The notes under the pieces: generated by a model
The model's database searches: none
The model's input: only the letters and a program-made list of their open reading frames with translations
Told to the model about the DNA's origin: nothing
Part shown: positions 1 to 64,000 of the stretch, piece after piece
How the letters are laid out: each line of letters opens with the position of its first letter
Numbering within the stretch: the first letter of the stretch is position 1
Position numbers and translations under genes: made by a program
NCBI GenBank assembly: GCA_030913385.1
Contig: CP133159.1
Span: 640,584 to 704,583, forward strand
DNA length: 64,000 bases
Origin: Cytophagaceae bacterium ABcell3
Lineage (GTDB): Bacteria; Bacteroidota; Bacteroidia; Cytophagales; Cytophagaceae
Direction: 5' to 3'

Positions 1-37
1 TTTTTCATCTTTATGGTGTGATGAGTTATATACAGTA

Positions 38-1642
38 TTGCATTTTACTTCTAAAGGGGCTTTAAATGCTGTTACTGATTATCATGTGCCTAATAATCAT
101 ATTTTTTTTTCCCTTATAAATAGCATAATTCCAGGATATGATTCCGTAGAGCCAGCTAGAGCTAGAATGTTTTCATTTATATCCCTATTAGCTTTTATTT
201 TTTTTGCATATAGCTATTTCTATAATTTGAAACAGTATTTATTAGCCCCTGTCTTTTTGTTCTTTTTATATTCCAATAGTTTGCTTCTAGATTTGGTATT
301 GCAGGCTAGGGGCTACGGGCTACTTTCTTTTTTTATTTTGGTGAGTTGTATTTGTGTTTATAAGTATTTTCGTGATGGGGGAAGGTTGAACTTACTGTTG
401 CTATGTATATCATGTGTATTGGCCGTTTATACCATTCCTACAAGTGTAGTTTTTTATTTCTTTCTGTGGGTTTTGCTGTTAACCTTTGCAGAAAAACGAA
501 AAGGAGTTTTCATATCTGCAGCCATTTCTGGTTTTGTTGTGGCTTTAGTACATATTCCTGTTTTGGGACAGCTGTTGGAAGTCTCATCTACTTATGCAGA
601 TGGCTGGGGAAGGCAGTTTGGAAGTTTGAGCGCTATTAAGGAAACTATTTTTAAGTTTTCATTTTTAAAAAGTTATCTAGATGTATTTATAGTTTTAGTT
701 TGCTGTGTTGTTGCAAGTTTTAGTAAATCTTCAACTTTTTCAAAGCCTGCACTAACTCTATTTTTTTCTGTTCTATTGTCTTTATTAGTTTTCAGGCTTC
801 TTGAGACACCCATACCACGTACGGTTGCTTTTGTTTTGATTGTACTTTTCTTTGTGGCTTTACACGCCATCAATAAATTATCATTATTTCCAAAACTTAG
901 ACTTTTTTCTTTACTTTTAATCTTTGCCTTTTCTTTCATCCATTCTATATACTCTATTAGAGCTTATCAGTATACTCCATATGAGAACTGGAAAGGAGTG
1001 GCCAGCTTTATTGAACAAAACGTCCCAGAGGGAACAGAAGTTTATTGCCCTTTCAGAAGCATTCTTCTTAAAGCTTATTTACCTGAAAGCTATCCTATAG
1101 TTACTGAGCCTAATGATAGCCTAATTTCTATTGGTAAGCAAACTGTAGTTGATGGAGACTTTTTAAGTAAAGATGGTTTAGGTGTTAATCTTTCTAATAG
1201 TTATCCAATTGCCGTACCTCAAATTAGGGGTGATAAACAGGTGATTTATCTTCCTGAAAACTATTTGAGCGAGCCTCTTAATAAGGTTAAGGTTGGAAGC
1301 ATTGATTCTATAAGAATTCTACAGAATCGTTATGAAGGTGTTTCCTATGATATTAGCTGTGATGGCAACTTTATTCTTCAATTCTATTCTAGCTCGGAGA
1401 CTTCTATAAAAGGTCATAAGCATGTGTTATTTTATGATGAAAAAGGTGAACTTCTTTTATACAAAAATATTGATAATTTTTTTAAGTATGTATTTTGGTC
1501 TGAACATCATTCTGAGCTAGATCCCTCTAAAGTTCATAAGGTTGTTTTCAGGGTCAAAGGAAGTGCCCCTTTAGAAGGGATGATAATAGTTGATTCTTGT
1601 TTCATTTATAAGGCGCCCAATCGCACAAGCAACGGTTTTTAG
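38..1642 (+). CDS. Polytopic membrane protein; candidate GT-C-type glycosyltransferase (ArnT/PMT-like)
   Basis: About 10 predicted TM helices in the first ~310 aa, then a ~220-aa soluble C-terminal domain. It sits in a glycosyltransferase locus. The ORF-track start is a TTG, and the frame stays open to position 2, so the gene may begin upstream of the window. Confidence 0.35.
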   Translation: MHFTSKGALNAVTDYHVPNNHIFFSLINSIIPGYDSVEPARARMFSFISLLAFIFFAYSYFYNLKQYLLAPVFLFFLYSNSLLLDLVLQARGYGLLSFFILVSCICVYKYFRDGGRLNLLLLCISCVLAVYTIPTSVVFYFFLWVLLLTFAEKRKGVFISAAISGFVVALVHIPVLGQLLEVSSTYADGWGRQFGSLSAIKETIFKFSFLKSYLDVFIVLVCCVVASFSKSSTFSKPALTLFFSVLLSLLVFRLLETPIPRTVAFVLIVLFFVALHAINKLSLFPKLRLFSLLLIFAFSFIHSIYSIRAYQYTPYENWKGVASFIEQNVPEGTEVYCPFRSILLKAYLPESYPIVTEPNDSLISIGKQTVVDGDFLSKDGLGVNLSNSYPIAVPQIRGDKQVIYLPENYLSEPLNKVKVGSIDSIRILQNRYEGVSYDISCDGNFILQFYSSSETSIKGHKHVLFYDEKGELLLYKNIDNFFKYVFWSEHHSELDPSKVHKVVFRVKGSAPLEGMIIVDSCFIYKAPNRTSNGF

Positions 1643-1662
1643 GAATAGAAAAGTTAGTATTA

Positions 1663-4131
1663 ATGGGCATGTTTCAACATTTACTCCACAAGTATCAACA
1701 CTCTCCGCTGCTTGAGAGGTTAAATCGGCATATTAATAAGTCATGTACTGCAGGAATGGGCAAGCAGTTAAGGTCTTTTCTCCCTAACTTCTTAAAGTCG
1801 GGGATTAAATTTACTGTTATTGTACTTTGGTTTATTCTTAAAAAAGTGACAATATATGTTAGCATTATTAATACTTACTTTTTTACTCTTGTAGCTTTCT
1901 GTATATGGTTTCATCGAATTCGGATGTTTAAACGAGAAATTAGGTCTTATCACTCTAGTGCTGGTGATTTGCAAACGGAACCTTTGAGAGTTAGTATCAT
2001 TGTTTCTTATGATCGTAACATTTTTAAAACAATACGAATTGTAAGGAATATTTTAAACAACACTATTTATCCAAACTATGAGGTGGTAGTAGTTGGGCAC
2101 ATATCTTCAATCTCTAAGAATGTATTGAATTTTTTTTTTACAAGTAGCAAGCTTTTGTTTGTTAAAGGAAAACATCTTTCTGAAGTAGAGGCAAAGAACC
2201 GTGCAGTTAATATGTCTACAGGCTTTTATCTTGTGTTTTGTGAACCATATGTCCAACCATTAAGAGGCTGGCTTATTAATTTAGTCATAGCTCATTCTAA
2301 AATTAATAAGCCTGGTGCTATAGGAGGTAAAACAGTATTTTCCTTTTTTCATCGTTTTGCTAATAGTTTTAAAGTTGAACAGGCCGGTATTGCCTATAGA
2401 CAAGAAGACGGTGCCATAAAGCCATATAAGCTATATGAAGGGGCTGATTATAGTTCAGCATGTGTTTGCGCGTCAGTTGAACGCCCAGCTGTCAATCATG
2501 GATTATTTTTAATTAGCAAGGAGGCTTTTCTAAAGGTCGGAGGTTTTAGTCATAAATACACTCCTTATTTAGCGAGTACAGATCTTTTTTTGAAACTTAT
2601 CAGTACTGGGTATGTAAATTATTATTGTGCTGACAGCGTTAGCCTTAGCTTTAATTTTAATAAAGAAAAGCATTTTGAACGTGGAGAGTTAATATCTTTC
2701 AAACGTGAATGGCAAGGTTTCTTAAAAGAAAAAGTAAATGCTGAAAGGTTTTCTTTTTTACCTGGCTTTTGGACACAGAAAAATTTAACTATTGGAGTTG
2801 TGGTTTCAGAAGAGGCTCCTTATGGATCTTTTAAAATGTTTCTTCAAACACTTTATGATAAAGGAGCAAATGTTAAATACTACAAGAGTGGTTCCGATTG
2901 GTATAATATTTCATATGAAGTTGATGTTCTTATTGTTACCGTTTCCGAATACGACCCAACTTTAATAATAGGGAATGTTTTTGTTTTAAAAATTTTTTGG
3001 GCCATCAGCAAAACAGAGCGTTTTGACATGTCGTATGGAGGGGCTTATGATCTTTTTATTTCTCCATGTTTATCTTCTTCAGCTTTTTCTAAGGTTAGAA
3101 GAAGCGTAGTGGAGTTTTCTTTAGAATATGATAAGTCATACAATATTGAAATCAATGAATTTTTTCACAAGAAAGTATATGCTTTTTTGGATATTATTCA
3201 ATCCTCCGAGAGATCTAAACGTGTTGCTGTTTTAATTGCGGCTCCAGACTTAGAGTTTGCTCATGAATGGGGTGATTACCACTTTGCCTTAGCTTTGAGA
3301 AAAAATATGGAAAGGGTAGGGAATGTTCAAGTACGCATCTATACCCGGGAAAAGTGGTACAGCCATGAGGTTCTTGATAATGATGTTGTGGTTGTTCTTC
3401 GAGGAATACATAAATATCATCCAGCTGCTACCCAAATTAATTTTATGTGGTTAATTTCTCATCCTGCAGATGTTTCTATGGAAGAGCTATACATGTATGA
3501 TCATATATTTGTTGCATCTGAATTGTTCGTACAAAAGTTTTCAGGAAGTCAGGGGTTGTCAATTAGCGTTCTTCATCAGTGTACAGACACTGAAGTCTTT
3601 TTTCCTGTTAAGGATGACAGGGTTAATGTTGAGGTATTGTATGTCGGAAACTCAAGAAACGTTCTTCGTGAAAGCCTGCGCTTACTTTTGCCTACGGATA
3701 AAGAACTACAGGTTTATGGTAGTCGTTGGGAAGGGTTAATACCTACTAGATATATAAAAGGGCGATATATTGATAATGATCAATTAAAGCATTATTATTC
3801 TAATGCAAGGGTGCTTCTTAACGACCATTGGTCTGATATGAAAGAAGAGGGCTTTATTTCTAATAGGGTTTTTGATGCCTTAGCTTGTAAGGCTAATTTA
3901 GTTTCAGACATCGTTTATGGAATGGATAAGCTTTTTGATAATAAGCTAATGGTCTATAGTTCAAGAAAAGAACTTTACAATTGGGTTGATAGATGTGTTG
4001 GTGGTGCTGATGAAATAGAGGAAAAAAGGGAGGCTTTGTATAAACAAGTAATTTCAGAACACACTTTCGAGCGCCGCGCTAAACAAATATTGGCCTATGT
4101 TGAAAAATTTCAAAAGTATGAAAGCAATTAA
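1663..4131 (+). CDS. Two-domain glycosyltransferase (degenerate GT2-like N-terminus, GT4/GT1-like C-terminus)
   Basis: A GT2-like motif VSIIVSYDRN...YEVVVVGH is present, but the DxD position reads FCEPY. The C-terminal EGFISNRVFDALACKANLVSD matches the GT4 EX7E-type motif. The true start is probably internal to the ORF. Confidence 0.5.
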   Translation: MGMFQHLLHKYQHSPLLERLNRHINKSCTAGMGKQLRSFLPNFLKSGIKFTVIVLWFILKKVTIYVSIINTYFFTLVAFCIWFHRIRMFKREIRSYHSSAGDLQTEPLRVSIIVSYDRNIFKTIRIVRNILNNTIYPNYEVVVVGHISSISKNVLNFFFTSSKLLFVKGKHLSEVEAKNRAVNMSTGFYLVFCEPYVQPLRGWLINLVIAHSKINKPGAIGGKTVFSFFHRFANSFKVEQAGIAYRQEDGAIKPYKLYEGADYSSACVCASVERPAVNHGLFLISKEAFLKVGGFSHKYTPYLASTDLFLKLISTGYVNYYCADSVSLSFNFNKEKHFERGELISFKREWQGFLKEKVNAERFSFLPGFWTQKNLTIGVVVSEEAPYGSFKMFLQTLYDKGANVKYYKSGSDWYNISYEVDVLIVTVSEYDPTLIIGNVFVLKIFWAISKTERFDMSYGGAYDLFISPCLSSSAFSKVRRSVVEFSLEYDKSYNIEINEFFHKKVYAFLDIIQSSERSKRVAVLIAAPDLEFAHEWGDYHFALALRKNMERVGNVQVRIYTREKWYSHEVLDNDVVVVLRGIHKYHPAATQINFMWLISHPADVSMEELYMYDHIFVASELFVQKFSGSQGLSISVLHQCTDTEVFFPVKDDRVNVEVLYVGNSRNVLRESLRLLLPTDKELQVYGSRWEGLIPTRYIKGRYIDNDQLKHYYSNARVLLNDHWSDMKEEGFISNRVFDALACKANLVSDIVYGMDKLFDNKLMVYSSRKELYNWVDRCVGGADEIEEKREALYKQVISEHTFERRAKQILAYVEKFQKYESN

Positions 4132-4921
4132 GTATCAAATAAAAAAGTGTCTATATTATTTTTCATTTTTGTTTCCGTGGACGTTAAATTATAAGCTTTT
4201 CCGTAATTCTCTAAAAGAGAATAGAGGAACGGACAGCGTTCTTTTTTTTTCTATTATTATACCTACATACAACCGTGCCAAGCTATTAAAAAAAGCAGTT
4301 GATTCTGTGCTTTCTCAAACTTATCCGCACTATGAAATATTAATAATTGACGATGGTAGCAATGACGGAACTCAAGATATGGTTTATAAGGTTTTTTCTG
4401 AAGATCTGTTAAACAAAAAAATTAGGTATGTAAATCACCCCCATAAGGGTGTAGGTTATGCTAGAAATAAAGGGTTAGAAATCGCTCAGGGTGATTTTAT
4501 TGCCTACCTTGACTCAGATAATATCTGGCATAAAAACTTTTTATCTATAATGTATAATGCACTAAAAACCGGTAGTGTGGATTGTGCTTATTGTGCAATG
4601 AGTGTCTTTAATGAGGTTGATAAAATGGTTTTTACATTATTTAACTCTCCGTTCAATAGGAAGAAGTTGCTAAAAACAAATTTCATTGACCTGAATTGTT
4701 TTGTTCATAAGCGTGAGTTATATCTAATAAAAGGAGGTTTTGATGAAACCCTTACTCGTTTGCTTGACTGGGATCTGATACTTAAATATACGTCAGGAAC
4801 AGGAGTTTTACCTGTTCCTGCGCTATTGGTCAGGTACAAAATCAGAAAATCAATACAACACATCACAACATCAAAACCTCTTGAAGAGAATGAAAAGAAG
4901 ATATTGTCTAAGTGGTCTTAA
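4097..4921 (+). CDS. Family 2 glycosyltransferase
   Basis: Classic GT2 signature FSIIIPTYNRAKLLKKAVDSVLSQTYPHYEILIIDDGSNDGT and a DSDN motif. The start may be the Met at 4118. Confidence 0.8.
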   Translation: MLKNFKSMKAIKYQIKKCLYYFSFLFPWTLNYKLFRNSLKENRGTDSVLFFSIIIPTYNRAKLLKKAVDSVLSQTYPHYEILIIDDGSNDGTQDMVYKVFSEDLLNKKIRYVNHPHKGVGYARNKGLEIAQGDFIAYLDSDNIWHKNFLSIMYNALKTGSVDCAYCAMSVFNEVDKMVFTLFNSPFNRKKLLKTNFIDLNCFVHKRELYLIKGGFDETLTRLLDWDLILKYTSGTGVLPVPALLVRYKIRKSIQHITTSKPLEENEKKILSKWS

Positions 4922-4932
4922 TGTTCTAAATC

Positions 4933-5687
4933 TTAAAACTTTCTAAAAACTGCCTGAAATTCATTGGTCATTGGTTGTGTATCAAACACCTCTTCCAGTT
5001 GGAGTGGTATATAATTCATTTCTGTTAACACACTTACCAATTCTTTAAATGAATCCATGGTGTAAACATGGCAGTGTACATCTGCATATTCTTCTTTTGA
5101 AAGTCTTTGTGCAACTTTTAGGGCTTCCTGAGGGGAAAATCGTTGCTGCTGTATTTTTTGCAGATGTTCGTTTCTCCAAACCATTTTTGCATCAACCGCT
5201 TTATGGTAAAAGAAGTGTTCAAGAATGTTATAGAAGCTCGGTTTTTTAACCTTGTTATTATAGTTGTATAAAAGGTCTATAAAAGTTGTATTTCTTCTTG
5301 TAATGTCAAAAGTATAGCGCTTGTCCGGTACGGACAGGAACAAAATTCCGTTAGTTTCAAGTATCTTTTCAATTTCCTGCAACCAACTTATAGTATCTGG
5401 TATGTGCTCAATGACATGATTTGCTATAACCACATCAAATTTTTCATTTATAACCTCTGAATATGCCGGCGTAGGGGAAATAAAATCAACTTTGACCAGC
5501 CTTTCAAGTGCATAACGTGGATTGTTCTTGCTCTTGGCAGAAAGGATTGTTTCAGAGGTATAATCCAAGTATTTAATATTAGCCTCAGATTTTAAATATG
5601 TCGGATTGTCTAAAGGGCCAATTTCTAGTAGACGTGCTTTTCTTATATCTGTTTTAGCCTCTATAATGTTTCTTTTATGCTTCCCAT
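4933..5687 (-). CDS. Class I SAM-dependent methyltransferase (start region disrupted)
   Basis: Motif DVVIANHVIEHIPD lies in the ORF at 4933..5568. The SAM-binding motif KARLLEIGPLDNP is encoded in frame upstream of the annotated TTG. No ATG/GTG/TTG start exists in that frame; an ATG at 5685-5687 is in the -1 frame across an AAAA run (5673-5676). Confidence 0.6.
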
Positions 5688-5695
5688 TTAATTAA

Positions 5696-8600
5696 TTAAA
5701 ATTTTTCTAAAAATGATAAATAATCTAAAACTGTTGTTTTTGTAGAATAGTTAGTGTTTACATCAAGATATGCATTATATCCAATTTCTTTTTTCTTTTC
5801 TATGTTTTTTTCAAGTTCTGCGATAATCGGTACAATCTCATCAATAGTGTTTACTAGAAAACCGTTTTGATTGTGACAAATCATTTCAGAATAAGCCACC
5901 GGATAAGGTGTAGTTATAAAAACTTTCTTCGCTATTCCGGCATTATAGTATTTTAAACCACTTTTCGCATTAATAAAATTATCTACATCTTCAGGTTTGA
6001 AGTTATATTGCTGAGCCAGAGATTTGATATAGGATACAGGATGATCTCCCCAGTTTATAACATAATCTGCTCCTTTAATGAAACCGAAAAGTTCATCTAA
6101 GTCAACACTGTCATAGATGTTAAGATTGTGATGTACTGGGAATTCATACTTTTCTGAAGAGAAGAAATGTATTTTAACTTTTTGCCCTTCCAGTTTCTCT
6201 GAAAGTTCGTTCATTGCTTCTAATCCGGCAGCGCCTATAGAAAAGCAGATGATATGAACGTATTCTGAGTTTAAGTCTTTTGGCTCTGCCCTTAAAAATC
6301 TGTCTGTGTCTATGCCATTTCTAAGGCAAACTGTATTTGGGTTAAACTTTAAGAGAAGCTTTTGTAAATGATTCGTTGAGGTGGTCACATAGTCACAGTT
6401 CTTAATGAATTTAAGAGGCATATCATTTTGACTATGAATAATGTAATCATCAATATCATAAATGAATGTTTTTTTGTTGCCGCCCTTTTTTTTCTTTTTT
6501 AAAACAGTTTTTAGAAAGCTCGGAGAGATTTTTTCATTTAAAGCTCCTATTCTTTGAAATACAAATATATCGTAATTGTCAAAATGAGTGTCTCTGATTT
6601 TATGCCACTTTTTGGCCTTTACCTTCACATAACGGCTAAGTTCTTTTATAATTTCAAAAGTTCTTTTTCGTGTTGAGCTTGAGTACTTGGCATTATACAC
6701 GAACAGAACTCTTTTGTTTGTAGTATTAACTAAGATTTTTTGGTTTTTATTTTTGAAATATAGCTCTTTGTTCTTTTCCCATAAAAGTTTGCTTTCTTCT
6801 GCATAAGAGTTAAAGGAACGGTGTCCATAATGATGCACATACGCATGTTTTACCCATACCGGCTTTGATCCAGAAAGTCTTATGCGGTCTATAAACTGAA
6901 CCTCCTCCCTTGACCCAAGTCCAAAACTCGTATCAAAAAAGCCTATTTCATTAATTAATTCACGTTTAAAGAATAAGCAAAATCCATTCAAGTACTCTGT
7001 TTCTTGATACTGTTCTTTTTCTCTTTCATAAAGATCTTTTCCGAAATCTTGAATTTGCTCGTAAGTCATATCAAACCTCTGTGTATGAACTTCATCTAGC
7101 TGTTGAACCACCCCATCAAAATTCTTGGCAATGCCATAAGAGGTAGACGGGCCGGTGATTACACAGTTTGCATTTTTACTGATTCCGTCCGCAAGAAATT
7201 TATTCCAGTTTTTGGTAACTATTGTATCCGAGTTGAGGAGGCATATGTAACGGCCACGTGAGTTGGTTATTATTAAGTTGCAATTGTAAGGAAATCCTTT
7301 CCTTTCAGTATTCCTCAGGTATTTCACATTATGATGATTCAACTCTAGCTCTTTTAAATAGCTTTTGGTTTCTTCGTCACTTACATCATCAATGAGGATA
7401 ACCTCATATTCTCCCGAGGTATTTTCCTGAATACTTTTGATACAGTCGCGGACATAGTCCACCTGATTGTGAATCGGGATTCCTATTGTTAATTCTACAT
7501 CAGTGGTGAAGTTGATCTCAGGGTTCTTTATGGAGAATCTTTTTAATAACTCTGTTTCAAGCTTTGTTATTGATTTTTCCCATGTAAAATCATTTATGTC
7601 TTTATATGCTTGATTGGCAATTTTTCTAGCAAGCGCAGGATCAGAGAGGATTTTTTTTACCGCTTCCGCAATAGAGGATGGATTTTTCTTTTCAACAAGT
7701 AAAGAGTTTTTATTTGTGCAGAAATCTCTGGATCCTCCAGTATCGGTTGTAATTAAAGGAGTCTTGCATAACATGGCTTCTACACTACACATACCTACAC
7801 CCTCGTACAAGCTAGCTGTTATCCATGCAGAACAGGAAGAGTATATTTCCCGCAACTCCGATTGGTCTGGGTTATAGTGATACTCTATGCCCTCAGGCAA
7901 CTCAGGGCTCTTTTCCTGGCCGAACATGACCATAGTTAGGTCTTTTATGTCTTTCTTTAGGATCTGAAAAGACTTTATTACATCTCTTGATCTTTTCCAT
8001 TCATCTTTATGATAAAGGGAGCCAATTCTGTTGCTGCGGTCTTGTGGGGTCTCAACAAACTGATCAGCGTGTATTCCGAAAGAAATCGTTTTAGCGTTTC
8101 TTCCGGTATGTTTGTGTATCTGCTCTGCTATCCAGGAGGTAGTGGCAAGAAGGTGAAAGTCTTTAATAGAAGCATTTTTGATATCCAAGTCTAAGTCGTG
8201 AACCCCGAAATGCATAAACAACAAAAATTTTAAACCTTTTGACTCGGGAAGTTTGCTGAAGATCTCTGCTGATTTATTATTGCCGTAAGTGATAAAAATA
8301 TCTGCATCAGGAAGCCTTTCTTCTAGGGAGTCTATAGAGCCAGGCCTTTCAAAATATAAGTCTATCACTGGAACAGAAAAATTGAACCAGTCTGATTTGC
8401 TACCTGAATACTGACGAATAAAGTTTACTACATGTCCTTTCTCTTGCAGTAACTTAGCAATCATCATTAGCCTTTTTGTGCCTCCGTGAATATTTGTAGA
8501 AGGGGTTAGTATACTTATTATAAGCTTTCCTTGTTTAGGCCTTGGTCGTTCGGATAATTTACTTTTTTTCCATATGTTATATTTCTGTATAGTGTTTTCA

Positions 8601-9673
8601 AAGTTTTCAATCCCTACATTTCCTTGGTTGTTTTTCAGTAAAAGATTTTTGTATGCATTAATGAACTTATTGCCGAGTTTCCACCTGTAGGATCTTAGGA
8701 TTTCCTGCTGTGCTTTTTGAAGGTCTTCTATCCAATGTGAAAGTTTTTCCAGCTCTGCTTCGGCTTTTTCTTTCTCAAATTTGATCTTGCTATTGGCTTC
8801 TGAAAATTTAGAGTTTTCAGCATTCTTTTTGTCTGCTAGGCTTTTAAGATCAATAAATTCCTTGTATATACCTTCTGTATTTTTTAATGTTAAGGCAGAT
8901 TTTAAAGAAACATTTTTATTAATTTTTTGAAGGAACTTGTTTTTCAAGTTTTGATATATCTCTTTGATCTCACCTGTCAGATATATTTGCTCTAATTGGC
9001 TGTTGTCACTTAAGTCAGAATCAAGAGTTATAGCCATCTCTTTAGGATTCCTGCTTTTAAATGTAAATCCGTGGGCGCTCAAGAATAAAATTATCTGCTC
9101 ATAAATTAATTCTGGTTCTTTTGTAAGACTATTGTAATCAACGAGTAAGTAAGGTTGGTTATCTATTTGTGTGACGCCGGATTTTACATACTTTTCCCAT
9201 AAAGCAAGTGAGAAATCTAAAGAAAACCTATTTTTTTCCCTCAGTAATTGAGCAACTTCTATTGGGTTCCTATATACAAAAATGTAAGCAGTAAAACTAA
9301 GGTACTTTTCCCAAACTTTTCCAGTTAAACAAAACCTTGGATCGCTCAGGTAAAAATCTGTATGGGTTTCGCTGTAAGTTTTCTTAACAAGGTTTTTAAT
9401 ATAGCCCTTTGTTTTTTCTGATATTTCAGAATCAAATTTTTCTGGACTGTAATTAGAAATCGAAAACCAGTTGCAGTTTATCTCTTCAAGAATGAGATCA
9501 TTAATTTTTCCTATATCATCTCTCTTCTCAAAACTATTTAAAGTATTGTCATTTGATTCTGATATTTGATTCTTTAAGCTAGGATGGATCCCTAGTTTTT
9601 CTAATACAGTTGAAATTGCTAAAGTTCCTGAACGGTGCATGCCAAGAACAATTACCGTTTTTTTATCACTCAT
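5696..9673 (-). CDS. 1325-aa multidomain protein: N-terminal PAPS-type sulfotransferase, then coiled coil, GT4-like, GT2 and a C-terminal GT-like domain
   Basis: VIVLGMHRSGT P-loop-like 5'-PSB motif at the N-terminus. GT4 motif EGVGMCSVEAMLCKTPLITTDTGGSRDF. GT2 motif LTIGIPIHNQVDYV...YEVILIDDVSDEET. Confidence 0.7.
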   Translation of the reverse strand: MSDKKTVIVLGMHRSGTLAISTVLEKLGIHPSLKNQISESNDNTLNSFEKRDDIGKINDLILEEINCNWFSISNYSPEKFDSEISEKTKGYIKNLVKKTYSETHTDFYLSDPRFCLTGKVWEKYLSFTAYIFVYRNPIEVAQLLREKNRFSLDFSLALWEKYVKSGVTQIDNQPYLLVDYNSLTKEPELIYEQIILFLSAHGFTFKSRNPKEMAITLDSDLSDNSQLEQIYLTGEIKEIYQNLKNKFLQKINKNVSLKSALTLKNTEGIYKEFIDLKSLADKKNAENSKFSEANSKIKFEKEKAEAELEKLSHWIEDLQKAQQEILRSYRWKLGNKFINAYKNLLLKNNQGNVGIENFENTIQKYNIWKKSKLSERPRPKQGKLIISILTPSTNIHGGTKRLMMIAKLLQEKGHVVNFIRQYSGSKSDWFNFSVPVIDLYFERPGSIDSLEERLPDADIFITYGNNKSAEIFSKLPESKGLKFLLFMHFGVHDLDLDIKNASIKDFHLLATTSWIAEQIHKHTGRNAKTISFGIHADQFVETPQDRSNRIGSLYHKDEWKRSRDVIKSFQILKKDIKDLTMVMFGQEKSPELPEGIEYHYNPDQSELREIYSSCSAWITASLYEGVGMCSVEAMLCKTPLITTDTGGSRDFCTNKNSLLVEKKNPSSIAEAVKKILSDPALARKIANQAYKDINDFTWEKSITKLETELLKRFSIKNPEINFTTDVELTIGIPIHNQVDYVRDCIKSIQENTSGEYEVILIDDVSDEETKSYLKELELNHHNVKYLRNTERKGFPYNCNLIITNSRGRYICLLNSDTIVTKNWNKFLADGISKNANCVITGPSTSYGIAKNFDGVVQQLDEVHTQRFDMTYEQIQDFGKDLYEREKEQYQETEYLNGFCLFFKRELINEIGFFDTSFGLGSREEVQFIDRIRLSGSKPVWVKHAYVHHYGHRSFNSYAEESKLLWEKNKELYFKNKNQKILVNTTNKRVLFVYNAKYSSSTRKRTFEIIKELSRYVKVKAKKWHKIRDTHFDNYDIFVFQRIGALNEKISPSFLKTVLKKKKKGGNKKTFIYDIDDYIIHSQNDMPLKFIKNCDYVTTSTNHLQKLLLKFNPNTVCLRNGIDTDRFLRAEPKDLNSEYVHIICFSIGAAGLEAMNELSEKLEGQKVKIHFFSSEKYEFPVHHNLNIYDSVDLDELFGFIKGADYVINWGDHPVSYIKSLAQQYNFKPEDVDNFINAKSGLKYYNAGIAKKVFITTPYPVAYSEMICHNQNGFLVNTIDEIVPIIAELEKNIEKKKEIGYNAYLDVNTNYSTKTTVLDYLSFLEKF

Positions 9674-9918
9674 GAATTGCTATTTTCTAATATGGGCTGT
9701 CAAAACCTCTTACCATTATATACTTTTCGATGGAAGTATTGACAAATGACTGCAAAATACAAAAAACAAAATTAAAAAATTGAAAGAGCTGTGCGGTTTT
9801 TCTGATGATAGTGTTCAGAAATATATTTTGTTAAAAGTTTTTTGAGCATTTAGGTTGAGGATTATAAAGTTTTCAGAAGATGTTGGGGGTATAAAAATAA
9901 GTCGTAGACAATATCATA

Positions 9919-9960
9919 TTAGGTAATTTGCTGACTATTGGTATGGAATATTACTTTGCT
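9919..9960 (+). repeat. Direct repeat copy 1 (TTAGGTAATTTGCTGACTATTGGTAT...)
   Basis: About 42 bp, roughly 80% identical to 11579..11620. Together the two copies bracket the cassette containing the GT2 fragment and the sulfotransferase. Confidence 0.6.
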
Positions 9961-10219
9961 TTTTCTCTTTTGTCCCAGCTCCTAAAAGGTGCTAGAACGT
10001 TTACATTGGATTTATTCCGACTAACTAGTGGTAATATTGGATCGCCTTGGTTTAGGTTCTAGAAAGATCGTGGTCTCTGAAGATCGTGGGAGAAAATGGC
10101 TAAGCGAGCTTGAGAGAGAGAACAGATTAATTATGTGCATATTGTGCTATAAAGGGTTACAATAAATGGGAATGGTATTACCATGTTCAATACAAGCTCT
10201 GACTGGATAAGTTATTATA

Positions 10220-10455
10220 AAATTTTTTTTGGATTTAAATCCATTTGTGCATTTAAAAGAGATTCGTGAAAAAAAGGTGGCTTTGATGAAACTTTAAAGC
10301 GTTTGGTTGAATGGGATTTAATTTTAATATTTACGTGTAAAATGATCCTATGTCTGTTCCCGCAGTACTAGTTAGTTACTACCTTAAAAAGGATATAGCC
10401 CATATAACCACAGCTGGATACTTAAACGAGAATTTACGGAAAGACTATTGGAAAA
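10220..10455 (+). pseudogene. GT2 glycosyltransferase 3' fragment (paralog of the 4097..4921 C-terminus), frameshifted
   Basis: KKGGFDETLKRLVEWDLIL and, in a second frame, SVPAVLVSYYLKKDIAHITT...KDYWKNG align with KGGFDETLTRLLDWDLIL...PVPALLVRYKIRKSIQHITT...KILSKWS of the intact gene. The fragment ends overlapping the sulfotransferase start. Confidence 0.6.
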
Positions 10456-11568
10456 ATGGGTAGAATAATAGATAGACTTATGAAAAACATTATTGTACTT
10501 GGTATGCACCGTTCAGGCACCTCTATGGTTACAGGTTTGCTATCTAAACTAGGATATTATGTTGGGGCTCCTGAAGAATTAACTAATACGAGCGAGGAAA
10601 ATCCTAAGGGTTTTTTTGAAAGAAAAGATGTAAGAAATATCAACGACGAATTATTGATAGGTAATGATTTTGACTGGTATAAAGTTGCGGGCTTTACAAC
10701 GGACTCTTTGACTGATTCTTCTGTTCATAAATATAAAGAAGAAATTTCAGGTGTTTTTAACCTTCTTAGAAAAAAGGGGCCTTTTGCAATAAAAGAGCCA
10801 CGGCTATGTCTGTTATATCTAATTTTTAAAGAAATGGTTAGGGATGATATAAAGCTATTGGTCTATCGGGATCCAATAGAGTCAGCAGAATCTTTGCTTA
10901 AGAGGAATAAGTTCCCTTTGCATTTTGGCCTTGCTTTGTGGGAGAAGTACCATAAAGCTTTATTTAACTCCCTCTCTAACGACCATTTGATTCTAGTAAA
11001 CTATAATAAATTGCTTAATGACCCAAAGGCCGAGGTTCAAAATTTGGTCAACAGTATTAATAGTTTGTCAGGGGATGACATTGCGCTTGAACAGGGTGCG
11101 CTAGATTTTATCTGCCCTGAATTGTACAGGAGCAATAAATACAAGAAATATGGTGTAGGTTATTTGACTGATAGTCAAAAGTATATATGGAATCAGTTGA
11201 AAAACTTCGATCAAAGCAAAACTTTGCGTTCACCTGAAAACCCTCTGATGGAAGTCGTTCTCGAGACTCATCAAGAATTGATGGAGGAGTATCTTCAACA
11301 GAAAGCAATTATAAATAGTCAGCGTAAGGATCTTAAAGAATCAAAAGAAGCGTTTGCAAAATTTAGGAAATCACATAGGTTAGAAGTGAAGTTTCTGCTG
11401 GATTCAATAAGAATCTTCCATGGCCGACATTTAAGTTATAAACGTTCATTAATCTTTAGAATCAAAGACATGATCAGAAAAGGACACCTTAAATACATAG
11501 ATGATAGGTATGAAGACGTATTTAGCAAATTTCCAGAGGTTACTGGTGAAAGAAAAGTTAACCAGTAG
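10456..11568 (+). CDS. Sulfotransferase family protein
   Basis: IIVLGMHRSGTS plus YRDPIESAESL and LALWEKY. It is paralogous to the N-terminal domain of the 1325-aa protein. Confidence 0.7.
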   Translation: MGRIIDRLMKNIIVLGMHRSGTSMVTGLLSKLGYYVGAPEELTNTSEENPKGFFERKDVRNINDELLIGNDFDWYKVAGFTTDSLTDSSVHKYKEEISGVFNLLRKKGPFAIKEPRLCLLYLIFKEMVRDDIKLLVYRDPIESAESLLKRNKFPLHFGLALWEKYHKALFNSLSNDHLILVNYNKLLNDPKAEVQNLVNSINSLSGDDIALEQGALDFICPELYRSNKYKKYGVGYLTDSQKYIWNQLKNFDQSKTLRSPENPLMEVVLETHQELMEEYLQQKAIINSQRKDLKESKEAFAKFRKSHRLEVKFLLDSIRIFHGRHLSYKRSLIFRIKDMIRKGHLKYIDDRYEDVFSKFPEVTGERKVNQ

Positions 11569-11620
11569 GCGATTCAATTTAGGTAATTTGCTGCCTACTG
11601 GTATAAAAATATTTTTTACT
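11562..11620. terminator. Hairpin between convergent genes; also direct repeat copy 2
   Basis: CCAGTAGGC...GCCTACTGG forms a 9-bp stem, followed by A/T runs. The stop codon of 10456..11568 lies inside the left arm. Confidence 0.5.
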
Positions 11621-12599
11621 TCTTCCCCTTCTTCCCTGCCAAAAAAGCCACACCTGCGGCGGTGGCTAGCACGGCGGTTCCTGCAAGGGCCAAGTTTTTG
11701 ACAGGTGTTCTCATACCTCTGGTATTTTCATATCCTCCACTGACTGATTTAAAGTTAGGATTGGGCTCGTAAAGGTTGCCTTTTGAGGGTTCTGAGGACT
11801 CTTGGCTAAAGTGCTTCTTATAAACGCCTTTTCTGTATAGTTTTGCAAAAGTCTCTGGCGCAAATGCTTTGACAATGCCGTTCATTACACCCATGCCTCC
11901 TATGATTACTTCGGGTTGCGGTTTTTCTGCTAATTTTACAATGGTTTCAGCTACTTCTTTGGCTTCTAACACCGGGTTCATAGGTTTTACCTCACGCCCC
12001 ATATAGTTGCTTAGCTGTCTGAACAGTGGTGTGTCGATGGTTGCTGGCAGTACAGAGCAAACATGGATGTTTTTTTCGTCAGACAGTTCATGCTGTAGAG
12101 CCAAGCTCATACCGCGAATGCCTGCTTTGCTGGTGGTATAAGCAAATGAATAAGCTTGCCCCGTCATCCCTACGATGGAGGATAGGTTGATAAGCACGCC
12201 ATGTCCTTGCTCTCTGAAGTATTTTATTACGGCTTTTGCTCCATAAATGTATCCAAATAGGTTTACTTTAATGACCCTCTCAATATCTTCTATTGGAGAG
12301 TCGTCAAACTTCCCCATCATGGCTACGGCAGCATTGTTTACCCATACATCAATTCTTCCATAGGTTTCATATGCTTTTCGGGCCAGGTCTTTCACTTGGT
12401 CTTGGTTTGATACGTCTAAAGCATATACCATGGCTTCGCCACCAGCTTCTTTGCATTCTTGGGCCAGCTCGTCCAGAGCTTCTTTTTTTCTTGCAGCTAA
12501 AATTACGGTTTGGCCTTGTTTAGCAAATTCCAGAGCCGTTGCACGTCCTATTCCGCTTGACGCTCCTGTAATTACAATTACTTTTTCCTTTCCTTTCAT
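11616..12599 (-). CDS. SDR family oxidoreductase with C-terminal hydrophobic anchor
   Basis: VIVITGASSGIGRAT Rossmann motif, the YTTSKAG catalytic YxxxK, and a C-terminal LALAGTAVLATAAGVAFLAGKKGKK tail. Confidence 0.85.
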   Translation of the reverse strand: MKGKEKVIVITGASSGIGRATALEFAKQGQTVILAARKKEALDELAQECKEAGGEAMVYALDVSNQDQVKDLARKAYETYGRIDVWVNNAAVAMMGKFDDSPIEDIERVIKVNLFGYIYGAKAVIKYFREQGHGVLINLSSIVGMTGQAYSFAYTTSKAGIRGMSLALQHELSDEKNIHVCSVLPATIDTPLFRQLSNYMGREVKPMNPVLEAKEVAETIVKLAEKPQPEVIIGGMGVMNGIVKAFAPETFAKLYRKGVYKKHFSQESSEPSKGNLYEPNPNFKSVSGGYENTRGMRTPVKNLALAGTAVLATAAGVAFLAGKKGKK

Positions 12600-12775
12600 T
12601 TTTTCCTTTTTTAAAAATGTGGGGTTAAATGAGTTTTATTATCGGCTATTAGTTTTAAGACTATTTTTTTGCTTATATGTTTATCTATTTAAATTACAAA
12701 TACACCAAGTGACACAGTTACCTAATGTATATAAGTTTAGCAGTTTGCCCACATAACTATTTATGGTTTTAGAGG

Positions 12776-14194
12776 TTGGGTTTATCTATGGGTGAAAGTA
12801 GTGGCAATATGCGACTGGTCAGAAAAGAAGTTAAAGAGGCTCCTACAGGCATTAAGTGGGTGAAGTATCTAGCTCCTGGACTGATTTGGATGGTTTCTTC
12901 TATAGGGTCAGGGACAATTTTGTTTACCCCTAGGATTGGAGCTCGCTATGAATATGAATTAGTGTGGATGGCTATTGCGATCAGTGCGCTTATATTTTTT
13001 GTCATTAAAGAGGTGGCGCGCTTTACAGTGGTTACAGGCAAATCTATTATAGAAGGTTTTAGTATGCTTCCCGGCCCTATCAACTGGGGCGTTTGGTTTT
13101 TGTTTCTCCCACACTTATTTGCTGCTATTATTATGGCCAGTGGTCTTGCCTTACTTGCGGGGAGTACGGCTATAACAACATTTGGGGGCAGTCCGGTGGT
13201 CTATGCAGTAGTCTTGATCATTGCTTGTTTGGCTTTGGTGCTTTCTGGAAAATATAAAGGTTTTGAGAAGGCTACATCTGTCCTGGGTGGGCTATTAGTT
13301 GTTATTGCCTTAATTACAGCTATTCGGGTGTTGCCTGGAACAGGGGCGCTGATTCGTGGGACAGTTCCCCAAATCCCTTATGACTTTGATATAACCTTTG
13401 TACTTCCTTGGGTGGGCTTTTTTCTGGCCGGTGCAGCTGGCCTATTGTGGTTTTCTTACTGGGTAGCAAGTAAAGGGTTTGGAGGCTCTCTTTTAGGAGA
13501 GGATGGCATTCAGGTGCTAAACCATGAGGAAGGGTTGCAAAAAAGTGATGAGCGTTTAATTAAGTTTGGCAAATGGATGAAGGTTCTGAATGCAGCATGC
13601 TTACTGGGAATTGTCACCGGTGCTTTGATCAATTTTGCGTTTCTTGTTTTAGGCACAGAATTGCTTGCGCCCGAGGGTGTTATACCTGAAGGTGTAGAGG
13701 TTGCTGAAGATTTAACCCTACTTCTTTCAGGAGTGTGGGGCGAAACAGGAAGGTGGTTTTTGCTCATCAGTGTTTTTATTGCTTTGACTGGTAGCATTAT
13801 GAGTAACCAAGATGGCTATGGTAGAATGTTTTCTGATACAACCTTGTTGTTGTTTGGTCATAAATTAAAGAGAAAGTCAAAAACAGGCTATGGTAAATGG
13901 GTCTCAAAAAAGTCAAACATTGCCGCTGTTTATAGTACCATATTTTCAGCTTTCATTCCTATGATGCTTTATTTTTGGCTGGAAGATCCTGTAACTATTC
14001 TTTCGGCATCAGGAATTATTTCTGCTATTCATATTCCTTTTATCGTTTTTGGGACATTGTATATTAACAATAGGTTCATTCCTGTGAACCTCAGGCCAGG
14101 ACGTTTTTCTGTTGCCTTGCTTTGGCTGGCAGGTATTTTTTTTAGTCTACTAGCTTTTCAGCAGGTTGTTGAACTGTTCGGCATTGAATTTTAG
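12776..14194 (+). CDS. Nramp-related membrane transporter (atypical metal-site motif)
   Basis: APGLIWMVSSIGSGT...YEYELVWM aligns to the Nramp TM1 region GPGxL...DPGN...GYxLLW, but reads GSGT in place of DPGN. No MPH motif was found in TM6. Confidence 0.55.
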   Translation: MGLSMGESSGNMRLVRKEVKEAPTGIKWVKYLAPGLIWMVSSIGSGTILFTPRIGARYEYELVWMAIAISALIFFVIKEVARFTVVTGKSIIEGFSMLPGPINWGVWFLFLPHLFAAIIMASGLALLAGSTAITTFGGSPVVYAVVLIIACLALVLSGKYKGFEKATSVLGGLLVVIALITAIRVLPGTGALIRGTVPQIPYDFDITFVLPWVGFFLAGAAGLLWFSYWVASKGFGGSLLGEDGIQVLNHEEGLQKSDERLIKFGKWMKVLNAACLLGIVTGALINFAFLVLGTELLAPEGVIPEGVEVAEDLTLLLSGVWGETGRWFLLISVFIALTGSIMSNQDGYGRMFSDTTLLLFGHKLKRKSKTGYGKWVSKKSNIAAVYSTIFSAFIPMMLYFWLEDPVTILSASGIISAIHIPFIVFGTLYINNRFIPVNLRPGRFSVALLWLAGIFFSLLAFQQVVELFGIEF

Positions 14195-14242
14195 TAATTT
14201 ATATACGATACATGACCTCTTGGACGATTAAGGGTTAAAACA

Positions 14243-14275
14243 AAAAAGCCGCACAGGGGCGGCTTTTTTGTTTTA
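14243..14275. terminator. Bidirectional Rho-independent terminator
   Basis: AAAAAAGCCGCACAGGGGCGGCTTTTTTGTTTT, positioned between convergent genes. Confidence 0.8.
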
Positions 14276-14288
14276 AGTTGTAAAGAAG

Positions 14289-14789
14289 TCATTCCTCTCC
14301 CGTCTCTATTGCTTCAAACAAAAGGGATTCGCCTGAGTCGCCGTAGTAGACAGTCATGATATTGTAATACATGCTAAACTCCGTTGCTGTCTCAATAGCT
14401 TTTATAAGCCTGCTTTCGTAGCTTAAAAGCTCTGACGGCTCTAATAGAGATGAAGAAACTTCTGCTTCACCTGTGCTGATTTGATCATTGTTGACTGTAT
14501 AGAAGCCTTCGAACCTGTTTAAAACGGCTCCGGTATATACGCCTCCATCAAAAGTTATAATAATTCGGTAGTTAGGATTGTTGTCGTAGGCAATACATGG
14601 GGGGTATTCAAGCTGGTCGCCGCCTTTTGTTTGGAATCCAATGAACTTCCAGCTCCCGTTAAACTCTTTTTCCTCACCTTGCTTCACTGAGTAGCTTACT
14701 CTGCATGGAGGGTCTGCACGCTCTTCTTCTTTTTGGCAAGAAGACATTATTACCAGAAGCAATAATGTAAACGGTAAAATTATTTTCAT
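14289..14789 (-). CDS. Lipoprotein, hypothetical
   Basis: Signal peptide with lipobox: MKIILPFTLLLLVIMSSCQ. Confidence 0.6.
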   Translation of the reverse strand: MKIILPFTLLLLVIMSSCQKEEERADPPCRVSYSVKQGEEKEFNGSWKFIGFQTKGGDQLEYPPCIAYDNNPNYRIIITFDGGVYTGAVLNRFEGFYTVNNDQISTGEAEVSSSLLEPSELLSYESRLIKAIETATEFSMYYNIMTVYYGDSGESLLFEAIETGEE

Positions 14790-14951
14790 GGTAAGATTAA
14801 ATTATTAGAAACTAAGAAACGCAAAATCAACGTAATTTAGTGAATTGTGTTGAAATAAAAATATTCCTAATAAAAAAATACTAATGTACCTAAAAAAGTA
14901 AGTGTGAAAAAGTAAAAAGTAGAGGTATCGCTTTATGGCCCCTCTACTTTT

Positions 14952-15122
14952 TAACCTGGATTATTCGTTAGATTTCGTTATGAGGGGCAAAATAACAAAA
15001 AATCAGCGTATTTGGTTTGCAAAGCATAGTGGTTCTATGGTTAAAAACCAAATGCGAGCGAAGCGTCTGATTTGGAGTTATTTTGCCACGCAATAGAAAG
15101 TTCTAATGCATGTTTCAGGTTT
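14952..15122 (+). repeat. MITE-like repeat copy A (about 170 bp, TTAA-flanked, CCTGGA...TTCAGG termini)
   Basis: About 90% identical to the reverse complement of 33284..33452. It abuts the stop codon of the DHS-like gene. Confidence 0.8.
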
Positions 15123-15126
15123 AAAG

Positions 15127-16104
15127 TTACCACCCTAAAATATGGGCAAACATTAATGGCGCTACTATGGTCGCGTCGCTTTCCACTATAAACTTAGGGG
15201 TATTAATATCAAGTTTTCCCCAAGTAATTTTTTCATTAGGCACAGCACCTGAATAAGAGCCATAGGAAGTGGTAGAGTCAGAAATTTGACAGAAGTAGCT
15301 CCAAAATGGGACGTCATGCCACTCGAGATCCTGATACATCATCGGCACAACACAAATCGGAAAATCTCCGGCTATACCACCACCAATTTGGAAGAAACCA
15401 ACCCCTTTGCCTCCTGAGTTTTCTTTGTACCATTGGGTAAGGTATGTCATGTATTCGATGCCACTTTTCATCGTAGAGGGCTTAAGTTCCCCTTTTATGC
15501 AGTATGATGCAAAAATATTCCCCATGGTGCTATCTTCCCACCCTGGAACTATGATTGGAAGGTTTTTCTCCGCTGCAGCCAACATCCAGCTGTCTTTCGT
15601 GTCTATTTCATAGTGCTCTTTCATTGCACCAGAAAGCAGCAGTTTATACATATATTCATGTGGTAAATACCGCTCGCCTTTTTCTTCTGCCTCTTTCCAA
15701 ATTTTAAAAATATGCTTTTGAATCCTTCTGAAGGCTTCTTCTTCGGGAATGCAGGTGTCGGTAACCCTATTATAGCCATTTTCCAATAACTCCCATTCCT
15801 CTTGAGGGCTAAGGTCTCTATAATGTGGTACGCGCTTATAGTGTGTGTGCGCCACCAGGTTCATGATATCTTCCTCAAGGTTTGCCCCGGTACAGGAAAT
15901 AATTGATACCTTGTCCTGGCGAATCATTTCGGCAAGGGAAAGCCCGAGCTCTGCGGTGCTCATAGCTCCGGCAAGGGTAATCATCATTTTGCCACCTTCG
16001 TTCAGGTGTGTTACATAGCCTTTGGCGGCATCCATCATTGCGGCAGCATTGAAATGGCGGTAGTGGTGCGCCATAAATTGGGAAATGGGTCCTTGTGTTG
16101 TCAT
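15127..16104 (-). CDS. Deoxyhypusine synthase-like protein
   Basis: LAGAMSTAELGL...SCTGANLEEDI and a C-terminal ITWGKLDINTPKFIVESDATIVAPLMFAHIL match the DHS family. Confidence 0.75.
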   Translation of the reverse strand: MTTQGPISQFMAHHYRHFNAAAMMDAAKGYVTHLNEGGKMMITLAGAMSTAELGLSLAEMIRQDKVSIISCTGANLEEDIMNLVAHTHYKRVPHYRDLSPQEEWELLENGYNRVTDTCIPEEEAFRRIQKHIFKIWKEAEEKGERYLPHEYMYKLLLSGAMKEHYEIDTKDSWMLAAAEKNLPIIVPGWEDSTMGNIFASYCIKGELKPSTMKSGIEYMTYLTQWYKENSGGKGVGFFQIGGGIAGDFPICVVPMMYQDLEWHDVPFWSYFCQISDSTTSYGSYSGAVPNEKITWGKLDINTPKFIVESDATIVAPLMFAHILGW

Positions 16105-16414
16105 CTTTTTTAATTTTTATGCTTTTTTAACTGAATTTGGCCTTTTGCTTAAAACTTTCACAAATTTTACTATTTAACTGAATTTTGTAACAAAAAATTA
16201 AAAAATTATTCTAGCATTAATTTCTAAACCTGGAATATGCACGAGAATTTGCTATTGCCCCTATTGACGAAATCTATTGCTTTAATTATCTGCAAAAACA
16301 CATGAGTTAGGTTAGCAGTTCACAAGATTAGAATGATCAGAGTGCTTTCTTAAATCAAACATAGTCATTGGTGGCAGGTTATTTTTTAATGAGAAACCAG
16401 ATGATCGACAGACT

Positions 16415-16792
16415 ATGGAATATATAATGGGAAAAACGCATTGGGCAATTGCAGAAGGGCTTATTCCTGATGAAAGTACAGGGCCGGAGCCAGAAATGGA
16501 AAGTCATGAGACGGCTTGCATCTTAAATACCAGTGACCAAGATGCACATGTAGAAATCATGATATACTTTAAAGGTAAAGACCCTGTAGGGCCATATAAA
16601 TATACGGTCCCGGCAAAAAGGGTTGAGCATATTCGTTTTAACAACTTAAATGATCCGGAGCCAATTCCTCGGGGCGAAGATTATGCAAGCACTATTATTT
16701 CAGATGTTCCAATAGTTGTGCAGCACTCCCGGTTAGATTCACGCCAATCTGAAAATGCATTGATGACAACCATGGCTTATGCCGCTACTTAA
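16415..16792 (+). CDS. Sensory rhodopsin transducer-like protein (ASRT family)
   Basis: 125 aa. WAIAEG, GPEP, SHETxCILN, VGPY and VPIVVQHSRLDSRQSENAL match my recollection of ASRT/TM1070-type proteins. Confidence 0.6.
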   Translation: MEYIMGKTHWAIAEGLIPDESTGPEPEMESHETACILNTSDQDAHVEIMIYFKGKDPVGPYKYTVPAKRVEHIRFNNLNDPEPIPRGEDYASTIISDVPIVVQHSRLDSRQSENALMTTMAYAAT

Positions 16793-16855
16793 ATTCGGTT
16801 GGGCAAGACTAATTAAAGTTAATTTAATTCATGGGTTGCATGTAAAATAGGTTTT

Positions 16856-18511
16856 ATGGTAAATCAATGGTATAAAAGTGCTGTTGTCTATGGCATTGAT
16901 GTAAAGGTTTTCAGTGATTCGGATGGGGATGGAATGGGAGATTTTCAAGGGCTTATCAGTAAACTCGACTATCTTTCTTCCTTAGGGGTAAATTGCTTAT
17001 GGTTGTTGCCATTCCACCCGTCACCTAAAATAGACAATGGATATGATGTAGCAGATTATTATAATGTAGATCCGGCGCTGGGAAACCTTGGGGACTTTGT
17101 TCAGTTTATTCATGAAGCTGACCAAAGAGGCATTAGGGTTATTATGGATTTGGTTATTAACCACACTTCTGTAGAAAATTCGTGGTTTAAAGATGCCAGT
17201 GCCACCAGGGAGTCACGGTATAGAGACTATTATATATGGGAAGACGAGCCGAAGGAAAATAAAGAAAAAGTAATGCTCAAAGGGATACAAGAAAGTATCT
17301 GGGAGTATTCAGAGGCAACGGATTCCTATTACCTACACAGGTATTTTAAAGACCAGGCAGATTTAAATTTGGCCAACCCAAGGGTTCGAAAAGAAGTCCT
17401 TAAGATTATGGATTTTTGGCTTAAGCTAGGCGTTTCTGGTTTCAGGATAGATGCGGCACATGTGGTCACAGACCCCGCTGATGTGGACCATATCGATTTC
17501 GGAAACCTCCACACTTTATTTGATGAGATGCGGGCTTTCCTTGATATCCGTAATCCCAATGCTGTTTTACTTGGTGAAGCGAGTGTGGGACCTGATGAAC
17601 TTCCTAAATACTTTGGCAACAATGAGTCGGGGAAAGAACGAATACACATGCTTTTTAACTTTCTCATTAATAAGCATATCATGTTGTCCTTTGCGAGACA
17701 AGAAGGGGCAACTGTTGCTAAAGGTTTAAAGCTATACAAAGATATAGCACAATCCCATTGGTTAAACTTTGTTCGCCATCATGACGAGCTTAACCTGGAG
17801 CTTCTAAGCGATGATGAACGAATGGAGGTTTGGAATGCTTTTGCCCCGGAAGAAGATATGCGCCTTTTTGGGCATGGTATTAGGAGAAGGTTGCCTCCCA
17901 TGCTAAAAAACAATCATGCGAGGATCCGACAAATTTACAGTCTTATGTTCAGCATGCCTGGTACTCCATTGATAAGTTATGGGGAAGAAATAGGTATGGG
18001 CGACAATCTCAGCCTTGAAGGGCGAGAAAGTGTAAGGACTCCTATGCAGTGGTCTCCTGTAAAAGGTGGCGGCTTCTCAACTGCTGACCCTGAAGACTTG
18101 TACCGGCCAGTGATTGAGTCTGGTGATTATAGTACAGAGAAGATCAACGTCAATGACCAACAGAATGATCCAAGCTCTTTGTTAAACTGGTTCTGTTCCT
18201 TAGTTAAAGTGCGACGGCAGAACCCTGTAATTGGAATGGGTGCGTGGGATATATTAAATGTAAGTGATTCCTGTGCAGTTGCTTTGATCTACGAAATGCC
18301 AGAGGCTACTGTGGTTGTAGCCCATAACCTTTCTCCAGAACCGGTTGAGGTAAGTGTGGATACCGGGTTTCTGCTAAAATCGGCAGTAGAAATTTTTTCT
18401 GATGAAAAATATGACAAGGAAATTCTATTTAACAAGCTAAAGTTAAACGGTTACGGCTATCGCTGGATCCAGGTGCTGGACAAAGAAAAAATAACATTCT
18501 TAAATAATTAG
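16856..18511 (+). CDS. GH13 family alpha-glucan enzyme (trehalose synthase / oligo-1,6-glucosidase-like)
   Basis: WYKSAVVYGIDVKVFSDSDGDGMGDFQGL, the DLVINHTS motif and GFRIDAAHV; 551 aa. Confidence 0.85.
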   Translation: MVNQWYKSAVVYGIDVKVFSDSDGDGMGDFQGLISKLDYLSSLGVNCLWLLPFHPSPKIDNGYDVADYYNVDPALGNLGDFVQFIHEADQRGIRVIMDLVINHTSVENSWFKDASATRESRYRDYYIWEDEPKENKEKVMLKGIQESIWEYSEATDSYYLHRYFKDQADLNLANPRVRKEVLKIMDFWLKLGVSGFRIDAAHVVTDPADVDHIDFGNLHTLFDEMRAFLDIRNPNAVLLGEASVGPDELPKYFGNNESGKERIHMLFNFLINKHIMLSFARQEGATVAKGLKLYKDIAQSHWLNFVRHHDELNLELLSDDERMEVWNAFAPEEDMRLFGHGIRRRLPPMLKNNHARIRQIYSLMFSMPGTPLISYGEEIGMGDNLSLEGRESVRTPMQWSPVKGGGFSTADPEDLYRPVIESGDYSTEKINVNDQQNDPSSLLNWFCSLVKVRRQNPVIGMGAWDILNVSDSCAVALIYEMPEATVVVAHNLSPEPVEVSVDTGFLLKSAVEIFSDEKYDKEILFNKLKLNGYGYRWIQVLDKEKITFLNN

Positions 18512-18514
18512 ACA

Positions 18515-19483
18515 ATGATGAAACTAGGTTACCATATATCACATGAGCAGTTTTCGCCAGCAGACCTTTTAAGGTATGTGAAGAAAGCTGAGGAAGCAGG
18601 TTTTCAATTTGCTTTGTCTTCTGATCATTTTCACCCGTGGAACAATGACCAAGGGCACTCTGGGTTTGCCTGGGCGTGGTTAGGAGCGGCTATGGCACAA
18701 ACGGATTTGAATTTTGGTGTAGTCAATTGCCCAGCGTACAGATACCATCCAGCTATTATTGCTCAGGCTGCAGCCACACTGGACAATATGTTTCCTGATA
18801 GGTTTTGGATGGCCATAGGTAGCGGTCAGGCGTTGAATGAAGCTATTAACGGAGAGCATTGGCCAGCCAGGGAAGAACGTAACAACAGGCTTAAAGAGGC
18901 AGCGGATATAATGGAAACTTTATGGAGAGGCGATTCTGTTACGCGTCATGGAGTGATTAAAGTGGAGGAGGCCAAGCTTTACACACTTCCACAAAGAAAA
19001 ATTCCATTGATTGGGGCAGCCATTACGCCGGACACAGCTGCTTGGCTGGCTACCTGGGCTGATGGCATGATCACCATTTCACAACCTGTCCAGCAATTGC
19101 AAAAAGTGGTAGATGCGTGGAAAAACAATGGCGGAGAAAATAAGCCGATGGTCCTAAAGGTGCAGGTCTCTTATGACAAGTCTGACGAGGAGGCTGTAAA
19201 AGGAGCACATGAACAATGGAAAACAAATGTTTTTGGGAGTGACATGCTTGCGGAACTAAGGACACCTCTTCAATTTGAGCAGGCTGCCATGCATGTGAAG
19301 CCGGAAGAGCTTCATGGACACGTAAATATGTCCAGTGACCCAGGGCGACATATCGATTGGTTAAATCAGTATATGGAGATGGGCTTTTATGAACTTTCTA
19401 TTCATAATGTCAATAAGAAGCAAGAGCAGTTTATTGATGCTTTTGGCGAGAAAATCATCCCAGAGTTGATGGTGACGCACTAA
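18515..19483 (+). CDS. LLM-class flavin/F420-dependent oxidoreductase (Fgd/G6PD-like)
   Basis: MKLGYHISHEQFSP...SSDHFHPW...CPAYRYHPAIIAQAAATLD resembles the F420-dependent G6P dehydrogenase family. Confidence 0.7.
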   Translation: MMKLGYHISHEQFSPADLLRYVKKAEEAGFQFALSSDHFHPWNNDQGHSGFAWAWLGAAMAQTDLNFGVVNCPAYRYHPAIIAQAAATLDNMFPDRFWMAIGSGQALNEAINGEHWPAREERNNRLKEAADIMETLWRGDSVTRHGVIKVEEAKLYTLPQRKIPLIGAAITPDTAAWLATWADGMITISQPVQQLQKVVDAWKNNGGENKPMVLKVQVSYDKSDEEAVKGAHEQWKTNVFGSDMLAELRTPLQFEQAAMHVKPEELHGHVNMSSDPGRHIDWLNQYMEMGFYELSIHNVNKKQEQFIDAFGEKIIPELMVTH

Positions 19484-19515
19484 TGTAGAATTTCAATTAT
19501 GATAAACATATAACT

Positions 19516-19815
19516 ATGGAGAGCTACATGCCAGTGCCTTGGGACTTTAGGGAAATGGTAGAAGAGGCAATTAAGCAGGAAGCCTCGGGAACTATCAATT
19601 ATTTTGGAGAAAACGATGCCATACTTTCGGTAATGGGGGCAGTTGAAGAACAACAGGAAATCCCTGGTGAAGGGGAGTTTTTGGTAATGGATTCGGGAAA
19701 GCTTGTCCGTATGGATTTGGTGATTACCTTGTTTGGCAAGCCGGGGCCTGCTTTTGATAAGTATGATGGGTTTGCCAATGAATGCCTTTCTTGTACAGGA
19801 GGCTATGATTTATAA
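19516..19815 (+). CDS. Hypothetical small protein
   Basis: The ORF sits directly downstream of the LLM gene and is followed by a terminator. Confidence 0.3.
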   Translation: MESYMPVPWDFREMVEEAIKQEASGTINYFGENDAILSVMGAVEEQQEIPGEGEFLVMDSGKLVRMDLVITLFGKPGPAFDKYDGFANECLSCTGGYDL

Positions 19816-19821
19816 ACAACA

Positions 19822-19850
19822 AAAGAGCCGACAAAGGCTCTTTTGTTTAT
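19822..19850 (+). terminator. Rho-independent terminator
   Basis: AAAAGAGCCGACAAAGGCTCTTTTGTTTATTTT. Confidence 0.75.
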
Positions 19851-19873
19851 TTTGCTTTTACTAAGGCAGGCCA

Positions 19874-20422
19874 TTAACTTACATACTGTACTGTCTGTCT
19901 GATAGGAAATCTTTTGAAAATCTTATGAACGGTTTTAGAAATATTTCTTCCTGTAAACGTTCTGCTGTCTACTACATCTGAATAGGTGCCGCTCCAAACA
20001 ATTTTATTTGTTTTCTGGTCTATAGCATTGATAGTGATAGTCGCATGTTGATAATGTATAGGGTATGTGTGATAACCTGCGACTCCCCAATGAGGCCCCC
20101 AGCCCCAACCCCACCATGGAGACATTCCCCATATAGGTTGCATGCCTACGGTTCTTCTTTTGTTGACTTTTACCTTGAAGTCCAACAAAAGATCTGGATT
20201 TATGCTGTCGCCCCTAAATCCGCGGTTATGCATTTCCCTATTAGCGGCATGGTGTATGTTTCCGTGAAGTATCGAACGAGGTTCCCCGTCATCTTCATGT
20301 TTGATCCATGCGTAAGTACGATAGTTTGTAAAATCTGCTCCAGCAACTTTGTCGGAATAGATGTTTCTGTTACATGCTCCTAATATTGGGATCAGTAGCA
20401 GTAAAAAATATAGCTTTTTCAT
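19874..20422 (-). CDS. Trp-rich lipoprotein, hypothetical
   Basis: MKKLYFLLLLIPILGACN lipobox; contains WWGWGWGPHWG. Confidence 0.55.
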   Translation of the reverse strand: MKKLYFLLLLIPILGACNRNIYSDKVAGADFTNYRTYAWIKHEDDGEPRSILHGNIHHAANREMHNRGFRGDSINPDLLLDFKVKVNKRRTVGMQPIWGMSPWWGWGWGPHWGVAGYHTYPIHYQHATITINAIDQKTNKIVWSGTYSDVVDSRTFTGRNISKTVHKIFKRFPIRQTVQYVS

Positions 20423-20475
20423 TTGATGCAGTTGTTGACTTTTGAGAATTAACGTTAATGGGTGTGGGATTGGTT

Positions 20476-20660
20476 CTTTAAGCGCATTAAAAATGCATTA
20501 AAATAAGCGGGTTTAGGGGTTTATGTTCTCTAGGGTATTACTTGTTGGTGAAAAACACCAACAAGGGGGGGGGCTTTATGCTCATTAAAAATGCATTAAA
20601 ATAAGTGGCCGGGGTTTATATTACTTGTTGGTGAAAAACACCAACAAGAGGGGGAGGGGA
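20476..20660 (+). repeat. Two tandem units of a palindromic-hairpin repeat (TTGTTGGTGAAAAACACCAACAA followed by a G-run)
   Basis: Units at 20476..20572 and 20581..20660 share ATTAAAAATGCATTAAAATAAG...TTACTTGTTGGTGAAAAACACCAACAAGRGGGGG. Confidence 0.8.
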
Positions 20661-20775
20661 AAGCGGGGTAAAAAAGAAGTGCCTACGCTGGGGCAAGTTT
20701 TTTTTTAATTGAAATAGCCTTGACATAAAGCATGTCAAGGCTGTGGGTTATGTTCTAAGAGATGATTGTTGTTGT

Positions 20776-21000
20776 TTAATCCCCCTTATTTATCTTCTTG
20801 TCAGAAACAGGGCCTGAACCATATTTATAATGATCACCTCCTCCTTTGTTCTTATTTTTGGCACCGGCTGCGTTTGACACATCTCCTGGGTTGCCAGCTT
20901 CTTCTCTATATTTTTTCTTTTTGACCATGTCTATTTTTTCCATGCCTGCTCCCGGTGCATGTGACGGACGGTTCTGGTTTTCTTTATTTTTAGTTCCCAT
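20776..21000 (-). CDS. Small Lys/Gly-rich hydrophilic protein (possibly a KGG-type stress protein)
   Basis: 74 aa, very basic and hydrophilic, with a GAKNKNKGGGDHYKYGSG segment. Confidence 0.3.
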   Translation of the reverse strand: MGTKNKENQNRPSHAPGAGMEKIDMVKKKKYREEAGNPGDVSNAAGAKNKNKGGGDHYKYGSGPVSDKKINKGD

Positions 21001-21140
21001 AATATATCGGTTTTTTAATCTTTATTTCATAAACATGAATTTTTTGTCTTATTGTTCATAGGCTGCTGTAGGTATGGTTAGGAGGTCGTTAAGAGAACGC
21101 AAAAGCTTCTCTTGTTGTTTTTATTTAAAAGCGGAAGACT

Positions 21141-21755
21141 ATGAAGGTGGATGAAAAGTTGAAAGAAGTTGTAGAAAGGGAAAGCCAGGTTTTACAGGGG
21201 GAAGAAGGGAGAAGCGCTATATATTATAGCAGGAAAGCCTTTGATTATGCAGAAGAGGCGGAAGAAGCCTATAGGCAAGCCGTTGATAAGTTATTTGATG
21301 TTAACGGTTGGAGTGATATAGGTGGACTTACTACGGCCAAATTTTCTTTGTATGACCCAGATGGTAAACCTACAGATCATTTAGAGCTAGGATGTTTTGT
21401 TAAAGTTGAACTGCCTGGCCCTTTTCCTGAAAACTGGGTTAGGGTAAATGAGGTTTACGAAGAGGATTTTGTCGCAGAGTTTAAAGTACACCCTTCGCAC
21501 AGTCCTCTAAATAAAGAGCATCAGGAAGTGGTAGATCATTTTTTTACGAGTGATGCAAGCAGTTCTTTTCGTGTTACATTGAAAGAGAAGCTACTTTCTG
21601 CCTATGAAATTGGAAGGGACGAATATATCAACAACCGTGACGAAGAGTCCGGAGACAGGAAAGTTACCAATACACTTATTTCTGAGGGTGGCTGGATGGC
21701 TTTCCAGAAAATTCAATGGCAGAGCTTAACGGATTATTTGGTAGGAGAATCTTAA
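21141..21755 (+). CDS. Hypothetical protein
   Basis: A 204-aa ORF followed by an intrinsic terminator. Confidence 0.45.
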   Translation: MKVDEKLKEVVERESQVLQGEEGRSAIYYSRKAFDYAEEAEEAYRQAVDKLFDVNGWSDIGGLTTAKFSLYDPDGKPTDHLELGCFVKVELPGPFPENWVRVNEVYEEDFVAEFKVHPSHSPLNKEHQEVVDHFFTSDASSSFRVTLKEKLLSAYEIGRDEYINNRDEESGDRKVTNTLISEGGWMAFQKIQWQSLTDYLVGES

Positions 21756-21783
21756 TAAAACCTTAAACTTGTGTAGCATGAGG

Positions 21784-21806
21784 AGGGGATTTCCCTCTTT
21801 TTTTAA
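21784..21806 (+). terminator. Rho-independent terminator
   Basis: GAGGGGATTTCCCTCTTTTTTT. Confidence 0.7.
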
Positions 21807-22082
21807 TGTGTTTTTGTGTAAAGAGTTGTTTACGCCAATAGAGGTTAATGGACACTTGCTTTTTGGCTTAGGGATAGAAGCGGCACCCCGCAGTCCCGAC
21901 GATAGGAGGGCGAGGAGTATAGCGGATAGCCCGACCGAAGGGAAGCCCCTAAATCTATTCTTTTTATAGTACTTTGGAGAATATTTGTCTTTAATTGCAG
22001 AAATATCCTACTGGGACTATTCTGTTAACAGAAAAACTCATAATTTTGAATATTAAATGCTATTCATCAAAACAAGATAAAA

Positions 22083-23576
22083 ATGGCCCGCTTCTTAAAT
22101 GATATTTCCAGAACGTTTAGCGAATATTTGTTGATACCTGGTTTGACCACAAAGGAATGTATTCCAGATAATGTGTCTCTGAAAACACCTGTAGTGAAGT
22201 ATAAGAAGGGAGAAGAACCTCCGATTCAGTTAAATATTCCATTTGTGTCGGCCATCATGCAATCGGTGTCTGATGACCAAATGGCCATTGCGCTAGCAAG
22301 GAACGGGGGGATGTCGTTTGTGTATGGCTCACAAACCATAGAGCGGCAGGCAGAAATGGTTAGGAGGGTCAAAAAGTTTAAGGCAGGATTTGTAATTAGT
22401 GATGCCAATTTGACCCCTGAGCATACACTAAAGGATGTGGTGGCGCTGAAAGCGAAAACCGGCTACTCTACGGTAGGTATTACGGAAGACGGATCCTCGC
22501 ATGGAAAGCTGCTGGGTATTGTTACGAGCAGAGACTATAGAGAGGGACGGGACAAGCCAGATAAGAAAATCAAAGATTTTATGACGCCTTTTTCACGTCT
22601 GGTTTACGGCAAGTTGGGTATGACGCTTCGTGAAGCAAATGACTTGATCTGGGATAATAAACTGAACAGTATACCTATTATTGATGATAAACAAAATTTA
22701 AGGTACTTGGTGTTCAGAAAGGACTATGAAAATCATAAAGAACACCCTCTTGAGCTTTCTGATAGCAATAAGAAACTGATGGTTGGTGCTGGTATCAATA
22801 CCAGAGATTATGAAGAAAGGGTTGCTGCTTTAATAGAGGCGGGAGCCGATGTGCTGTGTGTTGATTCTTCTGATGGGTTTTCGGAATATCAGAGTGAAAC
22901 CATAAAGTATATTAAAGAAAAATATGGCGAAGAGGTAAAGATAGGCGGTGGTAATGTAGTAGACAAAGAAGGTTTTCTTTATCTGGTAGAAGCTGGTGCG
23001 GATTTTATAAAAGTTGGTATCGGAGGGGGGTCCATATGTATTACAAGGGAACAAAAAGGTATTGGAAGAGGGCAGGCTACGGCTATTGTGGAAGTTGCTC
23101 AAGCAAGGGATGAGTATTTCAAGGAAACAGGTATCTATGTTCCACTTTGTAGTGATGGGGGTATTGTTCAGGACTACCACATGGTGCTTGCCCTTGCTAT
23201 GGGTGCTGATTTCTTAATGATGGGCCGCTATTTTGCGCGTTTTGACGAGAGCCCAACTAAAAAATTAAAAGTCGGTAATAATTATGTAAAAGAATACTGG
23301 GGTGAGGGATCGAACCGTGCCCGTAACTGGCAGCGCTATGATGCAGGGGGAAAAGAAGGTCTTAAATTTGAGGAGGGCGTGGATAGCTACGTACCTTACG
23401 CAGGTAAACTTAAAGATAACCTTGATATTACCTTAGGAAAAATTAAATCTACTATGTGCAGTTGCGGTGCTATCACAATTCCCGAACTGCAGGAAAAAGC
23501 AAAAATAACCTTAGTTTCGTCTACATCTATTATTGAAGGCGGGGCACATGATGTGATTTTGAAGGATAATATTTGA
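22083..23576 (+). CDS. IMP dehydrogenase family protein (IMPDH/GMPR fold with CBS pair)
   Basis: [13 protein letters not shown] catalytic-Cys loop, a CBS region and [24 protein letters not shown]. The N-terminus is divergent. Confidence 0.7.
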
Positions 23577-23740
23577 TAGAGTTTATTACTATAAGTGATT
23601 TAAAAGCCTCTGGAAGTATTCAGGGGCTTTTTTGTTACGATAAAAAATGCGGTGGAGTAACAATTTGATATTGCTTGCGGTATGGTGGAGAGTTTACTTT
23701 TCTTGTAAAGGTATTTTTTTGTAACAATTCATATAGCCAT

Positions 23741-24091
23741 ATGAAGCATTTAATAATTCTATTTTTTGTGTTTGTCCTAGTAAGCTGTAAGAAAGAAGGT
23801 GTAGTGGAAAGGGGCACTGGTGGCCATGCCGTTGTTTATGCAGGAGAAACATATCGTTATGCCACAGGAGTTGTAGGGGAAGGTGATGCTATGCGTATTG
23901 TAGAGCAGGCAGAGCATTATGAGATCAGTGAAGTTAGAATAGAGGACAATGAAGCCGTATATTATTATAAACCGGCTGCGGGATTTTCTGGCGAAGAGAA
24001 AATGGTGTTCGAAGTTATTAGATGGGAAGGCTCTACTAAGATCTATCACAGCTTTTTTATTACCATAGAAGTTAAAGAAGAGGAAGACTAA
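23741..24091 (+). CDS. Lipoprotein, hypothetical
   Basis: MKHLIILFFVFVLVSCKK lipobox; internal Met start of the ORF at 23675. Confidence 0.5.
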   Translation: MKHLIILFFVFVLVSCKKEGVVERGTGGHAVVYAGETYRYATGVVGEGDAMRIVEQAEHYEISEVRIEDNEAVYYYKPAAGFSGEEKMVFEVIRWEGSTKIYHSFFITIEVKEEED

Positions 24092-24228
24092 TGTATATGG
24101 TATATATGGCAATACTGGTTTACTAAAGTTGATTTTGTTTTGAGGCTTTATGTGATCTGGTTTATTGAAAATGTATTAGTAGTAGGTTCTATAAGCCTCT
24201 AGATTAATTCTGGGGCTTAAAAAAAGGC

Positions 24229-24264
24229 TTCTTTAGTATAAGAAGCCTTTTTTTGATAGGTAAA
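24229..24264. terminator. Bidirectional terminator
   Basis: AAAAAAAGGCTTCTTTAGTATAAGAAGCCTTTTTTTG, between convergent genes. Confidence 0.8.
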
Positions 24265-24285
24265 CTGTTGAAAAAATAAACCTTT

Positions 24286-24606
24286 TTACTCTTCCTGTTC
24301 GGCCATAAGCTTAAAGCGCATGCCGTTCAGTTCTGGAGATATGCGGATTTGACAGGACAGGCGGCTATCAGGACTTGCATCAGGCAAAGTGTCCAACATG
24401 TCCAGCTCCTCATCGCCAGGTTCTCCTAAGTCCCCTGCGCCCTGTGCCTCCACATGACAAGTGGCACACAAAGCCATGCCTCCGCAGGTGGCCAAAATAT
24501 TATATTCTGAGGCCTTTAATACTTCCATCAGGCTCAGGTTTATATCTTCTGGGACTTCTACATTCTGGACGTTTCCGTCTCTGTCTTCTACTTCAAAAGT
24601 GATCAT
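24286..24606 (-). CDS. 2Fe-2S ferredoxin (adrenodoxin type)
   Basis: CGGMALCATCHV cluster-binding motif plus a fourth Cys. Confidence 0.85.
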   Translation of the reverse strand: MITFEVEDRDGNVQNVEVPEDINLSLMEVLKASEYNILATCGGMALCATCHVEAQGAGDLGEPGDEELDMLDTLPDASPDSRLSCQIRISPELNGMRFKLMAEQEE

Positions 24607-24617
24607 ATTGCCTGGTT

Positions 24618-25622
24618 TTAGAATGTATTGACACCGTTTACTGTTGTGTATTTAAAACTCAGTTTTTTGTCAGGGTAAACAAATTTAAAGGCACTCTGAG
24701 CCATTAGAGCCGCCTCATGGAAACCACATAGGATCAATTTCAGTTTGCCCGGATAGGTGTTGATGTCACCAATGGCAAACACGCCAGGAATGTTGGTGCT
24801 ATAGTCAAAAGTGTCTACCTCAATGGCGCACTTGTCAATGTTCAGCCCCCAGTCGGCCATAGGGCCTAATTTAGGGCTTAAACCAAACAGCGGGATGAGG
24901 TGGTCTGCCTGCAATTCTTTTATCGCTTTGTCTTTGCCTACCACTGAAACAGAGCTCAAAACACCGTTACCGTCCAACGCTTTTAGGTTGCTGCTTAGCA
25001 GCAGGTCAATTTTTCCTGATTTTGCTAACTCAAATACTTTTTCAGCAGAGTCTGGTGCGCCACGGAAGGTTTCGTTTCTGTGAATAAGCGTTACTTTTTC
25101 TGCCACATCAGAAAGGAAAATTGTCCAGTCTAGTGCAGAGTCGCCGCCTCCTGCGATTACTAGCTTTTTGTTTCTGTACTGCTCCGGATCTTTAACCATG
25201 TACGAAACACCTTTGCCTTCAAACCTGTCCAAGTTTTCAATGGCTGGCTTTCTTGGTTCAAAGCACCCAAGCCCTGCGGCTATTACCACTACTTTTGTAT
25301 GGATAGTGGTATTGTCAGAAGTAGTTAGTATGAAGGAACCATCTTCTTGCTTTTCCAGCGCGTTTACCCTTTCTCCTAGGGTGAAAGTCGGTTTAAATGG
25401 TTCGATCTGTTTCATCAGATTGTCTACTAACTCCTGCGCCTTTACTTCTGGAAAACCAGGGATGTCGTAGATAGGCTTTTTAGGGTATATTTCAGAAAGC
25501 TGACCACCCACTTGTGGAAGGACATCTACCAAATGGCAGCGCATTTTCAGAAGCCCTGCTTCAAACACGGCAAATAAACCAACGGGGCCAGCCCCTATTA
25601 TGCATATATCTGTAGTTATCAT
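24618..25622 (-). CDS. Ferredoxin-NADP+ reductase, thioredoxin-reductase-like (YumC type)
   Basis: DICIIGAGPVGLFA...LPQVGGQLSEIYPKKPIYDIPGFP, and GGGDSALDW. Confidence 0.9.
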   Translation of the reverse strand: MITTDICIIGAGPVGLFAVFEAGLLKMRCHLVDVLPQVGGQLSEIYPKKPIYDIPGFPEVKAQELVDNLMKQIEPFKPTFTLGERVNALEKQEDGSFILTTSDNTTIHTKVVVIAAGLGCFEPRKPAIENLDRFEGKGVSYMVKDPEQYRNKKLVIAGGGDSALDWTIFLSDVAEKVTLIHRNETFRGAPDSAEKVFELAKSGKIDLLLSSNLKALDGNGVLSSVSVVGKDKAIKELQADHLIPLFGLSPKLGPMADWGLNIDKCAIEVDTFDYSTNIPGVFAIGDINTYPGKLKLILCGFHEAALMAQSAFKFVYPDKKLSFKYTTVNGVNTF

Positions 25623-25943
25623 TTTTTATAGGAGTTTGTTCTAAAAAAAGAAAGTGTTTAAAAATTGACGCTATACCTTAGGGTCTCAACATATAGAACA
25701 ACAACAATAGCCGAATAGATTCCTATACTCGTTAATGAATATACCTGCAGGGTAGCGGGATTTGAGGCTCCCTGCTTTTGTTAGTGGCAAATCTTTCATG
25801 TTCGGAATTTTGTTTTGTTGATGTGTAAATTTACAAATAATGTTTTGTATATGCAATAATATTCCACATTGTTCAAAATAAAATTTCGCCTATGAGGTTC
25901 CGGTGATTTTATTTGATCCATTTGTCTTGATTGGGCAATTTTT

Positions 25944-27545
25944 TTGGAGTGGTTTGGAAAAACTATTTGTGGGCGTTGCGGTTATGAAGTTATTGTCTTC
26001 GACAGGAATGAGGAAAAACAGATTTTTATGTATTCTGAAGAAAATTTTAAGCATTTTTTAGAATTTGGCCCTGATGCAATAATAATTATTGACGGTAGTG
26101 GTGAAATAGTATTGGTTAATCAACAAACTGAAAACCTTTTTCAGTACTCGAGAGAAGAGCTGCTTGGGCAAAAAATTGAAACCCTTATTCCCAAAAATGT
26201 CCATGAGAAACACGTAGAAGAGAGAAATGTATACATAAATAACCCAGTAATAAGGCCGATGGGACATCCTGGTCGTAATCTGGTCGGCAGGAAAAAAGAT
26301 GGCTCAGAGGTGAAGGTTGAAATTAGTTTGAGTCCAGTACATGTTAAGGGGGGCGCACTTTTTATAATTTCTACCATTCGGGATGTGTCTGAAAGGTTTA
26401 AGATGGAAAAAAAGCTGGTAGAAGCGCAAAATATGTTTGAAAAGATATTTGAATCTTCTCTTCATGGTATTATAAAACTTAAAAGTGTCCGTGATCAGGA
26501 TGGGAATATAGTTGATTTTACTTATCAGTTGGTTAATAAAGCCTCTGAAGCGCATATAAAGAGGAAAAGAGAAGATGTTTTAGGGAAGAAGATTGGTGAA
26601 CTCTTCCCTTTATTAAAAGAAAATGGGGTTTTTGATGCTTATGTTGAAACCGTTAAGACTGGTGTATCCCGCACTGTCGAGTTTTTGTATGATAAAAATG
26701 AAATCAATGCATGGTTTAAATCAAATATCATTAAAGAAGGTGATGGGGTTATTGCTTCATTTGATGATGTAACAGCAAGAAAGGAGTATCAGCAGAATCT
26801 TGAAAAAATAAACCATGAACTTGAGGAAAGGGTAAAAGATAGGACAAAGGAGCTTTCCAAAACGAACGAAAAACTTATTTATGTGAATCAAAAACTTGAC
26901 AAATATGCCTACCTTATTTCTCACGATCTAAAAGCTCCTTTAAGTAATATAGAAGGTTTGGCAAGTATGGTCAAAGCAGACTATCAAGGAAAAGCACTCG
27001 ACCAAGAAGGGGTAGAGATGCTAGGAATGATGGAAGCTAAGGTTCATGATATGAAAGACATTATAACTAACCTGCTTCAGGCGGCGAAGGATGAGATTAA
27101 GGACAAAGAGCTGGTAGACTTGTATCAAGAAGCGCAAAAGGCTGTACGGACGCTTGACCCTCCACCTCATTTCCATATTTTTATTCAGCATAACTTGCCT
27201 GTTGTAAAGTACCAGAAGAGTTCTATTGTTCAAATTTTTCAGAATCTTATTGGTAATTCTATAAAATACATGGACAAGAAGTCTCCTTTAATTACTGTCT
27301 CTTGTAAAGAAGCTGAAGCTTATTATATGATATGCGTGACTGATAATGGGTCAGGGATTCCCGAGGACAAACTTCCTAAAGTCTTTGAACTTTTTGAGAA
27401 AGCGCATGAAGGTCAGGTGAAGGATAGTCATGGTATTGGCCTGTCGATTGTAAAACAGCTTGTGGAGCAAAATGGGGGAGAAGTTTGGGTAGAAAGTGTT
27501 TATGGGAATGAAACAAAGTTTCATTTTTCAATTCCTAAAAGGTAG
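25944..27545 (+). CDS. PAS-domain sensor histidine kinase
   Basis: Two PAS-like regions, an H-box YAYLISHDLKAPLSNIEG, and an HATPase_c with DNGSGIP and GIGLSIV. Confidence 0.85.
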   Translation: MEWFGKTICGRCGYEVIVFDRNEEKQIFMYSEENFKHFLEFGPDAIIIIDGSGEIVLVNQQTENLFQYSREELLGQKIETLIPKNVHEKHVEERNVYINNPVIRPMGHPGRNLVGRKKDGSEVKVEISLSPVHVKGGALFIISTIRDVSERFKMEKKLVEAQNMFEKIFESSLHGIIKLKSVRDQDGNIVDFTYQLVNKASEAHIKRKREDVLGKKIGELFPLLKENGVFDAYVETVKTGVSRTVEFLYDKNEINAWFKSNIIKEGDGVIASFDDVTARKEYQQNLEKINHELEERVKDRTKELSKTNEKLIYVNQKLDKYAYLISHDLKAPLSNIEGLASMVKADYQGKALDQEGVEMLGMMEAKVHDMKDIITNLLQAAKDEIKDKELVDLYQEAQKAVRTLDPPPHFHIFIQHNLPVVKYQKSSIVQIFQNLIGNSIKYMDKKSPLITVSCKEAEAYYMICVTDNGSGIPEDKLPKVFELFEKAHEGQVKDSHGIGLSIVKQLVEQNGGEVWVESVYGNETKFHFSIPKR

Positions 27546-27554
27546 ATAAGGCTG

Positions 27555-27675
27555 GGTATGTTAACCTGAATAACTTCAAATCAGTCGCGTCTTTCACATT
27601 TTATCTTAACCATAGCGTTGCTATGCTTTGCGACCTCAAAGTGCTGACCTCTTGTTGTTTTGCTCCTAATGATGA
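27555..27675 (-). repeat. MITE-like repeat, degenerate copy D
   Basis: TTAACCTGAATAACTTCAAATCAGTCGCG...CATAGCGTTGCTATGCTTTGC aligns with copy B. Confidence 0.55.
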
Positions 27676-27745
27676 AATTTATCGGCACAACTTAGGCTAA
27701 AGGAATAAAAAAGGAGCCAGTGATTAGCTCCTTTATCTGCTTTGT

Positions 27746-28657
27746 CTACCCATGCTTGATCACCTTGTGATGGCGGTGCTTGTGCCCAGGTTCCCATATT
27801 ATACGGGTAAACATACTCATTCGTTCGTTTTCTCTGAAAGCAGGAATGCCAGCAACGATACCTATTAGGAAGTTGTCCGTAATTCCCAACCTCATTTGTG
27901 GCCTTATGGTCATATCAAAGTCGCCTGGTTGCCAAATCTTATTAAACTCTATACCAATAAAGTTTCTAGTTCCAGGCAACATATAATGTAAGTTCGTATT
28001 TACATGATAATGAGCATGTAGGTGCGGGTCGCCAAAGTGTTGATAGACCATTGGGCCTGTGTACACAAGCGTATGGTAATTCATGCCCCAACGTTTTGCT
28101 GCAATGAAAAACGGGTTATAAACATTGCCGGTGAGCAGTGGATTGCCAAACTCACGAAATGTGTTAAATTCGACCTCGTTAATATACCCTAAAGCCATTG
28201 AGGTCTTCCATTTTTCATTCACTAAAAAAGTCCATTGAACAGCCGTTTTAAGCCCGTTGATTTTGGACCCAGGGGCGTCACTTGCCCTTTGCCCGTTTTT
28301 GTATGAGCCGATAATGGTAAATGGCACTTCTATTTCAAAACCCACTCGGTCAAAAGGCGCCCATTCATATTCTACGAGTGCTTCATATTCGTCGTAAGAA
28401 ACATTATCTGTCATACCAAAGGCCACGTTCCATTCCTTTTCACCTTTGCGTGCGCCCAGGTCACGAATAAGGTCTATGTAAAGAGGCTCGGCATGCAGTA
28501 TTTTGGCCGGTTCTTTTCTTTCTTCTACTTCGTAAATGTATAGACTGTCTACTATTCTACTGTCCAAATAAACAGTATCGGATTGGGCTATAGCTGCTGC
28601 ACTGCATAAGCTTAGCAAAGTGCCTAGGATGCACTTTTTTACATTGTTGCCCCTCAT
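27746..28657 (-). CDS. Secreted / outer-membrane protein, hypothetical
   Basis: N-terminal signal peptide ending ...SAAAIAQS, with Gly/aromatic-rich beta-strand-like content. Confidence 0.45.
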   Translation of the reverse strand: MRGNNVKKCILGTLLSLCSAAAIAQSDTVYLDSRIVDSLYIYEVEERKEPAKILHAEPLYIDLIRDLGARKGEKEWNVAFGMTDNVSYDEYEALVEYEWAPFDRVGFEIEVPFTIIGSYKNGQRASDAPGSKINGLKTAVQWTFLVNEKWKTSMALGYINEVEFNTFREFGNPLLTGNVYNPFFIAAKRWGMNYHTLVYTGPMVYQHFGDPHLHAHYHVNTNLHYMLPGTRNFIGIEFNKIWQPGDFDMTIRPQMRLGITDNFLIGIVAGIPAFRENERMSMFTRIIWEPGHKHRHHKVIKHG

Positions 28658-29100
28658 TGTGTTGGTTGCGTATCTATGGTGCTATGGTTTGTTAAAAATA
28701 CTTTTTTGTAGTAAAGCAGAAAGCTTTTGGGCAAGGAGGCGACTGCCTTTGTATGCCCGCATATACGGTTTCATTTTATTTTGAGATGGTGTTTTTTTTA
28801 AATGCTAACGCCGTTGTTTGATAATTTTGTTAAGCTAGTAAATATTTATTTTTTTATTGAAATTGTATAGTTGGATAGACGGTTTTAATAGAATTTTAAT
28901 TTCTATACTTTGTTTATCGTCAGTGGATTGCAAGGAAGAGCGTTGCTGTTAATGAATGGCTACTTTTAGGATTAATATGGGGTAGTTGTTGCTATAGTTT
29001 TAAAAAAGTAGAGCCCGTTTATATACGGACTCCGATAACATGTTTTTATTAGTTTTATGCGTAAAGTTTGGCTAAAGAGCCCTCTCGTTACCTAGTGGAC

Positions 29101-29340
29101 TTATAGGTCATGGCCGCCTATGGCTATAATGCGTAAGTTTTCAGCTTCGTACCCTGTTTCACGAAATATTTTTATAATCACATCAGGAGTAATTTCTTCT
29201 CCTGATACACTAAGGATGTTTTCTTCACTTTCCAAATCGAGCTTCCACTTGCTTATCAACTCCTCTTTGTCTAGCGCTGTTGATACTTTTGCAAGGTCTT
29301 TTTCATTGTCTATATTGGTCTTGAATTTCAATATATTCAT
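29101..29340 (-). CDS. Small HMA-like domain protein lacking CxxC
   Basis: MNILKFKTNI...GYEA has the ferredoxin-like HMA pattern but no metal-binding cysteines. Confidence 0.3.
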   Translation of the reverse strand: MNILKFKTNIDNEKDLAKVSTALDKEELISKWKLDLESEENILSVSGEEITPDVIIKIFRETGYEAENLRIIAIGGHDL

Positions 29341-29404
29341 AGTGATTAGTCTTTTTATATTAACCCTTTGCGTGAGGCAAATGTTAACGTTATTGTGGTA
29401 TTAT

Positions 29405-29590
29405 TAACAGCCCCCACCCCACCTCTTGTTGGTGTTTTCACCAACAAACCTTCCCGCAAAGGCTGCACCCAACATTTTAGCTATGAAAAGATGGGCAGCA
29501 TATAAAGCCCGAGCAAAAAGAGGGGAATGATTTCTTGCATTTAAAGCCATTAACGCCAACGGTGCAGCCATATATAATATTCCATAACCT
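29405..29590 (-). repeat. Palindromic-hairpin repeat unit (reverse orientation)
   Basis: CCCCCACCCCACCTCTTGTTGGTGTTTTCACCAACAA..., about 80% identical to 29715..29905. Confidence 0.75.
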
Positions 29591-29714
29591 CATTGTATAC
29601 TGTGGCCTTTTTGCCTATCTATTGAGGTGTTTTTGTTCCGCCCCTATCGGGGCTAAATGCTGATTTCAGACTCTTTCTACCGATATTCCGTCCCTATCGG
29701 GACTGGTAAAAGTT

Positions 29715-29905
29715 GTTTAATTTCCCTCCTCCCTCTTGTTGGTGTTTTCACCAACAAACCATCCCGCCTAGGCAGCACCCAACATTTTAGCTAATTAAGA
29801 TGGGCAACATATTAAGCCGAGCAGCAAAAAAAGGAAACATTTTCTGTCATTTAAAATCAATTATAGCGCCAACGGTGCGCAATATATAACAATGGGCAAT
29901 AGACA
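29715..29905 (-). repeat. Palindromic-hairpin repeat unit (reverse orientation)
   Basis: CCCTCCTCCCTCTTGTTGGTGTTTTCACCAACAAACCATCCCGC... Confidence 0.75.
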
Positions 29906-30282
29906 ACAGCCTTTTTAAAACCCCGAAGGGGCGCAATAAGAAAACGGTACCTTATAGGTAAAAATGGGGATATTATTTTCTTTAAGAATTTTCTTGGCAA
30001 CACCTATTTTGTCTATAATTATATTGTCCCTAAAAGGGCATTTAAGCTCCACTCCCCCCTTCAAGTGGTTATCAACCCTTGGAGGGGTTGAAAAAAGTTT
30101 TTTAGCTCAAAAAAATATTTTCTATTCCTGTTAAATTTTTTGAACAAAAGGTTTTGGTTGCCGTATAAATCATCGCTCAAAAGTTCGATTTGCCTTGCGT
30201 TACAGTAGGTCAACAAATAAAAATCCTCGTTCTGTTTGCGCATATTTTGCTTTTTATTAATTTAGGGCTTCTTTATTTAGCG

Positions 30283-30918
30283 ATGTTAGAAATATTCTCA
30301 GAATCACTTAAACCGGTCAATTTGCCGGGTACATTTATACTCATAATCGTCCTCTGCTATTGGATTGTTAATTTTTTAGGACTTTTTGATCTCGAAATGT
30401 TTGATACTGGAGATATCGAATCAGGCAAAGGAGGTACAGATACCGGCTCTGGTGGAATGGTTTCATCTGCCGCTGAATTTTTTCATTTCGGAGATGCTCC
30501 TGTGACAATTGTCATCAGTTTTTTTGCCCTTTTCTTCTGGGCAGGCTCATTGCTGACAAACCATTACTTGCACAATGAATTTATGCTGATCGCACTTTTG
30601 GTATATGTGCCTAATATTATTGTCAGCCTTTTATTAACTAAAATTTTCGTCAAGCCTGTATCAAAGCTTTACAGTAAACTGAAAAGTCAAGAGGCGCAGG
30701 TGGTAGACTTTTCTGGATCTGTTTGTACCGTAATTATTGGTTCGTCAGAGGGGCGCATGGGGCAGGGAGAGATAAACGAAAACGGTAATAGCTTCAGGGT
30801 GAATATCAGGGCTACTGCTGGAAATTCCTTGTCTAGGGGCGATACAGCTTTGCTTATTGAGGTAGGAGAAAACGGGGTTTACTTGGCCGAACCTTATGTT
30901 GAAACAATGCAATCTTAA
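30283..30918 (+). CDS. NfeD-like membrane protein (YuaF-like)
   Basis: N-terminal TM helices and a C-terminal OB-fold-like domain (GSVCTVIIGSSEGRMGQGEINENGNSFRVNIRATAG...ALLIEVGENGVYLAEP). It sits immediately upstream of the flotillin gene. Confidence 0.65.
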   Translation: MLEIFSESLKPVNLPGTFILIIVLCYWIVNFLGLFDLEMFDTGDIESGKGGTDTGSGGMVSSAAEFFHFGDAPVTIVISFFALFFWAGSLLTNHYLHNEFMLIALLVYVPNIIVSLLLTKIFVKPVSKLYSKLKSQEAQVVDFSGSVCTVIIGSSEGRMGQGEINENGNSFRVNIRATAGNSLSRGDTALLIEVGENGVYLAEPYVETMQS

Positions 30919-30953
30919 AACCGCAACATATTTACTAATCAATTACTAAAGTT

Positions 30954-33047
30954 ATGTTTGAAAGTGTAATTCTAACCACCATACTGGCGGTGGTGTTTTT
31001 CTTTTTTATGGCAGTAGCACTTGCCGTAAAATGGTACCACAAAATGCCTCAGGGCAAAGCTATTGTCCGTACTGGGGCTGGTGGTACAAAGGTCAGCTTT
31101 ACGGCCATGTTCGTCATCCCTGTCCTTCATAAGAAGGAAATTATGGATGTTTCGTTGAAAATGCTGGAAATTGGCAGGATGGGCAAAGACGGCCTTATCT
31201 GTAAAGACAACATAAGGGCAGACATTAAAGTGGCCTTTTTTGTAAGGGTAAATAAGGCGGTGGAAGACGTTATTAAAGTAGCGCAAACCATTGGTTGTGA
31301 CAGGGCTTCGCACAGGGAAACGCTAATTGCAATTTTTGATGCTAAGTTTTCTGAGGCACTTAAAACTGTCGGAAGAAGGTTTGATTTTGTGGACCTTTAT
31401 TCTGACCGTGATAGGTTTAAGCAGGAAATACTTGATATCATAGGTACTGAACTTAACGGATATCATCTAGATGATTGCGCCATTGACTATTTGGAGCAGA
31501 CGTCTATGGAGTTCTTGAAAGCAGATAATGTTCTTGACTCTCGCGGTATCAAAAAAATTACAGAGATAACTGCTGAGCAGAAAGTGCTGGCAAACCAGAT
31601 TAAGAGGGACGAAGAGAAGGTTATTAAAAAGCAAGATGTAGAGGCACAGGAAGCTATTCTTGAACTTAACAGACAGCTGACTGAAAGTGAAGAAAGGCAA
31701 CAGCGTGAAATCTCTATCATAAAGTCTCGTGAAAGAGCAGAAGCTGATAAAGTACAGTCTGAAGAAAAGCAAAAATCTGAACTTGCAAGGATCAGGTCTG
31801 AAGAAGAAGTGGCCATTGCCGAGGAGAATAAGAAGAGACAGGTGATTGTGGCAGCTAAGAGCAAAGAAAGAACAGAGGCTATTGAGACCGAAAGGGTAGA
31901 GAAAGATAAGATGTTGGAAGCAACCGAAAGAGAAAAACTGGTGTCTCTAGCTCAGATAGAAAAAGACAAAACGCTGGAAGAAGAGAAGAAAAACATGCAG
32001 GATGTGATCCGCGAGCGTGTTATGCTTGAGAAGACAGTGGTAGAACAAGAAGAGAAAATTAAAGACACTAAAGCGCTTGCTGAAGCAACTAGGCAGAAAG
32101 AAGTTGCCCTTACACTTGCATTGACAGAGGCTGAGGAGCAGAAGTTGAAAGAGATCAAGCAAGCCGAAGCGCACAAGCTATCTGCTGAACTTAAGTCTCA
32201 GCAACAACTGATAGAAGCAGAAGCAGATCAGAAAGCTTCTGAGAAACAAGCTGAAGCTAGAAGACAATTGGCAGAAGCGACTATCGTGGAAGAATCAACT
32301 GCTGGAATGGCAGAAGTGAAAGTAATTGAGGCGAAAGCTAACGCTATTGAGAAACAAGGTGCTGCTGAAGCCAATATTATGGAAAAGAAAGCTTTGGCAG
32401 AAGCAAGGGGCATCGAAGCAAAAGCTACGGCAGAAGAGAAGAAGGGTATGGCAGAAGCAAGTGTGCTAAACAAGAAAATGGTGGCCGAAGCCAAAGGTAT
32501 CGAAGAGAAAGCAAGTGCTATGAAGAAGCTAGACGGTGTTGGCAAAGAGCACGAAGAATTCAGGCTTAACCTTGAAAAACAAAAAGAAATCGAATTGGCT
32601 CAGATCAGTATCAATAAGGATATTGCTGATGCTCAGGCTAAGGTTATCGGAGAGGCGCTTAGGGCTGCCAAAATTGATATCGTTGGTGGTGAGACTATGT
32701 TCTTTGACAAGATCATTGGCTCTATTACTTCTGGTAAATCTGTAGATTCATTTGTTCAAAACAGCATCGTTGCCGGAGATGTGAAGAAGGCATTGTTGGG
32801 CGATGGAAGTAAAGGAAATATCATTCAGAGGATCCAGGAGTTTATGACTTCCAATGCTATTTCCATAGAAGATGTGAAAAACCTGACTATTACCGCATTC
32901 TTCGGAAAGCTGATGGCTCAGACTGTTGACCCTGACTTTAAAGCTTCTCTGTCTGCCTTGCTCGGTGATGCGCAGAAAGCTGGACTGGCCAACAAAACAG
33001 TTTCATCTCTTGGGCTTAACGGAGCTTCTGTTGCCAAAGAAAACTAG
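30954..33047 (+). CDS. Flotillin-like SPFH/band-7 protein with long EA-rich coiled coil
   Basis: N-terminal TM, an SPFH domain (AIVRTGAGGTKVSFTAMFVIPVLHKKEIMDVSLKMLEI) and an extended Ala/Glu/Lys-repeat coiled coil, as in FloT/YqiK. Confidence 0.8.
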   Translation: MFESVILTTILAVVFFFFMAVALAVKWYHKMPQGKAIVRTGAGGTKVSFTAMFVIPVLHKKEIMDVSLKMLEIGRMGKDGLICKDNIRADIKVAFFVRVNKAVEDVIKVAQTIGCDRASHRETLIAIFDAKFSEALKTVGRRFDFVDLYSDRDRFKQEILDIIGTELNGYHLDDCAIDYLEQTSMEFLKADNVLDSRGIKKITEITAEQKVLANQIKRDEEKVIKKQDVEAQEAILELNRQLTESEERQQREISIIKSRERAEADKVQSEEKQKSELARIRSEEEVAIAEENKKRQVIVAAKSKERTEAIETERVEKDKMLEATEREKLVSLAQIEKDKTLEEEKKNMQDVIRERVMLEKTVVEQEEKIKDTKALAEATRQKEVALTLALTEAEEQKLKEIKQAEAHKLSAELKSQQQLIEAEADQKASEKQAEARRQLAEATIVEESTAGMAEVKVIEAKANAIEKQGAAEANIMEKKALAEARGIEAKATAEEKKGMAEASVLNKKMVAEAKGIEEKASAMKKLDGVGKEHEEFRLNLEKQKEIELAQISINKDIADAQAKVIGEALRAAKIDIVGGETMFFDKIIGSITSGKSVDSFVQNSIVAGDVKKALLGDGSKGNIIQRIQEFMTSNAISIEDVKNLTITAFFGKLMAQTVDPDFKASLSALLGDAQKAGLANKTVSSLGLNGASVAKEN

Positions 33048-33055
33048 TAGCTCTA

Positions 33056-33097
33056 ACCTGAAATACCTAATAGAAAGTTCTATTACGTATTTCAGGT
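33056..33097. repeat. 42-bp near-perfect palindrome built from MITE terminal sequence
   Basis: ACCTGAAATACCTAATAGAAA|GTTCTATTACGTATTTCAGGT has arms 19/21 complementary. The right arm matches the MITE 3' terminus AGAAAGTTCTAATGCATGTTTCAGGT. It lies 9 nt after the flotillin stop. Confidence 0.8.
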
Positions 33098-33283
33098 TTG
33101 CATAAAAAATTATTTGGTCCGAATGGTGCGATAAGCCTTACTATGGGGCAAAAACACAGTAATCCAGCGTATTATTGCGGTAATGCTGATGTTTTGATGT
33201 AAAAGCTTTTGTCATTGTAATAGCTTTATTGCTCCTTCCGGATCAAAGACACTCCGGGGCTTTTAGTGCCGGAGTGTATATTA

Positions 33284-33452
33284 ATCCTGAAATATGCATT
33301 AGAACTTTCTGTTTCGTGTCAAAATAACTTCAAATCAGACGCTTAGCTCGTATTTGGTTTTTAACCATAGAACCACTATGCTTTGCAAATAAAATACGCT
33401 GATTTTTTGTTCTTTTGCCCTCATAACGAAATCTAATACATATCCAGGTTAA
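33284..33452 (-). repeat. MITE-like repeat copy B (TTAA-flanked)
   Basis: Reverse complement about 90% identical to 14952..15122; TTAA at both borders. Confidence 0.85.
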
Positions 33453-33499
33453 TTGTCCCTGATCATAAATATTTTCCGGAATTAAACTTTCACCCTTCC

Positions 33500-36400
33500 A
33501 TGGCAGAAGATAAAAACCCTTCAGCAGAAGCAGAAAAGAACAATAACAATATAGACGCCGGAGCTTACCGGATCCTCAGAAACCGATTGGATACGGCTGC
33601 GAACGACTTGAAGTCAAGGCTTGGCAAGCTGAACGAAGAGCGGAAATCTGTTTTCGGTTCAGTCGAAAGCCGTATCATCGGAAATGAAAGAGTTACTACC
33701 GAAAACAACTGCGTTGCCCGCGACATGATTTCTGTGGGGCATCACTTGCTTTTTGGATATAATGTCCACTTGGGACTTAAATCTGAAATGGAGGTAAGCG
33801 ATGTTTTTAATGTGTATGAGTTTAATGACAATTCTTTTCATGATGCAGGGCTTGAACTGATCAATGATAGCACATTTGAAAGCGACTTCAGAGACCTTTA
33901 TAAATATTATAAAAATACCGTTTTTGAGAAGTTTGCTGTCATAGGACCTTTTCTGTACATGGTTTTTCGTGTAGGGAAAAATAAAGGGGACATAAAAACT
34001 TTTAAATGGCTTATTGCTGAAAATGCCTTTCAATACCAGGGCAACCGCAGCGATCATGAGTTTAAATTTCCTCCTCAGTTTGAGTTTGAATGGGTAAGGA
34101 CTACCAGGGACAGCCATAGGAGTGGAAAACATCCGCATGTTTCTGTGTTGGACAAGGTATTTATAGAAACGGTGGGTGGCGATTTGACTATTAAGGTTGA
34201 AGATAATACCGACAATGGCGAAGGTATTCTTTCCGAGCCAGTAGAGGATAGGGACCAGAAACTTGATGATGCTGAAATTTACTATGCTGATCTTGACAAC
34301 ATTATTCTTCTAAAAATTAAACCTTTTAGGGAAAAAGAATTCCGGTATATAGTATATAACCATAGAATCAAGCAGGCAAAAAGGATAGACGCTATAAAGG
34401 ATTCCTGCGTGCTGCTACCGGACAACCATGGTATTATATTTTCTAAGGGATACTATCTCCAGACAGGTGAATATAAGCTGTTCGAGAACGAAGTTCAGGG
34501 GCTTCTTTTCGAAAAAATGATAGCTTCTCCCAATGGAGAGGATTTTATGTATGTGTTTTATAGCATGGATTACGGCGCTTATATTATGCTGCCGTACAAC
34601 CTTATAAATCAGCATGTGGAAAACCTAATTGTATGTCACGGTTATTCATTTTTTCCTGATGGCGAGCTGATTTATTTTACAGACCAAAGCAATGCTACAA
34701 AACATCATACCATTCAAATATGGCAGACACCGTTTGTAAGCCCAGATTATGTTCCTCCTGTTCAGTCGGACTGTTACCTGTTCAAGATTGGCAATAAGGA
34801 TATTGTCCGCGCTATGGCGGAATGTACCGAGCTTCTCAACCTTTTGCAGAAAGATGATGAATCTTATGCAAACTTGTATTATGATATAGTTAAACTGGCG
34901 GGCGATATTACAGATTCTTATTTTTGGATCAGGGAAGAAGCGGCCTTTAATTTGGCAGCAGCTTTAACTGTTGTCCGAAATACTGCCTCCTCTGCTATCG
35001 ATGAATTTCAGAAAGTCCAGCGGATTAAGCAAAACACCCGACAACAGACAGAGAAATATGCTGTAGAGGTTAAAGAAGTGCTGCGGGTTATTAGTAGGGA
35101 ACGTTTTGAAGATATTGATGCATTTGTGGGGGTTCTGTCAAAAATTAGGGGGCTACGGGGAGAGGTTATTTCTTTGAAAGACCTGAGGTATGCCGATACT
35201 AAATTTATAGAAGGGCTGGAAAAAGAGCTGGAGAAAGAAGCTGAAAAGGTTTCTGAAAGGTGCGTACGGTTCTTGCTCGACGAATCATCGCTTACGCCTT
35301 ATCATACCAAGCTGGAAGAGCAGAAGGAAGGCATTGAAAAGGCCACTAGGGTTGCAGAGGTTTCTGAAAGGATTGAAGAACTTAATGATATTTCTGCCGG
35401 GTTGGAAATGCTTATAGATACCGTTTCTAACCTTAAAATTGAGGACGCCACAGAAACAACCCGTATTATTGACAATATTTCCCTTATTTTCTCAGACTTA
35501 AACCAACTCAAATCAAGGGCAGGAAATATTAGGTCTGGTTTTAGGAAAGGGGAAAGCACCGCAGAGTTTCATGCGCAAATACGCTTGGTTGAGCAGGCCA
35601 TCGTAAACTATCTTGATCTGTGCGACACACCCGAAAAATGCGAGGAATACCTTACCCGCTTAATGGTCCAGTTGGAAGAATTAGAAGCAAAGTTTTCTGA
35701 CTTTGATGAATTCATTACTAACATTACTGAAAAGCGGGAAGAAGTATACGAGGCATTTGAAAACCGGAAACTCAACATTGTTGAAGCCCGAAACAATAGG
35801 GCCAACACGTTAATGTCCTCTGCTGACCGGATTTTGAAAGGTATTCAGAACCGGGTGGCCCGTTTTGAGGATACCAAAGATATCAATGGTTACTTTGCCT
35901 CTGATATGATGATCGACAAAGTGCGAGATATCATAAAAGAGCTTCAGCAACTGAATGACTCTGTAAAAGCGGATGAACTTCAGGGTAAGCTGAAAAATTT
36001 AAGAGAAGAAGCCTTAAGGCAACTGCGGGATAAGCAGGATATTTTTGTGGCAGGGGCCAACTTGGTTAAGTTTGGAGATCATCATTTCTCTGTTAATACC
36101 CAAGCACTCGATTTAACCATTGTCAACCGTAACCAGGAATTGTTTTATCACTTAACCGGAACGGGCTTTTTTGAAAAAGTGGAAGATGAAAGACTGGCTG
36201 GTACCAGAGAAGTTTGGGAGCAAACCGTTGTTTCAGAGAATCAACAAGTTTATAGAGGAGAGTATCTTGCCTATAAAATCTATACAGACGCAGTGGCTGG
36301 AAGAGGGGAAAGTAAAGATCATTTATATATGCTGACCATTCCTGACCTACAGGCTTATGTGCAGCAGTATATGGCACCAAGATATGCAGAAGCGTATGTA

Positions 36401-38416
36401 AAAGGGGTGCATGACAAAGATGCTGCCCTTCTGCTAAAGTCACTTCTTGAGCTGGACCACAATTCTGACTTGCTTCGCTATGATCCACTTACCAGGGCTT
36501 GTGGATATTTCTGTTGGAATTATGCCTTTGGTGTAGAGAGGCGTGCAATTTTGGATAAACGACTTAAAGGAACAGGTATCATATTGAAAGTCTTCCCTGA
36601 CCCTGGTTCTTTCAGCGAGGTCCGTGCAGACCTTGAAGCGGAGGTGAAAGCTGTACTTGCTAAAAACGAGCTTTTTGCAGAAGTTTCATGTGCTCAGGTG
36701 GCGGCTTATCTTTTTGATGAATTGGTACGAAGCAATACCTTTATACTTAGCCATGAGGCCGAGGTACTTTATAAAAACTTTACCCAGTATCTCGAAAAAA
36801 GCCGGACCAAAGAATTGCTGGAGTCGTCTTTGGAAATGCTGAAAGACAATTGTGAAGAGCAGTTCATACTAGCCCGTAACTGGTTACATGCTTTTATAAA
36901 GAACAAAGAAGGTCAGGAGCAGCTTAAAGAATTTGCGGACGAAGCTACTTTGTTGTTGCTAAATAAAGATGAGCAATGGAATATTGTTAAGGCTTCTCTA
37001 CAGGTAACCCTTGAAGGTTTCTCCGGTAACCACGCTGTAGTGGAAGACGGAAAATACCACTTACATTATAACAAGTTCCTTAATAAAATGCGGCATTATG
37101 AATCTCATACTGTGCCGCTTTTCGAAAGGTATATTAAGGCCAAGAACAAGGCGGTTGATGAAAAGAAAGCCAGCCTAAGGTTGCAGGAGTTCCTGCCAAA
37201 AGTCATGAGTTCTTTTGTGCGTAACAGACTTATTGATGAAGTATACCTTCCTTTAATAGGGGCTAATTTTGCTAAACAATTGGGTGCCGCCGGCGATAAC
37301 AAACGTACAGACAATTCCGGTATGCTTTTGCTGGTATCGCCTCCGGGTTATGGAAAGACCACGCTTATGGAGTACATTGCCAGTCGATTGGGTATTATTT
37401 TCATGAAAATAAACGGACCGGCTCTTGGCAATAGGGTTACCTCCCTCGATCCAGTCGAAGCTCCAAATGCAGGAGCACGTGAGGAAATAGAAAAGCTTAA
37501 TTTAGCTTTTGAAATGGGCGATAATGTCATGATTTATGTTGATGACATTCAGCATTGTAGTGCTGAGTTCCTGCAAAAGTTCATTTCCCTTTGCGATGCC
37601 CAACGTAGGATTGAAGGCGTGTACAAAGGTAGGTCAAAAACTTATGATTTTAGGGGTAAGAAGGTCTGTGTGGTAATGGCGGGTAACCCATATACTGAAA
37701 CGGGTGAGAAGTTCCGTATCCCTGACATGCTTGCCAACAGGGCTGATACATATAACCTTGGTGATATTATTGGCGATAAAGCTGAAGCATTCAGGTTGAG
37801 TTATATTGAAAATAGTATGACCTCTAACACTACGCTGAATAAACTGTCAAATCGTAGTGCGAAGGATATTTATACCTTTATGCAACTAGCCGAAAACGGT
37901 GACCGGGACGACCTAAGCTTTGAAGGAAACTATTCTCCAGAAGAAATTAGTGAAATTGTTTCTGTCCTTAAAAAGCTGTTTGCTGTAAGGGAGGCTGTGT
38001 TGAAAGTAAACCTTCAATATATTTATTCTGCCTCTCAGTCTGACGATTACCGTGAGGAGCCAGCCTTTAAGATGCAAGGTTCATACCGGAACATGAATAA
38101 AATGGCAGAACAGGTAGTTCCGGTTATGAATGACGAGGAGCTAGTAACTTTGATCCGGACGCACTATAACAACGAGTCGCAAACCCTTACCACTGACGCT
38201 GAAGCCAACCTTCTTAAGTTTAAGGCTATTAATAATTGGTTAACGGAAGAAGAAGAGGCGCGGTGGAATGTCATAAAACAAACGTTCCAGAAAAACCAGA
38301 AGTTTAGAGGCGCAGGAGACAATCAGGTAGGCCTGCTTGTTTCGCAGCTTAGTGTTCTCGGCGACGGTGTGGACGGTATTCGAAAGGCGATTGAATATAG
38401 AGGAAAGGGTGAATAA
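33500..38416 (+). CDS. Giant (1638 aa) protein with C-terminal MoxR/McrB-like (helix-2-insert clade) AAA+ ATPase domain
   Basis: Walker A LLLVSPPGYGKTTL, Walker B VMIYVDDIQHCSAEFLQ, sensor-1 VVMAGNP, and an Arg in RIPDMLANRAD. About 1250 aa of upstream sequence has no motif I recognise, plus coiled-coil segments. Confidence 0.7.
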   Translation: MAEDKNPSAEAEKNNNNIDAGAYRILRNRLDTAANDLKSRLGKLNEERKSVFGSVESRIIGNERVTTENNCVARDMISVGHHLLFGYNVHLGLKSEMEVSDVFNVYEFNDNSFHDAGLELINDSTFESDFRDLYKYYKNTVFEKFAVIGPFLYMVFRVGKNKGDIKTFKWLIAENAFQYQGNRSDHEFKFPPQFEFEWVRTTRDSHRSGKHPHVSVLDKVFIETVGGDLTIKVEDNTDNGEGILSEPVEDRDQKLDDAEIYYADLDNIILLKIKPFREKEFRYIVYNHRIKQAKRIDAIKDSCVLLPDNHGIIFSKGYYLQTGEYKLFENEVQGLLFEKMIASPNGEDFMYVFYSMDYGAYIMLPYNLINQHVENLIVCHGYSFFPDGELIYFTDQSNATKHHTIQIWQTPFVSPDYVPPVQSDCYLFKIGNKDIVRAMAECTELLNLLQKDDESYANLYYDIVKLAGDITDSYFWIREEAAFNLAAALTVVRNTASSAIDEFQKVQRIKQNTRQQTEKYAVEVKEVLRVISRERFEDIDAFVGVLSKIRGLRGEVISLKDLRYADTKFIEGLEKELEKEAEKVSERCVRFLLDESSLTPYHTKLEEQKEGIEKATRVAEVSERIEELNDISAGLEMLIDTVSNLKIEDATETTRIIDNISLIFSDLNQLKSRAGNIRSGFRKGESTAEFHAQIRLVEQAIVNYLDLCDTPEKCEEYLTRLMVQLEELEAKFSDFDEFITNITEKREEVYEAFENRKLNIVEARNNRANTLMSSADRILKGIQNRVARFEDTKDINGYFASDMMIDKVRDIIKELQQLNDSVKADELQGKLKNLREEALRQLRDKQDIFVAGANLVKFGDHHFSVNTQALDLTIVNRNQELFYHLTGTGFFEKVEDERLAGTREVWEQTVVSENQQVYRGEYLAYKIYTDAVAGRGESKDHLYMLTIPDLQAYVQQYMAPRYAEAYVKGVHDKDAALLLKSLLELDHNSDLLRYDPLTRACGYFCWNYAFGVERRAILDKRLKGTGIILKVFPDPGSFSEVRADLEAEVKAVLAKNELFAEVSCAQVAAYLFDELVRSNTFILSHEAEVLYKNFTQYLEKSRTKELLESSLEMLKDNCEEQFILARNWLHAFIKNKEGQEQLKEFADEATLLLLNKDEQWNIVKASLQVTLEGFSGNHAVVEDGKYHLHYNKFLNKMRHYESHTVPLFERYIKAKNKAVDEKKASLRLQEFLPKVMSSFVRNRLIDEVYLPLIGANFAKQLGAAGDNKRTDNSGMLLLVSPPGYGKTTLMEYIASRLGIIFMKINGPALGNRVTSLDPVEAPNAGAREEIEKLNLAFEMGDNVMIYVDDIQHCSAEFLQKFISLCDAQRRIEGVYKGRSKTYDFRGKKVCVVMAGNPYTETGEKFRIPDMLANRADTYNLGDIIGDKAEAFRLSYIENSMTSNTTLNKLSNRSAKDIYTFMQLAENGDRDDLSFEGNYSPEEISEIVSVLKKLFAVREAVLKVNLQYIYSASQSDDYREEPAFKMQGSYRNMNKMAEQVVPVMNDEELVTLIRTHYNNESQTLTTDAEANLLKFKAINNWLTEEEEARWNVIKQTFQKNQKFRGAGDNQVGLLVSQLSVLGDGVDGIRKAIEYRGKGE

Positions 38417-38463
38417 TACTGATGTGTTAGGAGAGAGACTGAGGTGGTATCCTGTTCCGGTTA

Positions 38464-38883
38464 TTGTTTTTTATAAACTGGAACTATTTATTATATTCAG
38501 ATAGTCAGGAACAAAAAACACATTTGGACATGCCTATTAAAAGGTTTTTCAAAATATTGCAGGCCAACCTCAACCAAGGAAAGGAAGGGTATACCTACAT
38601 TCCTCCAGAGGAGCCTCCTAAGGAAAAGAGCTTTTATGAGCCCAAAACCGTGAGCAATGAAAATCCTGTGGATGTGAAGGAGGCGGGCTATTATTCCAAT
38701 CTTGAGTTGCCTTATGGAGCGGGATTTGATGAAATTAGGAAAAACTATAGGCGTTTAATGAAGCAATATCATCCTGACAAGTTTCATAATGATTCGGGAA
38801 GGAAAGCTTATGCAGAAGAGGTAAGCAGGTTGTTAATCGAGGCATACACTTATTTTGAGGATAAATTCTCAAAAAAAACTTGA
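38464..38883 (+). CDS. Small J-domain protein (DnaJ-like co-chaperone)
   Basis: C-terminal J-domain FDEIRKNYRRLMKQYHPDKF... The start may be the Met at 38531. Confidence 0.75.
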   Translation: MFFINWNYLLYSDSQEQKTHLDMPIKRFFKILQANLNQGKEGYTYIPPEEPPKEKSFYEPKTVSNENPVDVKEAGYYSNLELPYGAGFDEIRKNYRRLMKQYHPDKFHNDSGRKAYAEEVSRLLIEAYTYFEDKFSKKT

Positions 38884-38933
38884 TATTTTAAAGGAAAAGA
38901 GGAAATTTACTAAGTATTTAAATTTGAGCAAAT

Positions 38934-39659
38934 ATGTTTAATTGGTTAAAAAGGCTTTTTATGATAGGTGGAGCCGAAGCACATAAAGCACTGGACAAAC
39001 TTGAAGACCCTGTCAATATGATAGAGCAAGGCATTCGTGATCTGAAAGAAGACCTGAACAAAGGACTTAAGAGCCTTGCGGAAGTGAAAGCCCTTGCTAT
39101 TAAAGCTCAAAATGACCAAAAGTCTCAAACCAATTCTGCCAGGGAATATGAAGAGAAAGCGGTTTTGTTGTTGAAGAAAGCCCAAACCGGTGGACTAGAC
39201 CCTACAGAAGCTGACAGGTTGGCGAGCGAAGCCCTTATGAAGCAGCAGGCTATTGCCAAACAGGTTGAGGCGCAAAATGCGACCATTAAGCAGTACCAGG
39301 AGATGGCTGCACAAATAGAAAGTAACAATAACCTTCTCAAAAAGAAGATTGACAACTATGAATCCGAACTGGGGTCTTTAAAAGCACGTGTTAAAGTGGC
39401 TAAAAGTACAAAAGACTTTAACAAATCCATGGCCGGCCTTGACTCTAATGAAACCCTTCGGATGTTAGAGAGAATGAAGGACAAAATATCTCACGAAGAA
39501 GCCCTTGCCCAATCCTATGGCGCTATTGCCGAAAGCAAAACTTCTATAGACGATCAGATAAACCGTGCTTTAGAAGGAGCTACCGTAAACCCTGAGGTGA
39601 AGGATTCTTTAGCTGAACTAAAAGCAAAACTGGGTATGGATAAAAAGCTTGAGGAGTAG
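38934..39659 (+). CDS. pspA: PspA/IM30 (Vipp1) family protein
   Basis: MFNWLKRLF...LDKLEDPVNMIEQGIRDLKEDLNKG is the canonical PspA N-terminus; 241 aa, all coiled coil. Confidence 0.85.
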   Translation: MFNWLKRLFMIGGAEAHKALDKLEDPVNMIEQGIRDLKEDLNKGLKSLAEVKALAIKAQNDQKSQTNSAREYEEKAVLLLKKAQTGGLDPTEADRLASEALMKQQAIAKQVEAQNATIKQYQEMAAQIESNNNLLKKKIDNYESELGSLKARVKVAKSTKDFNKSMAGLDSNETLRMLERMKDKISHEEALAQSYGAIAESKTSIDDQINRALEGATVNPEVKDSLAELKAKLGMDKKLEE

Positions 39660-39687
39660 AGACGTAACTTTATAATAGTGTAGTTTA

Positions 39688-39722
39688 ACGCAGGGAGGCT
39701 GTTGGTTTTCCTGCGTTTTTTG
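39688..39722 (+). terminator. Rho-independent terminator of the pspA operon
   Basis: ACGCAGGGAGGCTGTTGGTTTTCCTGCGTTTTTTG. Confidence 0.8.
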
Positions 39723-40499
39723 ATTATTCTGTAGTATGCAATAGAACTTTCCCCTGTCCTTTTTTTCAGCACTTCTACTTGTAAGAATTGATGAATTTGC
39801 CACACCTAACGAGGTTTTAGATAATCGAATAAACTCTTTGAAACTAAGTTATTTTTAGATAATTTAATATCTGTATTTAAACGTTTACAAACGTTTGATA
39901 AAAGTTTGCAAACGGTTTTGTTGTTGGAAATCAACGTATTGCTGTTTTGGACAATAAGAAATTATAAAGGAGATATATCCTGAATTTTGGGGATATACAA
40001 TCGTTATGGCCAATTTATGAAATACAGACTTTTACATATTATCTTTCTGTTGCTGATATTAATTGGATGTGATTTTAAAACATCCAGCGAATATTTTAAT
40101 GATGGAAATATGAAGTCAAATAATGGAGATTATGAAGGTGCTATAAAAGATTTTACTTTGGCAATTAATAAAAATCCTAATGACTATGAATCATATACTA
40201 ATAGAGGAGCTGATTATGCAGCAATTGGAAGGTATAAAGAAGCAATAAGTGATTATAATAAAGCTGTAGAATTAAATCCCAGCAACATAATGGCATACTT
40301 CAATAGAGGTAATTTAAAATCAAAATTAAATGATTTTAATGGTGCAATTGAAGATTATAATCAGGCAATTAAACTTAAGGGGGGAGAAAACCTTTATGTG
40401 GAAATTCATGATAATGATTTCTTAGGTATTCGCTCAACTGACGTAAGAATGGAAAATATCAGATTACAAAGTAAGCCTTCGGGCAAGTGCATGTTGATT

Positions 40500-41954
40500 T
40501 TATAATTTTACCCACTTCCCGGGTAGCAGTTCTTCCAGCCTGTTTACCGGGTGATTGTCTATTCTTTCCAGAACATCTTTCATCCATTCCAATGGGTTTA
40601 CACCGTTGATTTTGCAGCTTGCCACAAGCGAGTATATTTGGGCGGCTCTCTGGGCAGCATCATGTGAACCGGCAAACAGATAATTTTTCCTTCCTATGGC
40701 TACTGGCCTTATTGAGTTTTCCACCAGATTGTTATCTATCTCCAGCTTGCCATCCTCAAGATATATGGAGAGCCTTTCCCATCTGCTCAAGGAGTATTCG
40801 AGCGCCTTTCCAATAGGACTCCTAGGGGCAATATTAGGGTACAGGTTTTTCATCCATTCTTCCAGGTCGTCCAATGTTGTTTTTGCATCAAGCCTTGATT
40901 CCTTTCTTTCTTCAAAAGACATCCCGGCCTCCCTTGCTTTACGCTCAATATCATATAACTTCTGAAATTCTTTCAAGGCATGTTCTGCATTTTCTTTGTC
41001 ATTGTCCAATGCTTTCTCAAACATCCTTCTGGCATGTGCCATACAATGGAACAATGTTATGCCCTTGATGTTGGCAAACATATCATATACGTTATACCCG
41101 TCACATTGCAGGTATCCCTGAAAACCCTTCAGTATATCTGATGGCCCTTCGCTCCCGCGCCCGGGACGATAGTCGAACAGCACCTGTTTCCCGACAGGGT
41201 CATAATATACCCAGTAATACCCCCGGTGGATTTTACTTTTTTTATCCTTGTCGAGAACTTTTATGGGTGTCTCGTCTGCCATCAGGTAACCGGCTTGCAG
41301 TGTCCTCTTTTTATGCAGTTCGTATAAGATTTTAAGCTTGTTTACCCCTTGTTTTACCCAGTCTGACATTGTGGAAGAAGGAAAATTAAGGCCTTCTCTC
41401 TTAAATATCTGTATCTGGCGGTATAAAGGAAGGTGGTCAACATACTTGCTGACAACAAGGAAAGCGACAAGGCTTGCTCCGGCTATCCCTTTCTCTATCG
41501 CCCTGTATGGCAATTCTCCAATGGCAACACCCTCCCCTTCAGGTTTTGCGTATTTCGGGCGTACAATTTTGCGCACATGAAACTTTCCGGTGGTATATTC
41601 AAGAACCTCTGTCACCTCTTCCCCAATTTTTTTCATGCCTGAGGTATCTTCTTCAGGCTCAACAACCTCTTCCACCCTTGGTACATGTGCCGGTATAGGG
41701 AGGCGGCCCGGGTGCTTGCGGGCTGTTTCTTTTTTGACACGCTTAAACCTGACGACCTCCTCTTTTTCAGGGGCAGTTGCCTGCTCTTCACCAAGTCCCA
41801 GGTTTAACTGTTCCGGTGCGGACGAAGGCACAAAACGCTCGCTTTTGGTGCCATATATGAGGCGCTTCAGCTCTTTGAGCTCAAACTTCAAAAGTGCGAT
41901 CTCGGACATCGCCTCCTCATATTTTTCTTTATAGTCTATACCTTCGGCAAGCAT
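40500..41954 (-). CDS. IS66 family transposase (TnpC)
   Basis: 484 aa; LQCDGYNVYDMF and AHARRMF are typical of the IS66 DDE transposase. Confidence 0.85.
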   Translation of the reverse strand: MLAEGIDYKEKYEEAMSEIALLKFELKELKRLIYGTKSERFVPSSAPEQLNLGLGEEQATAPEKEEVVRFKRVKKETARKHPGRLPIPAHVPRVEEVVEPEEDTSGMKKIGEEVTEVLEYTTGKFHVRKIVRPKYAKPEGEGVAIGELPYRAIEKGIAGASLVAFLVVSKYVDHLPLYRQIQIFKREGLNFPSSTMSDWVKQGVNKLKILYELHKKRTLQAGYLMADETPIKVLDKDKKSKIHRGYYWVYYDPVGKQVLFDYRPGRGSEGPSDILKGFQGYLQCDGYNVYDMFANIKGITLFHCMAHARRMFEKALDNDKENAEHALKEFQKLYDIERKAREAGMSFEERKESRLDAKTTLDDLEEWMKNLYPNIAPRSPIGKALEYSLSRWERLSIYLEDGKLEIDNNLVENSIRPVAIGRKNYLFAGSHDAAQRAAQIYSLVASCKINGVNPLEWMKDVLERIDNHPVNRLEELLPGKWVKL

Positions 41955-42010
41955 GTTGCAAAGATAAATAATATACCTATGTAGGTGGTATTAGGAAAAA
42001 AAGAATAAGT

Positions 42011-42370
42011 TTAAAGATTTCCAGGACTTTTATATCTTTTGCGGTGCCTGACCGACTCAAGGGAAATCCCTTGTAAGACCAGTTGCAATACCGAGGCGGA
42101 TATTTCAGATTTGGTCACATTTTTGCAATGGACAGGTATTTCATAAGTCCCTCTTTCAAGGCGTTTGTGATACATACTGAAACCGTCGCCTTCCCATAAA
42201 AGGAGCTTGACATGGTTTCGGTTTCGGTTCAGGAAAATAAAAATGTCCCCGTTCATGGGGTTTTCGTTAAGTTTGCTCCTTACAATACCTGATAGGCTGT
42301 CAAACCCTTTCCGCATGTCGGTTTTGCCCGAATAGAGAAAGTACCTGCACTGGTGAGACAATGAAAGCAT
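42011..42370 (-). CDS. IS66 accessory protein TnpB (Orf2)
   Basis: GKTDMRKGFDSLSGIV...FIFLNRNRNHVKLL. Confidence 0.8.
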   Translation of the reverse strand: MLSLSHQCRYFLYSGKTDMRKGFDSLSGIVRSKLNENPMNGDIFIFLNRNRNHVKLLLWEGDGFSMYHKRLERGTYEIPVHCKNVTKSEISASVLQLVLQGISLESVRHRKRYKSPGNL

Positions 42371-42372
42371 GG

Positions 42373-42672
42373 CTAGCTGACTAATTGTTTAACAAATGAT
42401 GGATCTGCCATGCCGTGGAATATGACCTTGGCACCGGAAGGAAAGACAACTTCCATGTTGCCGGCCGCAGGGTTAATTTCATCAGGGCTGCTTACTTTCA
42501 GAGGGACAAATCCGGTACCGGGCTCCTCTGTTCTATATTTGCCGCACCAATAGATGAATTTTTGATAATTGATGTTCTGCCGAAGGCTAAATTCTTTTTT
42601 ACTGATACCGCTTTGTTGCCAGAGCTGATAAAGCTCACGCATCTGGTCAGATACTTTTGTGTTTGTTGCCAT
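42373..42672 (-). CDS. IS66 Orf1 (TnpA, HTH)
   Basis: 99-aa protein upstream of tnpB inside the IS boundaries. Confidence 0.7.
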   Translation of the reverse strand: MATNTKVSDQMRELYQLWQQSGISKKEFSLRQNINYQKFIYWCGKYRTEEPGTGFVPLKVSSPDEINPAAGNMEVVFPSGAKVIFHGMADPSFVKQLVS

Positions 42673-43125
42673 TATTTTGCTGTTATAGTTTGTAATGCAA
42701 ACTTATGGCGTTATTTTTTGGGAATAAAGATGTACTTGGCCGTAGGTATACATTACAAAGGGGATTTGCCTATGGAGAATTAAATAATTATGAAATGGCA
42801 TTTCACGACTTTGACTTCTGCGTAGCAAATAAATTTGACATAGATATAGCTTTGTTATGGAGAGGTGTATGTTATTATAATACAGGATTTAAAAAAGATG
42901 CTTGCAAGGATTGGCTTATATCAAACCATGAAGAAGCTAAAGAATATTTTAAAATAAATTGTCAGGGAATTTAATACAAACTGGCCATAACAGCATATAT
43001 ACCTCAGAGGGGGTGGGCGTTGTAAGTCAGGCTGTTTCTAATTATCTTACTTCGGCTTCGGAGGATACTGGACTGCTATAAAATCCCCCACTGCTTCAAG
43101 CTTAACGTTATAGGGCATTATAAAA

Positions 43126-43764
43126 ATGAAAACCTTCCATCTAATACTTTTATTTTCAATTATTTTTACTTCCTGTGACTGTAATCAAAGGGTTTTAGGA
43201 ACTGTAATAGATAAAAAAACAAGAAAACCTCTTGAGGGAATTAGTGTGTATAATAAAAATAAAAGATGGAATGTGACCAATACTGATTCTACTGGAAAAT
43301 TTATATTATCAAATGTTTCTGGCGGATTTCGTTGTCCACCAATGACAGTGATAATTGAAGACTCTAGTTACAATTATTTTGAAACTAAAATTCCATCAGG
43401 TAAAGGCAAAATTATTGAATTGACTAAAAAAGATTCCTTAAATCAATTTGTAAAACAAATAATGGATTCAGGGAAATATGGAGTGTATGCAGATTGGTCA
43501 AATTTTATTGAGATTAAATTTATTAATAATGAACAATTTGAACTTGTGAATCAACAAACCATAGGAAGTCAAGGTGTATTCATAATGGAAGGCAAGTGGA
43601 AAGTTAAGGAGGGGGATATTGTTTTGTATAAAATAAAAATCATAGAAAAGTCTTTGAAAGTTGATATACCCAAACAATGGAGAATAATTAATGACGAATT
43701 GTGCCCCATAGATACGACTAATTCCGACTTAAACTATTGCCTAAAACCCGTAAGAAATGATTAA
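43126..43764 (+). CDS. Lipoprotein with carboxypeptidase-regulatory-like domain
   Basis: MKTFHLILLFSIIFTSCDCN lipobox; GTVIDKKTRKPLEGISVY...TDSTGKF. Confidence 0.55.
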   Translation: MKTFHLILLFSIIFTSCDCNQRVLGTVIDKKTRKPLEGISVYNKNKRWNVTNTDSTGKFILSNVSGGFRCPPMTVIIEDSSYNYFETKIPSGKGKIIELTKKDSLNQFVKQIMDSGKYGVYADWSNFIEIKFINNEQFELVNQQTIGSQGVFIMEGKWKVKEGDIVLYKIKIIEKSLKVDIPKQWRIINDELCPIDTTNSDLNYCLKPVRND

Positions 43765-43828
43765 CGCCCTATAACAACTATGGCTTCGTTAGGTATGTAA
43801 TGCCCACAATGAAGCCAGTGTTGTACGA

Positions 43829-44108
43829 AACCGGGGGTAACGCTATGGGGGGTGCTATTCTGGGTTGGGGTTTTCTGTAGGTTAGAATTGGGAACTAATG
43901 CAGCTTTTTGCAAAGTATAACAAGTCAGAACAGGGTCTATGGTTGGCTTAAAAGGATAAGGAGGCAGTTCTCACTCCTGTTCTAACATTGGTAATTAGGA
44001 TTTGAATAGGCTAACGCTTAAGATTGTATAACAAGAGCCGTATGATGGGAGACTATCAAGTACGGTTCTGTGAGAGGCTTGGGGTGAAATTCCCCTTGCC
44101 TACTCGAC
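43829..44108 (+). mobile_element. Group II intron remnant (domains V and VI intact, ORF-less; 5' boundary uncertain)
   Basis: Domain V GAGCCGTATGATGGGAGACTATCAAGTACGGTTC (44035-44068) matches the group II DV consensus GAGCCGUAUG...ACGUACGGUUC. DVI AGGCTTGGGGTGAAATTCCCCTTGCCT-A-CTC carries a bulged A 6 nt before an ...AC 3' end at 44108. Confidence 0.6.
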
Positions 44109-44221
44109 TATCAACGGTAATATTTATGTAAAAAGGAGCCCAGAAATTCTCTCACAGGTGTTATAGAAAATATTATCTTTGAAATCTATAACAATTGCGA
44201 TAGAATTTCATTGTATTGTAA

Positions 44222-45271
44222 ATGAGCGAAATAGTAGCCTATAAAGATTTTTATAAAGAAATAATTGATACGATTAATGCCAGAAGATATAAGGCATATA
44301 AATCGTTGAACAGGCATCACATAGAACACAATTTTGAACTTGGTGAAATAATTGTAAAACATCAGGAAAAACAAAAGTGGGGACAATCAATAGTTGAGAA
44401 ACTTTCTAAAGATATTACCAAGCAAATTGATGGACTAACAGGTTATTCGCCTCAGAATCTATGGAAAATGCGTCAATTTTATCTTGAATATAGAGAGAAA
44501 ACTGTACTGTATGAATTAGCCAAACAAATTCCGTGGGGACAAAATATGCTAGTTCTCCATCAGGTAAAAGACGACAATGAACGAAGGTACTATTTAGAAG
44601 CAACAGCAAGGTTGGGGTGGAGTCGAGCTGTTTTGTTAAATCAAATTAAAGCAGATGCTTATAAGCATCATGTGTTAGATAAGAAGTTAAGCAATTTTGA
44701 AGCTGCGTTACCGTCACATCTATCAGAACAAGCAAATGAAGCTTTAAAAAGTGAATATAATCTTGATTTTCTCGGAATTACCAAACCTGTCCATGAACGA
44801 GAAATTGAAAATAGACTAATTGAAAATATTCGCGATTTATTACTTGAGTTAGGATATGGATTTAGTTTTATAGGAAATCAGTATCGGTTAACATTGAACA
44901 ACAAAGAGTATTTTATTGACTTGCTTTTTTATCACCGGTTTTTGAAATGCTTGGTTGCAATTGAATTAAAAACTGTTGAATTTGAGCCTGAATTTGCAGG
45001 AAAAATGAATTTTTATCTTGAACTTCTCGACAGTAAGGAAAAGCAAGCAGATGACAATCCTTCAATTGGGATTATTCTATGCCCGACAAAAGACGATATT
45101 GAGGTTGAATTTGCTCTGAGGTCTAGTAATAAACCCATTGGTGTATCTGAATATAAATTAACTCATGAACTTCCTGAAAATCTAAAAGGAAAAGTTCCTA
45201 CTTCGAAAGAATTAAAACAAATGCTAACAATAGCTATTAGTAATGCAGGCGGTTCAGCTAAAGGAATATAA
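44222..45271 (+). CDS. YhcG/DUF1016-family PD-(D/E)xK nuclease-like protein
   Basis: The C-terminal YFIDLLFYHRFLKCLVAIELK core matches how I remember the DUF1016 family. Confidence 0.6.
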   Translation: MSEIVAYKDFYKEIIDTINARRYKAYKSLNRHHIEHNFELGEIIVKHQEKQKWGQSIVEKLSKDITKQIDGLTGYSPQNLWKMRQFYLEYREKTVLYELAKQIPWGQNMLVLHQVKDDNERRYYLEATARLGWSRAVLLNQIKADAYKHHVLDKKLSNFEAALPSHLSEQANEALKSEYNLDFLGITKPVHEREIENRLIENIRDLLLELGYGFSFIGNQYRLTLNNKEYFIDLLFYHRFLKCLVAIELKTVEFEPEFAGKMNFYLELLDSKEKQADDNPSIGIILCPTKDDIEVEFALRSSNKPIGVSEYKLTHELPENLKGKVPTSKELKQMLTIAISNAGGSAKGI

Positions 45272-45330
45272 TACTCCCCAATTTTCAGACCACTACTTTA
45301 ATTGATTTATAATCGTTAAATTAGTGAAAT

Positions 45331-45624
45331 ATGAAAGGAAAAAGAAGAAAGTTTACTGCCGCATTTAAAGCACAAGTTGCTGTTGAAGCTTTAAAAGAAA
45401 GAGATAGTTTGGCAGATTTGGCAAGTCGTTTTGAGGTTCACCCTAATATGATCAGTAAGTGGAAGCAAGAGTTTCTTGAAAGGTCCTCAGCAGTCTTTGA
45501 GAAAGACAGTTCAGAGCAAAATCAGGAGCCTTCTATTGATCCTGAAAAGCTTTATGCAAAAATTGGCAAGCTTGAACTGGAGAATGACTTTTTAAAAAAA
45601 AGCTTAGGAAAGTTGGGGAAGTAA
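45331..45624 (+). CDS. IS3 family transposase OrfA (HTH)
   Basis: MKGKRRKFTAAFKAQVAVEAL...; leucine-zipper end. Confidence 0.85.
   Translation: MKGKRRKFTAAFKAQVAVEALKERDSLADLASRFEVHPNMISKWKQEFLERSSAVFEKDSSEQNQEPSIDPEKLYAKIGKLELENDFLKKSLGKLGK
45592..45599 (+). other. A7G -1 programmed frameshift motif joining orfA to orfB
   Basis: TTTTAAAAAAAAGC. The -1 frame reads ...KKLRKVGEVKSLCSMVDTDHK, continuous with OrfB. Confidence 0.7.
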
Positions 45625-45638
45625 AATCTCTTTGTTCT

Positions 45639-46445
45639 ATGGTAGATACTGATCACAAGCTAAGTATTCGCTCCCAATGTGAGATTTTAAATATAAACCG
45701 TAGCAGGTTTTACTACTCTCCTGTTGGAGAAACTGAAGAAAACCTTAAAATAATGAGGGTTTTAGATGAACGGTACCTTCATAAACCTACACATGGTGTT
45801 TTGCAAATGCAGGACCACCTGAGAGATCTTGGTTTTACAGTAAACCATAAGCGAGTTCGTCGCCTATTGAGGCTTATGGGACTTATGGCCATTTACCCTA
45901 AAAAAAACCTCAGCAAGTTAGGCAAAGCTAAGTATATTTATCCCTATTTACTGAGAAACCTGGATGTTGAACGTACAAATCAGGTTTGGGAGATTGATAT
46001 AACATATATCCCGATGAAAAAAGGTTTTATGTACTTGACAGCCATTATCGATGTCCATAGCAGATATGTAGTTGGCTGGGGAGTATCAAACACACTCAGC
46101 GCTCAGTCGAGCCTATCGGTGCTGAAAGAAGCAGTAAGCAGGTATGGGAAGCCAGAGATAATAAACTCTGACCAAGGCAGCCAGTTTACCTGTGGAGAAT
46201 GGGTAAACCTGTTACAAGAAATGAGAATTAAAATCAGCATGGACGGCAAGGGAAGAGCCATTGACAATATTTATATAGAAAGGCTCTGGCGAACTGTAAA
46301 GCAAGACTATGTATACCTACATCCTGCTAAAGACGGTTTGGAACTTTACCAAGGGCTTGCTATATTCTTTGAGTTTTACAATTATGAAAAACACCATCAG
46401 GGAATAGAGCGACAGGTGCCATCAGATGTTTATTTAGCAGCATGA
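45639..46445 (+). CDS. IS3 family transposase OrfB (DDE integrase core)
   Basis: DDE motifs; HTH_21-like N-terminal region. Confidence 0.85.
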   Translation: MVDTDHKLSIRSQCEILNINRSRFYYSPVGETEENLKIMRVLDERYLHKPTHGVLQMQDHLRDLGFTVNHKRVRRLLRLMGLMAIYPKKNLSKLGKAKYIYPYLLRNLDVERTNQVWEIDITYIPMKKGFMYLTAIIDVHSRYVVGWGVSNTLSAQSSLSVLKEAVSRYGKPEIINSDQGSQFTCGEWVNLLQEMRIKISMDGKGRAIDNIYIERLWRTVKQDYVYLHPAKDGLELYQGLAIFFEFYNYEKHHQGIERQVPSDVYLAA

Positions 46446-46639
46446 GATACTGTTTTTCCTTACAATAGCAAAGGTAGCATGGTTATTTAACCTGTCAAGG
46501 CCAAGTGAATTCCTCCCTCCGGTCGGAAGCCTTGACAGATTAAATCTCCATTGCTAATATGCAATTGAAAGGAAAAAAAATATTAACTTAGAAATGAAGT
46601 GTAGTGGTCCTATGGATAGGTAGTATTATACTGTTCATA

Positions 46640-46867
46640 GGAGAAGAATACAAATTACAAGTTGGAAATAGCGATTTTTACATAGACTTGCTATTTTACC
46701 ATCGTGGTTTACAATGCTTAGTGGCTTTTGAACTTAAGGCAGATAAGTTTAAACCTGACCATTTAGGACAACTAAACTTTTATTTGGAAGCTTTAGACCG
46801 AGATGTAAACAAAATGAAAATCCAAGTATGGGGGTATTGTTGTGCAAAGACAAAGACAGTGAAGTAG
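46640..46867 (+). pseudogene. 5'-truncated DUF1016/YhcG paralog (C-terminal PD-(D/E)xK core only)
   Basis: YKLQVGNSDFYIDLLFYHRGLQCLVAFELKADKFKPDHLGQLNFYLE aligns to the C-terminus of 44222..45271 at about 55% identity. It begins at the IS3 right end. Confidence 0.65.
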
Positions 46868-47265
46868 TTGAGTATGCATTAAGTAGAAGCCTATCTCCTA
46901 CAATGGTATCAGAATAAAAAACACAGTTACCTGATAAAAAGCTTTTACAGAAAAAACTACACGAACTATTTAATAATCAATCAAACCTATGAATAAAAGA
47001 GTCGCAGCTGCCAACAAGCTATGGTTTTTGCGAGGGTGCAGTTGAAGCTTTACAAATCAAGTAATTAAGCTGTAATAAATCTTTATTATTTTCCTCCTTG
47101 GCTGGTAAAAATTAACCTCACCCTGGTCGTGTCTCTTTACCGACCAGCCACTGCTGTTGCTGTTTATTTGAATGGCAAATCTATGGTAGCGCAAAAGCTG
47201 AGATACATCCAGAGAGACTGAGGGTTATTACAAGCCAAAGAATAGTAAAGTGTTTCCTTAGTTCA

Positions 47266-49413
47266 TTAACAAAGATGTGTGTTTTTTGGTACTTTCAGTG
47301 ATAGCATATAATTCAGCAGCACCTGTTTTTTAGAAAAGTGGACTTGGTTTGCTACAAAAATAAAATTGCCGAGCGCAGAAAACAAGGTGTGGAGGGCCAG
47401 TTCATTATATTCTGTTTCATAAAAGTAAGTCAGGTTTCGAGACAAGTATTCCTCAAAGGCTTTGCGGGCGTCTTCATTTACCTCTGGTGAATATGATTCG
47501 TTGTTAAGTATGTCCGATATATGGTTTTTTAATTCCACCTCAAGCAAAGCCAGTGCCTTGAGGTTTTTCTGAATGACCTCAAAAGGAGTTGTAAAGTTAA
47601 TGAATTCCGTTGCTTCTGTTATTTTATTATATAGTTCTGTTTTTCGTAAATAATCTTCGTCTCTTTCTTTAAATGATCTGAACAGCTCTGTATATGTTGT
47701 TGCTGAGCCTGCTTGTCTGGCAAGATTAAGGAAATGGCAATAAATGGCTTTGTCATTTTCGGCAATATTGGCTTGCAGTTTCATCAGGTTTTCTGTGAGT
47801 TTCGGGATTAGCTTTGGGGCTTCCTGGGACTTGTATTTTTGTCCGTCATAGGCAAAACTCTTTATCTTGATTTTTTTGGAGGCAATTTGTTTGATAACAG
47901 CTAGGTCATTCTCAAGGGCAATGGAGACGTATACCATATCTGTTCTGGCCGGACTGAAAAACTTTTCCGAATCTTCTTGGAATGGTTCATTGCAGACGGA
48001 TGGCTCATAGTAAACAGGGTTTTTATTGTCATAATACCCGTTAAATGTCTTGTCGAAACTTAAGGCTAGAACCTCTTGATGGTACGCTTTAAAGAAGTCC
48101 TCGGTGCTATAACTTTCAGGCTCTTTTTCATATTCTACATTAGCGAATATTTTTTCGGTTTGCAGTACCTGAACTTTTTCAGGATTTGTCAAAAGGTTGT
48201 TAGCAGGAGAGTTGCTGCCTTTTTTCTGAATGTTCAGCTTGTCCAGCGCTAAAGCTCGTTCCTCCACAGGAGGGTGTGAAGCCCACTGGTCTTTTATTGA
48301 AAGCTTGGATTTGTTGTACCTACTTAGGTCTTCAGGTTTTACAGTGGGGAAGCCCACATTGAACTTTAGATTGCTTTCTTTTGCTTGGAAGTTCATTACC
48401 AGTGTTTGCTCTTTGAAGATATTTTGGCTTCTGATACATGAAGGTACTTTTTGATCATAAAAGGATAAGACAGCGCTGTAAGAATAATCTGCAAGGTCTA
48501 ATCTTAGTAAAGCTGTTTTCAATGCTTCTGAACCTGCAACATTGGCTGCAACTTCATCTGCATGAAACTCCATTTCCCTCGATAGCCCCATATAACTCAA
48601 GTTAATGAAGTCGTATAGTTTTTTCAGTATCCACTGAATACCCTTAATGATTTGAACCGAGATGTAAACAAAAATTGCAAAGTATCCGATGAAGTTGGCC
48701 CATTTCTCAATCATTTTTTCAAACGATTCATTTTCATAGAGCATGTTATAAATTACCTGATTCACATTATATACATAGCTTCCTACCTTCATGCTTTTCT
48801 GCGAAAAATGCCCCAACTCATGGGCGATGATTGCTTTAAGCTCATTTTCAGATACCGTATTAACAAGACCCATCCCGATTTGCAGGTTCTTTTTGACGGG
48901 AAGAAACATACTCCAGAAACCAGAGTCGTAGAAAACACTTGCATTTACTTCAGGTGATAGATATACTTTTTTAGGGAAGGTTGTATTGGTTTCGCGAACT
49001 ATTTCCTCTATAAAAGAAAAAAGGCGGGGTTCCTCTTCCCGTGTAATTTCTGTCAGATGCGTGCGGTCGGTTTTGTGTTTTTTGAAAATGAACTTTATTA
49101 GAAATATAAGTATCAGAAAGCCCAGGCTTATTAGTCCGGCACCGACGCCAACGGTAAGGAAATTGGGTTTTGCTGCTATTATAACTATTCCAGCCGCCGC
49201 ACAAGCTAGTGTCAGGGCAACAGCAAGTCCTGCCATAATAATATAGGTGACGGTAAAAATCAAAATTGCTGCAATTGCCTGAGTTGCCTTTTTCTTAAAG
49301 GTATTAGATACTTTTATATTCATGTGATGTTTTGTTTCTAGTGAAGATAAAATACGTAAGAATTGTGATAAAGATATTGGGTTTTTCAATAACTTGATGC
49401 CATGTTTAGTCAT
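47266..49413 (-). CDS. M48/M56-family zinc metallopeptidase with TM N-terminus and large C-terminal extension
   Basis: HExxH in IIAHELGHFSQKSM; N-terminal TM helices. The start may be the internal Met near 49320. Confidence 0.65.
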   Translation of the reverse strand: MTKHGIKLLKNPISLSQFLRILSSLETKHHMNIKVSNTFKKKATQAIAAILIFTVTYIIMAGLAVALTLACAAAGIVIIAAKPNFLTVGVGAGLISLGFLILIFLIKFIFKKHKTDRTHLTEITREEEPRLFSFIEEIVRETNTTFPKKVYLSPEVNASVFYDSGFWSMFLPVKKNLQIGMGLVNTVSENELKAIIAHELGHFSQKSMKVGSYVYNVNQVIYNMLYENESFEKMIEKWANFIGYFAIFVYISVQIIKGIQWILKKLYDFINLSYMGLSREMEFHADEVAANVAGSEALKTALLRLDLADYSYSAVLSFYDQKVPSCIRSQNIFKEQTLVMNFQAKESNLKFNVGFPTVKPEDLSRYNKSKLSIKDQWASHPPVEERALALDKLNIQKKGSNSPANNLLTNPEKVQVLQTEKIFANVEYEKEPESYSTEDFFKAYHQEVLALSFDKTFNGYYDNKNPVYYEPSVCNEPFQEDSEKFFSPARTDMVYVSIALENDLAVIKQIASKKIKIKSFAYDGQKYKSQEAPKLIPKLTENLMKLQANIAENDKAIYCHFLNLARQAGSATTYTELFRSFKERDEDYLRKTELYNKITEATEFINFTTPFEVIQKNLKALALLEVELKNHISDILNNESYSPEVNEDARKAFEEYLSRNLTYFYETEYNELALHTLFSALGNFIFVANQVHFSKKQVLLNYMLSLKVPKNTHLC

Positions 49414-49432
49414 GCTTTAGTAAATTAATGTT

Positions 49433-49867
49433 ATGAAAGCCTTTTTCGCTTCCCTTCTTATACTTTTAATCATACCCTGCTCCCTCGGCTATGCACAGAA
49501 TGGTCAGTTACCTTTTGTTAAACCTACCAGAGATGCTCCCTATCGTGTCCGAAAAGAAGATGCTTATAAGCTTCAGGTTTCCCTTAAGGAAAAATATGAC
49601 AGCGGAAGGATTTCGGAGGATTCTGTTGGAAGAGTTTTTTCAGATTACCTTGTCAATAAACTCATTCCTTACTGGTACGGCACAAAGTGGGATTTTGAAG
49701 GACATACAGATGTACCTGGAAAAGGAGAAATAGCCTGTGGCTATTTTGTAAGTACGACCTTAAACCTGGATTATGGATTAGAATTTGTTATGAGGGGTAA
49801 AAGAACAAAAAATCATCGTATTTGGTTTGCAAAGCATAGTGGTTCTATGGTTAAAAACAGGCCTTGA
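49433..49867 (+). CDS. Secreted protein whose 3' end is replaced by MITE sequence
   Basis: Signal peptide MKAFFASLLILLIIPCSLGYAQ. The last ~35 codons (LNLDYGLEFVMRGKRTKNHRIWFAKHSGSMVKN) are encoded by MITE copy C. Confidence 0.5.
   Translation: MKAFFASLLILLIIPCSLGYAQNGQLPFVKPTRDAPYRVRKEDAYKLQVSLKEKYDSGRISEDSVGRVFSDYLVNKLIPYWYGTKWDFEGHTDVPGKGEIACGYFVSTTLNLDYGLEFVMRGKRTKNHRIWFAKHSGSMVKNRP
49762..49856 (+). repeat. MITE-like repeat, partial copy C (5' half)
   Basis: TTAAACCTGGATTATGGATTAGAATTTGTTATGAGGGGTAAAAGAACAAAAAATCATCGTATTTGGTTTGCAAAGCATAGTGGTTCTATGGTTAAAAAC. Confidence 0.8.
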
Positions 49868-49869
49868 CT

Positions 49870-49906
49870 TTTTTGCTTACTTTTTTTGTCCAAGAAAAAA
49901 AGTAAG
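49870..49906. terminator. A/T-rich 12-bp-stem hairpin
   Basis: CTTACTTTTTTTGTCCAAGAAAAAAAGTAAG. Confidence 0.4.
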
Positions 49907-49976
49907 GCCCTGCCGGCGAGGCAAAAAATAACTAAGCGAGCCTATGTAAGCTATTATAACATTGGGTAACCTTATT

Positions 49977-50678
49977 TCATTTTCCCCCTGTCCTTTTTTC
50001 CAGCACTTCTATTTTTCTGGTAAAGTGTTTTCTCAGTTCATCAACAAAGGAAAGCGGGTTTTTATAGGTAGCCATGACCGTATATAAATAAGAACTTTTC
50101 AGTTCTTTTATGCCTGAGGCTATAACCTGTTTTTTCTTTTCAAGGAACCCTCGTCTAAGTTCAGGGTCAATGTCAACTTTTGCCGAAGTGCCGCCTATGA
50201 AGGTAGAAGCAATTACCCTTTCATAAAACTTTATGAGCTCTTCAAGGTCTTCGTGCTTATAGATTCGGTTGAGTTCTGCGGTTAACTTTGTTGCAGTTTT
50301 TTCTGCATCCTGGCAACCCGTTTGAATCAGCTTATCTGGGTGTACCTGTCTTATTGCTTCTTTATAAATCCTTTTGAGCACCTTTTTCTCCTCCTCATTG
50401 AGAATGAATGTTGCCTTTTTGCTTGCTTTTTTATCGTTGGGCTGTGGGTTGTTTTGTTCTTGTTCAGGCTGTTCTGTTTTGGTTTGTTCTTGCTGTTTCT
50501 TGTAGATATTGGTAAGCTCCTGTACCCGTTCTATTTCTTTGTGCAAACGGTTATGGACTTCGTTTTCCAACGGGGCAAGTTGCTTTTGCACTTTTTTCAA
50601 CTCTTGTGTTAGCAGTGCTATTTCTTTTTGTAATGCTTGTATATGTTCGGGCGTGTTTGAGTTATGGGAGTGTTCCAT
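49977..50678 (-). CDS. J-domain protein with N-terminal coiled coil
   Basis: KKVLKRIYKEAIRQVHPDKL (HPD motif); 233 aa. Confidence 0.7.
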   Translation of the reverse strand: MEHSHNSNTPEHIQALQKEIALLTQELKKVQKQLAPLENEVHNRLHKEIERVQELTNIYKKQQEQTKTEQPEQEQNNPQPNDKKASKKATFILNEEEKKVLKRIYKEAIRQVHPDKLIQTGCQDAEKTATKLTAELNRIYKHEDLEELIKFYERVIASTFIGGTSAKVDIDPELRRGFLEKKKQVIASGIKELKSSYLYTVMATYKNPLSFVDELRKHFTRKIEVLEKRTGGK

Positions 50679-50681
50679 AGT

Positions 50682-51158
50682 TTAAATTTTTAGCGCATCC
50701 ACTTCACTTTCATAATCATATTGCAAATCTTCATGCAAGCCCGCTAAGGCTTTTTCAATGTTTTCAACCTGCCGTTGGTATAAGTTGAGCAGCACCTTAG
50801 AGTCTTGGAAGGGGAGATTCGTTTCCTGAAGCTTCTTGCAAAAGAATATCAGCAATTCCACTTCCGTTTCTTTTTTCCCGGAATATCGGATATATTTTTT
50901 GGTCATTTTCAGAACCTTTCTGATGGTTTTTTTCGCCAGGTAAAGTGAAGATTTGTTTACCTTGCTTAGTTCTGCCTCTATCTGCTCACTAACTGACTGA
51001 ATGAAAGCATGCTCATCGCCAGATTCAAATAAAAGGTAGCTGAGCAGTTCTTTATTTTCCTGCTTATAGCGGGCAAGCCTGATCAGTATTTTTTGCAGCT
51101 CTTCGGTAGGCAGTCCTGCCAATTCTTTTTTTATGGTAGTTAAAGTTGCGGTTTTCAA
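50682..51158 (-). CDS. Hypothetical protein, co-oriented with and adjacent to the J-domain gene
   Basis: 158-aa ORF ending 3 nt before the next gene. Confidence 0.4.
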   Translation of the reverse strand: MKTATLTTIKKELAGLPTEELQKILIRLARYKQENKELLSYLLFESGDEHAFIQSVSEQIEAELSKVNKSSLYLAKKTIRKVLKMTKKYIRYSGKKETEVELLIFFCKKLQETNLPFQDSKVLLNLYQRQVENIEKALAGLHEDLQYDYESEVDALKI

Positions 51159-51224
51159 ATTTTCTGCAATTTACCTTAAAGATAAGCCTTTCATGATTAA
51201 ATACCGGAATTGACATAGTTAACT

Positions 51225-51755
51225 TTAAGTATGGCTGCAGCAGGGTTTTTGGAAGTAATCTATGGGGTTGAGGTAGAAAGCCTTTTTCCAGCCTTGCCTG
51301 TCACTGTCTATCCGCCATGGGTAAGGAATAGGTGTAACTATAGAATAGTGTAGATGTGGAGCTTTCCCTCTAGCGTTTCCCGTAGTGCCGACAGTTCCTA
51401 GCAATGCCTTATGGCTTACAAAAGTGAACGGAGAAGTGCTTATTTCTTTCAGGTGTGCATAATAGTGCAGTCGCCATTTAGGACCAATGACAAACACTAC
51501 TTTTCCGCCCATTGGCACATCTCCGGCAAAGAGCACTAAGCCAGTGGTGGCAGAAAAAATTTCAGTGCCTTCTCTGGCAAAAATATCTACCCCCTTGTGC
51601 GTTACCGACTTTCCCCATGGGTAGTACCAGAATGATTGTGGATGATAGTCTGCTTTGGTTGCACCGGCTACGGGCATATGTAAGTGCTGGGGTATGGCCA
51701 GCCCTGCTATAATGATAATGAGCAGCGTTATTACAGCTTTTTTCTTTTTAGTCAT
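51225..51755 (-). CDS. M23 family (LytM-like) peptidase
   Basis: HKGVDIFAREGTEIFSATTG...GNARGKAPHLHYSIV; N-terminal TM MTKKKKAVITLLIIIIAGLAI. Confidence 0.75.
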   Translation of the reverse strand: MTKKKKAVITLLIIIIAGLAIPQHLHMPVAGATKADYHPQSFWYYPWGKSVTHKGVDIFAREGTEIFSATTGLVLFAGDVPMGGKVVFVIGPKWRLHYYAHLKEISTSPFTFVSHKALLGTVGTTGNARGKAPHLHYSIVTPIPYPWRIDSDRQGWKKAFYLNPIDYFQKPCCSHT

Positions 51756-52146
51756 TTTGTTATTAGTGCTGGCAGGTTTTATTTCGTCCGGATCATTTCT
51801 GTTTCCCCCGGTTTCTAAAATAAATGTTCGTTCCACTTGTATTCCGATCCTCTGCCTAAAGTTGTTTTGAATATAAGCATGATCCAGAGTAAAGAAAATA
51901 CTACAGGGAGAAAAACTAGTTTTAATCTAGGTCAGCAGCAGGTGTATGAAAAAGGTAGTGTTTTAAAAGGGCGTCATGATTTTTGTGATATATGGGCGTT
52001 AAACAGGGGGGATGAAGATCTTGTTCTTTGGTAGGGAGTAAATGCAGGCTTGAATAAAGGAGTGTCTACTGTGTAACATACGGTGTTTGGGAAAAACCAG
52101 CCCTGTATTACCAGGGCGGTTTTTGATGTATGTTCATATCTTGTGC

Positions 52147-52455
52147 TTATACAGTTTGGGGCACTTTCAGAATATACTCTTTGATCCTTTGTGCGTCTGA
52201 AGGCTTGAAGTTTACCAGTTTTACCTTTTGTCTTACCACATTATGTCCGAATACCGTCAGCAGCTCTCCGAAGGAAGAGTTAAGAAAAGATGAAGACATA
52301 GGTGTGCATCCACTTAAAGATAATCTGACGTCACTTCCTTGCCTTAATTCTTTTTCTATAGCTAAATAAAGCAAATGGCCATCAGCGTTAGTAGATGTGC
52401 CTTTGACTATATCGTAAAGGTTTATCTTTTTCATATGAATGGGCTTTATATTCAA
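52147..52455 (-). CDS. STAS-like small protein (DUF4325-like)
   Basis: About 100 aa; ...VRLSLSGCTPMSSSFLNSSFGEL... resembles my recollection of STAS-like DUF4325. Confidence 0.35.
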   Translation of the reverse strand: MNIKPIHMKKINLYDIVKGTSTNADGHLLYLAIEKELRQGSDVRLSLSGCTPMSSSFLNSSFGELLTVFGHNVVRQKVKLVNFKPSDAQRIKEYILKVPQTV

Positions 52456-52790
52456 ATTTACGAAAATTATAAATTAAATTCTATATCTGCTTATATTTCA
52501 GAAATATAGTAGGCCTTCAAGTACTCTGTTGTTGCGTATTCAATATGCTTTAAAACACTGGCTGAAATATTTTGGGTCAGAGTAACCAGTGTTATCTATT
52601 GCAAAGGTGCTTTATTTCTTATTGATTTATTGAGTTTTAGATTATATTTATGGTTAATTATATAAAGGCAGCTAGTATGAGAGATATGGTAAAACTGCCT
52701 GCTTTTGCAATGCATCTGAGTGCTGGTGTTTTGTCACGGGACAGGAGCCTTTTGCAAGCCGGATTTGATATTTACTTTAGAACAGTGATT

Positions 52791-53765
52791 ATGAAAGCTC
52801 AATTTTTAATATTATCAGCTATTTTTTTTGTGCTCCTTTCTTGTAAGAAGGAGCCAGAGGAAGAAGTGTCTCTGGAAGGGGATAAGGGTGTTTCTTTGTT
52901 TTTTTCTTCTAATAGGACAGGAAACTATGAGATTTATGTAAAAAAAGATGGTTCGTTAGTACAGGTAACAGATGATAAAAACCTGGACAGTTGGTGGCTC
53001 CGGGTTTCGCCGGATGGGAAAACCTTAATATGCTATCGTTCCCGTGCAATCAATAAAAACAATAACTATGAAGATGCAACCCTTTGGTCCATGAACCTCG
53101 ATGGCTCAGACGCTAAAAAACTAATTGCTTTGGACGACAATCAGTGGAAAGCCCAAGGAGTTGCCGACTGGTCTCCCGACGGCACCCAACTGGTAATGGC
53201 AGCAATAGAAGGCGCTTCCAATAGGTGGCATTTGTTTATAACAGATAGTAATGGTAAAAATGCTAAGAAAGTATCATCCAGAACAAGTATTTATCTTGAC
53301 CCGTCCTTTTCGCCTGATGGGTCAAAAATAGTGTTCTCCTCTTTTCCTCTCGGTTATAATGGTACAGACCTGGCAAAGCTTGAGATTTATACGATGAACA
53401 CAGATGGCTCTGAAGAGACAAGACTTACCTTTGACGACATAAGAGACCACGACCCTTATTGGGCCCCAGATGGAAAGGAAATTGCTTTTGAATCTGCGAT
53501 GGAGCCAGAATATCTTGATGTTGGCAAATGGGCATTGAGAAGCGTGGAGCCGGATGGTAGCAACTTAAGGGTTATTTTGCATGATGGACATATCAATACC
53601 GTTCCTCGCTGGAATAAAAGTTCAGAAGTCTTATATTTCCATAAATTAAATTTTGGGGCTCCAGGTTTCAGGATTTATAAAGTTAGTAAAGATGGCTCTG
53701 GCCTAAAGCAGCTTACATCAGGACCCGGTCACTATGATGATACAGATGTGGAAGTAGTGGATTGA
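52791..53765 (+). CDS. TolB-like PD40 beta-propeller lipoprotein
   Basis: MKAQFLILSAIFFVLLSCKK lipobox; repeated SPDGxxL/VF PD40 motifs. Confidence 0.7.
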   Translation: MKAQFLILSAIFFVLLSCKKEPEEEVSLEGDKGVSLFFSSNRTGNYEIYVKKDGSLVQVTDDKNLDSWWLRVSPDGKTLICYRSRAINKNNNYEDATLWSMNLDGSDAKKLIALDDNQWKAQGVADWSPDGTQLVMAAIEGASNRWHLFITDSNGKNAKKVSSRTSIYLDPSFSPDGSKIVFSSFPLGYNGTDLAKLEIYTMNTDGSEETRLTFDDIRDHDPYWAPDGKEIAFESAMEPEYLDVGKWALRSVEPDGSNLRVILHDGHINTVPRWNKSSEVLYFHKLNFGAPGFRIYKVSKDGSGLKQLTSGPGHYDDTDVEVVD

Positions 53766-53935
53766 AAGCCTGGGAAGTTTAAGGTCAAAATTGCAAAAGG
53801 GGGTTATGCCAGTTGCCTTGCGTATGCTTGCCCACGCTTTGCTTACAATTAAACACATAAAAATAACTTTATAGGCTATGGCAATATCATTATCTTTATG
53901 CGCTATGCATCGTTAGCAAATAATATATAATTGGC

Positions 53936-55045
53936 ATGATTACTTCTTTGGAAATAAAAGGTTATAAGTCGATAAAGGAAATGCGCTTGGAATTAAAACC
54001 AGTAAATGTTCTTATTGGCAGTAATGGATCTGGCAAAAGCAACTTTATTTCCTTTTTTAAGTTCCTTTCTGCAGTCTTCAAAGGCCAGTTGCAGAGGTTT
54101 ATTATAGAACACAAGACCGACAATATTTTATATTTTGGGAGAAAGACTACTGAAAGCCTTTTTGGCAGATTGGAGTTTTGCTACGGTAAGGTAAATACAT
54201 TTTCTTACTCATTTAGGCTTGACCAAGACAAGGAAGGTGGTTTGGTTATTCAAGAAGAGGGGGTCGGTTATAACCCTAGTGAAAGTCCCAAGAAGTGGTT
54301 TTATCACAGTCAAGCAGGATATGAAAGCAAAATTCAGAACGCGACATCTGTTAAAGATAGAACCCTCGTTTTTGACTATGTAAAGAATGTCCTCGTTTAT
54401 CATTTTCATGACACCTCTTCTACCTCCTATTTAAGAAGGAGTTGTGATATTACAGATAATAAAGTTTTAAAGCCAGATGGCAGAAACCTTCCAGCTTTTC
54501 TATACGACCTTAAGATAAAGCATCCTGTTATTTATAAGAGGATTATTAAAACTGTTCAATCTGTAGCGCCTTATATATATGATTTGATTCTTGAACCTGG
54601 TAGCGTCCCTGGGAAGGAGTCTGAAATTGAGTTGCGGTGGATTGATGCAAGCGATTTGGAGTCAAATTTTTCAGCGTATCAATTTTCCGATGGGACTTTG
54701 CGCTTTATTGCTTTAGCGACACTTTTGCTACAGCCGGATCCGCCTTCTGTAATCATTGTTGATGAGCCGGAACTTGGGCTGCATCCAATGGCTATTTCCA
54801 AACTTGCAGGTATGGTGCAATCTGCATCGGCCAAAGCGCAGGTAATCGTATCGACACAGTCTGTTAACTTGGTGGACTGTTTTGCTCCTGAAGACATTAT
54901 TACGGTAGATCGAGATGGAAAGGGCAAGCAGTCAATTTTTAATAGGTTAGATCCCCATGAGCTGGAAGACTGGCTTAAAGGACATTCTCTTGGCGAACTT
55001 TGGAGTAGGAACATTATTAACTCAGCCCAGCCTTTTACCAAATGA
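53936..55045 (+). CDS. AAA_21/ABC-type ATPase (OLD/RecF-like)
   Basis: Walker A LIGSNGSGKSNF, Q-loop, Walker B VIIVDEPELGLHP, and signature-like LAGMVQSASAKAQVIVSTQS. Confidence 0.8.
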   Translation: MITSLEIKGYKSIKEMRLELKPVNVLIGSNGSGKSNFISFFKFLSAVFKGQLQRFIIEHKTDNILYFGRKTTESLFGRLEFCYGKVNTFSYSFRLDQDKEGGLVIQEEGVGYNPSESPKKWFYHSQAGYESKIQNATSVKDRTLVFDYVKNVLVYHFHDTSSTSYLRRSCDITDNKVLKPDGRNLPAFLYDLKIKHPVIYKRIIKTVQSVAPYIYDLILEPGSVPGKESEIELRWIDASDLESNFSAYQFSDGTLRFIALATLLLQPDPPSVIIVDEPELGLHPMAISKLAGMVQSASAKAQVIVSTQSVNLVDCFAPEDIITVDRDGKGKQSIFNRLDPHELEDWLKGHSLGELWSRNIINSAQPFTK

Positions 55046-55698
55046 AACGTTTGATCATTATCGGAGAGGGGGCTACTGAGCAAGAATTTTGCAAGGGCGT
55101 GCTGGCGCCTTATTTTTATAGTAAGGGCATACGGATAGAAAATCCGAAAATAAGGGCTTCCCGAGGAGGAATAGTGCCTTGGCCAAAGTTAAAAGATGAG
55201 ATTGAGATTTATTTAAAAAACGACACTAATGCCTATGTTACTTTGCTCATAGATTATTATGGGCTTTATGACAAACACTATTTTCCTTGTTGGGAAGAAG
55301 CGCATAAGGAAGCAACGAAGGCAGAATGCGTGTCTGTCATAGAATTAGGCATGAAAGAGGAGGTGAACAAGAAGCTTAGCGATCGTTTTATACCATATAT
55401 TCAACTACACGAGCTAGAAGCGCTAATTTTTAGTGACCCTTCAGTGGTTTTAAGTAATTTTGAGGAAAGCGAGTTTAAAAATATTGAATATTTAGACGCG
55501 ACACTAAAGGAGTTCCCCAACCCCGAGGATATCAACAACAATAAACAAACTGCACCTTCCAAACGTCTAGAAAGGATTTTTAGGAATTATAGGAAAGTAG
55601 TTTTCGGTAGCTTGCTGCTTGAAGAAATAGGCCTTCCAAAGATTAGGAAGAAATGCCCACGTTTTAATGCTTGGATTCAGGAGTTGGAAAGTATTTGA
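55042..55698 (+). CDS. DUF4276-like protein with TOPRIM-like N-terminal motif
   Basis: MKRLIIIGEGATEQEF resembles the TOPRIM EG..E loop. It overlaps the ATPase gene by ATGA. Confidence 0.6.
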   Translation: MKRLIIIGEGATEQEFCKGVLAPYFYSKGIRIENPKIRASRGGIVPWPKLKDEIEIYLKNDTNAYVTLLIDYYGLYDKHYFPCWEEAHKEATKAECVSVIELGMKEEVNKKLSDRFIPYIQLHELEALIFSDPSVVLSNFEESEFKNIEYLDATLKEFPNPEDINNNKQTAPSKRLERIFRNYRKVVFGSLLLEEIGLPKIRKKCPRFNAWIQELESI

Positions 55699-55741
55699 AG
55701 ATGCCTTAAGTGTTATTAGCCGACAGACAGGTGGTAAGCGG

Positions 55742-56011
55742 CTACGCTGTATAACTACCATTAATCATATCCCATATAAACTGTCTTCCTTGGGCAGTTT
55801 TAAGCTGTTTTTCTCTTTCCAAGGCTTCTTGCTTGGTTTGAAAAGCTTCTTTGTAAAATAAAATCCATGGACGATATCTGATTGTCCAGCCTTTAGTGGC
55901 ATGTTCATTATGTGAATTTACAATTTCTTTAAGGTTGGATGTGCTGCCAATGTATATTTTTTGGTATTGCGGAGAATATAAGACGTAGGTGTGGTACATG
56001 ATAGCAAGCAA
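55742..56011 (-). CDS. GIY-YIG domain protein
   Basis: YVLYSPQYQKIYIGSTSNLKEIVNSHN. Confidence 0.75.
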   Translation of the reverse strand: MLAIMYHTYVLYSPQYQKIYIGSTSNLKEIVNSHNEHATKGWTIRYRPWILFYKEAFQTKQEALEREKQLKTAQGRQFIWDMINGSYTA

Positions 56012-56185
56012 GTTATGGTTTTTTTAAAAAAATAGAACCAAAATCATTGACTTCTGTTACATATATACTACCTTTGTAATCCCAAACGCAAAGAGAGAGA
56101 AAGAAAAAAGAAGTTGAAAGGTTTGGGAAAAGCTTATCCGGAGTTATGACCGAACTCTTGACAGAGAAAAAGCAAAATACCACAT

Positions 56186-56258
<73 letters not shown>

Positions 56259-56266
56259 CTAGAGAG

Positions 56267-56298
56267 AAGCCTCAGAGAAATCTGAGGCTTTTGTATTT
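56267..56298 (+). terminator. Rho-independent terminator after the tRNA
   Basis: AAGCCTCAGAGAAATCTGAGGCTTTTGTATTTT. Confidence 0.8.
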
Positions 56299-56467
56299 TA
56301 AAGGGCTCTATCTTTGGCTATAAGGCTTAATTTTTTGTTGCCGGCTATATTGTGCCTATTTTTCGTTTTAATTGAGAAAAATAATTATCAGGGATTTGAA
56401 AATAAAGATATAGTTTTGTTCTTTAGAGTTAAATTTTATAATATTGTTTTCGTTCAACAGCTATTGA

Positions 56468-57010
56468 ATGAAAAGGGAAATAATAAACGGAAAGACTAGT
56501 ATTCAGGGTTTTCATACTCAAGAAAATAGGCCTTACGCATTAACAGCTCCAGTAAAATGTGTAGATAGTAAAGCATGGTTAGGGTCAGGCTATTATTTTT
56601 GGACAGACGAAACCTTTGCAAGATATTGGGGTATAGATTATAAAATGAAAACTGGCAGCTATGATATTTATACTGGCTATATTGAAGAAAACAACTTGCT
56701 TAATACCACCTTTTGTGAAGAAGATTATTTTTTTCTAAAAAATAACATTGAAAAGGCTATTAAAAGAATTAAAAAAATCCCAAAAGAAGTAAACTTAAAA
56801 CAAGTACATCGTTTTCTGCAAAAAGAAGTCTGGGGGAAACTTGGAATTAAAGGTATAATTTATGATGACCTCCCTCACAATAGTTATAAAAAAAATAGAA
56901 CATATTCACTGCTAGATCCCTTATATTATAATAAGCGTATACAGATAGTAGTTTTTACTCTTGATTGTGTTAACAATTTTGAAGAATATTTAATTGAACA
57001 AACCTCCTGA
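56468..57010 (+). CDS. Hypothetical 180-aa protein (first gene of the SecB-like trio; toxin candidate)
   Basis: No motif I recognise; overlaps the next gene. Confidence 0.4.
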   Translation: MKREIINGKTSIQGFHTQENRPYALTAPVKCVDSKAWLGSGYYFWTDETFARYWGIDYKMKTGSYDIYTGYIEENNLLNTTFCEEDYFFLKNNIEKAIKRIKKIPKEVNLKQVHRFLQKEVWGKLGIKGIIYDDLPHNSYKKNRTYSLLDPLYYNKRIQIVVFTLDCVNNFEEYLIEQTS

Positions 57011-57251
57011 TAATATGAAAACAAAATCAAAATTTGACCTAAATGAGATGCAAAGGAAGTTTGACAAAATTCTTGATTCTTTTAGTGATGAGGATTTGGT
57101 TGAGTGGTTTGAATTAGATGAAGAAGAGCAGTTGGAGAATTTATTAAAAGGAAAAACTATAACTTTGTCTTCTTGTAAAAGATGCGGTGGCTCTTTCGCT
57201 GAAGAAATTGAGCACACCATAGGCAATGATCATTCTCCTTTAGCAGCATGA
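56994..57251 (+). CDS. Small acidic protein with CxxC...HxxxxxH (antitoxin candidate)
   Basis: An 85-aa ORF; SSCKRCGGSFAEEIEHTIGNDH. Overlaps both neighbours. Confidence 0.4.
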   Translation: MNKPPDNMKTKSKFDLNEMQRKFDKILDSFSDEDLVEWFELDEEEQLENLLKGKTITLSSCKRCGGSFAEEIEHTIGNDHSPLAA

Positions 57252-57670
57252 CAAAGTATACAGCAGAAGAACAGCCTAAGATTCGCTTAAAGCGGTTCAA
57301 TGTTATTAATATAAAATTTAACATTGAAGAAGCCGAATGGGGCAACAGGGATGTTTTTAATAGTTCTGAATACTCGGTAAGCTTTAAATTGCTTGATAGA
57401 GAAAAAGATTTTTTTGATATTGTTTTTGACATAACTCTTAAAGGCGAAAATAGAGCTTTTCTTCTTGAAACATCATTTTTAGCATCCTTTGAGAGCAAAG
57501 GAGTAGAAGTTAACGACAAATATTTAGAAAGCCCACTTATAAAACATAATGCCCCTGCAATTGTTTTTCCTTTTATAAGGGCATTTCTTTCTACTATTAT
57601 GTTGAATGCTGGTTATAATCCGATAATTTTGCCTTCATTTAATTTTCATAGTCAGAAAGAAATAAAGTGA
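57248..57670 (+). CDS. SecB-like chaperone
   Basis: HNAPAIVFPFIRAFLSTIMLNAGYNPIILPSFNF parallels E. coli SecB [34 protein letters not shown]. Confidence 0.6.
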   Translation: MTKYTAEEQPKIRLKRFNVINIKFNIEEAEWGNRDVFNSSEYSVSFKLLDREKDFFDIVFDITLKGENRAFLLETSFLASFESKGVEVNDKYLESPLIKHNAPAIVFPFIRAFLSTIMLNAGYNPIILPSFNFHSQKEIK

Positions 57671-57741
57671 GTTTTTAGTATGCGCAGTTTCGTGGAATAT
57701 CCGGAGAGTCTGATATGCCAGAAGGGAAAGTATTTATAAAA

Positions 57742-58592
57742 TCAAACCTTCCTCTTTGGCATACAAAACTCTACTCCTTCCTTGAGTCCCTGATCAGAAA
57801 CCTGTTCTCTTACCATATTCCATAATTTCCTCATCCCGTTAGTATCAAGTGCTTTATCTTTATTCATGGTCACTCCCTGAGATTTGGCTTCACTAGTAAA
57901 CCCTTCCAGCCTAATTGCAGGTCTTTTAAACCCAACGGAGTTGTACTCATCATATGTTTTACAGGGGGCAAAACTGTACATACCTTCATAAGGGCTGGAG
58001 TAAGTGGCACCTAAATAAAGTTTAAAAACAGTTTCCGGTTTTGCTTGAGTACATACTGGCTCTAAACCTACTTTGTAAAACACCTGTGGCACTTTATCTT
58101 TTAAGGATCTCACCTTGTCTAATTTATATGGGATTGAATCTTTAATGACAAAAACGGTATCAAGGCAGAATGCCCCGTTGACAGATGAGCCAAACAGTAT
58201 AACAGAACCTGGCGGAAGCTCTGTTAGTCCTTGTCCAGGTTTTGTACCTTGTTGGCAAATACTATAATAAAAGGTACTGCCGAATACGAATGGGTCGGTA
58301 TTGTGTAAGTCCTTATAATTGGGTAGCAGTTGGTAATATGGCTCAAACAGATAAGATGGTAGGCCTCCTGAATTAATTGAGTAGGTCTTTAGCAAACTTG
58401 CCGGCGCCTCCCACTCTCCCCAAAAAACCAGTTCAGTTTCGACTGTACGATCTTTTTGTAAATCTACATACTTGCCTTACGACTTCAAAAAAGTTCTTTT
58501 ATGTTCACTAGGTAAAGTGTTCCAAGGCTTGGACTCTCCATCCGGTTTTGATTCGGGGCCAGGATGTAAAAATTGTATCAACTGTTTCATAG
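57742..58592 (-). pseudogene. Hypothetical gene whose 283-codon frame is interrupted by one in-frame TAA
   Basis: ATG at 58590-58592, then MKQLIQFLHPGPE...KRTFLKS, a TAA, then the same frame continues GKYVDLQ...LLKTYSINSGG... to the stop at 57742. The ORF track lists only the TTG-initiated part 57742..58395. Confidence 0.45.
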
Positions 58593-58705
58593 TAAATTTA
58601 CTTAAGGAACAAAAGATTTTATAAACACGTAAAAATGTAAAAATTTAGTCAATATTACACTTTTTTCAATGAGCCTAATTTGATTTAGGTTAAATTTGCC
58701 CTCAA

Positions 58706-61099
58706 ATGGATAAAAAAGCTCTTTCAGAACGAGACATCTGCACAAAGTTCATTACCCCTGCTATTGAAAAGGCTGGCTGGGACAAACAAACCCAACTTTT
58801 AGAGGAAGTTACCTTTACAGATGGAAAGATTCATGTAAGGGGAAAGTTGACCGGAAGAGGGGCAAGAAAAAGAGCGGACTATATTCTCTATTATAAACCT
58901 AATATTCCCATAGCCATCATTGAGGCAAAAGATAATAAACATTCGGTTCGTGCCGGCATTCAACAAGCTTTGGATTATGCTGCCATTCTGGACATACCCT
59001 GTGTTTTCAGCAGTAATGGGGATGGATTTCTTTTCCACGACCGCACTTCGGAGGGTGAGGATATAGAAAAAGAAATTGACCTGGAAAGCTTCCCTTCTCC
59101 AAAAGAGCTATGGGAAAAATATAAAAAGTATAAGGGCATCATAACACCTGAAGCAGAAAAAATGGCTGCGCAGGAATACTATTTTGACGGAAGCGGCAGG
59201 AGTCCAAGGTATTATCAGCAAGTTGCGGTAAACCGTGCCGTAGAGGCTATCGCCAAGGGGCAGGATCGGATTTTGCTGGTGATGGCCACCGGTACTGGTA
59301 AAACCTATACGGCTTTCCAGATTATACACAGGCTATGGAAAAGCGGTGCAAAAAAGCGGATTTTGTTCCTCGCTGACCGGAATGCACTTATTGACCAGAC
59401 AAAGCGGGGCGACTTTAAGCACTTCAAGGATAAAATGACGGTGATTAAGCACCGCATGATTGACAAAAGCTATGAGGTTTATCTGGCCTTGTACCAGGGT
59501 CTGAGCGGAGCAGATGAAGATGCCAATGCCTATAAACAGTTTTCAAGGGAATTCTTTGATCTTATAGTAATAGATGAGTGCCACCGGGGAAGCGCAAAAG
59601 AAGACAGTGCCTGGAGAGAGATTTTAAATTATTTTGATAAGGCTACGCATATAGGCCTCACAGCTACGCCAAAAGAAACCAAAGAGGTTTCCAATTCTGA
59701 TTATTTTGGTGAACCGGTTTACACGTATTCTTTAAAACAAGGTATCGATGATGGGTTTCTTGCTCCTTACAGGGTTATTCGGGTTAGTTTAAATGTTGAT
59801 GCCGAAGGCTGGAGGCCGGAACAAGGCAAAAAAGACAAGTCCGGTAATGAAGTGGAAGACAGGGTATACAACCGCAGAGACTTTGACCGTAACCTGATAA
59901 TTGATGAAAGGACAGAAGCCGTTGCCCGTAAACTTACTGAGTTCCTGCATGGTTATGACAGATTTGCGAAAACCATTGTTTTTTGTAACGATATTGACCA
60001 TGCAGAGCGGATGCGTTCGGCATTATCAAACCTGAATGCGGATTTGGTGGCCAAAAACCATAAGTATATCATACAGATTACAGGGGACAATGAGGAAGGT
60101 AAACGTGAGCTGGACAATTTTATAAATCCTGAGGAAATTTATCCTGTAATTGCAACCACTTCTGAATTAATGACAACCGGCGTGGACGCGCAGACTTGCA
60201 AGGTCATTGTGCTGGATGCAGAAATTAAGTCTATGACCAAATTTAAGCAGATAGTAGGACGGGGTACACGTATAAATGAGGAGTATGATAAACTTTACTT
60301 TACCATCCTGGATTTCCGGAACGTAACTGACCTGTTCGCAGATAAAGATTTTGACGGCGATCCTGTCAGGATTAAAGAAACACGTGAGGAGGATAATCTT
60401 CAAGGAGTAGTTGACGAAGAGACTTGTAGTGGCACTGAAGTTGTCGATGAACTTACCGGAGAACCAATAGATCTGACAGAAGGAAAAAACTTTTATTCAA
60501 AACCTGACCTTGCATCTAAAGCAAGTGAACCAAGGCCTAAGGTTTATGTTAACGGCGTGGATGTTTCTGTTTTAATATCCCGGGAGATGCATTTTGACAA
60601 CAATGGCAAGCCTATAACCACAAGCCTGAAAGACCATACCCGGGAAATTATTAAAGAAAAGTTTTCCTCTCTGGATGATTTCCTGAACACCTGGAGCAAT
60701 GCTGAAAAGAAAGAAGTTATAATAAAGGAGCTGGAAGAGCAGGGTGTGTTGGTAGAAGCCCTAAGAGATGCGGTAAACCGTGAGGTTGATTTGTTTGACC
60801 TGATTTGCCATGTGGCCTTTGACCAGCCACCGCTTACGCGCAAAGAAAGGGCAAACAATGTGAAAAAGAGAAATTATTTTACAAAATACGGCCCTGCGGC
60901 GAGAAAAGTACTGGAGGCGCTTCTGGATAAATATGCCGATGAAGGCGTTACCAATATTGAAAGCATGGAGGTGCTGAAGGTTAAGCCGCTTACAGAATTT
61001 GGTTCGGCCATAGAGATTCTGGGCAATTTCGGAGGCAAGAAGCAGTACCTGGAGGCTATTAAGGAACTGGAAAAAGAATTATATAAAACAGGTGCATAG
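58706..61099 (+). CDS. hsdR: Type I restriction enzyme R subunit
   Basis: N-terminal HsdR nuclease region (ADYILYY...IAIIEAKD), helicase motifs LLVMATGTGKT and DECHRG, and a C-terminal HsdR domain. Confidence 0.85.
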   Translation: MDKKALSERDICTKFITPAIEKAGWDKQTQLLEEVTFTDGKIHVRGKLTGRGARKRADYILYYKPNIPIAIIEAKDNKHSVRAGIQQALDYAAILDIPCVFSSNGDGFLFHDRTSEGEDIEKEIDLESFPSPKELWEKYKKYKGIITPEAEKMAAQEYYFDGSGRSPRYYQQVAVNRAVEAIAKGQDRILLVMATGTGKTYTAFQIIHRLWKSGAKKRILFLADRNALIDQTKRGDFKHFKDKMTVIKHRMIDKSYEVYLALYQGLSGADEDANAYKQFSREFFDLIVIDECHRGSAKEDSAWREILNYFDKATHIGLTATPKETKEVSNSDYFGEPVYTYSLKQGIDDGFLAPYRVIRVSLNVDAEGWRPEQGKKDKSGNEVEDRVYNRRDFDRNLIIDERTEAVARKLTEFLHGYDRFAKTIVFCNDIDHAERMRSALSNLNADLVAKNHKYIIQITGDNEEGKRELDNFINPEEIYPVIATTSELMTTGVDAQTCKVIVLDAEIKSMTKFKQIVGRGTRINEEYDKLYFTILDFRNVTDLFADKDFDGDPVRIKETREEDNLQGVVDEETCSGTEVVDELTGEPIDLTEGKNFYSKPDLASKASEPRPKVYVNGVDVSVLISREMHFDNNGKPITTSLKDHTREIIKEKFSSLDDFLNTWSNAEKKEVIIKELEEQGVLVEALRDAVNREVDLFDLICHVAFDQPPLTRKERANNVKKRNYFTKYGPAARKVLEALLDKYADEGVTNIESMEVLKVKPLTEFGSAIEILGNFGGKKQYLEAIKELEKELYKTGA

Positions 61100-61155
61100 A
61101 CTTCGTTTCCTTAAACGATTACAAAAAAAAAAATTAAAGTCGCTTAAATAACACA

Positions 61156-62802
61156 ATGGCAAATTTAAAAGGAATTATTGACAGCATCCGCAAAATCATG
61201 TGGCAGGATACAGGTTTGAATGGCGATGCGCAGCGGGTGGAACAATTGGGCTGGATGCTGTTCCTGAAAATATTTTCTGATAAAGATAAAGAACTCGAAG
61301 TACTCAATGATGCCTATGTAAGCCCTATACCTGAAGCGCTGCACTGGGATGCCTGGGCGGGAGATGATGAAGGTATTACCGGTGATGAGCTGATTGAATT
61401 TGTGGACCGTAGGTTGTTCCCTGAGTTAAGAAACCTTGCGATTGGCTACACGGATGACCTTGCAAACAAGCGTGCTAAAATTGTGAAGGAGGTTTTTGAA
61501 GGGAACAACAATTACATGAAGAGCGGTATCAACATCCGAAAGGTGTTGAACAAACTGAATGAGATTGATTTTAATATTGCCAAAGATCGCCACGCTTTTG
61601 GGGAACTGTACGAAACCATACTGAAAGAATTGCAAAGTGCCGGGAAAAGCGGCGAGTTCTATACCCCAAGAGCCATTACGGAGTTTATCTGTGAAATGAT
61701 AAACCCTCAGCTGGACGAAAAAATCCTGGATCCCAGTTGTGGTACAGGGGGTTACCTGACCGCAGCCATTGAACACCTAAAGGATCAGGCCAATAGTGTT
61801 GAGGAAAGGGAAAGTATTGCGCAGAATGTCATAGGCTGGGAGTATAAACCCCTGCCATACCTGTTGGCAACCACCAACCTTATCCTGCATGACATGGAGG
61901 TTCCGAACATTACCTTCCGTGACTCGCTGGACCAGCCTTTGAGCAACTATACCGAAAAAAACAGGGTAGATGCCATTCTTGCCAACCCGCCTTTTGGAGG
62001 CATTGTTGCCAACAACAACGAAAACAATTTTCCGCAGAGCTACCGTACCAAAGAAAGTGCGGACCTGTTTCTGGTGCTGATGATTCACCTGCTGAAAAAG
62101 GGCGGACGTGCAGGTATCGTATTACCAGATGGCTCCCTTACGGGCGATGGCGTTAAACAAAGGGTTAGGCAGCGATTGCTTGAAGAGTGCAACCTGCACA
62201 CCATCATTCGTCTGCCGAATTCGGTATTTCAGCCCTATGCAACTGTAGCCACCAATCTGCTTTTCTTTACCAAAGGTGAGCCTACTTCTGAAATCTGGTA
62301 CTATGAGCACCGCCTACCGGAAGGACAAAAGGCCTACAGCAAAACCAGACCCATTAACATCAGCGAGTTTGAACCGATAAAGGACTGGTGGAACAAGCGT
62401 GAAGAGTCTGAAATTTGCTGGAAGGTAAACATTAAAGAAAGAATAGCGGAGGCGAAGCAAAAGGCAGAAACTTATTGGGACAAAGCAGAAGAGGCAAACA
62501 AAACTATAAGCAGACTGAAGGCGGAACTGGCTGGAATAAACCAGAAGATAAAAGATGATGCCACGCTGGAAAAAAGAAAAAAGTCTAAACTAAAGGACAT
62601 CCAGGAGCAAGAGGTATTGGCCAAAAACAACCAGCAGACCGGAGACAATATTTACTATCAGGCTTTTGACCTTGACATAAAAAATCCGCATAAAAAAGAA
62701 GAAGCCGTAGAATACAGCAGCAGTGAACTGATGCTAATGCTCGAAAACTCCTTTGCCCAAAGTGCTAAATTGCTGAACCAGTTAAAGGAGGTGGTGAAAT
62801 GA
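61156..62802 (+). CDS. hsdM: Type I RM N6-adenine methyltransferase M subunit
   Basis: FYTPRAI, LDPSCGTGG and the NPPFGG catalytic motif. Confidence 0.9.
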   Translation: MANLKGIIDSIRKIMWQDTGLNGDAQRVEQLGWMLFLKIFSDKDKELEVLNDAYVSPIPEALHWDAWAGDDEGITGDELIEFVDRRLFPELRNLAIGYTDDLANKRAKIVKEVFEGNNNYMKSGINIRKVLNKLNEIDFNIAKDRHAFGELYETILKELQSAGKSGEFYTPRAITEFICEMINPQLDEKILDPSCGTGGYLTAAIEHLKDQANSVEERESIAQNVIGWEYKPLPYLLATTNLILHDMEVPNITFRDSLDQPLSNYTEKNRVDAILANPPFGGIVANNNENNFPQSYRTKESADLFLVLMIHLLKKGGRAGIVLPDGSLTGDGVKQRVRQRLLEECNLHTIIRLPNSVFQPYATVATNLLFFTKGEPTSEIWYYEHRLPEGQKAYSKTRPINISEFEPIKDWWNKREESEICWKVNIKERIAEAKQKAETYWDKAEEANKTISRLKAELAGINQKIKDDATLEKRKKSKLKDIQEQEVLAKNNQQTGDNIYYQAFDLDIKNPHKKEEAVEYSSSELMLMLENSFAQSAKLLNQLKEVVK

Positions 62803-64000
62803 GTTGGAAAATTGAAACGTTTGGAAGTCTATTACAAGAAAGTCGAATACCTGCTGAAAACCCTGATGCTAATAAAAGGATAAGGGTAAAATTAAATGTT
62901 CTGGGAGTTGAAAAACGGCCTGTAGGGGTAGAAAAAGAAGGTGCAACAAATCAGTACATTAGAAAAGCAGGACAGTTTATTTATGGCAAACAGAACTTTC
63001 ATAAAGGCGCTTTCGGAATAGTGCCAGAATCTTTAGATGGATTTGAAACCAGCGCAGATATCCCTTCTTTTGATGTAAGAGAAGACTGCTTGCCAGAATG
63101 GATATTCTATTTTTTTAAAGTTGGAAATAAATTTTTGGAACTTGAAAAGTTCGCAAGAGGAGTTGGTTCAAAAAGAATTCATCCAAAACAAATTGAAGAG
63201 CTGGAAATTCCGCTTCCTCCAATCAGGATACAAGAAAAAGTTATAGGTAAAGTAAAAAAACTTGAATCATCAGGACAGGAGCTTTCCACAGAACTCACCC
63301 ACCAGCTTGACCTGGTAAAACAGCTTCGGCAGGCTTTTCTAAGGGAGGCCATTCAGGGAAAACTTGTTCCGCAAGACCCGAATGATGAACCGGCAAGCGT
63401 GCTTCTGAAAAAAATAAAAGCTGAAAAAGAGCAGTTAATAAAAGAGAAAAAAATTAAAAAAGGGAAACCGCTGCCACCAGTCAGTGAAGAGGAGGTTCCT
63501 TTTGATATTCCGGACAATTGGGTTTGGTGTAGGTTGGGGGAGGTAGTTGAACTTATTTCTGGACAGGATTTAAATCCAAGTCAATATTCCGACCAAAAAA
63601 CAGATGGCCTACCCTATCTTACTGGCGCAAGTAATTTTAATAACGGCAACGTTATTCTAAATAGATGGACAAAATCTCCTAGATCAGTAGCATATAAGGG
63701 AGATTTGTTGGTCACCTGCAAAGGCTCAGGGATTGGGAAAATGGCAACTTTGGAGGCTAAAAAGGTTCATATTGCCAGGCAAATAATGGCGATAAGGAAT
63801 TTTGCTTCGCTGCCTTCTTATTTTATACAAAAAATTGTTGAATTTAATGTGACTGATTACAAATCAAAATCTAAGAGTTCTATCCCTGGGATTGGTAGAG
63901 ATATTGTATTAAATACTTTATCCCCTCTTCCACCTCTTGCCGAACAACTTCGCATTGTTGCTAAACTTGAAGAGCTAATGAACTACTGCGACCAACTGGA
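62799..64000 (+). CDS. hsdS: Type I RM specificity subunit (3' end beyond window)
   Basis: ATG overlaps the hsdM stop (ATGA). Two TRDs are separated by a conserved LREAIQGKL helix; the C-terminal LAEQLRIVAKLEELMNYCDQL lies at the window edge. Confidence 0.8.
   Translation, partial: MSWKIETFGSLLQESRIPAENPDANKRIRVKLNVLGVEKRPVGVEKEGATNQYIRKAGQFIYGKQNFHKGAFGIVPESLDGFETSADIPSFDVREDCLPEWIFYFFKVGNKFLELEKFARGVGSKRIHPKQIEELEIPLPPIRIQEKVIGKVKKLESSGQELSTELTHQLDLVKQLRQAFLREAIQGKLVPQDPNDEPASVLLKKIKAEKEQLIKEKKIKKGKPLPPVSEEEVPFDIPDNWVWCRLGEVVELISGQDLNPSQYSDQKTDGLPYLTGASNFNNGNVILNRWTKSPRSVAYKGDLLVTCKGSGIGKMATLEAKKVHIARQIMAIRNFASLPSYFIQKIVEFNVTDYKSKSKSSIPGIGRDIVLNTLSPLPPLAEQLRIVAKLEELMNYCDQL

Follow-up and report, generated by a model that had tools for sequence, protein, structure and literature searches.

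Four copies of one hairpin at two intergenic loci

The 64-kb window of the Cytophagaceae bacterium ABcell3 genome (the whole stretch of DNA analysed) carries a palindrome with an adjoining run of G or C at two separate places, and we asked what kind of element this repeat represents. The original prediction had reported four copies and likened them to REP/BIME-type elements. A pattern search for TTGTTGGTG-N4/5-CACCAACAA bore out the count, returning four exact copies at 20542-20564, 20625-20647, 29426-29447 and 29736-29757. No match was obtained in 100 dinucleotide-preserving shuffles of the window (a chance expectation of 0), and allowing up to three mismatches revealed no further copy in the window. 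The predicted G/C-rich tract was present on one flank of all four. The features of the two loci are:

20476..20654, + strand: tandem pair of units, each a flank plus a putative REP; units 20476-20571 (96 nt) and 20574-20654 (81 nt)
20541..20574, + strand: putative REP copy 1; hairpin CTTGTTGGTG-AAAAA-CACCAACAAG (20541-20565), then the run GGGGGGGGC; ssDNA fold -10.9 kcal/mol, z -6.5
20624..20668, + strand: putative REP copy 2; hairpin (20624-20648) identical to copy 1, then purine/G-rich AGGGGGAGGGGAAAGCGGGG; the foot is a GAGG variant
29405..29905, no strand: two direct repeats, 29405-29590 (~186 nt) and 29715-29905 (~191 nt), with a putative REP at the start of each
29411..29448, - strand: putative REP copy 3; on the + strand C-rich CCCCCACCCCACCTC, then TTGTTGGTG-TTTT-CACCAACAA; on the - strand an A-loop hairpin followed by GAGGTGGGGTGGGGG
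29638..29703, + strand: two mini-hairpins, CCGCCCCTATCGGGGC (29638-29653) and CCGTCCCTATCGGGAC (29688-29703), reading GCCCC-TATC-GGGGC and GTCCC-TATC-GGGAC
29724..29758, - strand: putative REP copy 4; on the + strand CCCTCCTCCCTC, then a hairpin as in copy 3; on the - strand the hairpin followed by GAGGGAGGAGGG

A perfect stem of 9 bp had been predicted throughout. This held for both 29-kb copies, which have the loop TTTT and, in copy 3, a T/G at the tenth position, but the two 20-kb copies have a 10-bp stem (CTTGTTGGTG/CACCAACAAG) and the loop AAAAA. The 20-kb hairpins are followed on their 3' side by the tracts GGGGGGGGGC and GAGGGGGAGGGG. As the 29-kb hairpins are instead preceded on their 5' side by CCCCCACCCCACCTC and CCCTCCTCCCTC, they represent the same element on the opposite strand. 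Copy 1 reads on the - strand under the published convention of a 5' foot and a T-rich loop. All four hairpins fold as ssDNA at -8.9 to -10.9 kcal/mol (z -4.6 to -7.7 versus shuffles), and their length of 22-25 nt with a stem of 9-10 bp lies within the generic size of REP stem-loops (20-40 nt).

In the 64 kb covered, out of an ABcell3 chromosome of 5.1 Mb, only two independent loci underlie the four copies. The 20-kb locus is a tandem pair as predicted, but in place of the uniform period of ~95 bp the spacing is 98/83 nt. Its units are 92.6% identical over ungapped columns, with one 15-nt indel, and a small palindrome, GCATTAAAAATGC, is found in their flank. On one side the pair is bordered by the start of a DUF4136 gene (19874-20422, -), on the other by the end of a 74-aa ORF (20776-21000, -). 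A terminator-like stem with a T9 run is located directly after the pair on the + strand (20680-20695). At 29 kb, the predicted ~185-bp direct repeats with the element in reverse orientation were recovered, with 84.7% identity over ungapped columns, 23 gap columns and an identical 29-nt block (CCTCTTGTTGGTGTTTTCACCAACAAACC). They occupy an 850-bp divergent spacer between ORFs 29101-29340 (-) and 30190-30918 (+), and no counterpart of their non-REP part was found in the other genomes compared. The paired mini-hairpins anticipated between these long repeats are also present. They differ from each other by one compensatory pair, are the only two of their kind in the window, and stand outside the REP family. 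Both loci are intergenic, as extragenic elements of the REP type would be.

Two candidate explanations set aside in the original prediction were rejected here too. A CRISPR array would comprise at least three identical repeats with a regular 55-75-nt period and unique spacers; each locus has two copies without regular CRISPR-like spacing, the would-be "spacers" are repeats as well, and the search for an array gave none. As for an intrinsic terminator, tracts rich in G or C, and no T-run, come after the hairpins, and a terminator scan does not call them.

A folded hairpin spread across Bacteroidota

A motif scan of a genome collection (596 Gb) identified at least 120 loci, versus ~17 chance matches by arithmetic estimate. 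Since the search pattern fixed the stem, stem invariance among these 120 motif-first loci is by construction. The hosts among the matches listed were almost all Bacteroidota (Cytophagales, Chitinophagales, Sphingobacteriales, Flavobacteriales, Saprospirales and Bacteroidales), the remainder being some Ignavibacteriota/Chlorobiota MAGs, and several genomes in this list, Rufibacter sediminis and Chryseolinea serpens among them, gave 3-5 separate 8-kb blocks each.

The consensus of the matches listed is asymmetric: hairpin-N'-GGC-R, or on the other strand 5'-GCC-N-(stem, T-rich loop, stem)-N'. The foot positions G, G and C were occupied in 91, 96 and 79 of the 105 listed copies with a 4-nt loop, and in 58, 61 and 53 of the 62 with a 5-nt loop. 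The closing pair N/N' was Watson-Crick in 133/167 listed copies, with all four pair types used. We also examined covariation in 37 non-canonical copies in which only GTTGG..CCAAC was fixed: 95.1% of cells pair, double changes occur at 5/5 free pairs (50 cells), and the covariation score was equalled in 0/500 shuffles. The covariation of N/N' and of other stem positions shows that selection acts on a folded hairpin.

The foot of the window copies is CCTC or a C-run (on the other strand, GAGG or a G-run), versus GCC-N in the family. The run after copy 1 would be in keeping with the family foot N'-GGC if its G homopolymer has expanded, and the GAGG foot recurs in 26 metagenome contigs, in one of which (L151) it lies 22 nt after a remnant of a RAYT (REP-associated tyrosine transposase). 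As their foot departs from the family consensus GGC, the window copies could be decayed, if the enzyme needs the foot.

Among the matches listed, 133 copies were intergenic (50 convergent, 13 divergent) versus 28 inside crude ORFs, so that the hairpin lies mostly between genes and gene 3' ends are favoured. Close pairs in this list were direct rather than inverted in 24/41 cases; inverted doublets 35-75 nt apart were also seen in other genomes (e.g. L017, L074, L080, L116, L120).

These data bear on the possibility that the palindrome is a duplex operator for a dimeric transcription factor conserved across Bacteroidota. Its perfect 9-bp inverted repeat, short spacer and phylum-wide sequence conservation resemble CIRCE-type operators, and two window copies are in a divergent promoter region. 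However, a spacer of 4 or 5 nt means that half-sites would be rotated relative to each other, and compensatory stem changes with no base preference at the closing pair indicate base-pairing, not half-site readout. The motif is moreover asymmetric, with a one-sided foot and a purine-rich loop; it forms tandem arrays and, among the matches listed, favours convergent gene ends over divergent promoters (50 vs 13). The recurrent neighbour in these matches is a RAYT gene, with no recurrent regulator gene nearby. We therefore consider an operator very unlikely.

We give still less credence to the idea that the repeats encode small peptides, either from the minus-strand ORF 29404-29571 or by reading the motif as xVGENTNKG / LLVKNTNKG. 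On the - strand a 55-aa ORF does run over copy 3, a single frame through the hairpin's 3' half and the foot gives N-T-N-K/N-G with either a 4- or a 5-nt loop, and some copies lie inside long ORFs (e.g. L103, with a 114-nt, or 38-codon, period). However, the ORF is lost in the second long repeat, where stops break every relevant frame, loop length differs by one nucleotide, covariation tracks base-pairing and not codons, and most copies are intergenic. The peptide reading is already contradicted by this analysis.

The hairpin brackets RAYT genes in related genomes

Of the gene clusters near the motif, the top one encodes a HUH/Y1 protein of ~170-175 aa, a small domesticated transposase in which the motifs NH[IL]H and YIHxNP are present. 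Its NCBIfam hit is NF047646, "REP-associated tyrosine transposase", at E 1e-17 to 4e-23, and one member exceeds the curated cutoff. Pfam Y1_Tnp is matched weakly, and the only PDB match is 4ER8, the E. coli TnpA_REP (E 2e-5). The RAYT gene was bracketed by inverted hairpin copies at 16/120 motif loci among the matches listed. A protein-first approach found the same bracketing in three more genomes, Mucilaginibacter X4EP1, where the hairpin is a compensatory stem variant (GGAG/CTCC), Pontibacter MBLB2868 and Rufibacter glacialis. Distances from the gene are 20-50 nt for the upstream hairpin and 15-40 nt for the downstream one. In the matches listed, the nearest downstream copy had an A-loop with the foot distal in 15/16 RAYT cases, and the nearest upstream copy a T-loop with the foot distal in 10/14.

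In an alignment of six hairpin-flanked proteins (170-191 aa), NH[IL]H was found in 5/6 and THFH in one, and the tyrosine motif was YIHxNP with x = N, Y, T, D, Q or E. The hairpin-flanked RAYTs share 45-57% mutual identity, one being 23% identical to the reference. The association with a RAYT envisaged in the original prediction was thus borne out in related genomes, where the gene lies between inverted REPs as in a REPtron, but not locally: tblastn detected no RAYT homologue in the 64-kb window (best E-value 0.11).

This bracketing also bears on whether the hairpins act mainly in RNA, as 3'-end stabilisers, terminators, mRNA processing sites or parts of sRNAs, with the RAYT link secondary. The 96/81-nt units and ~186/191-nt repeats would then be sRNA genes. 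Such roles would suit the preference for intergenic regions of the convergent and tandem kinds, which contain gene 3' ends, the T9-tailed stem after the 20-kb pair (20680-20695, +) and the identity of some non-hairpin blocks between both long repeats; RNA-level roles have been ascribed to REPs in the literature (PMC3733652, PMC8266576). On the other hand, the hairpins have no T-run after them, their orientation relative to flanking tandem genes is mixed (41 vs 29 among the matches listed), and the non-hairpin sequence is genome-specific. In line with the expectation that no known ncRNA family would be involved, Rfam covariance models gave no match to the hairpins even at E<=1; for the window repeats none reached the gathering threshold, and the only hit at E<=1 was a chance-level STnc370 outside the hairpins. 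An RNA-only role leaves the inverted bracketing of RAYT genes unexplained, and we regard it as improbable.

A probable REP-type element of the subclass 2.6 lineage

The repeats exist, lie between genes and are linked to RAYT genes in other genomes. We conclude that the four palindromes are very probably REP-type elements cognate to a Bacteroidota RAYT/TnpA_REP lineage (subclass 2.6 / group 5). The REP part of the predicted REP/BIME character is thus upheld by RAYT bracketing, covariation, intergenic location and a published Runella entry, and the BIME part is not, as only direct pairs occur in the window.

This kind of element is already known, and the exact hairpin has been tabulated before: Quentin et al. 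2018 (BMC Genomics 19:475; PMC6006769; supplementary Table S1) give GCCGTTGTTGGTGTTATCACCAACAACC as the REP of the Runella slithyformis RAYT AEI49282.1. Window copies 3 and 4 share the stem of GCCGTTGTTGGTGTTATCACCAACAACC and the length of its loop. AEI49282.1 belongs to TnpA_REP subclass 2.6 (Quentin et al. 2018), which is RAYT group 5 (Bertels et al. 2017). Subclass 2.6 proteins are described there as ~179 aa, mostly from Bacteroidetes, with NH[LIV]H and YIH[QN]NP, and their REPs as lacking GTAG and having "atypical" secondary structures. The sequence is given for one genome only, and neither its wide taxonomic spread nor its covariation is described in that paper (PMC6006769). Assignment of the hairpin-linked RAYTs to subclass 2.6, and not 2.4, rests on their motifs and the Runella entry, which point to probable membership.

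The putative REP unit would be a short non-autonomous repeat with a 9-10-bp stem (core GTTGG/CCAAC), a 4-5-nt loop and a one-sided foot. By analogy with E. coli TnpA_REP, the hairpin would fold when DNA is single-stranded, for example at the replication fork; the HUH/Y1 enzyme would bind stem-loop and foot, then cut and rejoin nearby, and this would spread copies into intergenic DNA. The TnpA_REP mechanism is known from the E. coli, Stenotrophomonas and Marinomonas enzymes (PMC8266576). Both window loci were most likely enlarged by local duplication of flank plus REP; the tandem pair of 96/81 nt and the direct repeats of ~186/191 nt would have arisen in this way. That the RAYT binds and cleaves the hairpin is suggested by the analogy with E. 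coli TnpA_REP; the REP may be active in the ABcell3 genome and may have a host-level role, such as transcript stabilisation. For subclass 2.6 RAYTs we know of no biochemical data.

A common 9-bp stem is present across at least six Bacteroidota orders plus Ignavibacteriota/Chlorobiota among the matches listed, and the family has often expanded by repeating flank and REP together in direct tandem, not as inverted REPIN doublets. The partnership between this RAYT lineage and its hairpin may be an unusually frozen one, though we think this rather doubtful. Since the stem is kept beside diverged RAYTs and growth is in direct tandem, recognition by the enzyme might depend on the stem sequence itself, with copies amplified in another way; or the hairpin and its purine-rich foot might have gained a conserved host function, for example as the binding site of a phylum-wide factor. 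If deep stem conservation is true, it would offer a useful contrast to fast-evolving REPINs, which serve as models of within-genome replicators.

The ABcell3 loci should accordingly be annotated as REP-type repeats, not as CRISPR, terminators or small-RNA genes. To our knowledge, REP/RAYT biology is known almost entirely from Proteobacteria. The consensus (foot GCC-N, GTTGG/CCAAC core, 4-5-nt loop, compensatory variants and a purine-rich tract past the foot) provides a search model for subclass 2.6 and a defined substrate for biochemistry.

Comparison with known systems

The closest relative is the Runella slithyformis REP of subclass 2.6, with an identical stem (TTGTTGGTG/CACCAACAA), a 4-nt T-rich loop, the foot on the same side, the same host phylum and a shared absence of the GT[AG]G tetranucleotide. 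The hairpin-linked RAYTs, at ~170-175 aa with NH[LIV]H and YIHxNP, are in line with the published subclass motifs. However, the window copies have CCTC or a C-run, not GCC-N, two have a 5-nt loop, and, unlike the Runella REPtron, they stand in direct duplicated units with no RAYT within 64 kb.

Like E. coli REP/TnpA_REP (4ER8; Corneloup et al. 2021, NAR 49:6982), the elements are short palindromes outside genes whose conserved motif lies at one foot; a single HUH/Y1 gene stands between inverted copies, and the enzyme family is the same. E. coli REPs have a 5' GTAG, a bulged imperfect stem, hundreds of copies and BIME mosaics of alternating orientation, whereas the present elements have a perfect stem, GCC or a variant of it as foot, and direct pairs. 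The canonical 5' GT[AG]G foot is thus replaced by GCC-N in the family and by CCTC or CCCC in the window, and the alternating orientation and defined linkers of BIMEs are absent, both window pairs being direct.

Pseudomonas REPINs (group 2/3 RAYTs) are likewise RAYT-linked, intergenic and hairpin-forming, but they are REP doublets that form hairpins, in contrast to the direct window pairs. Such inverted doublets are thought to be the mobile unit in Proteobacteria. REPIN and proteobacterial REP sequences differ between genera, whereas the stem described here recurs across classes.

IS200/IS605 elements share a related HUH/Y1 enzyme and ssDNA hairpins as recognition elements. Their ends are unlike each other and on the same strand, and the whole element occurs in identical multiple copies, whereas here inverted copies of a single motif form the flanks and most copies are solo, without a gene. 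CGTC-tagged repeats have been described in Bacteroidetes and Chlorobi (Di Nocera et al. 2013, BMC Genomics 14:522). Like these and the GTAG-tagged repeats, the present elements are short tagged palindromes, but their tag is neither GTAG nor CGTC.

Hairpin repeats in the window

An exact pattern search of the window finds four copies of the palindrome TTGTTGGTG-N4/5-CACCAACAA (starts 20542, 20625, 29426 and 29736), as the original prediction had claimed, with no match in 100 dinucleotide-preserving shuffles of the window and no further copy in it at up to three mismatches. All four palindromes are predicted to fold stably as single-stranded DNA (-8.9 to -10.9 kcal/mol, z-scores -4.6 to -7.7). 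The copies at 20 kb have an AAAAA loop and a 10-bp stem, followed by the tract GGGGGGGGGC in one and GAGGGGGAGGGG in the other. In those at 29 kb the loop is TTTT and the tracts CCCCCACCCCACCTC and CCCTCCTCCCTC come before the hairpin; these copies therefore represent the same asymmetric element on the opposite strand, in agreement with the reverse orientation proposed for them.

Hairpins and other features of the window
14950-15048 and 49760-49858: ~100-nt intergenic repeat, 91% identity, TTWAACCTGGATTAT...GTATTTGGTTTGCAAAGCATAGTGGTTCTATGGTTAAAAAC
20541-20574, + strand: hairpin copy 1
20624-20668, + strand: hairpin copy 2
29411-29448, - strand: hairpin copy 3
29638-29653 and 29688-29703: mini-hairpins GCCCC-TATC-GGGGC and GTCCC-TATC-GGGAC, 50 nt apart
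29724-29758, - strand: hairpin copy 4
30190-39659, + strand: same-strand gene block downstream of the 29-kb repeats
40500-41954, - strand: complete IS66-family transposase ORF (DDE_Tnp_IS66, E 3e-89)
44033-44108, + strand: match to the group II intron catalytic domain (Rfam, 66.5 bits, E 7e-11)

The larger repeats described around the hairpins are also real. The tandem units at 20 kb (20476-20571 and 20574-20654) align with a single 15-nt indel and 92.6% identity over ungapped columns, and the ~185-bp direct repeats span 29405-29590 and 29715-29905 (84.7% identity over ungapped columns), with a 29-nt block containing the hairpin perfectly identical in both. The predicted mini-hairpin pair is present, both members lying between the long repeats and with no others in the window; the two differ by a single compensatory change (C-G to T-A) and have no relation to the stem of the main hairpin.

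The 20-kb pair has the start of a DUF4136 gene on one side and a small ORF ending on the other, and the 29-kb repeats occupy an 850-bp spacer between divergent genes. Immediately past the 20-kb pair, a weak stem with a T9 run was seen on the + strand (20680-20695), and a perfect 11-bp hairpin, AGCCTTGACAT-AAAGC-ATGTCAAGGCT, lies at 20716-20742, just beyond the stop of a minus-strand ORF (20776-21000). The gene block downstream of the 29-kb repeats encodes 242-aa and 697-aa proteins without a Pfam match, a 1638-aa protein combining DUF3686, DUF7902 and an AAA ATPase, followed by a PspA/IM30 protein; a defence-system reading of these genes was rejected, as a PADLOC scan of the first three proteins gave no match. 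The ~100-nt intergenic repeat loses similarity sharply on either side and may be the first repeat family of the original prediction. The group II intron match lies close upstream of an ORF for a YhcG/DUF1016 PDDEXK nuclease (44222-45271).

A hairpin family conserved across Bacteroidota

Scanning a genome collection (one genome per species, 596 Gb) with the exact stem pattern identified at least 120 loci, where by our own calculation about 17 chance matches are expected for 18 specified bases. The taxonomic spread of the listed matches is far from random: nearly all are from Bacteroidota (Cytophagales, Chitinophagales, Sphingobacteriales, Flavobacteriales, Saprospirales and Bacteroidales), with a few from metagenome-assembled genomes (MAGs) of Ignavibacteriota or Chlorobiota. 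MAG taxonomy labels may err, and misbinning or chance probably accounts for two contigs, one labelled 'Bifidobacterium' and the other 'Neomarinimicrobiota'; L124 (L numbers denote loci from other genomes or metagenomes) duplicates L112 and was left out as an independent locus. A phage origin was rejected, since a viral contig collection gave only five matches.

Copies oriented by loop composition gave the asymmetric consensus N-TTGTTGGTG-A(A/C/T)AA or AAGAA-CACCAACAA-N'-GGC-R. Each of the three GGC bases, which we term the foot, is present in 75-98% of copies, with a mildly purine-rich tract beyond. Of 167 copies, 133 have a Watson-Crick closing pair N/N', with all four pair types seen. As the stem was fixed by the scan pattern, variants were sought with only GTTGG..CCAAC fixed. 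This relaxed search found 56 distinct non-canonical hairpins (for example ATG/CAT, CTG/CAG, TAG/CTA, TCG/CGA, GAG/CTC and GTC/GAC). In the 37 tested, 95.1% of cells were paired, with two-sided changes at all five free positions (50 cells), a pairing score matched by none of 500 shuffles. Because these non-canonical copies carry compensatory changes at free positions, the conserved feature is a base-paired hairpin rather than two protein half-sites or a peptide.

The hairpin is under selection, and its copies are biased towards intergenic positions (133, versus 28 within ORFs, where gene calls in fetched loci were crude ORFs; 50 convergent versus 13 divergent). The idea that the palindrome is the operator of a dimeric regulator is contradicted by its varying spacer length and its asymmetry as well as by the compensatory stem changes. 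Coding sequence is likewise contradicted: a 55-aa minus-strand ORF does run over copy 3, but it is broken by stops in copy 4, and loop length varies by 1 nt. In L103 (141-391), three 114-nt (38-codon) repeats containing the hairpin prolong an ABC-ATPase ORF in frame. A second related, bulged hairpin, CTTGCTGTGTG-TTTT-CACCAGCAAG, was observed ~30-50 nt upstream of the canonical one in Rufibacter and Pontibacter (L005, L006, L020 and L033); its recurrence alongside the canonical hairpin in Hymenobacteraceae suggests a two-hairpin composite unit there.

Association with RAYT transposase genes

The original prediction had proposed looking elsewhere for an associated REP-associated tyrosine transposase (RAYT). 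When all ORFs of the 120 listed 8-kb loci were clustered, the most widespread cluster near the motif was a ~170-aa protein with the motifs VIMPNH(I/L)HL and YIHxNP. It matched NCBIfam NF047646 'REP-associated tyrosine transposase' (E 1e-17 to 4e-23, one member over the curated cutoff) and, weakly, Pfam Y1_Tnp; its sole match among solved structures was E. coli TnpA_REP (4ER8, E 2e-5). This gene was present in 16 of the 120 listed 8-kb loci, well above expectation for a gene at 1-2 per genome. The reverse test used a profile from six hairpin-flanked RAYTs, which gave at least 7763 relatives, many with the source name 'REP element-mobilizing transposase RayT'. In three genomes reached in this way and absent from the motif-first set (Mucilaginibacter sp. 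X4EP1, Pontibacter sp. MBLB2868 and Rufibacter glacialis), the hairpin flanked the RAYT gene on both sides in every case, the Mucilaginibacter copies having the compensatory stem variant GGAG/CTCC.

In 15 of 16 cases the nearest downstream hairpin, usually 15-40 nt past the stop, carries an A-rich loop and has GGC distal; in 10 of 14 the nearest upstream one, usually 20-50 nt ahead of the start, takes the inverted form and has GCC distal. Inverted hairpins bracketing a RAYT gene are the defining layout of a REPtron. Identity among the hairpin-flanked RAYTs falls to 45-57% despite the exact stem. In L121 (Mucilaginibacter sp. X4EP1, CP183229.1), paralogous RAYT genes 2.2 kb apart (299-826 and 3001-3528) are both bracketed by the stem variant TTGTTGGAG/CTCCAACAA, with up to three tandem copies downstream of each, an example of local REPtron duplication. 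A REP copy overlaps the 3' end of the RAYT ORF in L043 (4657-4687), and a hairpin variant stands in place of the RAYT N-terminus in L151 (698-1080). Searching the 64-kb window by tblastn with 13 RAYT ORFs gave no match below E 0.1, and none of the best 120 of the at least 7763 profile relatives was from ABcell3.

A role at the RNA level, as a stabiliser, terminator or small RNA, may be a secondary function of the hairpins. It would leave the RAYT bracket unexplained, and the hairpins have neither a T-run nor a strand bias. Rfam searches of the whole window at gathering threshold and of both loci at E<=1 gave no relevant match, so that the known RNA family raised as a refutation was not found. 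Terminator and promoter scans do not call the hairpins, consistent with the earlier view that these are not plain terminators; the 29-kb spacer has sigma-70-type promoter matches, from a model that is uninformative for Bacteroidota.

Foot variation and probable local duplication

In copy 1 the foot reads G-GG(G6)C, a GGC whose G run is expanded, and in copies 2-4 it is G-AGG with a G-rich stretch after it. Metagenomes scanned for the window foot gave 26 contigs, of which many show hairpin-GAGG(C/A/G), and C-rich or G-rich tracts also adjoin the foot in L015, L089, L114 and L118; the family's range therefore includes the window variant. The GAGG-type copy of L151 is 22 nt past a RAYT gene truncated by a REP-like insertion.

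Hairpin pairs up to 600 nt apart in the family are direct in 24 cases versus inverted in 17, and direct pairs duplicated with their flanks are common, with periods of 184-185 nt (L015), 178 nt (L051), 114 nt (L103) and 95 nt (L151). Comparison of the ~186/191-nt window units with those of L015 (184/185 nt), L051 (178 nt) and L026 (355 nt) found no homology outside hairpin and foot, indicating local, genome-specific duplications; flanks are unrelated between genomes. Since co-duplicated flanks are common and flanks differ between genomes in this way, we read the 96/81-nt and ~186/191-nt window units as probable local duplications around a REP rather than as conserved genes.

Together, the four window palindromes are very probably members of the REP family of a subclass 2.6-type RAYT. 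By analogy with TnpA_REP (PMC8266576), the RAYT would bind the folded single strand by its stem-loop and foot, and would then cleave and rejoin it, dispersing copies; tandem duplication would subsequently enlarge REP loci. Present activity in ABcell3 seems much less probable than family membership, because the foot is non-consensus and the copy count and tblastn search for a RAYT cover the 64-kb window.

Comparison with known REP systems

ABcell3, a strain from Siberian soda lakes, is haloalkaliphilic and cellulolytic and represents a new Cytophagales genus (PMC11700989). Subclass 2.6 of TnpA_REP was defined by Quentin et al. 2018 (PMC6006769) and corresponds to group 5 in Bertels' RAYT scheme. 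It is mostly from Bacteroidetes, ~179 aa long, and has the HuH motif NH[LIV]H and the Y motif YIH[QN]NP; its flanks were spotted by manual inspection as 'atypical secondary structures' without GT[AG]G. The 16-mers flanking group 5 RAYTs occur ~31 times per replicon (Bertels et al. 2017, PMC5581495). According to Corneloup et al. 2021 (PMC8266576), TnpA_REP enzymes process folded single-stranded REPs in vitro, which requires the hairpin and an adjoining conserved motif.

A literature search for the two half-sites gave primer-type coincidences only. The papers cited here on REPs and RAYTs give no account of the exact stem across Bacteroidota classes while flanking RAYTs diverge to 45-57% identity, of an explicit hairpin consensus with compensatory variants, or of the frequency of direct tandem hairpin arrays; stem breadth, consensus variants and direct arrays merit a specialist's note, but the sample behind them is the pattern-selected loci listed, out of at least 120. 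Supplementary Table S1 of PMC6006769 lists GCCGTTGTTGGTGTTATCACCAACAACC for Runella slithyformis AEI49282.1, by sequence exactly the window-family motif with a GCC foot, and unrelated REPs for other subclass 2.6 genes. The kind of element is already known, its exact sequence standing in that 2018 table, and the ABcell3 copies are new members of a known REP family.

Follow-up and report, generated by a model that had tools for sequence, protein, structure and literature searches.

The closest described relative of the gene cluster analyzed here is an operon reported by Ravi et al. in 2024 (mSystems, PMC11237479), which joins a PspA–CesT/Tir dyad to a YqiJ/YuaF protein, a Band-7/flotillin protein, and a β-propeller/coiled-coil/AAA+ protein, with Dokdonia donghaensis ANH61663.1 as an example. 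In a 64,000-nucleotide stretch of the genome of Cytophagaceae bacterium ABcell3 (hereafter “the window”), genes of these YqiJ/NfeD-like, flotillin, and giant ATPase families follow one another as they do in that operon, and a yjfJ-type PspA is linked to them in Bacteroidota. We recovered the published arrangement in 18–22 loci of the present survey. However, the published operon includes the CesT/Tir–PspA dyad and a divergent cHTH regulator, whereas the window lacks both (tblastn found no CesT_Tir gene). In the window, a J-domain gene takes the position of CesT/Tir, and pspA is located 3′ of the giant ATPase gene instead of upstream of nfeD. An initial annotation of this DNA knew of no pspA operon with both a giant AAA+ gene and a J-domain gene, but the presence of a giant AAA+ gene near pspA had already been published. 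Only the J-domain partner is absent from Ravi et al. (PMC11237479), in that the text of the article and one supplementary file make no mention of DnaJ, J-domains, Hsp70, or DnaK.

Several better-known systems resemble parts of this locus. As in the window, NfeD–flotillin pairs and linkage of PspA to SPFH proteins are evident in yuaF-floT and pspA-ydjGHI of B. subtilis and in yqiJ-yqiK and yjfIJKLMC of E. coli. To our knowledge, these model operons include neither a giant ATPase gene nor a J-domain gene. Genes for DUF350, DUF4178, and polyamine synthase proteins, as in the yjfJ-type PspA operon, adjoin the J gene in Clostridium and the giant ATPase cluster on plasmid pQBR103. Association of SPFH proteins with AAA+ enzymes is known as well, for example between prohibitin and the m-AAA enzyme. 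For HflK/C and FtsH, one account (PMC13220708) describes an SPFH assembly that is coupled both genetically and physically to its AAA+ enzyme. However, FtsH is a classic-clade protease, whereas the giant ATPase belongs to the MoxR/dynein clade and has no protease domain or transmembrane segment.

Bacterial PspA and Vipp1 are relatives of ESCRT-III, and we know of no Vps4 in bacteria. According to a 2026 review, only the ESCRT-III genes themselves appear to be conserved in bacteria. In the Vps4–ESCRT-III and CdvC–CdvB systems, as in the window, an ATPase gene neighbors a gene of the ESCRT-III superfamily, and the underlying idea is ATP-driven polymer turnover. However, Vps4 joins a classic-clade AAA module to an N-terminal MIT domain and is the constant partner of Snf7/CdvB, whereas the giant ATPase is mostly unlinked to pspA. 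A different route is taken in chloroplasts, where HSP70B, CDJ2, and CGE1 build up VIPP1 oligomers and take them apart again (Liu et al. 2005, 2007, cited by PMC10602608 and PMC13051332) and cpHsc70-1 acts on VIPP1 (PMC12798727). Like the J–pspA gene pair described below, the CDJ2–HSP70B–CGE1 system combines a dedicated J co-chaperone with a PspA/IM30-family protein and offers an Hsp70 route for polymer turnover. In contrast, biochemical work on a eukaryotic organelle revealed the CDJ2 link, while the bacterial pairing is one of genes. At ~120 aa, the J proteins of bacteria are tiny, and they carry a PspA-α0-like helix.

The reading that we favor, with a probability of about 0.6, is that two independent, conserved gene modules for membrane maintenance happen to lie side by side in ABcell3. 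Module A consists of nfeD/yqiJ-like, flotillin, and giant ATPase genes, and module B consists of the J gene followed by pspA. The flotillin and giant ATPase set has been described before, while the pairing of pspA with a small J gene encoding an Hsp70 recruiter appears to be undescribed.

The nfeD–flotillin–ATPase gene set

Open reading frames and profile scans confirm that all five genes of the region (NfeD-like, flotillin, giant ATPase, J protein, and PspA) are present as first described, and the gene order and AAA+ class that were proposed agree with the open reading frames, Pfam, and structural matches. Positions are numbered within the window, and features are on the + strand unless marked otherwise. 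The first gene of module A (30283..30918) encodes an NfeD/YqiJ-YuaF-like membrane protein with N-terminal transmembrane helices and a C-terminal β-rich domain. Its open reading frame (30190..30918) opens at a TTG codon at 30190, and comparison with orthologs places the start probably at the ATG at 30283. The window protein yields no NCBIfam match and, even at E ≤ 1, no Pfam match, and it is putatively assigned to NfeD by way of its orthologs. These give sub-threshold matches, in register, to YqiJ_N (22.7 bits versus 23; E 1.2e-4) and to the NfeD C-terminal OB-fold domain (17.5 bits versus 29.1; E 0.005). Ravi et al. (PMC11237479) name this component YqiJ/YuaF. The gene is co-directional with the flotillin gene, from which it is separated by 35 bp in the window and by a median of 15 bp in 59 loci.

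The 697-aa flotillin-type SPFH protein (30954..33047) is composed of an N-terminal membrane anchor, a Band_7 domain, and a very long coiled coil rich in Glu, Ala, and Lys; the hydrophobic N terminus and the long EA-rich coiled coil are visible in the sequence. Although Pfam and NCBIfam scans of the full-length protein matched no family, Band_7 (PF01145) emerges once the coiled coil is trimmed. With the N-terminal 249 aa scanned alone, residues 32-172 score 37.6 bits versus a cut-off of 23.6 (E 3e-9). The Streptomyces ortholog carries the RefSeq name “flotillin family protein.”

The initial annotation placed the NfeD–flotillin pair about 450 bp upstream of the giant gene, and the gap indeed measures 452 bp, compared to a median of 161 bp (usually <200 bp) in relatives. 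It contains a hairpin and an inserted repeat element. The hairpin (33055..33098), which is terminator- or attenuator-like and directly follows the flotillin stop codon, is strong (RNA MFE -24.1 kcal/mol, z -5.8, with 0 of 200 shuffles folding equally well) and is self-complementary in blastn. The repeat (33281..33450) has two further copies in the window, at 15124-14968(-) with 92% identity over 157 nt and at 49858-49763(-) with 91% identity over 96 nt, both of which point toward the next gene. No significant RNA fold was obtained for the repeat, and an Rfam search of the region for a riboswitch or other RNA element in the intergenic gaps gave no match.

The third gene (33500..38416) encodes a cytoplasmic protein of 1638 aa that is annotated as a “DNA repair ATPase” and is 100% identical to the deposited ABcell3 protein (P0001). 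More than 4600 homologs (sequence clusters) are spread over about ten phyla, with identities of 48-63% across phyla and of 39-42% in Gammaproteobacteria, Actinomycetota, and Deinococcota. The N-terminal 1250 aa were at first thought to hold no placeable motif, but Pfam assigns DUF3686 to residues 36-475 (E 3.5e-185) and DUF7902 to residues 597-676. The AAA and AAA_5 models match residues 1276-1400. Pfam reports no other family for it, and hence no MIT, protease, other effector, DNA-binding, or nuclease domain, nor does the protein have a transmembrane segment.

A β-propeller-like domain (residues 58-410; 33671..34729) lies within DUF3686 and is followed by a helical rod (residues 426-848; 34775..36043) whose long helices form spectrin-repeat-like three-helix bundles that include DUF7902. 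The middle region (residues 855-1226; 36062..37177), with a small β domain and a helical domain, matched no known fold. Next comes the AAA+ α/β core of MoxR/dynein type (37217..37771). Residues 1428-1638 (37781..38413; model helices 589-798), with many invariant columns, form its lid and a helical extension of high conservation at the C terminus. The Walker A sequence SPPGYGKTT (37337-37363) fits GxxGxGK[ST] and is invariant in 41 sequences. Walker B (37529-37546) reads MIYVDD and not hhhhDE, such that Asp replaces the catalytic Glu, and both Asp residues are invariant. Because of this DD in place of DE, the ATPase competence of the protein stays a prediction.

Sensor 1 lies within AGNP and is followed by an NP...R pattern. 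The structural model predicts a pre-sensor-1 β-hairpin between α3 and β4 (strands at model residues 531-536 and 539-544), and the β2–α2 segment (model residues 467-484) is formed by a short helix and a loop, with no clear hairpin at the helix-2-insert position. A sequence search of the PDB returned P-loop-level matches only, while the closest solved structures to the core and lid are MoxR, dynein, or midasin modules. The MoxR ATPases (CbbQ, NorQ, RavA) are the best structural match, and they have the Walker A motif, pre-sensor-1 hairpin, and NP...R pattern in common with the giant protein. However, MoxR proteins are about 270-500 aa long and usually have a VWA-domain partner, of which there is none in the window, whereas the giant motor is preceded by about 1230 residues of propeller, rod, and middle domain and has DD in Walker B.

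The 63 loci in which we counted linkage to flotillin and NfeD have an upstream flank of 3.5 kb or more, and linkage to pspA was counted in 51 wide-flank loci. A flotillin gene precedes the giant gene in 59 of the 63 loci, and an NfeD-like gene lies directly upstream of flotillin in 58. The co-directional order NfeD, flotillin, giant ATPase is seen in 58-59 of these loci, which represent Bacteroidota, Planctomycetota, Verrucomicrobiota, Desulfobacterota, Kiritimatiellota, Hydrogenedentota, and Bacillota. This order is also retained at 39-42% identity in four loci beyond the 63 (Pseudomonas pQBR103, a Streptomyces plasmid, Proteus, and Deinococcus). In 4/63 loci, flotillin is not adjacent to the giant gene, and no conserved gene was found downstream of the giant gene in the surveyed loci. 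The constant genetic partner of the giant ATPase is flotillin/NfeD.

The small J-domain gene and pspA

The first gene of module B (38530..38883, within open reading frame 38464..38883) encodes a protein of 117 aa, whose start is probably the ATG at 38530 that matches the deposited protein (P0121) and its orthologs. In this protein, a low-complexity linker joins an amphipathic N terminus that resembles helix α0 of PspA (38530-38577) to a J-domain at the C terminus (38689-38865), a layout typical of the widespread family of ~120-aa proteins to which it belongs. The match to DnaJ (PF00226; 40.6 bits versus a cut-off of 27.8) and the HPD motif at residues 81-83 (38770-38778) bear out the J-domain named in the initial annotation, and the proposal made there that it recruits Hsp70 is sound. 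A single-sequence search returned only the protein itself, and scanning metagenomes with an alignment of two J sequences confirmed no relatives; these were found with a five-sequence alignment. The best 120 members of the family are all 69-183 aa long and all carry HPD (120/120). One relative (L084) has DPE in place of HPD.

An HMM built on residues 1-26 of 93 J proteins finds the J proteins first, and its remaining matches are all N termini of PspA proteins, aligned in register. In addition, one J protein (P0170) gives a sub-threshold PspA_IM30 match in which residues 3-56 align with profile positions 2-54. The similarity is short, and the reverse test was not significant: a 16-residue HMM derived from PspA ranks the J protein of the window third of 8119 open reading frames, with an E value of 0.78. 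An ad hoc regular expression for α0 similarity was uninformative and was discarded.

The second gene (38934..39659) encodes a PspA/IM30 protein (ESCRT-III superfamily) of the yjfJ-like subtype. Residues 5-232 align with positions 3-217 of PF04012 (131.9 bits versus 33.9; E 3.5e-38). The protein falls far under the NCBIfam equivalog cut-offs (50 bits versus 243 for the PspA model TIGR02977 and 40 versus 380 for LiaH), as a divergent subtype. Its gene has about 68-69% DNA identity to pspA of three relatives (L001, L087, and L099).

We surveyed the context of the J gene in 12 places. It adjoins pspA in 11 of these 12 contexts, in four phyla, and usually without a giant ATPase gene nearby. The order J–pspA or J–CesT/Tir–pspA is found in the window and in L001, L086, L087, L088, L089, L092, and L099, and also in Clostridium (L094/95), Bacteriovoracaceae (L096), L097/98, and Zetaproteobacteria (L100). 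No giant ATPase gene occurs within 5-6 kb of J in the Clostridium, Bacteriovoracaceae, L097/98, and Zetaproteobacteria loci. One family member (L101) has no pspA neighbor. A conserved T-rich, promoter-like motif (TTTTTTATAAAyTGG; 38467..38483) lies just upstream of the J gene, and the same motif directly precedes J in L001 and L086, two loci in which J and the giant gene are transcribed from opposite strands. The J protein belongs with PspA, and not with the giant ATPase.

One machine or two modules

In ABcell3, the giant, J, and pspA genes are co-directional. J begins 113 bp after the giant gene and pspA 50 bp after J, and neither gap contains a terminator-like site. A strong intrinsic terminator follows pspA (39687..39717), with a 14-bp stem and then TTTTTGATTAT, and is the best terminator-like site in 29000-40600; we kept terminator calls alone, given that a σ70 promoter scan is uninformative for Bacteroidota. 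The J and pspA genes may be co-transcribed with the giant gene by read-through. The tight spacing and shared direction that led the initial annotation to propose an operon are real in this genome. In the closest relatives, however, J, pspA, and a PLD gene form a separate unit that converges with the giant gene from the opposite strand. Giant ATPase genes with a J gene nearby are confined to one small Cytophagaceae subclade, in which J is part of this convergent unit. The unit may also be 9 kb distant or missing altogether. The J–pspA pair is inverted in ABcell3, which has brought it into the direction of the giant gene, 113 bp from its 3′ end. No PLD gene is present within the 64-kb window.

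These features bear on the proposal of one dedicated machine, in which the giant ATPase, with the J protein and Hsp70 as helpers, would disassemble PspA polymers as Vps4 does ESCRT-III. The spacing described above and the terminator placed only after pspA speak for this proposal. A link between PspA and the flotillin/NfeD–ATPase set does recur in other genomes, with pspA near the triad in 22 of the 51 wide-flank loci (all Bacteroidota) and on pQBR103, and direct contact between the giant protein and PspA is possible because of this recurrence. Ravi et al. likewise suggest ATP-dependent remodeling for PspA-linked AAA+ proteins (PMC11237479). However, pspA is missing from the other 29 loci and from the vicinity of the giant gene in every surveyed phylum besides Bacteroidota, pQBR103 being one exception from outside the survey. 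Where pspA is present, it lies upstream of nfeD in 21 of 22 loci and not 3′ of the giant gene; its usual place is the outermost upstream position of the cluster, normally with a CesT/Tir gene. Homologs of the giant ATPase are largely unlinked to pspA and J genes, an outcome that the initial annotation had named as counting against its proposal, and the three genes do not form a conserved operon. Other observations against a single machine are the opposite-strand J–pspA–PLD unit of the closest relatives, the four other lineages in which the J family accompanies pspA in the absence of a giant ATPase, and an AAA+ module that is of MoxR/dynein type and not of the Vps4-like classic clade, with no MIT domain reported by Pfam. 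We consider a single machine to be improbable.

The tight linkage of flotillin/NfeD to the giant gene would be explained equally well if flotillin and NfeD were an organizing scaffold, and the giant MoxR-type ATPase were a chaperone corralled there for other membrane or membrane-proximal substrates. The MoxR relatives CbbQ and NorQ are established to mature or remodel specific client complexes, and SPFH proteins do partner AAA+ enzymes, as PMC13220708 reports for HflK/C with FtsH. However, Pfam reports neither a protease domain nor any other effector domain in the giant protein, and the surveyed neighborhoods share no gene that might encode a client. We regard this arrangement as fairly unlikely. 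A membrane system for anti-phage defense or abortive infection, carried on mobile DNA, is far less credible. Homologs do reside on megaplasmids, the window has many mobile elements in its flank (IS66, an rve integrase, and a group II intron fragment), and a PLD/HKD gene accompanies pspA in relatives, but PADLOC matches 0 of 8 proteins. Moreover, the triad occupies conserved chromosomal contexts and is very highly conserved across phyla, unlike fast-evolving defense genes, and functions in housekeeping and stress are well established for PspA and flotillin. We give almost no credence to a true DNA repair ATPase with membrane-protein neighbors by coincidence. This would agree with the inherited product name, the description line of DUF3686 in Pfam, and a weak, Walker-A-level similarity to RuvB. 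That similarity, however, covers ~45 residues around the P-loop (20-25 bits versus cut-offs of 282-299), Pfam reports no DNA-binding or nuclease domain, and the nearly invariant neighbors in about ten phyla are membrane proteins. DUF3686 is mentioned in zero papers of the literature library that was searched. The “DNA repair ATPase” label of the family has no support.

Proposed functions and their meaning

From the gene content, domains, linkage statistics, and α0-like N terminus described above, we infer the contacts and activities of both modules as follows. In module A, the giant protein joins a β-propeller-like head, a rod of ~420 residues resembling spectrin, and a middle domain to a MoxR/dynein-type AAA+ motor. 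It may use ATP to assemble, remodel, or dismantle a flotillin/NfeD assembly on the inner membrane face or, alternatively, act on proteins held by this assembly. In module B, the α0-like helix would take the J protein to the stressed membrane patches where PspA resides, or into PspA polymers, and the J-domain could then switch on DnaK at the PspA site. Hsp70, and not the giant ATPase, would assemble and disassemble PspA oligomers, as a counterpart of chloroplast CDJ2–HSP70B–VIPP1.

One tentative extension, to which we give somewhat less than even odds, is that proteins combining an α0 helix with a J-domain are dedicated Hsp70 adaptors of bacterial PspA. With a copy of the membrane-binding helix of PspA, they would enter PspA assemblies or reach the damaged membrane patches that PspA occupies, and then pass PspA on to DnaK, which would use ATP to build and dismantle the assemblies. 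In this case, DnaK-driven turnover would stand in place of Vps4 from Clostridia to Bacteroidota, mirroring CDJ2–VIPP1. In Bacteroidota it would be coupled to a flotillin-specific giant remodeler of MoxR type, whose β-propeller and rod layout loosely recalls membrane-coat proteins. In Bacteroidota, PspA modules often lie beside module A, whether their partner is CesT/Tir or J, which suggests that the two systems cooperate in membrane-stress repair.

The near-obligate linkage to flotillin/NfeD makes the giant family the foremost candidate for an energy-dependent flotillin partner in bacteria. Likewise, the recurrent pairing of pspA with a tiny J gene whose product has a PspA-like α0 points to DnaK as a candidate for the missing engine of PspA turnover.

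Two gene modules with different distributions

The initial annotation had suggested, by analogy, that the giant AAA+ ATPase, the J-domain protein and PspA belong to one remodelling machine encoded by an operon of unfamiliar arrangement. ORF calls on the window bear out its five co-directional genes. On the forward strand, these encode an NfeD/YqiJ-like membrane protein (ORF 30190..30918, with a likely start at ATG 30283 from ortholog comparison), a flotillin of 697 aa (30954..33047), the giant protein of 1638 aa (33500..38416), the J protein (ORF 38464..38883) and PspA (38934..39659). The likely start of the J gene is ATG 38530, which agrees with the deposited protein and all orthologs and yields 117 aa. 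Pfam searches match PspA to PspA_IM30 (131.9 bits) and the J protein, whose HPD motif lies at 38770-38778, to DnaJ (40.6 bits), while the flotillin matches Band_7 (E 3e-9) solely after removal of its coiled coil.

Neighborhoods were surveyed by running a giant-protein alignment against one genome per species. This yielded the 80 best loci (48-60% identity), spanning Bacteroidota, Planctomycetota, Verrucomicrobiota, Desulfobacterota, Kiritimatiellota, Hydrogenedentota and two Bacillota; phylum counts describe these best loci and not an unbiased sample. Genes were called with a simple longest-ORF heuristic, and the ORFs were searched with the window's proteins. Among the 63 loci with at least 3.5 kb of upstream flank, a flotillin gene lies directly upstream of the giant gene in 59 and an NfeD-like gene upstream in 58, on the giant gene's strand everywhere except at locus L050. 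Median gaps in the survey are 15 bp (NfeD to flotillin) and 161 bp (flotillin to giant gene). More distant homologs, at 39-42% identity, show the same triad: two are plasmid-borne (Pseudomonas fluorescens pQBR103 and a Streptomyces plasmid), and the others come from Proteus mirabilis and Deinococcus grandis. No conserved gene was found downstream of the giant gene in the 80-locus survey.

Some loci depart from this pattern in detail. The NfeD-flotillin pair of L050 is oriented opposite to the giant gene, and the flotillin seems to be split into two ORFs both there (5950-8145 and 8242-8793, minus strand) and at L002 (6972-7523 and 7590-9740). Bacteroidota loci can have as many as four small, unrelated ORFs between flotillin and the giant gene.

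The remaining two genes of the window are distributed differently. Of the 51 loci with wide flanks, only 22 carry pspA near the giant gene. Every PspA-positive locus of the sample (23 in total) is from Bacteroidota, and in 22 of them pspA lies upstream of nfeD. Ahead of this upstream pspA comes a 131-aa gene matching CesT_Tir_1 (Pfam, E 4e-54), with a divergent HTH regulator farther out. A J homolog was detected at one of the 80 loci, the closest (L001), where the J-pspA pair lies past the 3′ end of the giant gene and is read from the opposite strand. The three genes thus do not form a conserved set. Nor is the presence of the giant ATPase in a pspA neighborhood new, since a PspA-linked NfeD-flotillin-giant ATPase cluster is a published comparative-genomics prediction, as is its more widespread abbreviated form, flotillin-YqiJ-ATPase (Ravi et al. 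2024, PMC11237479). The operon of that study (CesT_Tir_1, pspA, then nfeD-flotillin-giant, with a divergent HTH) is exactly the upstream-pspA arrangement of our survey; the window lacks both CesT/Tir and the regulator. Literature searches found no experimental work on the giant ATPase.

Two modules that differ in evolutionary distribution are therefore distinguished: module A (NfeD, flotillin and giant ATPase) and module B (J protein and PspA). Megaplasmid pQBR103 of P. fluorescens SBW25 (NC_009444.1 85112-97641, locus L102) carries an entire yjfJ-type operon, ordered PspA/IM30, rhomboid, DUF2491, DUF350, DUF1190 and glutathionylspermidine synthase, that leads straight into NfeD-like, SPFH and giant ATPase genes, all on one strand.

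A J-domain family encoded beside pspA

Searching with a profile built from five J sequences gave 1831 matches, and the best 120 were examined. These 120 are 69-183 aa in length (median 120), derive from Bacteroidota, Clostridium, Bacteriovoracaceae, Zetaproteobacteria and other lineages, and carry HPD at a constant distance from the C-terminus in every case. In a survey of 12 independent contexts, pspA is beside the J gene in 11, the exception being Raineya (L101), whose J gene has no pspA neighbor. Gene order is J, pspA, DUF4178, DUF350 and, farther along, spermine synthase in Clostridium (L094/95); J, CesT_Tir_1, pspA and DUF4178 in Bacteriovoracaceae (L096); and J, CesT_Tir_1 and pspA in Zetaproteobacteria (L100). 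At L097/98, J is convergent with a pspA-CesT/YbjN pair in which pspA comes first, and on two short metagenome contigs (L089, L092) J and pspA overlap by 4 bp. At the Clostridium, Bacteriovoracaceae, L097/98 and Zetaproteobacteria loci, no giant ATPase lies within 5-6 kb. The J-pspA contexts correspond to the yjfJ-type operons for PspA described by Ravi et al. (PMC11237479), who name CesT/Tir for such operons but never a J-domain. Because CesT/Tir and J share a slot upstream of pspA and occasionally co-occur, both look like PspA handlers.

The N-terminus of the J family offers a further connection. Its consensus, M-[LIF]-F-[KD]-R-[LFI]-x-N-I-[IL]-[RK]-[SA]-N-[IL]-N, is amphipathic (hydrophobic moment ~0.6). 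When an HMM of the first 26 residues of 93 J members was run against 8148 ORFs from all loci, J proteins ranked first and the remaining matches down to E ~0.2 were all PspA. Six PspA matches had E < 0.01, about 25 of 29 PspAs had E < 3, and each alignment placed N-terminus on N-terminus. In addition, J family member P0170 gives a sub-threshold PspA_IM30 match (residues 3-56 on profile positions 2-54, E 0.021). The reverse search, with a 16-residue PspA HMM alone, returned no significant J match. The motif also seems similar to the N-terminal sequence of E. coli PspA (MGIFSRFADIVNANIN…) and to that of Synechocystis Vipp1 (MGLFDRLGRVVRANLN…). In PspA and Vipp1, helix α0 is the membrane-binding element (Jovanovic 2014, as cited by Ravi et al. 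2024). At the level of sequence, then, the J protein N-terminus resembles PspA helix α0.

The pairing of pspA with a J-domain gene, the α0-like N-terminus of the J protein and the cross-phylum spread of the family were found neither in Ravi et al. 2024 (PMC11237479), Popp et al. 2022 and a 2026 review of bacterial ESCRT-III proteins nor in targeted literature searches, which covered few subscription-journal papers. The original proposal is weakened, and we replace it with a more specific, testable claim concerning the α0-J protein and PspA.

Rearrangement and signals in the ABcell3 genome

The closest relatives, in which the giant protein is 60-63% identical, reveal how the window's gene order arose. 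At L001, L086, L087 and L088, NfeD, flotillin and giant genes are followed by a convergent unit that reads J, pspA, PLD(HKD). At L081/L082 and L083, J and pspA are absent within 8 kb, and a J-pspA pair (L099) lies ~9 kb upstream of nfeD on the contig of L081. L084 carries a degenerate J (162-422, minus strand) divergent from nfeD, with no pspA start before the contig end; its HPD has become DPE, and the J-domain is probably inactive. From these arrangements, the co-directional giant-J-pspA order of the window represents a local inversion of a separate J-pspA(-PLD) unit.

The small PLD/HKD gene (PLDc_2, E 9e-31) is directly 3′ of pspA at L001 (15504-15980), L086 (11358-11795), L087 (10756-11193) and L088 (8285-8722), all on the minus strand, but the window lacks it. 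Some CesT-type clusters (L005, L064, L067) likewise have this gene nearby, and an HKD hydrolase is reported in some proteobacterial versions (Ravi et al. 2024, PMC11237479). A T-rich motif, TTTTTTATAAAyTGG, lies directly 5′ of J in the window (TTTTTTATAAACTGG), L001 and L086, which suggests that the J-pspA pair probably retains its own promoter.

An IS66 element lies 0.8 kb past pspA. Given its position just past the inverted segment, it may have something to do with the rearrangement and with the missing PLD gene. The element (minus strand, within 39987-42672) comprises a transposase (40500-41954), a TnpB_IS66-like ORF (42011-42370) and a further ORF (42373-42672). A TPR lipoprotein ORF (39987-40505) abuts it, and because the 3′ end of this gene overlaps the transposase gene, it was possibly truncated by the insertion. 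The flank at 44033-46445 is rich in mobile elements: a group II intron domain match (Rfam, 44033-44108, 66.5 bits) is followed by genes for a YhcG/DUF1016 PDDEXK nuclease (44222-45271) and an rve-family integrase (45639-46445).

Intergenic gaps in the window are 35 bp (NfeD to flotillin), 452 bp (flotillin to giant gene), 113 bp (giant gene to J) and 50 bp (J to pspA), and the sole convincing terminator (39687-39717) is directly 3′ of pspA. Because the gaps from the giant gene onward are small and free of terminators, co-transcription of giant gene, J and pspA is possible in this genome, although it is not ancestral. A strong hairpin directly 3′ of the flotillin stop codon (33055-33098, -24 kcal/mol, z -5.8) may, in this genome, stop or weaken transcription on its way from flotillin to the giant gene.

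An intergenic repeat of ~100-170 nt occurs at 33281-33450 (plus strand), 15124-14968 (minus) and 49858-49763 (minus), in copies 91-92% identical. Each copy is oriented toward the next gene, 50-350 nt ahead of its start; these genes encode the giant ATPase, a META-domain (HslJ-like) ORF (14289-14789, minus) and an M48 (HtpX-like) peptidase (47266-49413, minus). No significant RNA fold was found for the element. Since all three genes look stress-related, it could be the shared promoter/operator of one regulon; alternatively, it could be a small mobile element.

Anatomy of the giant protein and possible roles of the modules

The giant protein is identical to the "DNA repair ATPase" of Cytophagaceae bacterium ABcell3 and has homologs in more than 4600 clusters, with 53-63% identity among the best 120. 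Its N-terminal part, previously thought to hold no placeable motif, matches DUF3686 (residues 36-475, E 3.5e-185) and DUF7902 (597-676) in Pfam, and weak AAA, AAA_5 and RuvB_N matches cover residues 1266-1400. Two confident AlphaFold models from 41-sequence alignments (pLDDT 85.3 for residues 1-860 and 85.9 for 840-1638) predict an N-terminal helix (15-52), a β-rich domain of ~28 strands (58-410), long helices (426-848), a small β domain plus a helical domain (855-1226), an AAA+ α/β core (~1240-1424) and, to residue 1638, a lid and conserved helical tail. Both the Walker A (SPPGYGKTT) and Walker B (MIYVDD, with Asp where Glu is usual) motifs are invariant. Foldseek matches the β domain to Kelch, WD40, CyRPA and clathrin terminal-domain propellers with probabilities up to 1.0 and low TM-scores, and the whole model to clathrin heavy chain, Nup and IFT-A chains at the level of architecture only; the middle domain (855-1226) had no structural match. 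Domain searches revealed no domain indicative of DNA. The database label, like the Pfam description of DUF3686 ("ATPase involved in DNA repair"), gains no support from domains, gene context or literature; these names have propagated across thousands of homologs.

For module B, we propose that the α0-like helix would take the J protein to PspA's membrane sites or into PspA assemblies, where its HPD J-domain would activate DnaK, and that Hsp70 would then assemble and disassemble PspA oligomers. This predicted action is similar to that of HSP70B/CDJ2/CGE1, which assemble and disassemble VIPP1 oligomers in Chlamydomonas (PMC10602608, PMC13051332). In Arabidopsis, cpHsc70-1 acts likewise on VIPP1 (PMC12798727).

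For module A, the giant protein would combine a MoxR/dynein-type motor, a long rod and a propeller head, and would act on or with a flotillin/NfeD assembly. Flotillin may be its substrate, or may serve as a scaffold, as HflK/C does for FtsH. PspA modules repeatedly lie next to module A, both in Bacteroidota and on pQBR103, a plasmid on which the system is open to experiment. This recurrence suggests that the two modules cooperate functionally in membrane-stress repair; it does not point to the giant ATPase as a disassemblase for PspA.

Follow-up and report, generated by a model that had tools for sequence, protein, structure and literature searches.

Bacterial PspA and Vipp1 are homologues of ESCRT-III, and flotillins form large membrane cages; we know of no energy-consuming remodeller for PspA/Vipp1 or for flotillin in bacteria. 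SPFH cages formed by HflK/C organize AAA+ enzymes such as FtsH that act on third parties, and MoxR ATPases normally act with a VWA partner. The operon considered here has already been described computationally by Ravi et al. (mSystems 2024, PMC11237479), in which the central family is the "Betapropeller+Coiled-coil+AAA-ATPase" of a PspA-flotillin operon, and in which abbreviated operons without the CesT/Tir-PspA dyad are also reported. According to a 2025 review, a Vps4-like ATPase "appears absent" for bacterial PspA. In the chloroplast, CDJ2-HSP70B-CGE1 assembles and disassembles VIPP1 oligomers (PMC10602608).

The window analyzed, a stretch of 64,000 nucleotides from Cytophagaceae bacterium ABcell3, holds a locus of this kind. 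As the system itself is already known, its worth lies in being a well-dissected example that adds one locus variant, a J-domain protein paired with PspA. We use BIG as the label for the 1638-aa DUF3686-DUF7902-AAA+ protein. The features of the locus are as follows.

30283..30918, + strand: 211-aa membrane protein of the YqiJ/YuaF type, with three hydrophobic segments and an OB-like domain at the C-terminus
30954..33047, + strand: flotillin, a YqiK-type SPFH protein, 697 aa, with an N-terminal TM helix, SPFH domain and Glu/Ala-rich coiled coil
33069..33313, no strand: imperfect inverted repeat in the flotillin-BIG spacer, 31-nt arms, 84% complementary, 183 nt apart
33500..38416, + strand: BIG, DUF3686-DUF7902-AAA+ protein, 1638 aa, soluble (ORF, Pfam, homologues, hydrophobicity)
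38530..38883, + strand: small J-domain protein, 117 aa from an internal ATG, HPD intact (Pfam DnaJ E=2.8e-10)
38934..39659, + strand: PspA/IM30 (bacterial ESCRT-III superfamily), 241 aa (Pfam PspA_IM30 E=3.5e-38; NCBI WMJ72115.1)
39687..39717, + strand: strong terminator-like hairpin, 14-bp stem and T-run, closing the BIG-J-PspA unit

The initial annotation gave BIG as a single reading frame, which we recovered from ATG to stop, 1638 aa, at exactly 33500-38416 of the plus strand. Judged by sequence comparison, this frame is far beyond chance because its product is 100% identical to the NCBI "DNA repair ATPase" of Cytophagaceae bacterium ABcell3 and has 4600 relatives among 8000 candidates scored. 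The 120 listed relatives share 53-63% identity with BIG at 97-100% query coverage and are collinear end to end; across phyla identity is ~54% over 1600 aa, a very high level of conservation, and full-length matches of the same architecture persist to ~26% identity. DUF3686 (PF12458) matches aa 36-475 (E=3.5e-185, 616.2 bits, cut-off 25, profile positions 1-448 of 448), and DUF7902 (PF25472) matches aa 597-676 in the helical middle (nucleotides 35288-35527; 87.4 bits, cut-off 26). With its AAA+ module, BIG therefore carries all three regions of the DUF3686/DUF7902/AAA+ "DNA repair ATPase" family, and the earlier view that the C-terminal AAA+ module was the only placeable domain does not hold for this full-length collinear family. 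BIG is, by these matches, an ordinary member of a widespread and already catalogued family that has a name and an only predicted function; no characterized family of known function was matched. Literature searches on DUF3686, on "DNA repair ATPase" with flotillin and on MoxR with flotillin returned no functional study of the family.

The database name would make BIG a DNA-repair ATPase, a reading to which we give almost no credence. It derives from the name only (Pfam DUF3686, "ATPase involved in DNA repair"; NCBI, "DNA repair ATPase"), but BIG has no DNA-binding, nuclease or SMC-like domain, no repair genes are conserved nearby, the conserved neighbors are all membrane proteins, and the literature search found no paper mentioning DUF3686. 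We rejected the reading: Pfam is the origin of the name, and none of our results supports it. The name is misleading and hides the BIG family from the membrane field.

No TM segment was found in BIG, while the flotillin has a single TM helix (aa 1-29) and the YqiJ-type protein three hydrophobic segments. Pfam and NCBIfam returned nothing for the flotillin or the YqiJ-type protein, even at E=10, and the identities of both were therefore set by hhalign comparison with YqiK and YqiJ of E. coli. The flotillin family profile (A1) matched E. coli YqiK (Pfam Band_7+Flot) with a probability of 99.95% (E=9e-38), and the YqiJ family profile (A2) matched E. coli YqiJ at 95.2% (E=2.7e-8). Against the PDB, the flotillin profile gave only a weak match to QmcA (E=0.027), and the sole match of A2 was B. 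subtilis YuaF (2K14, E=0.007). NCBI lists the two as "flotillin family protein" (WMJ72112.1) and "DUF1449 family protein" (WMJ72111.1). The spacer between flotillin and BIG is unusually long at 452 bp, mostly about 25-290 bp in the other loci examined, and its inverted repeat, which sets this genome apart from the family of Ravi et al., is possibly a small inserted element. Rfam gave no match over 28600-40600, and a sigma-70 promoter scan, with a model not suited to Bacteroidota, performed no better than on shuffled sequence.

We then considered the structure of BIG ahead of the AAA+ module, using an AlphaFold2 (AF2) monomer model (m6d59f30fca20, pLDDT 81.6).

33518..33655, + strand: long N-terminal helix, aa 7-52 (AF2 model m6d59f30fca20)
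33671..34729, + strand: beta-propeller, aa 58-410, 26 strands, core of DUF3686 (aa 36-475) (Pfam, AF2 model)
34775..36040, + strand: long-helix region, aa 426-847 (helices 485-533, 650-707, 736-786), containing DUF7902 (Pfam, AF2 model)
36065..36961, + strand: small beta unit, aa 856-893, and helical domain, aa 919-1154 (AF2 model)

The beta-rich N-terminus and long coiled coils proposed in the initial annotation reappear in the model as the 26 strands of aa 58-410, enough for about 6-7 blades and predicted with a pLDDT of about 85-90, and as helices of up to 58 residues in aa 426-847. The beta unit and helical domain that follow form the least conserved portion of the protein in a 159-member alignment. 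Searching aa 1-1200 against the PDB with phmmer gave no sequence match. Foldseek matched the propeller to those of the clathrin terminal domain, CyRPA, prolyl-oligopeptidase and Ski8, and its best matches for aa 1-1200 were clathrin heavy chain, Nup155 and IFT-A, which are coat proteins combining a propeller with helices. From these matches BIG might be a structural scaffold or coat of the clathrin or nucleoporin type, with the AAA+ module as a slow nucleotide-dependent assembly switch and not a motor. The scores are weak, however (E about 1e-5, TM about 0.1-0.2), with a generic propeller behind the match, and we rejected the "protocoatomer" likeness as too weak.

The AAA+ module and its motifs lie at the following positions.

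37286..37759, + strand: AAA+ alpha/beta core, aa 1263-1420 (Pfam, alignment, AF2 model, motifs)
37340-37363, + strand: Walker A, K1286, SPPGYGKTT aa 1280-1288
37532-37549, + strand: Walker B, D1348-D1349, YVDDIQH aa 1346-1352
37601-37657, + strand: pre-sensor-1 beta-hairpin, aa 1368-1386 (AF2 model)
37676-37699, + strand: sensor-1, N1396, MAGNPYTE aa 1393-1400
37721-37747, + strand: Arg-finger candidate, R1414, PDMLANRAD aa 1408-1416
37760..38413, + strand: helical lid and C-terminal helices, aa 1421-1638 (alignment, AF2 model)
38075-38092, + strand: sensor-2 candidate, QGSYRN aa 1526-1531, with invariant QGSYR at aa 1526-1530

Walker A, Walker B, sensor-1 and the Arg-finger candidate, all named in the initial annotation, were located here and show little or no variation among 159 family members aligned by MAFFT. 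Because of this conservation, the AAA+ site is not degenerate, and its one departure at a catalytic position is an Asp in place of the usual Glu as the second acidic residue of Walker B, with YVDD in 159/159 sequences. Walker A fits GxxGxGK[ST] (GYGKT), and Walker B deviates from hhhhDE. With DD instead of DE, BIG may hydrolyze ATP slowly, as a switch does, and not run as a processive motor. An invariant DD, expected to slow hydrolysis, would also suit the scaffold or coat described above, whereas no variation is seen in the Arg finger, sensor 1, sensor 2 or pore hairpin, as expected of a working ATPase ring; we regard a mainly structural role as improbable.

The label of helix-2 insert that had been given to DDIQHCSAEFLQKFISLCDAQRR was not borne out. 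In the model this stretch (DDIQH...QRR) comprises Walker B and helix 3; next comes the pre-sensor-1 beta-hairpin at aa 1370-1383 (strands aa 1370-1375 and 1378-1383), which lies between helix 3 and the sensor-1 strand and is strongly conserved in sequence across the 159 members. At the helix-2 position the model has no beta-hairpin; it shows a conserved loop of 18 residues (aa 1306-1323) that includes short helical turns.

The predicted fold of the module is MoxR-like, with MoxR, midasin and dynein as its closest structural neighbors and the MoxR chaperones CbbQ and NorQ as the closest folds. AAA_5 matched at 24.7 bits (cut-off 22, profile 2-125 of 139), and PF00004 scored higher, at 28.6. Probabilities by hhalign were 17.8% for E. 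coli RavA and 92% for ClpX, and since hhalign against E. coli RavA, ClpX, Lon and FtsH does not discriminate the clade at the sequence level, the assignment rests on the predicted fold. When the AAA region was searched against the PDB with phmmer, the matches (Rix7, p97 and RuvB) were confined to the surroundings of Walker A. BIG differs from the MoxR proteins (CbbQ, NorQ, RavA; AAA_5, pre-sensor-II-insert clade) in several respects: its Walker B is DD rather than DE, its N-terminal part is longer by about 1260 residues, the model shows no helix-2 beta-hairpin, profile similarity to E. coli RavA is weak and a VWA gene is missing; no VWA/MIDAS partner was found among the neighbors in the window or in loci L048, L050, L051, L053 and L054. 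It differs from dynein and midasin in carrying one AAA+ module per chain, not six concatenated, with no MIDAS or microtubule-binding domain.

The initial annotation missed the genes around BIG (flotillin, YqiJ, PspA and J-protein), which carry most of the functional information on it. The conserved order is YqiJ-flotillin-BIG. Among informative loci, meaning those with enough flank, flotillin adjoins BIG in 41 of 43 (41-59% identity), YqiJ is present in 40 of 41 and PspA is linked in 37 of 41, though these counts overstate the number of independent observations, as the sampled loci are mostly from related Flavobacteriia. Seven or more phyla are represented, with loci from Bacteroidota, Planctomycetota, PVC, Verrucomicrobia, Kiritimatiellaeota, Desulfobacterales and Spirochaetota; further loci show the same linkage. 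Flotillin is missing in two Desulfobacteraceae loci (L030 and L033), and adjacent PspA in four informative loci. Two fusions, flotillin-BIG (P0198) and NfeD1b_N-DUF3686 (P0155), tie BIG to parts of the SPFH system. A giant, strongly conserved AAA+ protein beside flotillin and PspA in many phyla is an obvious remodeller candidate.

The locus shares with the operon of Ravi et al. a full-length collinear BIG with three Pfam regions, an adjacent flotillin of the band-7 type, an adjacent three-TM YqiJ/YuaF protein and a linked PspA. It departs from that operon in the position of PspA, which there lies upstream, accompanied by a CesT_Tir chaperone and a divergent XRE-S24 regulator, and here downstream of BIG with the small J-domain protein directly before it. 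The CesT/Tir-PspA dyad is not formed here, the J-domain protein taking the CesT_Tir position; the window contains no CesT_Tir, XRE-S24 or PLD gene. The local PspA shares 42-54% identity with its counterparts in 33 Bacteroidota loci in which PspA is encoded upstream of YqiJ.

We also weighed whether BIG serves in phage defense or another kind of conflict. In favor are its size as an NTPase, its sensor-like propeller domain, the mobile elements (IS66, an rve integrase) and type I R-M system found at other places in the window, and the PIN or PLD genes that occur near BIG in some loci. PADLOC, however, gave no meaningful match for BIG or its neighbors (best mad8, E=0.01, 13 bits, P-loop only), and very high cross-phylum conservation with stable synteny to housekeeping-type membrane genes is unlike patchy, fast-evolving defense islands. 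We consider this role very unlikely.

With about even confidence, we propose that BIG is an ATP-driven remodeller of flotillin and PspA assemblies and the motor of a four-part membrane-maintenance module. The module would consist of the YqiJ/YuaF membrane protein, the YqiK-type flotillin, PspA (bacterial ESCRT-III) and BIG as the cytoplasmic motor subunit. On predicted monomer models, the MoxR-type C-terminal AAA+ modules would assemble into a ring, with catalysis between subunits as implied by the conserved Arg finger, and each subunit would extend a long helical arm with a beta-propeller at its tip. The propellers might dock on the cytoplasmic flotillin cage, on PspA polymers at the inner membrane or on both, and ATP turnover acting through the conserved pore-facing hairpin would drive scaffold assembly, disassembly or recycling. 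In this genome, the dedicated J-domain protein beside PspA would bring in DnaK as a second remodelling input. The substrate is a guess from synteny alone, and the missing nearby VWA, Walker B DD, the weak RavA match and the loci lacking flotillin or PspA all count against the proposal.

By analogy, BIG could do for its scaffolds what Vps4 does for ESCRT-III or FtsH in HflK/C cages, from another AAA+ clade. As with Vps4, an AAA+ gene is coupled genomically to an ESCRT-III-superfamily gene (here PspA), and the chain has one AAA+ module, located after an N-terminal protein-binding region; for both, polymer remodelling is the proposed role. We ruled out that BIG is a Vps4 homologue, as its AAA clade is the wrong one (not classic) and it has no MIT domain. 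As in HflK/C-FtsH, an SPFH-family protein is coupled with an AAA+ machine at the inner membrane and NfeD/YqiJ-type accessory proteins accompany the SPFH genes, whereas BIG lacks the protease domain and TM helix of FtsH, is cytoplasmic and belongs to another AAA+ clade.

The FtsH precedent also suits the view that BIG is a MoxR-like chaperone for a client other than flotillin or PspA; the flotillin/YqiJ microdomain would then only recruit BIG to the membrane to mature, extract or quality-control another membrane complex. The nearest predicted folds, CbbQ and NorQ, would agree with this, as would the existence of YqiJ-flotillin-BIG clusters without adjacent PspA (L002, L004, L023, L051, L053) and, by analogy, the SPFH cages that organize AAA+ enzymes acting on third parties. 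Against it, no conserved candidate client gene lies nearby, the genes downstream of BIG differing between lineages; there is no VWA adaptor; and the fusions link BIG directly to flotillin and NfeD parts. We think such a client unlikely, though less so than a scaffold or a conflict system.

A bolder form of the remodeller proposal, which we put forward tentatively and doubt more than we believe, is that BIG is the missing remodeller of PspA polymers, the "uncoating" ATPase of flotillin cages or both, a Vps4 analogue built as a MoxR/dynein-type ring with six propeller-tipped arms, and that some Bacteroidota add a J-protein/DnaK pathway paralleling CDJ2-HSP70B-VIPP1. The chloroplast system and this locus both pair a dedicated J-domain co-chaperone with a PspA/VIPP1-family protein, but here the pairing is genomic only and the J-protein is tiny (117 aa) with an amphipathic N-terminus of its own (IKRFFKILQAN, muH=0.60). 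It aligns with a 117-aa homologue in L048, and 7/7 strong metagenomic relatives lie within a J-CesT_Tir-PspA triad. No terminator-like site was seen on the plus strand between BIG and PspA.

Finally, we note antisense ORFs within BIG at 33659-34138, 35302-35559 and 36123-36488, which are most likely spurious.

BIG, the 1638-aa protein on which this analysis centers, is encoded on the + strand from an ATG at 33500 to a stop at 38416, an exact match to the initially annotated ORF; short antisense ORFs within the gene are most likely spurious. The protein is 100% identical to the "DNA repair ATPase" of Cytophagaceae bacterium ABcell3, and 4600 relatives were found among 8000 candidates scored. 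The initial annotation could place only the C-terminus, but Pfam also assigns DUF3686 (aa 36-475, E=3.5e-185) and DUF7902 (aa 597-676, E=7e-25), alongside weak C-terminal matches to AAA, AAA_22, RuvB_N, and AAA_5, and BIG belongs fully to the DUF3686/DUF7902/AAA+ family. A HMMER scan with aa 1-1200, run exhaustively over 1.84 billion cluster representatives, returned 1401 clusters at E<=1e-3 (985 of them at <=1e-10 and 447 at <=1e-30), with full-length relatives (about 1600-1900 aa) still found at about 26% identity. Bacteroidota and Planctomycetota members share about 54% identity across their whole length, an unusually high value for so large a protein. BIG is a typical member of a catalogued family, with an operon described computationally in 2024. 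In the literature searched, there was no mention of DUF3686, and no functional study of a BIG-type ATPase was found. The argument for a DNA-repair enzyme consists of the database name; that reading is scarcely credible, and the name is misleading for the family. The genes around BIG are as follows.

Gene cluster around BIG in the window
30283-30918, + strand, YqiJ-like protein of 211 aa
30954-33047, + strand, flotillin of 697 aa
33500-38416, + strand, BIG
38530-38883, + strand, small J-domain protein of 117 aa, HPD intact
38934-39659, + strand, PspA
39687-39717, strong terminator-like hairpin after PspA

The 697-aa and 211-aa upstream proteins had no match in Pfam or NCBIfam and were therefore tested directly against E. 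coli proteins. The 697-aa family profile aligned with the flotillin YqiK, which has Band_7 and Flot domains (hhalign probability 99.95%, E=9e-38), and the 211-aa family with YqiJ (95.2%, E=2.7e-8); B. subtilis YuaF was the sole PDB match of the latter. A hydropathy scan placed one N-terminal TM helix in the flotillin and three hydrophobic segments in the YqiJ-like protein.

The gene neighborhood is the most telling evidence on BIG, which is tightly coupled to flotillin, YqiJ, and PspA in the genomes of multiple phyla. We fetched 47 genomic loci and searched them with the neighbor genes of the window. Among loci with enough upstream flank, the flotillin was adjacent to BIG in 41 of 43, and the YqiJ-like gene was present in 40 of 41 and PspA in 37 of 41, counts that are not independent because most sampled loci come from related Flavobacteriia. 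The linkage is nonetheless seen in seven or more phylum-level lineages; for the Planctomycetota, PVC, Verrucomicrobia, and Kiritimatiellaeota loci, the identification of PspA was borne out by Pfam. The usual Bacteroidota order is a divergent XRE-S24 regulator followed by CesT_Tir-PspA-YqiJ-flotillin-BIG; some lineages retain only YqiJ-flotillin-BIG, and two Desulfobacteraceae loci are without flotillin. Two representative proteins appear to be fusions: in P0198, a flotillin segment (residues about 192-606) is followed by BIG from about residue 183 onward, and P0155 carries NfeD1b_N N-terminal to DUF3686, though both are single metagenome cases that could be assembly or gene-calling artifacts. 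The window matches the operon of Ravi et al. (PMC11237479), except that a J-protein stands in place of CesT/Tir and the PspA dyad has moved. The same study found abbreviated versions to be widespread, and the gene order in its Table S3 for Dokdonia donghaensis is that of our Flavobacteriia loci; PspA-band 7/FloT-NfeD linkage was also noted by Popp et al. 2022. A functional link of BIG to the flotillin/PspA module is likely. Membership in a conflict system, which found no support in PADLOC, is very improbable.

Several features of these neighborhoods were also observed. The window flotillin belongs to a subfamily, A1, of about 660-726 aa with 41-59% identity to the window protein across phyla (tblastn), which gives no Pfam Band_7/Flot or NCBIfam match even at E=10 and will escape domain-based surveys. 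A divergent HTH_3 + Peptidase_S24 regulator lies 5' of CesT-PspA-YqiJ-flotillin-BIG in relatives' loci L007 (2580-3338, -) and L050 (1384-2175, -) and in about 30 other Bacteroidota loci; it is LexA/CI-like and possibly self-cleaving, and it points to derepression of the operon under stress. A small PLDc_2 (HKD phospholipase D-like) gene sits beside the PspA dyad in L048 (13504-13980, -) and L050 (902-1381, -), as it does in Proteobacteria (PMC11237479). In the Fulvivirgaceae locus L054 (13077-17203), the genes after BIG are DUF4178, DUF350, and a spermine-synthase-like gene, hallmarks of a second CesT-PspA operon class (PMC11237479), so that both PspA-associated gene sets stand side by side.

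The AAA+ call of the initial annotation was broadly right, and all of the motifs it quoted were found in BIG; the sensor-2 candidate is added here.

Motifs of the AAA+ module of BIG
aa 1280-1288, SPPGYGKTT (Walker A)
aa 1346-1352, YVDDIQH (Walker B)
aa 1393-1400, MAGNPYTE (sensor 1)
aa 1408-1416, PDMLANRAD
aa 1526-1531, QGSYRN (sensor-2 candidate)

An alignment of 159 family members showed little or no variation in Walker A, DDIQH, AGNPYTE, PDML-NRAD, and QGSYR. The site is intact and under strong selection, and the degeneracy that the initial annotation had named as grounds for refutation is ruled out. Walker B reads DD rather than DE, with the catalytic Glu replaced by Asp in 159/159 members (aa 1348-1349, 37541-37546), a family trait that would seem to allow for hydrolysis, possibly at a low rate. 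That BIG is a scaffold whose nucleotide switch is slow is rather improbable.

In a model of aa 1201-1638 (pLDDT 79.8, about 90 in the core), strand order is canonical, Walker B falls at aa 1343-1348, and a beta-hairpin (aa 1370-1375/1378-1383) sits between helix 3 and the sensor-1 strand, a placement that identifies it as a pre-sensor-1 hairpin. The segment DDIQHCSAEFLQKFISLCDAQRR, mislabeled earlier as a helix-2 insert, corresponds in the model to Walker B plus helix 3 leading into this hairpin; the real helix-2 position is a conserved loop (aa 1306-1323) with no hairpin predicted. The predicted fold, with its conserved pre-sensor-1 hairpin, is like that of MoxR/dynein-type AAA+ proteins. BIG lacks the DE Walker B and a VWA partner encoded nearby, both of them hallmarks of MoxR, and sequence-level comparison is not decisive: only AAA_5 among Pfam models aligns through sensor 1 (24.7 bits versus 28.6 for PF00004), and E. 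coli RavA aligned to the family profile no better than ClpX, Lon, or FtsH. We therefore call BIG MoxR-like rather than a MoxR family member. That it acts on some third-party membrane client as a MoxR-like chaperone, with flotillin doing no more than recruit it, is unlikely.

The N-terminal region was modeled with AlphaFold2 (aa 1-1200, 50 homologs as input; pLDDT 81.6, pTM 0.49).

Predicted N-terminal architecture of BIG
aa 7-52, long helix
aa 58-410, all-beta domain of 26 strands
aa 426-847, very long helices, single ones up to 58 residues
aa 856-893, small beta unit
aa 919-1154, helical domain

No sequence match to aa 1-1200 was found among solved structures. Foldseek against the PDB identified the beta domain as a propeller, with modest scores (E about 1e-5) and matches to the clathrin terminal domain plus linker, Nup155, IFT-A, CyRPA, prolyl oligopeptidase, and Ski8. 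A hydropathy scan found no TM segment in BIG, which marks the whole protein, with its propeller-plus-long-helix N-terminal region, as soluble.

We propose that BIG is a remodeler of the flotillin/PspA module. Its AAA+ modules would form a ring, since the conserved Arg finger points to catalysis at subunit interfaces; propeller-tipped arms would attach to flotillin cages in the cytoplasm and/or to PspA polymers, and ATP turnover would remodel or recycle these scaffolds under membrane stress. We regard this specific mechanism as evenly balanced between right and wrong. This family offers a concrete candidate for the energy source still missing from bacterial PspA/flotillin remodeling. According to a 2025 review, a Vps4-like ATPase "appears absent in bacteria". 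Homology of BIG to Vps4 was ruled out by its different clade and lack of an MIT domain; the two may be functional analogs.

In the window, PspA lies downstream of BIG rather than upstream and is preceded by the J-domain gene, for which the ATG at 38530 is the probable start; the terminator-like hairpin 3' of PspA points to transcription of BIG, J, and PspA as one unit. The window lacks CesT_Tir, XRE-S24, and PLD genes. In the closest relative examined (60% identity), J-PspA-PLDc_2 is convergent to BIG. A metagenome scan with the J-protein gave seven strong relatives, 7/7 in a J-CesT_Tir-PspA triad and none with flotillin or BIG within 7 kb. Common to the J-proteins is an amphipathic motif at the N-terminus, which reads LKRLWRILEAN in the relatives and IKRFFKILQAN in the window (muH 0.60). 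Small J-domain proteins (117-153 aa) are recurrent PspA neighbors (loci L048/L049 and L058-L064, with J-PspA in the window and L048), and neither of two PSP comparative-genomics papers checked mentions DnaJ. The gene pairing has a parallel in the chloroplast, where CDJ2-HSP70B both builds up and takes apart VIPP1 oligomers (PMC10602608).

At 452 bp, the spacer between flotillin and BIG is unusually long; within it lies a 31-nt inverted repeat (33069-33099 / 33283-33313, 84% complementary, arms 183 nt apart), which had no Rfam match and no second copy in the window and may be a small inserted element or regulatory structure. Two 62-nt direct repeats (29422-29483 and 29732-29793, 94% identical), each with a palindrome TTGGTG...CACCAA, lie in a roughly 800-bp non-coding stretch 5' of the yqiJ-like gene. 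Just downstream of the PspA terminator, an IS66-family element (40500-42672, -; 484-aa transposase preceded by two small ORFs, 42011-42370 and 42373-42672) adjoins a TPR gene (39987-40505) at that gene's 3' end and may have displaced the genes that follow PspA in relatives. Further along, the stretches 44222-46445 and 58706-62802 hold a YhcG PDDEXK nuclease, an rve-family integrase, and a type I restriction-modification pair (HsdR-like, 58706-61099; HsdM, 61156-62802).

What the first reader, a model, noticed from the sequence alone, without database searches (positions are those of the whole stretch)
39987..42974. Recent IS66 insertion with intact 8-bp target-site duplication splitting a TPR lipoprotein gene
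Imperfect 21-bp terminal inverted repeats bound a 2281-bp element carrying the tnpA-tnpB-tnpC trio. ATTACAAA is duplicated at both junctions. The two halves of the host gene rejoin in frame when the element and one duplication copy are removed. The intact TSD and full-length transposase genes argue for a recent, possibly still active, copy.
Basis: seen in the sequence. Interest (0 to 1): 0.5.

Follow-up and report, generated by a model that had tools for sequence, protein, structure and literature searches.

The report
Recent IS66 insertion splitting a lipoprotein gene
A 2.3-kb IS66-family jumping gene, one of at least six near-identical copies in this soda-lake bacterium's genome, has cleanly cut a small TPR lipoprotein gene in two; this is an ordinary, well-understood event.

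Summary
Window 40471-42751 is a 2281-bp IS66-family insertion sequence. It carries tnpA, tnpB and tnpC on the minus strand, has imperfect terminal inverted repeats (17/23 matches) and is flanked by an exact 8-bp duplication, ATTACAAA. Removing the element and one duplicate restores a 222-aa TPR lipoprotein. That protein aligns end to end, without gaps, with uninterrupted homologues of 222-234 aa, and the junction falls in the invariant motif IRLQ|RG. The genome is Natronocytophaga cellulosiphila ABcell3 ('Cytophagaceae bacterium ABcell3'). Protein accession records show six TnpC proteins in this genome: three identical to this one and three differing by one residue. TnpA and TnpB are identical in at least four copies. 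The nearest TnpC outside this genome is only 65% identical. All catalytic and subgroup-invariant TnpC residues are present. The separated 3' part of the host gene is as conserved as the 5' part. A recent insertion by an element that is probably still active is therefore well supported. Empty-site alleles could not be tested because no close relatives are in the collections. This is a new, unnamed member of a well-known IS family, and its interest is low.

The parts
40017..40470 (+). 5' part of the split TPR lipoprotein gene: signal peptide with lipobox LIGC and three TPR repeats. The mechanical ORF runs 39987-40505 and reads 11 codons into the IS (tail SKPSGKCMLIL).
   Evidence: TPR_1 E 7.5e-26. 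Identical to the deposited 162-aa protein WMJ72116.1. Cys18 is invariant in homologues.
40463..40470 (.). Left copy of the 8-bp target-site duplication, ATTACAAA.
40471..42751 (-). Complete IS66-family insertion sequence, 2281 bp and 44% GC, in a host gene of about 28-33% GC. Its genes run antisense to the host gene.
   Evidence: It is the only copy in the window (blastn).
40471..40493 (.). Terminal inverted repeat at the tnpC end, GTAAGCCTTCGGGCAAGTGCATG.
   Evidence: Matches the other end at 17/23 positions. The related element in L004 has the near-identical end GTAAGCCTTCGGCCAAGTGCATC.
40500..41954 (-). tnpC, a DDE transposase of 484 aa.
   Evidence: PF03050 E 2.9e-89, PF13817, PF13007 and NF033517 at 406 bits. 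It retains D227, D285, C304-MAHARR-310, E412 and all other subgroup-invariant residues.
42011..42370 (-). tnpB, the IS66 Orf2-like accessory protein of 119 aa.
   Evidence: PF05717 E 4.4e-32 and NF033819.
42373..42672 (-). tnpA, the IS66 accessory protein of 99 aa. Its stop codon lies 2 nt before the tnpB ATG.
   Evidence: NF047593 E 2e-16. No Pfam hit.
42729..42751 (.). Terminal inverted repeat at the tnpA end. Its reverse complement is GTATACCTACGGCCAAGTACATC.
42752..42759 (.). Right copy of the 8-bp target-site duplication, ATTACAAA.
42760..42974 (+). 3' part of the split TPR lipoprotein gene: 71 codons plus the stop. It was deposited as an 89-aa hypothetical protein, WMJ72120.1, whose ATG at 42705 lies inside the IS end.
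   Evidence: It is 72% identical to P0001 and P0002, against 64% for the 5' part.

Best explanation
A complete IS66-family insertion sequence (tnpA-tnpB-tnpC, 2281 bp) transposed into codon 152 of a 222-aa TPR lipoprotein gene of Natronocytophaga cellulosiphila ABcell3.

Mechanism (inferred from the family): the DDE transposase TnpC made staggered cuts 8 bp apart in the target. Repair of the gaps produced the ATTACAAA duplication.

Consequence (shown): the gene is split into a 151-residue N-terminal fragment with an 11-residue IS-encoded tail, and a detached 71-codon 3' piece. The gene is therefore almost certainly inactivated.

Timing (inferred): the element belongs to a set of at least six near-identical copies in this genome, so the insertion is evolutionarily recent and the IS lineage is probably still able to transpose.
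For: - Anatomy: ends, inverted repeats, duplication and in-frame rejoining are read directly from the sequence, with chance estimates.
- Gene identities pass curated cut-offs.
- The restored protein aligns without gaps to six uninterrupted homologues of 222-234 aa. L150 and Q151 are invariant, and RG follows the junction in every full-length homologue. The two homologues whose loci were fetched (P0001 and P0004) are single uninterrupted genes there.
- Copy number: the identical TnpC carries three accessions, WMJ71721, WMJ72117 and WMJ72238. A variant with one substitution, V97I, carries three more, WMJ72221, WMJ73494 and WMJ75140. Identical TnpA and TnpB each carry at least four accessions, which is the display cap.
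- TnpC keeps every subgroup-invariant residue, including the DDE candidates and the CMAHARR motif. Its 484-aa length is typical of the subgroup.
- A related element in an unrelated MAG (L004, 2297 bp, TnpC 51% identical) has GTAAGCC ends and its own 8-bp duplication, CCATATAC.
- An 8-bp duplication is the reported hallmark of IS66 (PMC6778807, citing Machida et al. 1984).
- The 3' host fragment shows no stop codon, frameshift or loss of conservation.
Against: - No DNA of the other five copies could be fetched. The source genome is absent from genome contigs and from the gene-position index, so copy identity is known only at protein level.
- No empty-site allele or close relative of the host was found. 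The nearest host homologue is 68% identical, and an exact empty-site 24-mer is absent from the metagenome collection. The age of the insertion therefore cannot be bracketed phylogenetically.
- Activity is inferred, not observed.
Confidence: 0.93

Rival explanations
1. It is an old, fixed and inactive IS66 copy: a fossil whose duplication happens to have survived.
For: A single genome cannot date an insertion. The inverted repeats are imperfect at 17/23. The zf-IS66 match falls just under the Pfam cut-off, at 27.0 against 27.3 bits.
Against: - Six TnpC copies in the genome differ by at most one residue, and TnpA and TnpB are identical in at least four copies.
- All three ORFs are full length and TnpC keeps every subgroup-invariant residue.
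- The duplication is perfect, and the separated 3' host fragment is undecayed.
- Imperfect inverted repeats also occur in the L004 relative, which has its own perfect duplication.
- No residue in the zinc-finger region is a conserved Cys anywhere in the 18 aligned subgroup members. The weak zf score is therefore a subgroup trait and not decay.
Confidence: 0.05
2. It is an assembly artefact: a multi-copy repeat placed wrongly, or a chimeric join between two IS copies.
For: The IS occurs at least six times in the genome, and repeats of 2.3 kb are a classic source of misassembly.
Against: - Both flanks belong to the same gene and rejoin in frame to a protein collinear with its homologues.
- An exact 8-bp duplication sits at both junctions. 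A chimeric join between two copies would give unrelated flanks with differing 8-mers.
- The deposited contig is a single 5.12-Mb sequence.
Confidence: 0.02

Closest known systems
IS66 family, canonical three-ORF group (IS66 of Agrobacterium Ti plasmids, IS679 of E. coli, ISRm14)
   Same: - It has the tnpA-tnpB-tnpC organisation, with the tnpA stop closely followed by the tnpB start.
- TnpC is a DDE transposase with the C-x-AH-x-RR motif between the second D and the E.
- The imperfect terminal inverted repeats begin with GTA(A).
- The target-site duplication is 8 bp.
- The length falls in the 2-3 kb range.
   Different: - TnpC is 65% identical or less to anything outside this genome, so by ISfinder practice (my knowledge) it would get a new name.
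- At 2281 bp with a 484-aa TnpC, it lies at the short end of the family (typical sizes from my knowledge).
- tnpA and tnpB are separated by 2 nt. The ATGA overlap described for IS679 and IS66 is absent (from my knowledge of Han et al. 2001).
- The 'zinc-finger' region has no conserved Cys in this subgroup.
Related element in MAG 'Bacteroidetes bacterium OH_PBB_119' (L004 1616-3912) and the metagenomic relatives P0064-P0182
   Same: - The gene order and the TnpC length class (about 484-500 aa) are the same.
- The left end is near-identical, GTAAGCCTTCGG(G/C)CAAGTGCAT.
- The L004 element also has an 8-bp duplication and is about 2.3 kb.
   Different: TnpC identity is only 51% to the L004 element and 53-65% to the listed metagenomic relatives. 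These are different elements of the same subgroup.
ISBst12-type IS66 relatives, which carry a single ORF
   Same: They share the TnpC-like DDE transposase fold and family.
   Different: That group lacks tnpA and tnpB (my knowledge). Both are present here and pass curated cut-offs.

Membership tests
IS66 family (insertion sequences) | A DDE transposase TnpC of the IS66 type, with the catalytic domain and the C-terminal element. | tested here: met
   PF03050 at 299.7 bits (cut-off 23.1), PF13817 at 59.6 bits (cut-off 30) and NF033517 at 406.5 bits (cut-off 180).
IS66 family (insertion sequences) | Conserved catalytic D, D and E residues, and the CwAH-rR motif. | tested here: met
   D227 (ADETP), D285 (QCDGY), C304-M-A-H-A-R-R310, and E412 (NLVEN) followed by R416, K423 and N424 are all invariant in the 18-sequence alignment A2. 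Their assignment as the catalytic residues rests on family knowledge, not on an experiment.
IS66 family (insertion sequences) | Accessory genes tnpA and tnpB lie upstream of tnpC on the same strand. | tested here: met
   TnpA matches NF047593 at 60.2 bits (cut-off 28). TnpB matches NF033819 at 95.1 bits (cut-off 50) and PF05717 at 110 bits. The order on the minus strand is A-B-C.
IS66 family (insertion sequences) | Imperfect terminal inverted repeats of about 15-30 bp that begin with GTAA. | tested here: met
   The ends are GTAAGCC... and GTATACC..., matching at 17/23 and 19/25 positions. The right end starts GTAT where the family has GTAA. The L004 relative has GTAAGCC at both ends.
IS66 family (insertion sequences) | An 8-bp target-site duplication. 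| tested here: met
   ATTACAAA at 40463-40470 and 42752-42759. The family value is given in PMC6778807.
IS66 family (insertion sequences) | An N-terminal leucine-zipper region and a zinc-finger region in TnpC. | tested here: inconclusive
   LZ_Tnp_IS66 matches at 43.6 bits (cut-off 22.9). zf-IS66 scores 27.0 bits against a cut-off of 27.3, and the region has no conserved Cys in this subgroup.
IS66 family (insertion sequences) | Demonstrated transposition that requires the three gene products. | not testable with these tools
   Only indirect evidence is available: at least six near-identical copies in the genome.
TPR lipoprotein (host gene) | A signal peptide ending in a lipobox with an invariant Cys, followed by TPR repeats. 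| tested here: met
   The signal peptide is MKYRLLHIIFLLLILIG-C18. L15 and C18 are invariant in all homologues. TPR_1, TPR_2 and TPR_11 score above their cut-offs. Lipidation itself was not tested.

The most novel reading that the evidence does not exclude
This may be an undescribed IS66-family element that is transposing now in the type strain of a newly described haloalkaliphilic genus. It would belong to a Bacteroidota-centred IS66 subgroup whose TnpC lacks the zinc-finger cysteines. Two of its copies (WMJ72221-23 and WMJ72236-38) are inverted and bracket about 12 genes, so they might mobilise that segment as a composite transposon.
Probability: 0.3. Interest if true: 0.25.

Novelty: new member of a known kind. 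Interest (0 to 1): 0.12.

Why it matters
The value is mostly for annotation. WMJ72116.1 ('tetratricopeptide repeat protein', 162 aa) and WMJ72120.1 ('hypothetical protein', 89 aa) are two halves of one IS-disrupted gene and should be marked as a pseudogene. The IS deserves an ISfinder name. An expanding IS66 lineage also signals ongoing genome plasticity in this cellulolytic soda-lake isolate. That matters for strain stability in culture and for interpreting gene loss. It does not change what is known about IS66 biology.

Tried and rejected
- Exact-protein look-ups of TnpC, TnpB and P0003 in the gene-position index returned nothing. The flanks of the other copies could not be read.
- The genome-contig scan used a degenerate pattern that matches both IS ends. 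It did not contain the source genome. It returned five distant single-end matches in Bacteroidota MAGs, and only L004 held a complete relative.
- The metagenome scan for the reconstructed empty site, ATCAGATTACAAAGGGGATTTGCC, gave 0 hits. The scan for the exact left inverted repeat also gave 0 hits. No population-level evidence was obtained either way.
- The repeat finder did not report the terminal inverted repeats, because their longest exact run is only 5 nt. They were verified by direct comparison.
- The promoter and terminator consensus scan gave counts no higher than shuffled sequence, so it was not used.
- The 9-bp reading of the duplication was rejected because it puts the inverted repeats out of register.
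- The idea that the weak zf-IS66 score signals decay was rejected, because the whole subgroup lacks those cysteines.
- Han et al. 2001 (PMC95320) is not held in the paper library. Statements about IS679 rest on my own knowledge.

Full report
**Observation.** The sequence at 39700-43300 and a direct comparison of the ends show a 2281-bp element at 40471-42751.
- The left end is GTAAGCCTTCGGGCAAGTGCATG. The reverse complement of the right end is GTATACCTACGGCCAAGTACATC.
- The ends match at 16/21, 17/23 and 19/25 positions. The chance of at least 17/23 at a fixed position is about 2e-6.
- The octamer ATTACAAA abuts both ends, at 40463-40470 and 42752-42759. The chance is about 5e-5 at local base composition.
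- The general repeat finder missed the inverted repeats because their exact runs are short.
- The base after each octamer is G, so a 9-bp reading is formally possible. Only the 8-bp reading places both inverted repeats in register.

**What the element encodes.** There are three ORFs on the minus strand.
- 42373-42672 encodes a 99-aa protein. It matches the NCBIfam IS66 TnpA equivalog NF047593 at 60 bits against a cut-off of 28.
- 42011-42370 encodes a 119-aa protein. It matches TnpB_IS66 (PF05717, E 4e-32) and NF033819.
- 40500-41954 encodes a 484-aa protein. It matches DDE_Tnp_IS66 (E 3e-89), the IS66 C-terminal element, the leucine-zipper region and NF033517 at 406 bits.
- The tnpA stop lies 2 nt before the tnpB ATG. 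tnpC starts 56 nt after tnpB.
- The element is 44% GC. The host gene is about 28-33% GC and the whole window is 38.9% GC.
- It is the only copy in the window.

**The host gene.** Joining 39987-40470 to 42760-42974 gives a 699-nt open frame.
- From ATG 40017 it encodes 222 aa: a signal peptide ending in the lipobox LIGC, then TPR repeats.
- A database search found uninterrupted homologues of 222-234 aa: P0001 at 68% identity, P0002 at 67%, Alkaliflexus imshenetskii P0004 at 54%, and P0005, P0006 and P0008.
- The restored protein aligns with these six without any gap at the junction. L150 and Q151 are invariant, and RG follows in every full-length homologue.
- The two homologues whose loci were fetched (P0001 and P0004) are single genes there, in unrelated neighbourhoods. 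No operon context is disrupted as far as can be seen.
- The 3' fragment is 72% identical to the two closest homologues, against 64% for the 5' part. There is no sign of pseudogene decay.

**Source and copy number.** The search also returned P0003, a 162-aa 'tetratricopeptide repeat protein' of Cytophagaceae bacterium ABcell3, on a 5,118,518-bp contig.
- P0003 is identical to the N-terminal fragment, including the 11-residue tail SKPSGKCMLIL read from the IS end. The window therefore comes from that genome.
- The strain is a cellulolytic isolate from a Siberian soda lake (PMC11700989). It is now named Natronocytophaga cellulosiphila (PMC13220968).
- Cluster look-ups list accessions WMJ72116 to WMJ72120 for this locus: the TPR N-fragment, TnpC, TnpB, TnpA and the TPR C-fragment.
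- The same TnpC sequence also carries accessions WMJ71721 and WMJ72238.
- A variant with one substitution, V97I, carries WMJ72221, WMJ73494 and WMJ75140.
- Identical TnpB and TnpA each carry at least four accessions, which is the display cap.
- The genome therefore holds at least six copies whose transposases differ by at most one residue in 484.
- Outside this genome the nearest TnpC is 65% identical. Thousands of relatives fall around 50-60% identity, many on stand-alone contigs of about 2.3 kb.

**Integrity.** In an 18-sequence alignment of the subgroup, this TnpC retains every invariant residue.
- These include D227 (ADETP), D285 (QCDGY), the CMAHARR motif at 304-310, and E412 (NLVEN...R...RKN).
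- Its length is the subgroup norm.
- The zf-IS66 match is marginal, at 27.0 against 27.3 bits. No conserved cysteine exists in that region in any subgroup member, so this is a lineage trait and not damage.

**Independent check on behaviour.** A related element in an unrelated MAG occupies L004 1616-3912.
- It is 2297 bp and its TnpC is 51% identical.
- It has GTAAGCC at both ends and its own 8-bp duplication, CCATATAC.
- The 8-bp duplication is the reported IS66 hallmark (PMC6778807).

**Mechanism.**
- Shown: the anatomy, the gene identities, the clean in-frame disruption and the multiple near-identical copies.
- Inferred from family knowledge: TnpC, helped by TnpA and TnpB, bound the inverted repeats and inserted the element at staggered cuts 8 bp apart. 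Gap repair created the duplication.
- The requirement for all three genes rests on my knowledge of work on IS679 (Han et al. 2001), which the paper library does not hold.
- The host gene is split at codon 152 and is presumably non-functional.

**What could not be tested.**
- The DNA of the other copies could not be read. The genome is absent from genome contigs and from the gene-position index.
- Empty-site alleles could not be found. There were no exact hits in metagenomes, and the nearest host homologue is 68% identical.
- Read-level support for the junctions could not be examined.
- A chimeric assembly is nevertheless very unlikely, because both flanks belong to one gene and carry the same octamer.

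**Verdict.** This is a new, unnamed member of the IS66 family that inserted recently. It is ordinary biology, useful mainly for correcting annotation.

Noticed in passing
window 44033-44108 (+); surrounding patch 43765-44115: There is a strong Rfam match to group II intron domains V-VI (RF00029, 66.5 bits, E 1.5e-12). It lies in a GC-richer patch of about 350 bp between a CarboxypepD_reg lipoprotein gene and a YhcG nuclease gene. No domain I-IV match and no reverse-transcriptase ORF lies nearby. It is probably a 5'-truncated intron remnant.
   Followed up: partly
window 45267-46630: An IS3-family-like element. orfA is at 45331-45624 (97 aa). orfB is at 45639-46445 (268 aa, rve integrase core, in the -1 frame). 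A 30-nt imperfect inverted repeat sits at 45267-45296 and 46601-46630. It lies directly after a full YhcG/DUF1016 nuclease gene (44222-45271). The ORF at 46604-46867 resembles the C-terminal YhcG region, as judged by eye from the translations. The IS66, the intron remnant and this IS3-like element therefore all lie within about 6 kb of low-GC DNA.
   Followed up: partly
outside the window; ABcell3 proteins WMJ72221-72223 and WMJ72236-72238: By accession order, two further copies of this IS66 element lie in inverted orientation, C-B-A then A-B-C. They bracket about 12 genes roughly 100 genes downstream of this locus. This is a composite-transposon-like arrangement. It could also be a substrate for inversion.
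   Followed up: no
window 33500-39659 (+): Immediately upstream of the split gene lies a same-strand cluster. It comprises a 1638-aa protein with DUF3686 ('ATPase involved in DNA repair'), DUF7902 and AAA domains, a small DnaJ-domain protein, and a PspA/IM30 protein.
   Followed up: no
window 42705-42974 (+): The deposited 89-aa 'hypothetical protein' WMJ72120.1 starts at an ATG inside the IS right end. It reads in frame into the 3' host fragment. The IS end thus supplies a start codon for the orphaned C-terminal piece. Whether it is expressed is unknown.
   Followed up: no
alignment A2 (TnpC subgroup), residues about 95-150 of the window's TnpC: All 18 aligned TnpC proteins of this subgroup lack conserved cysteines in the region that Pfam calls the IS66 zinc finger, although most still match PF13005. 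The 'zinc finger' of this subgroup probably does not bind zinc.
   Followed up: partly
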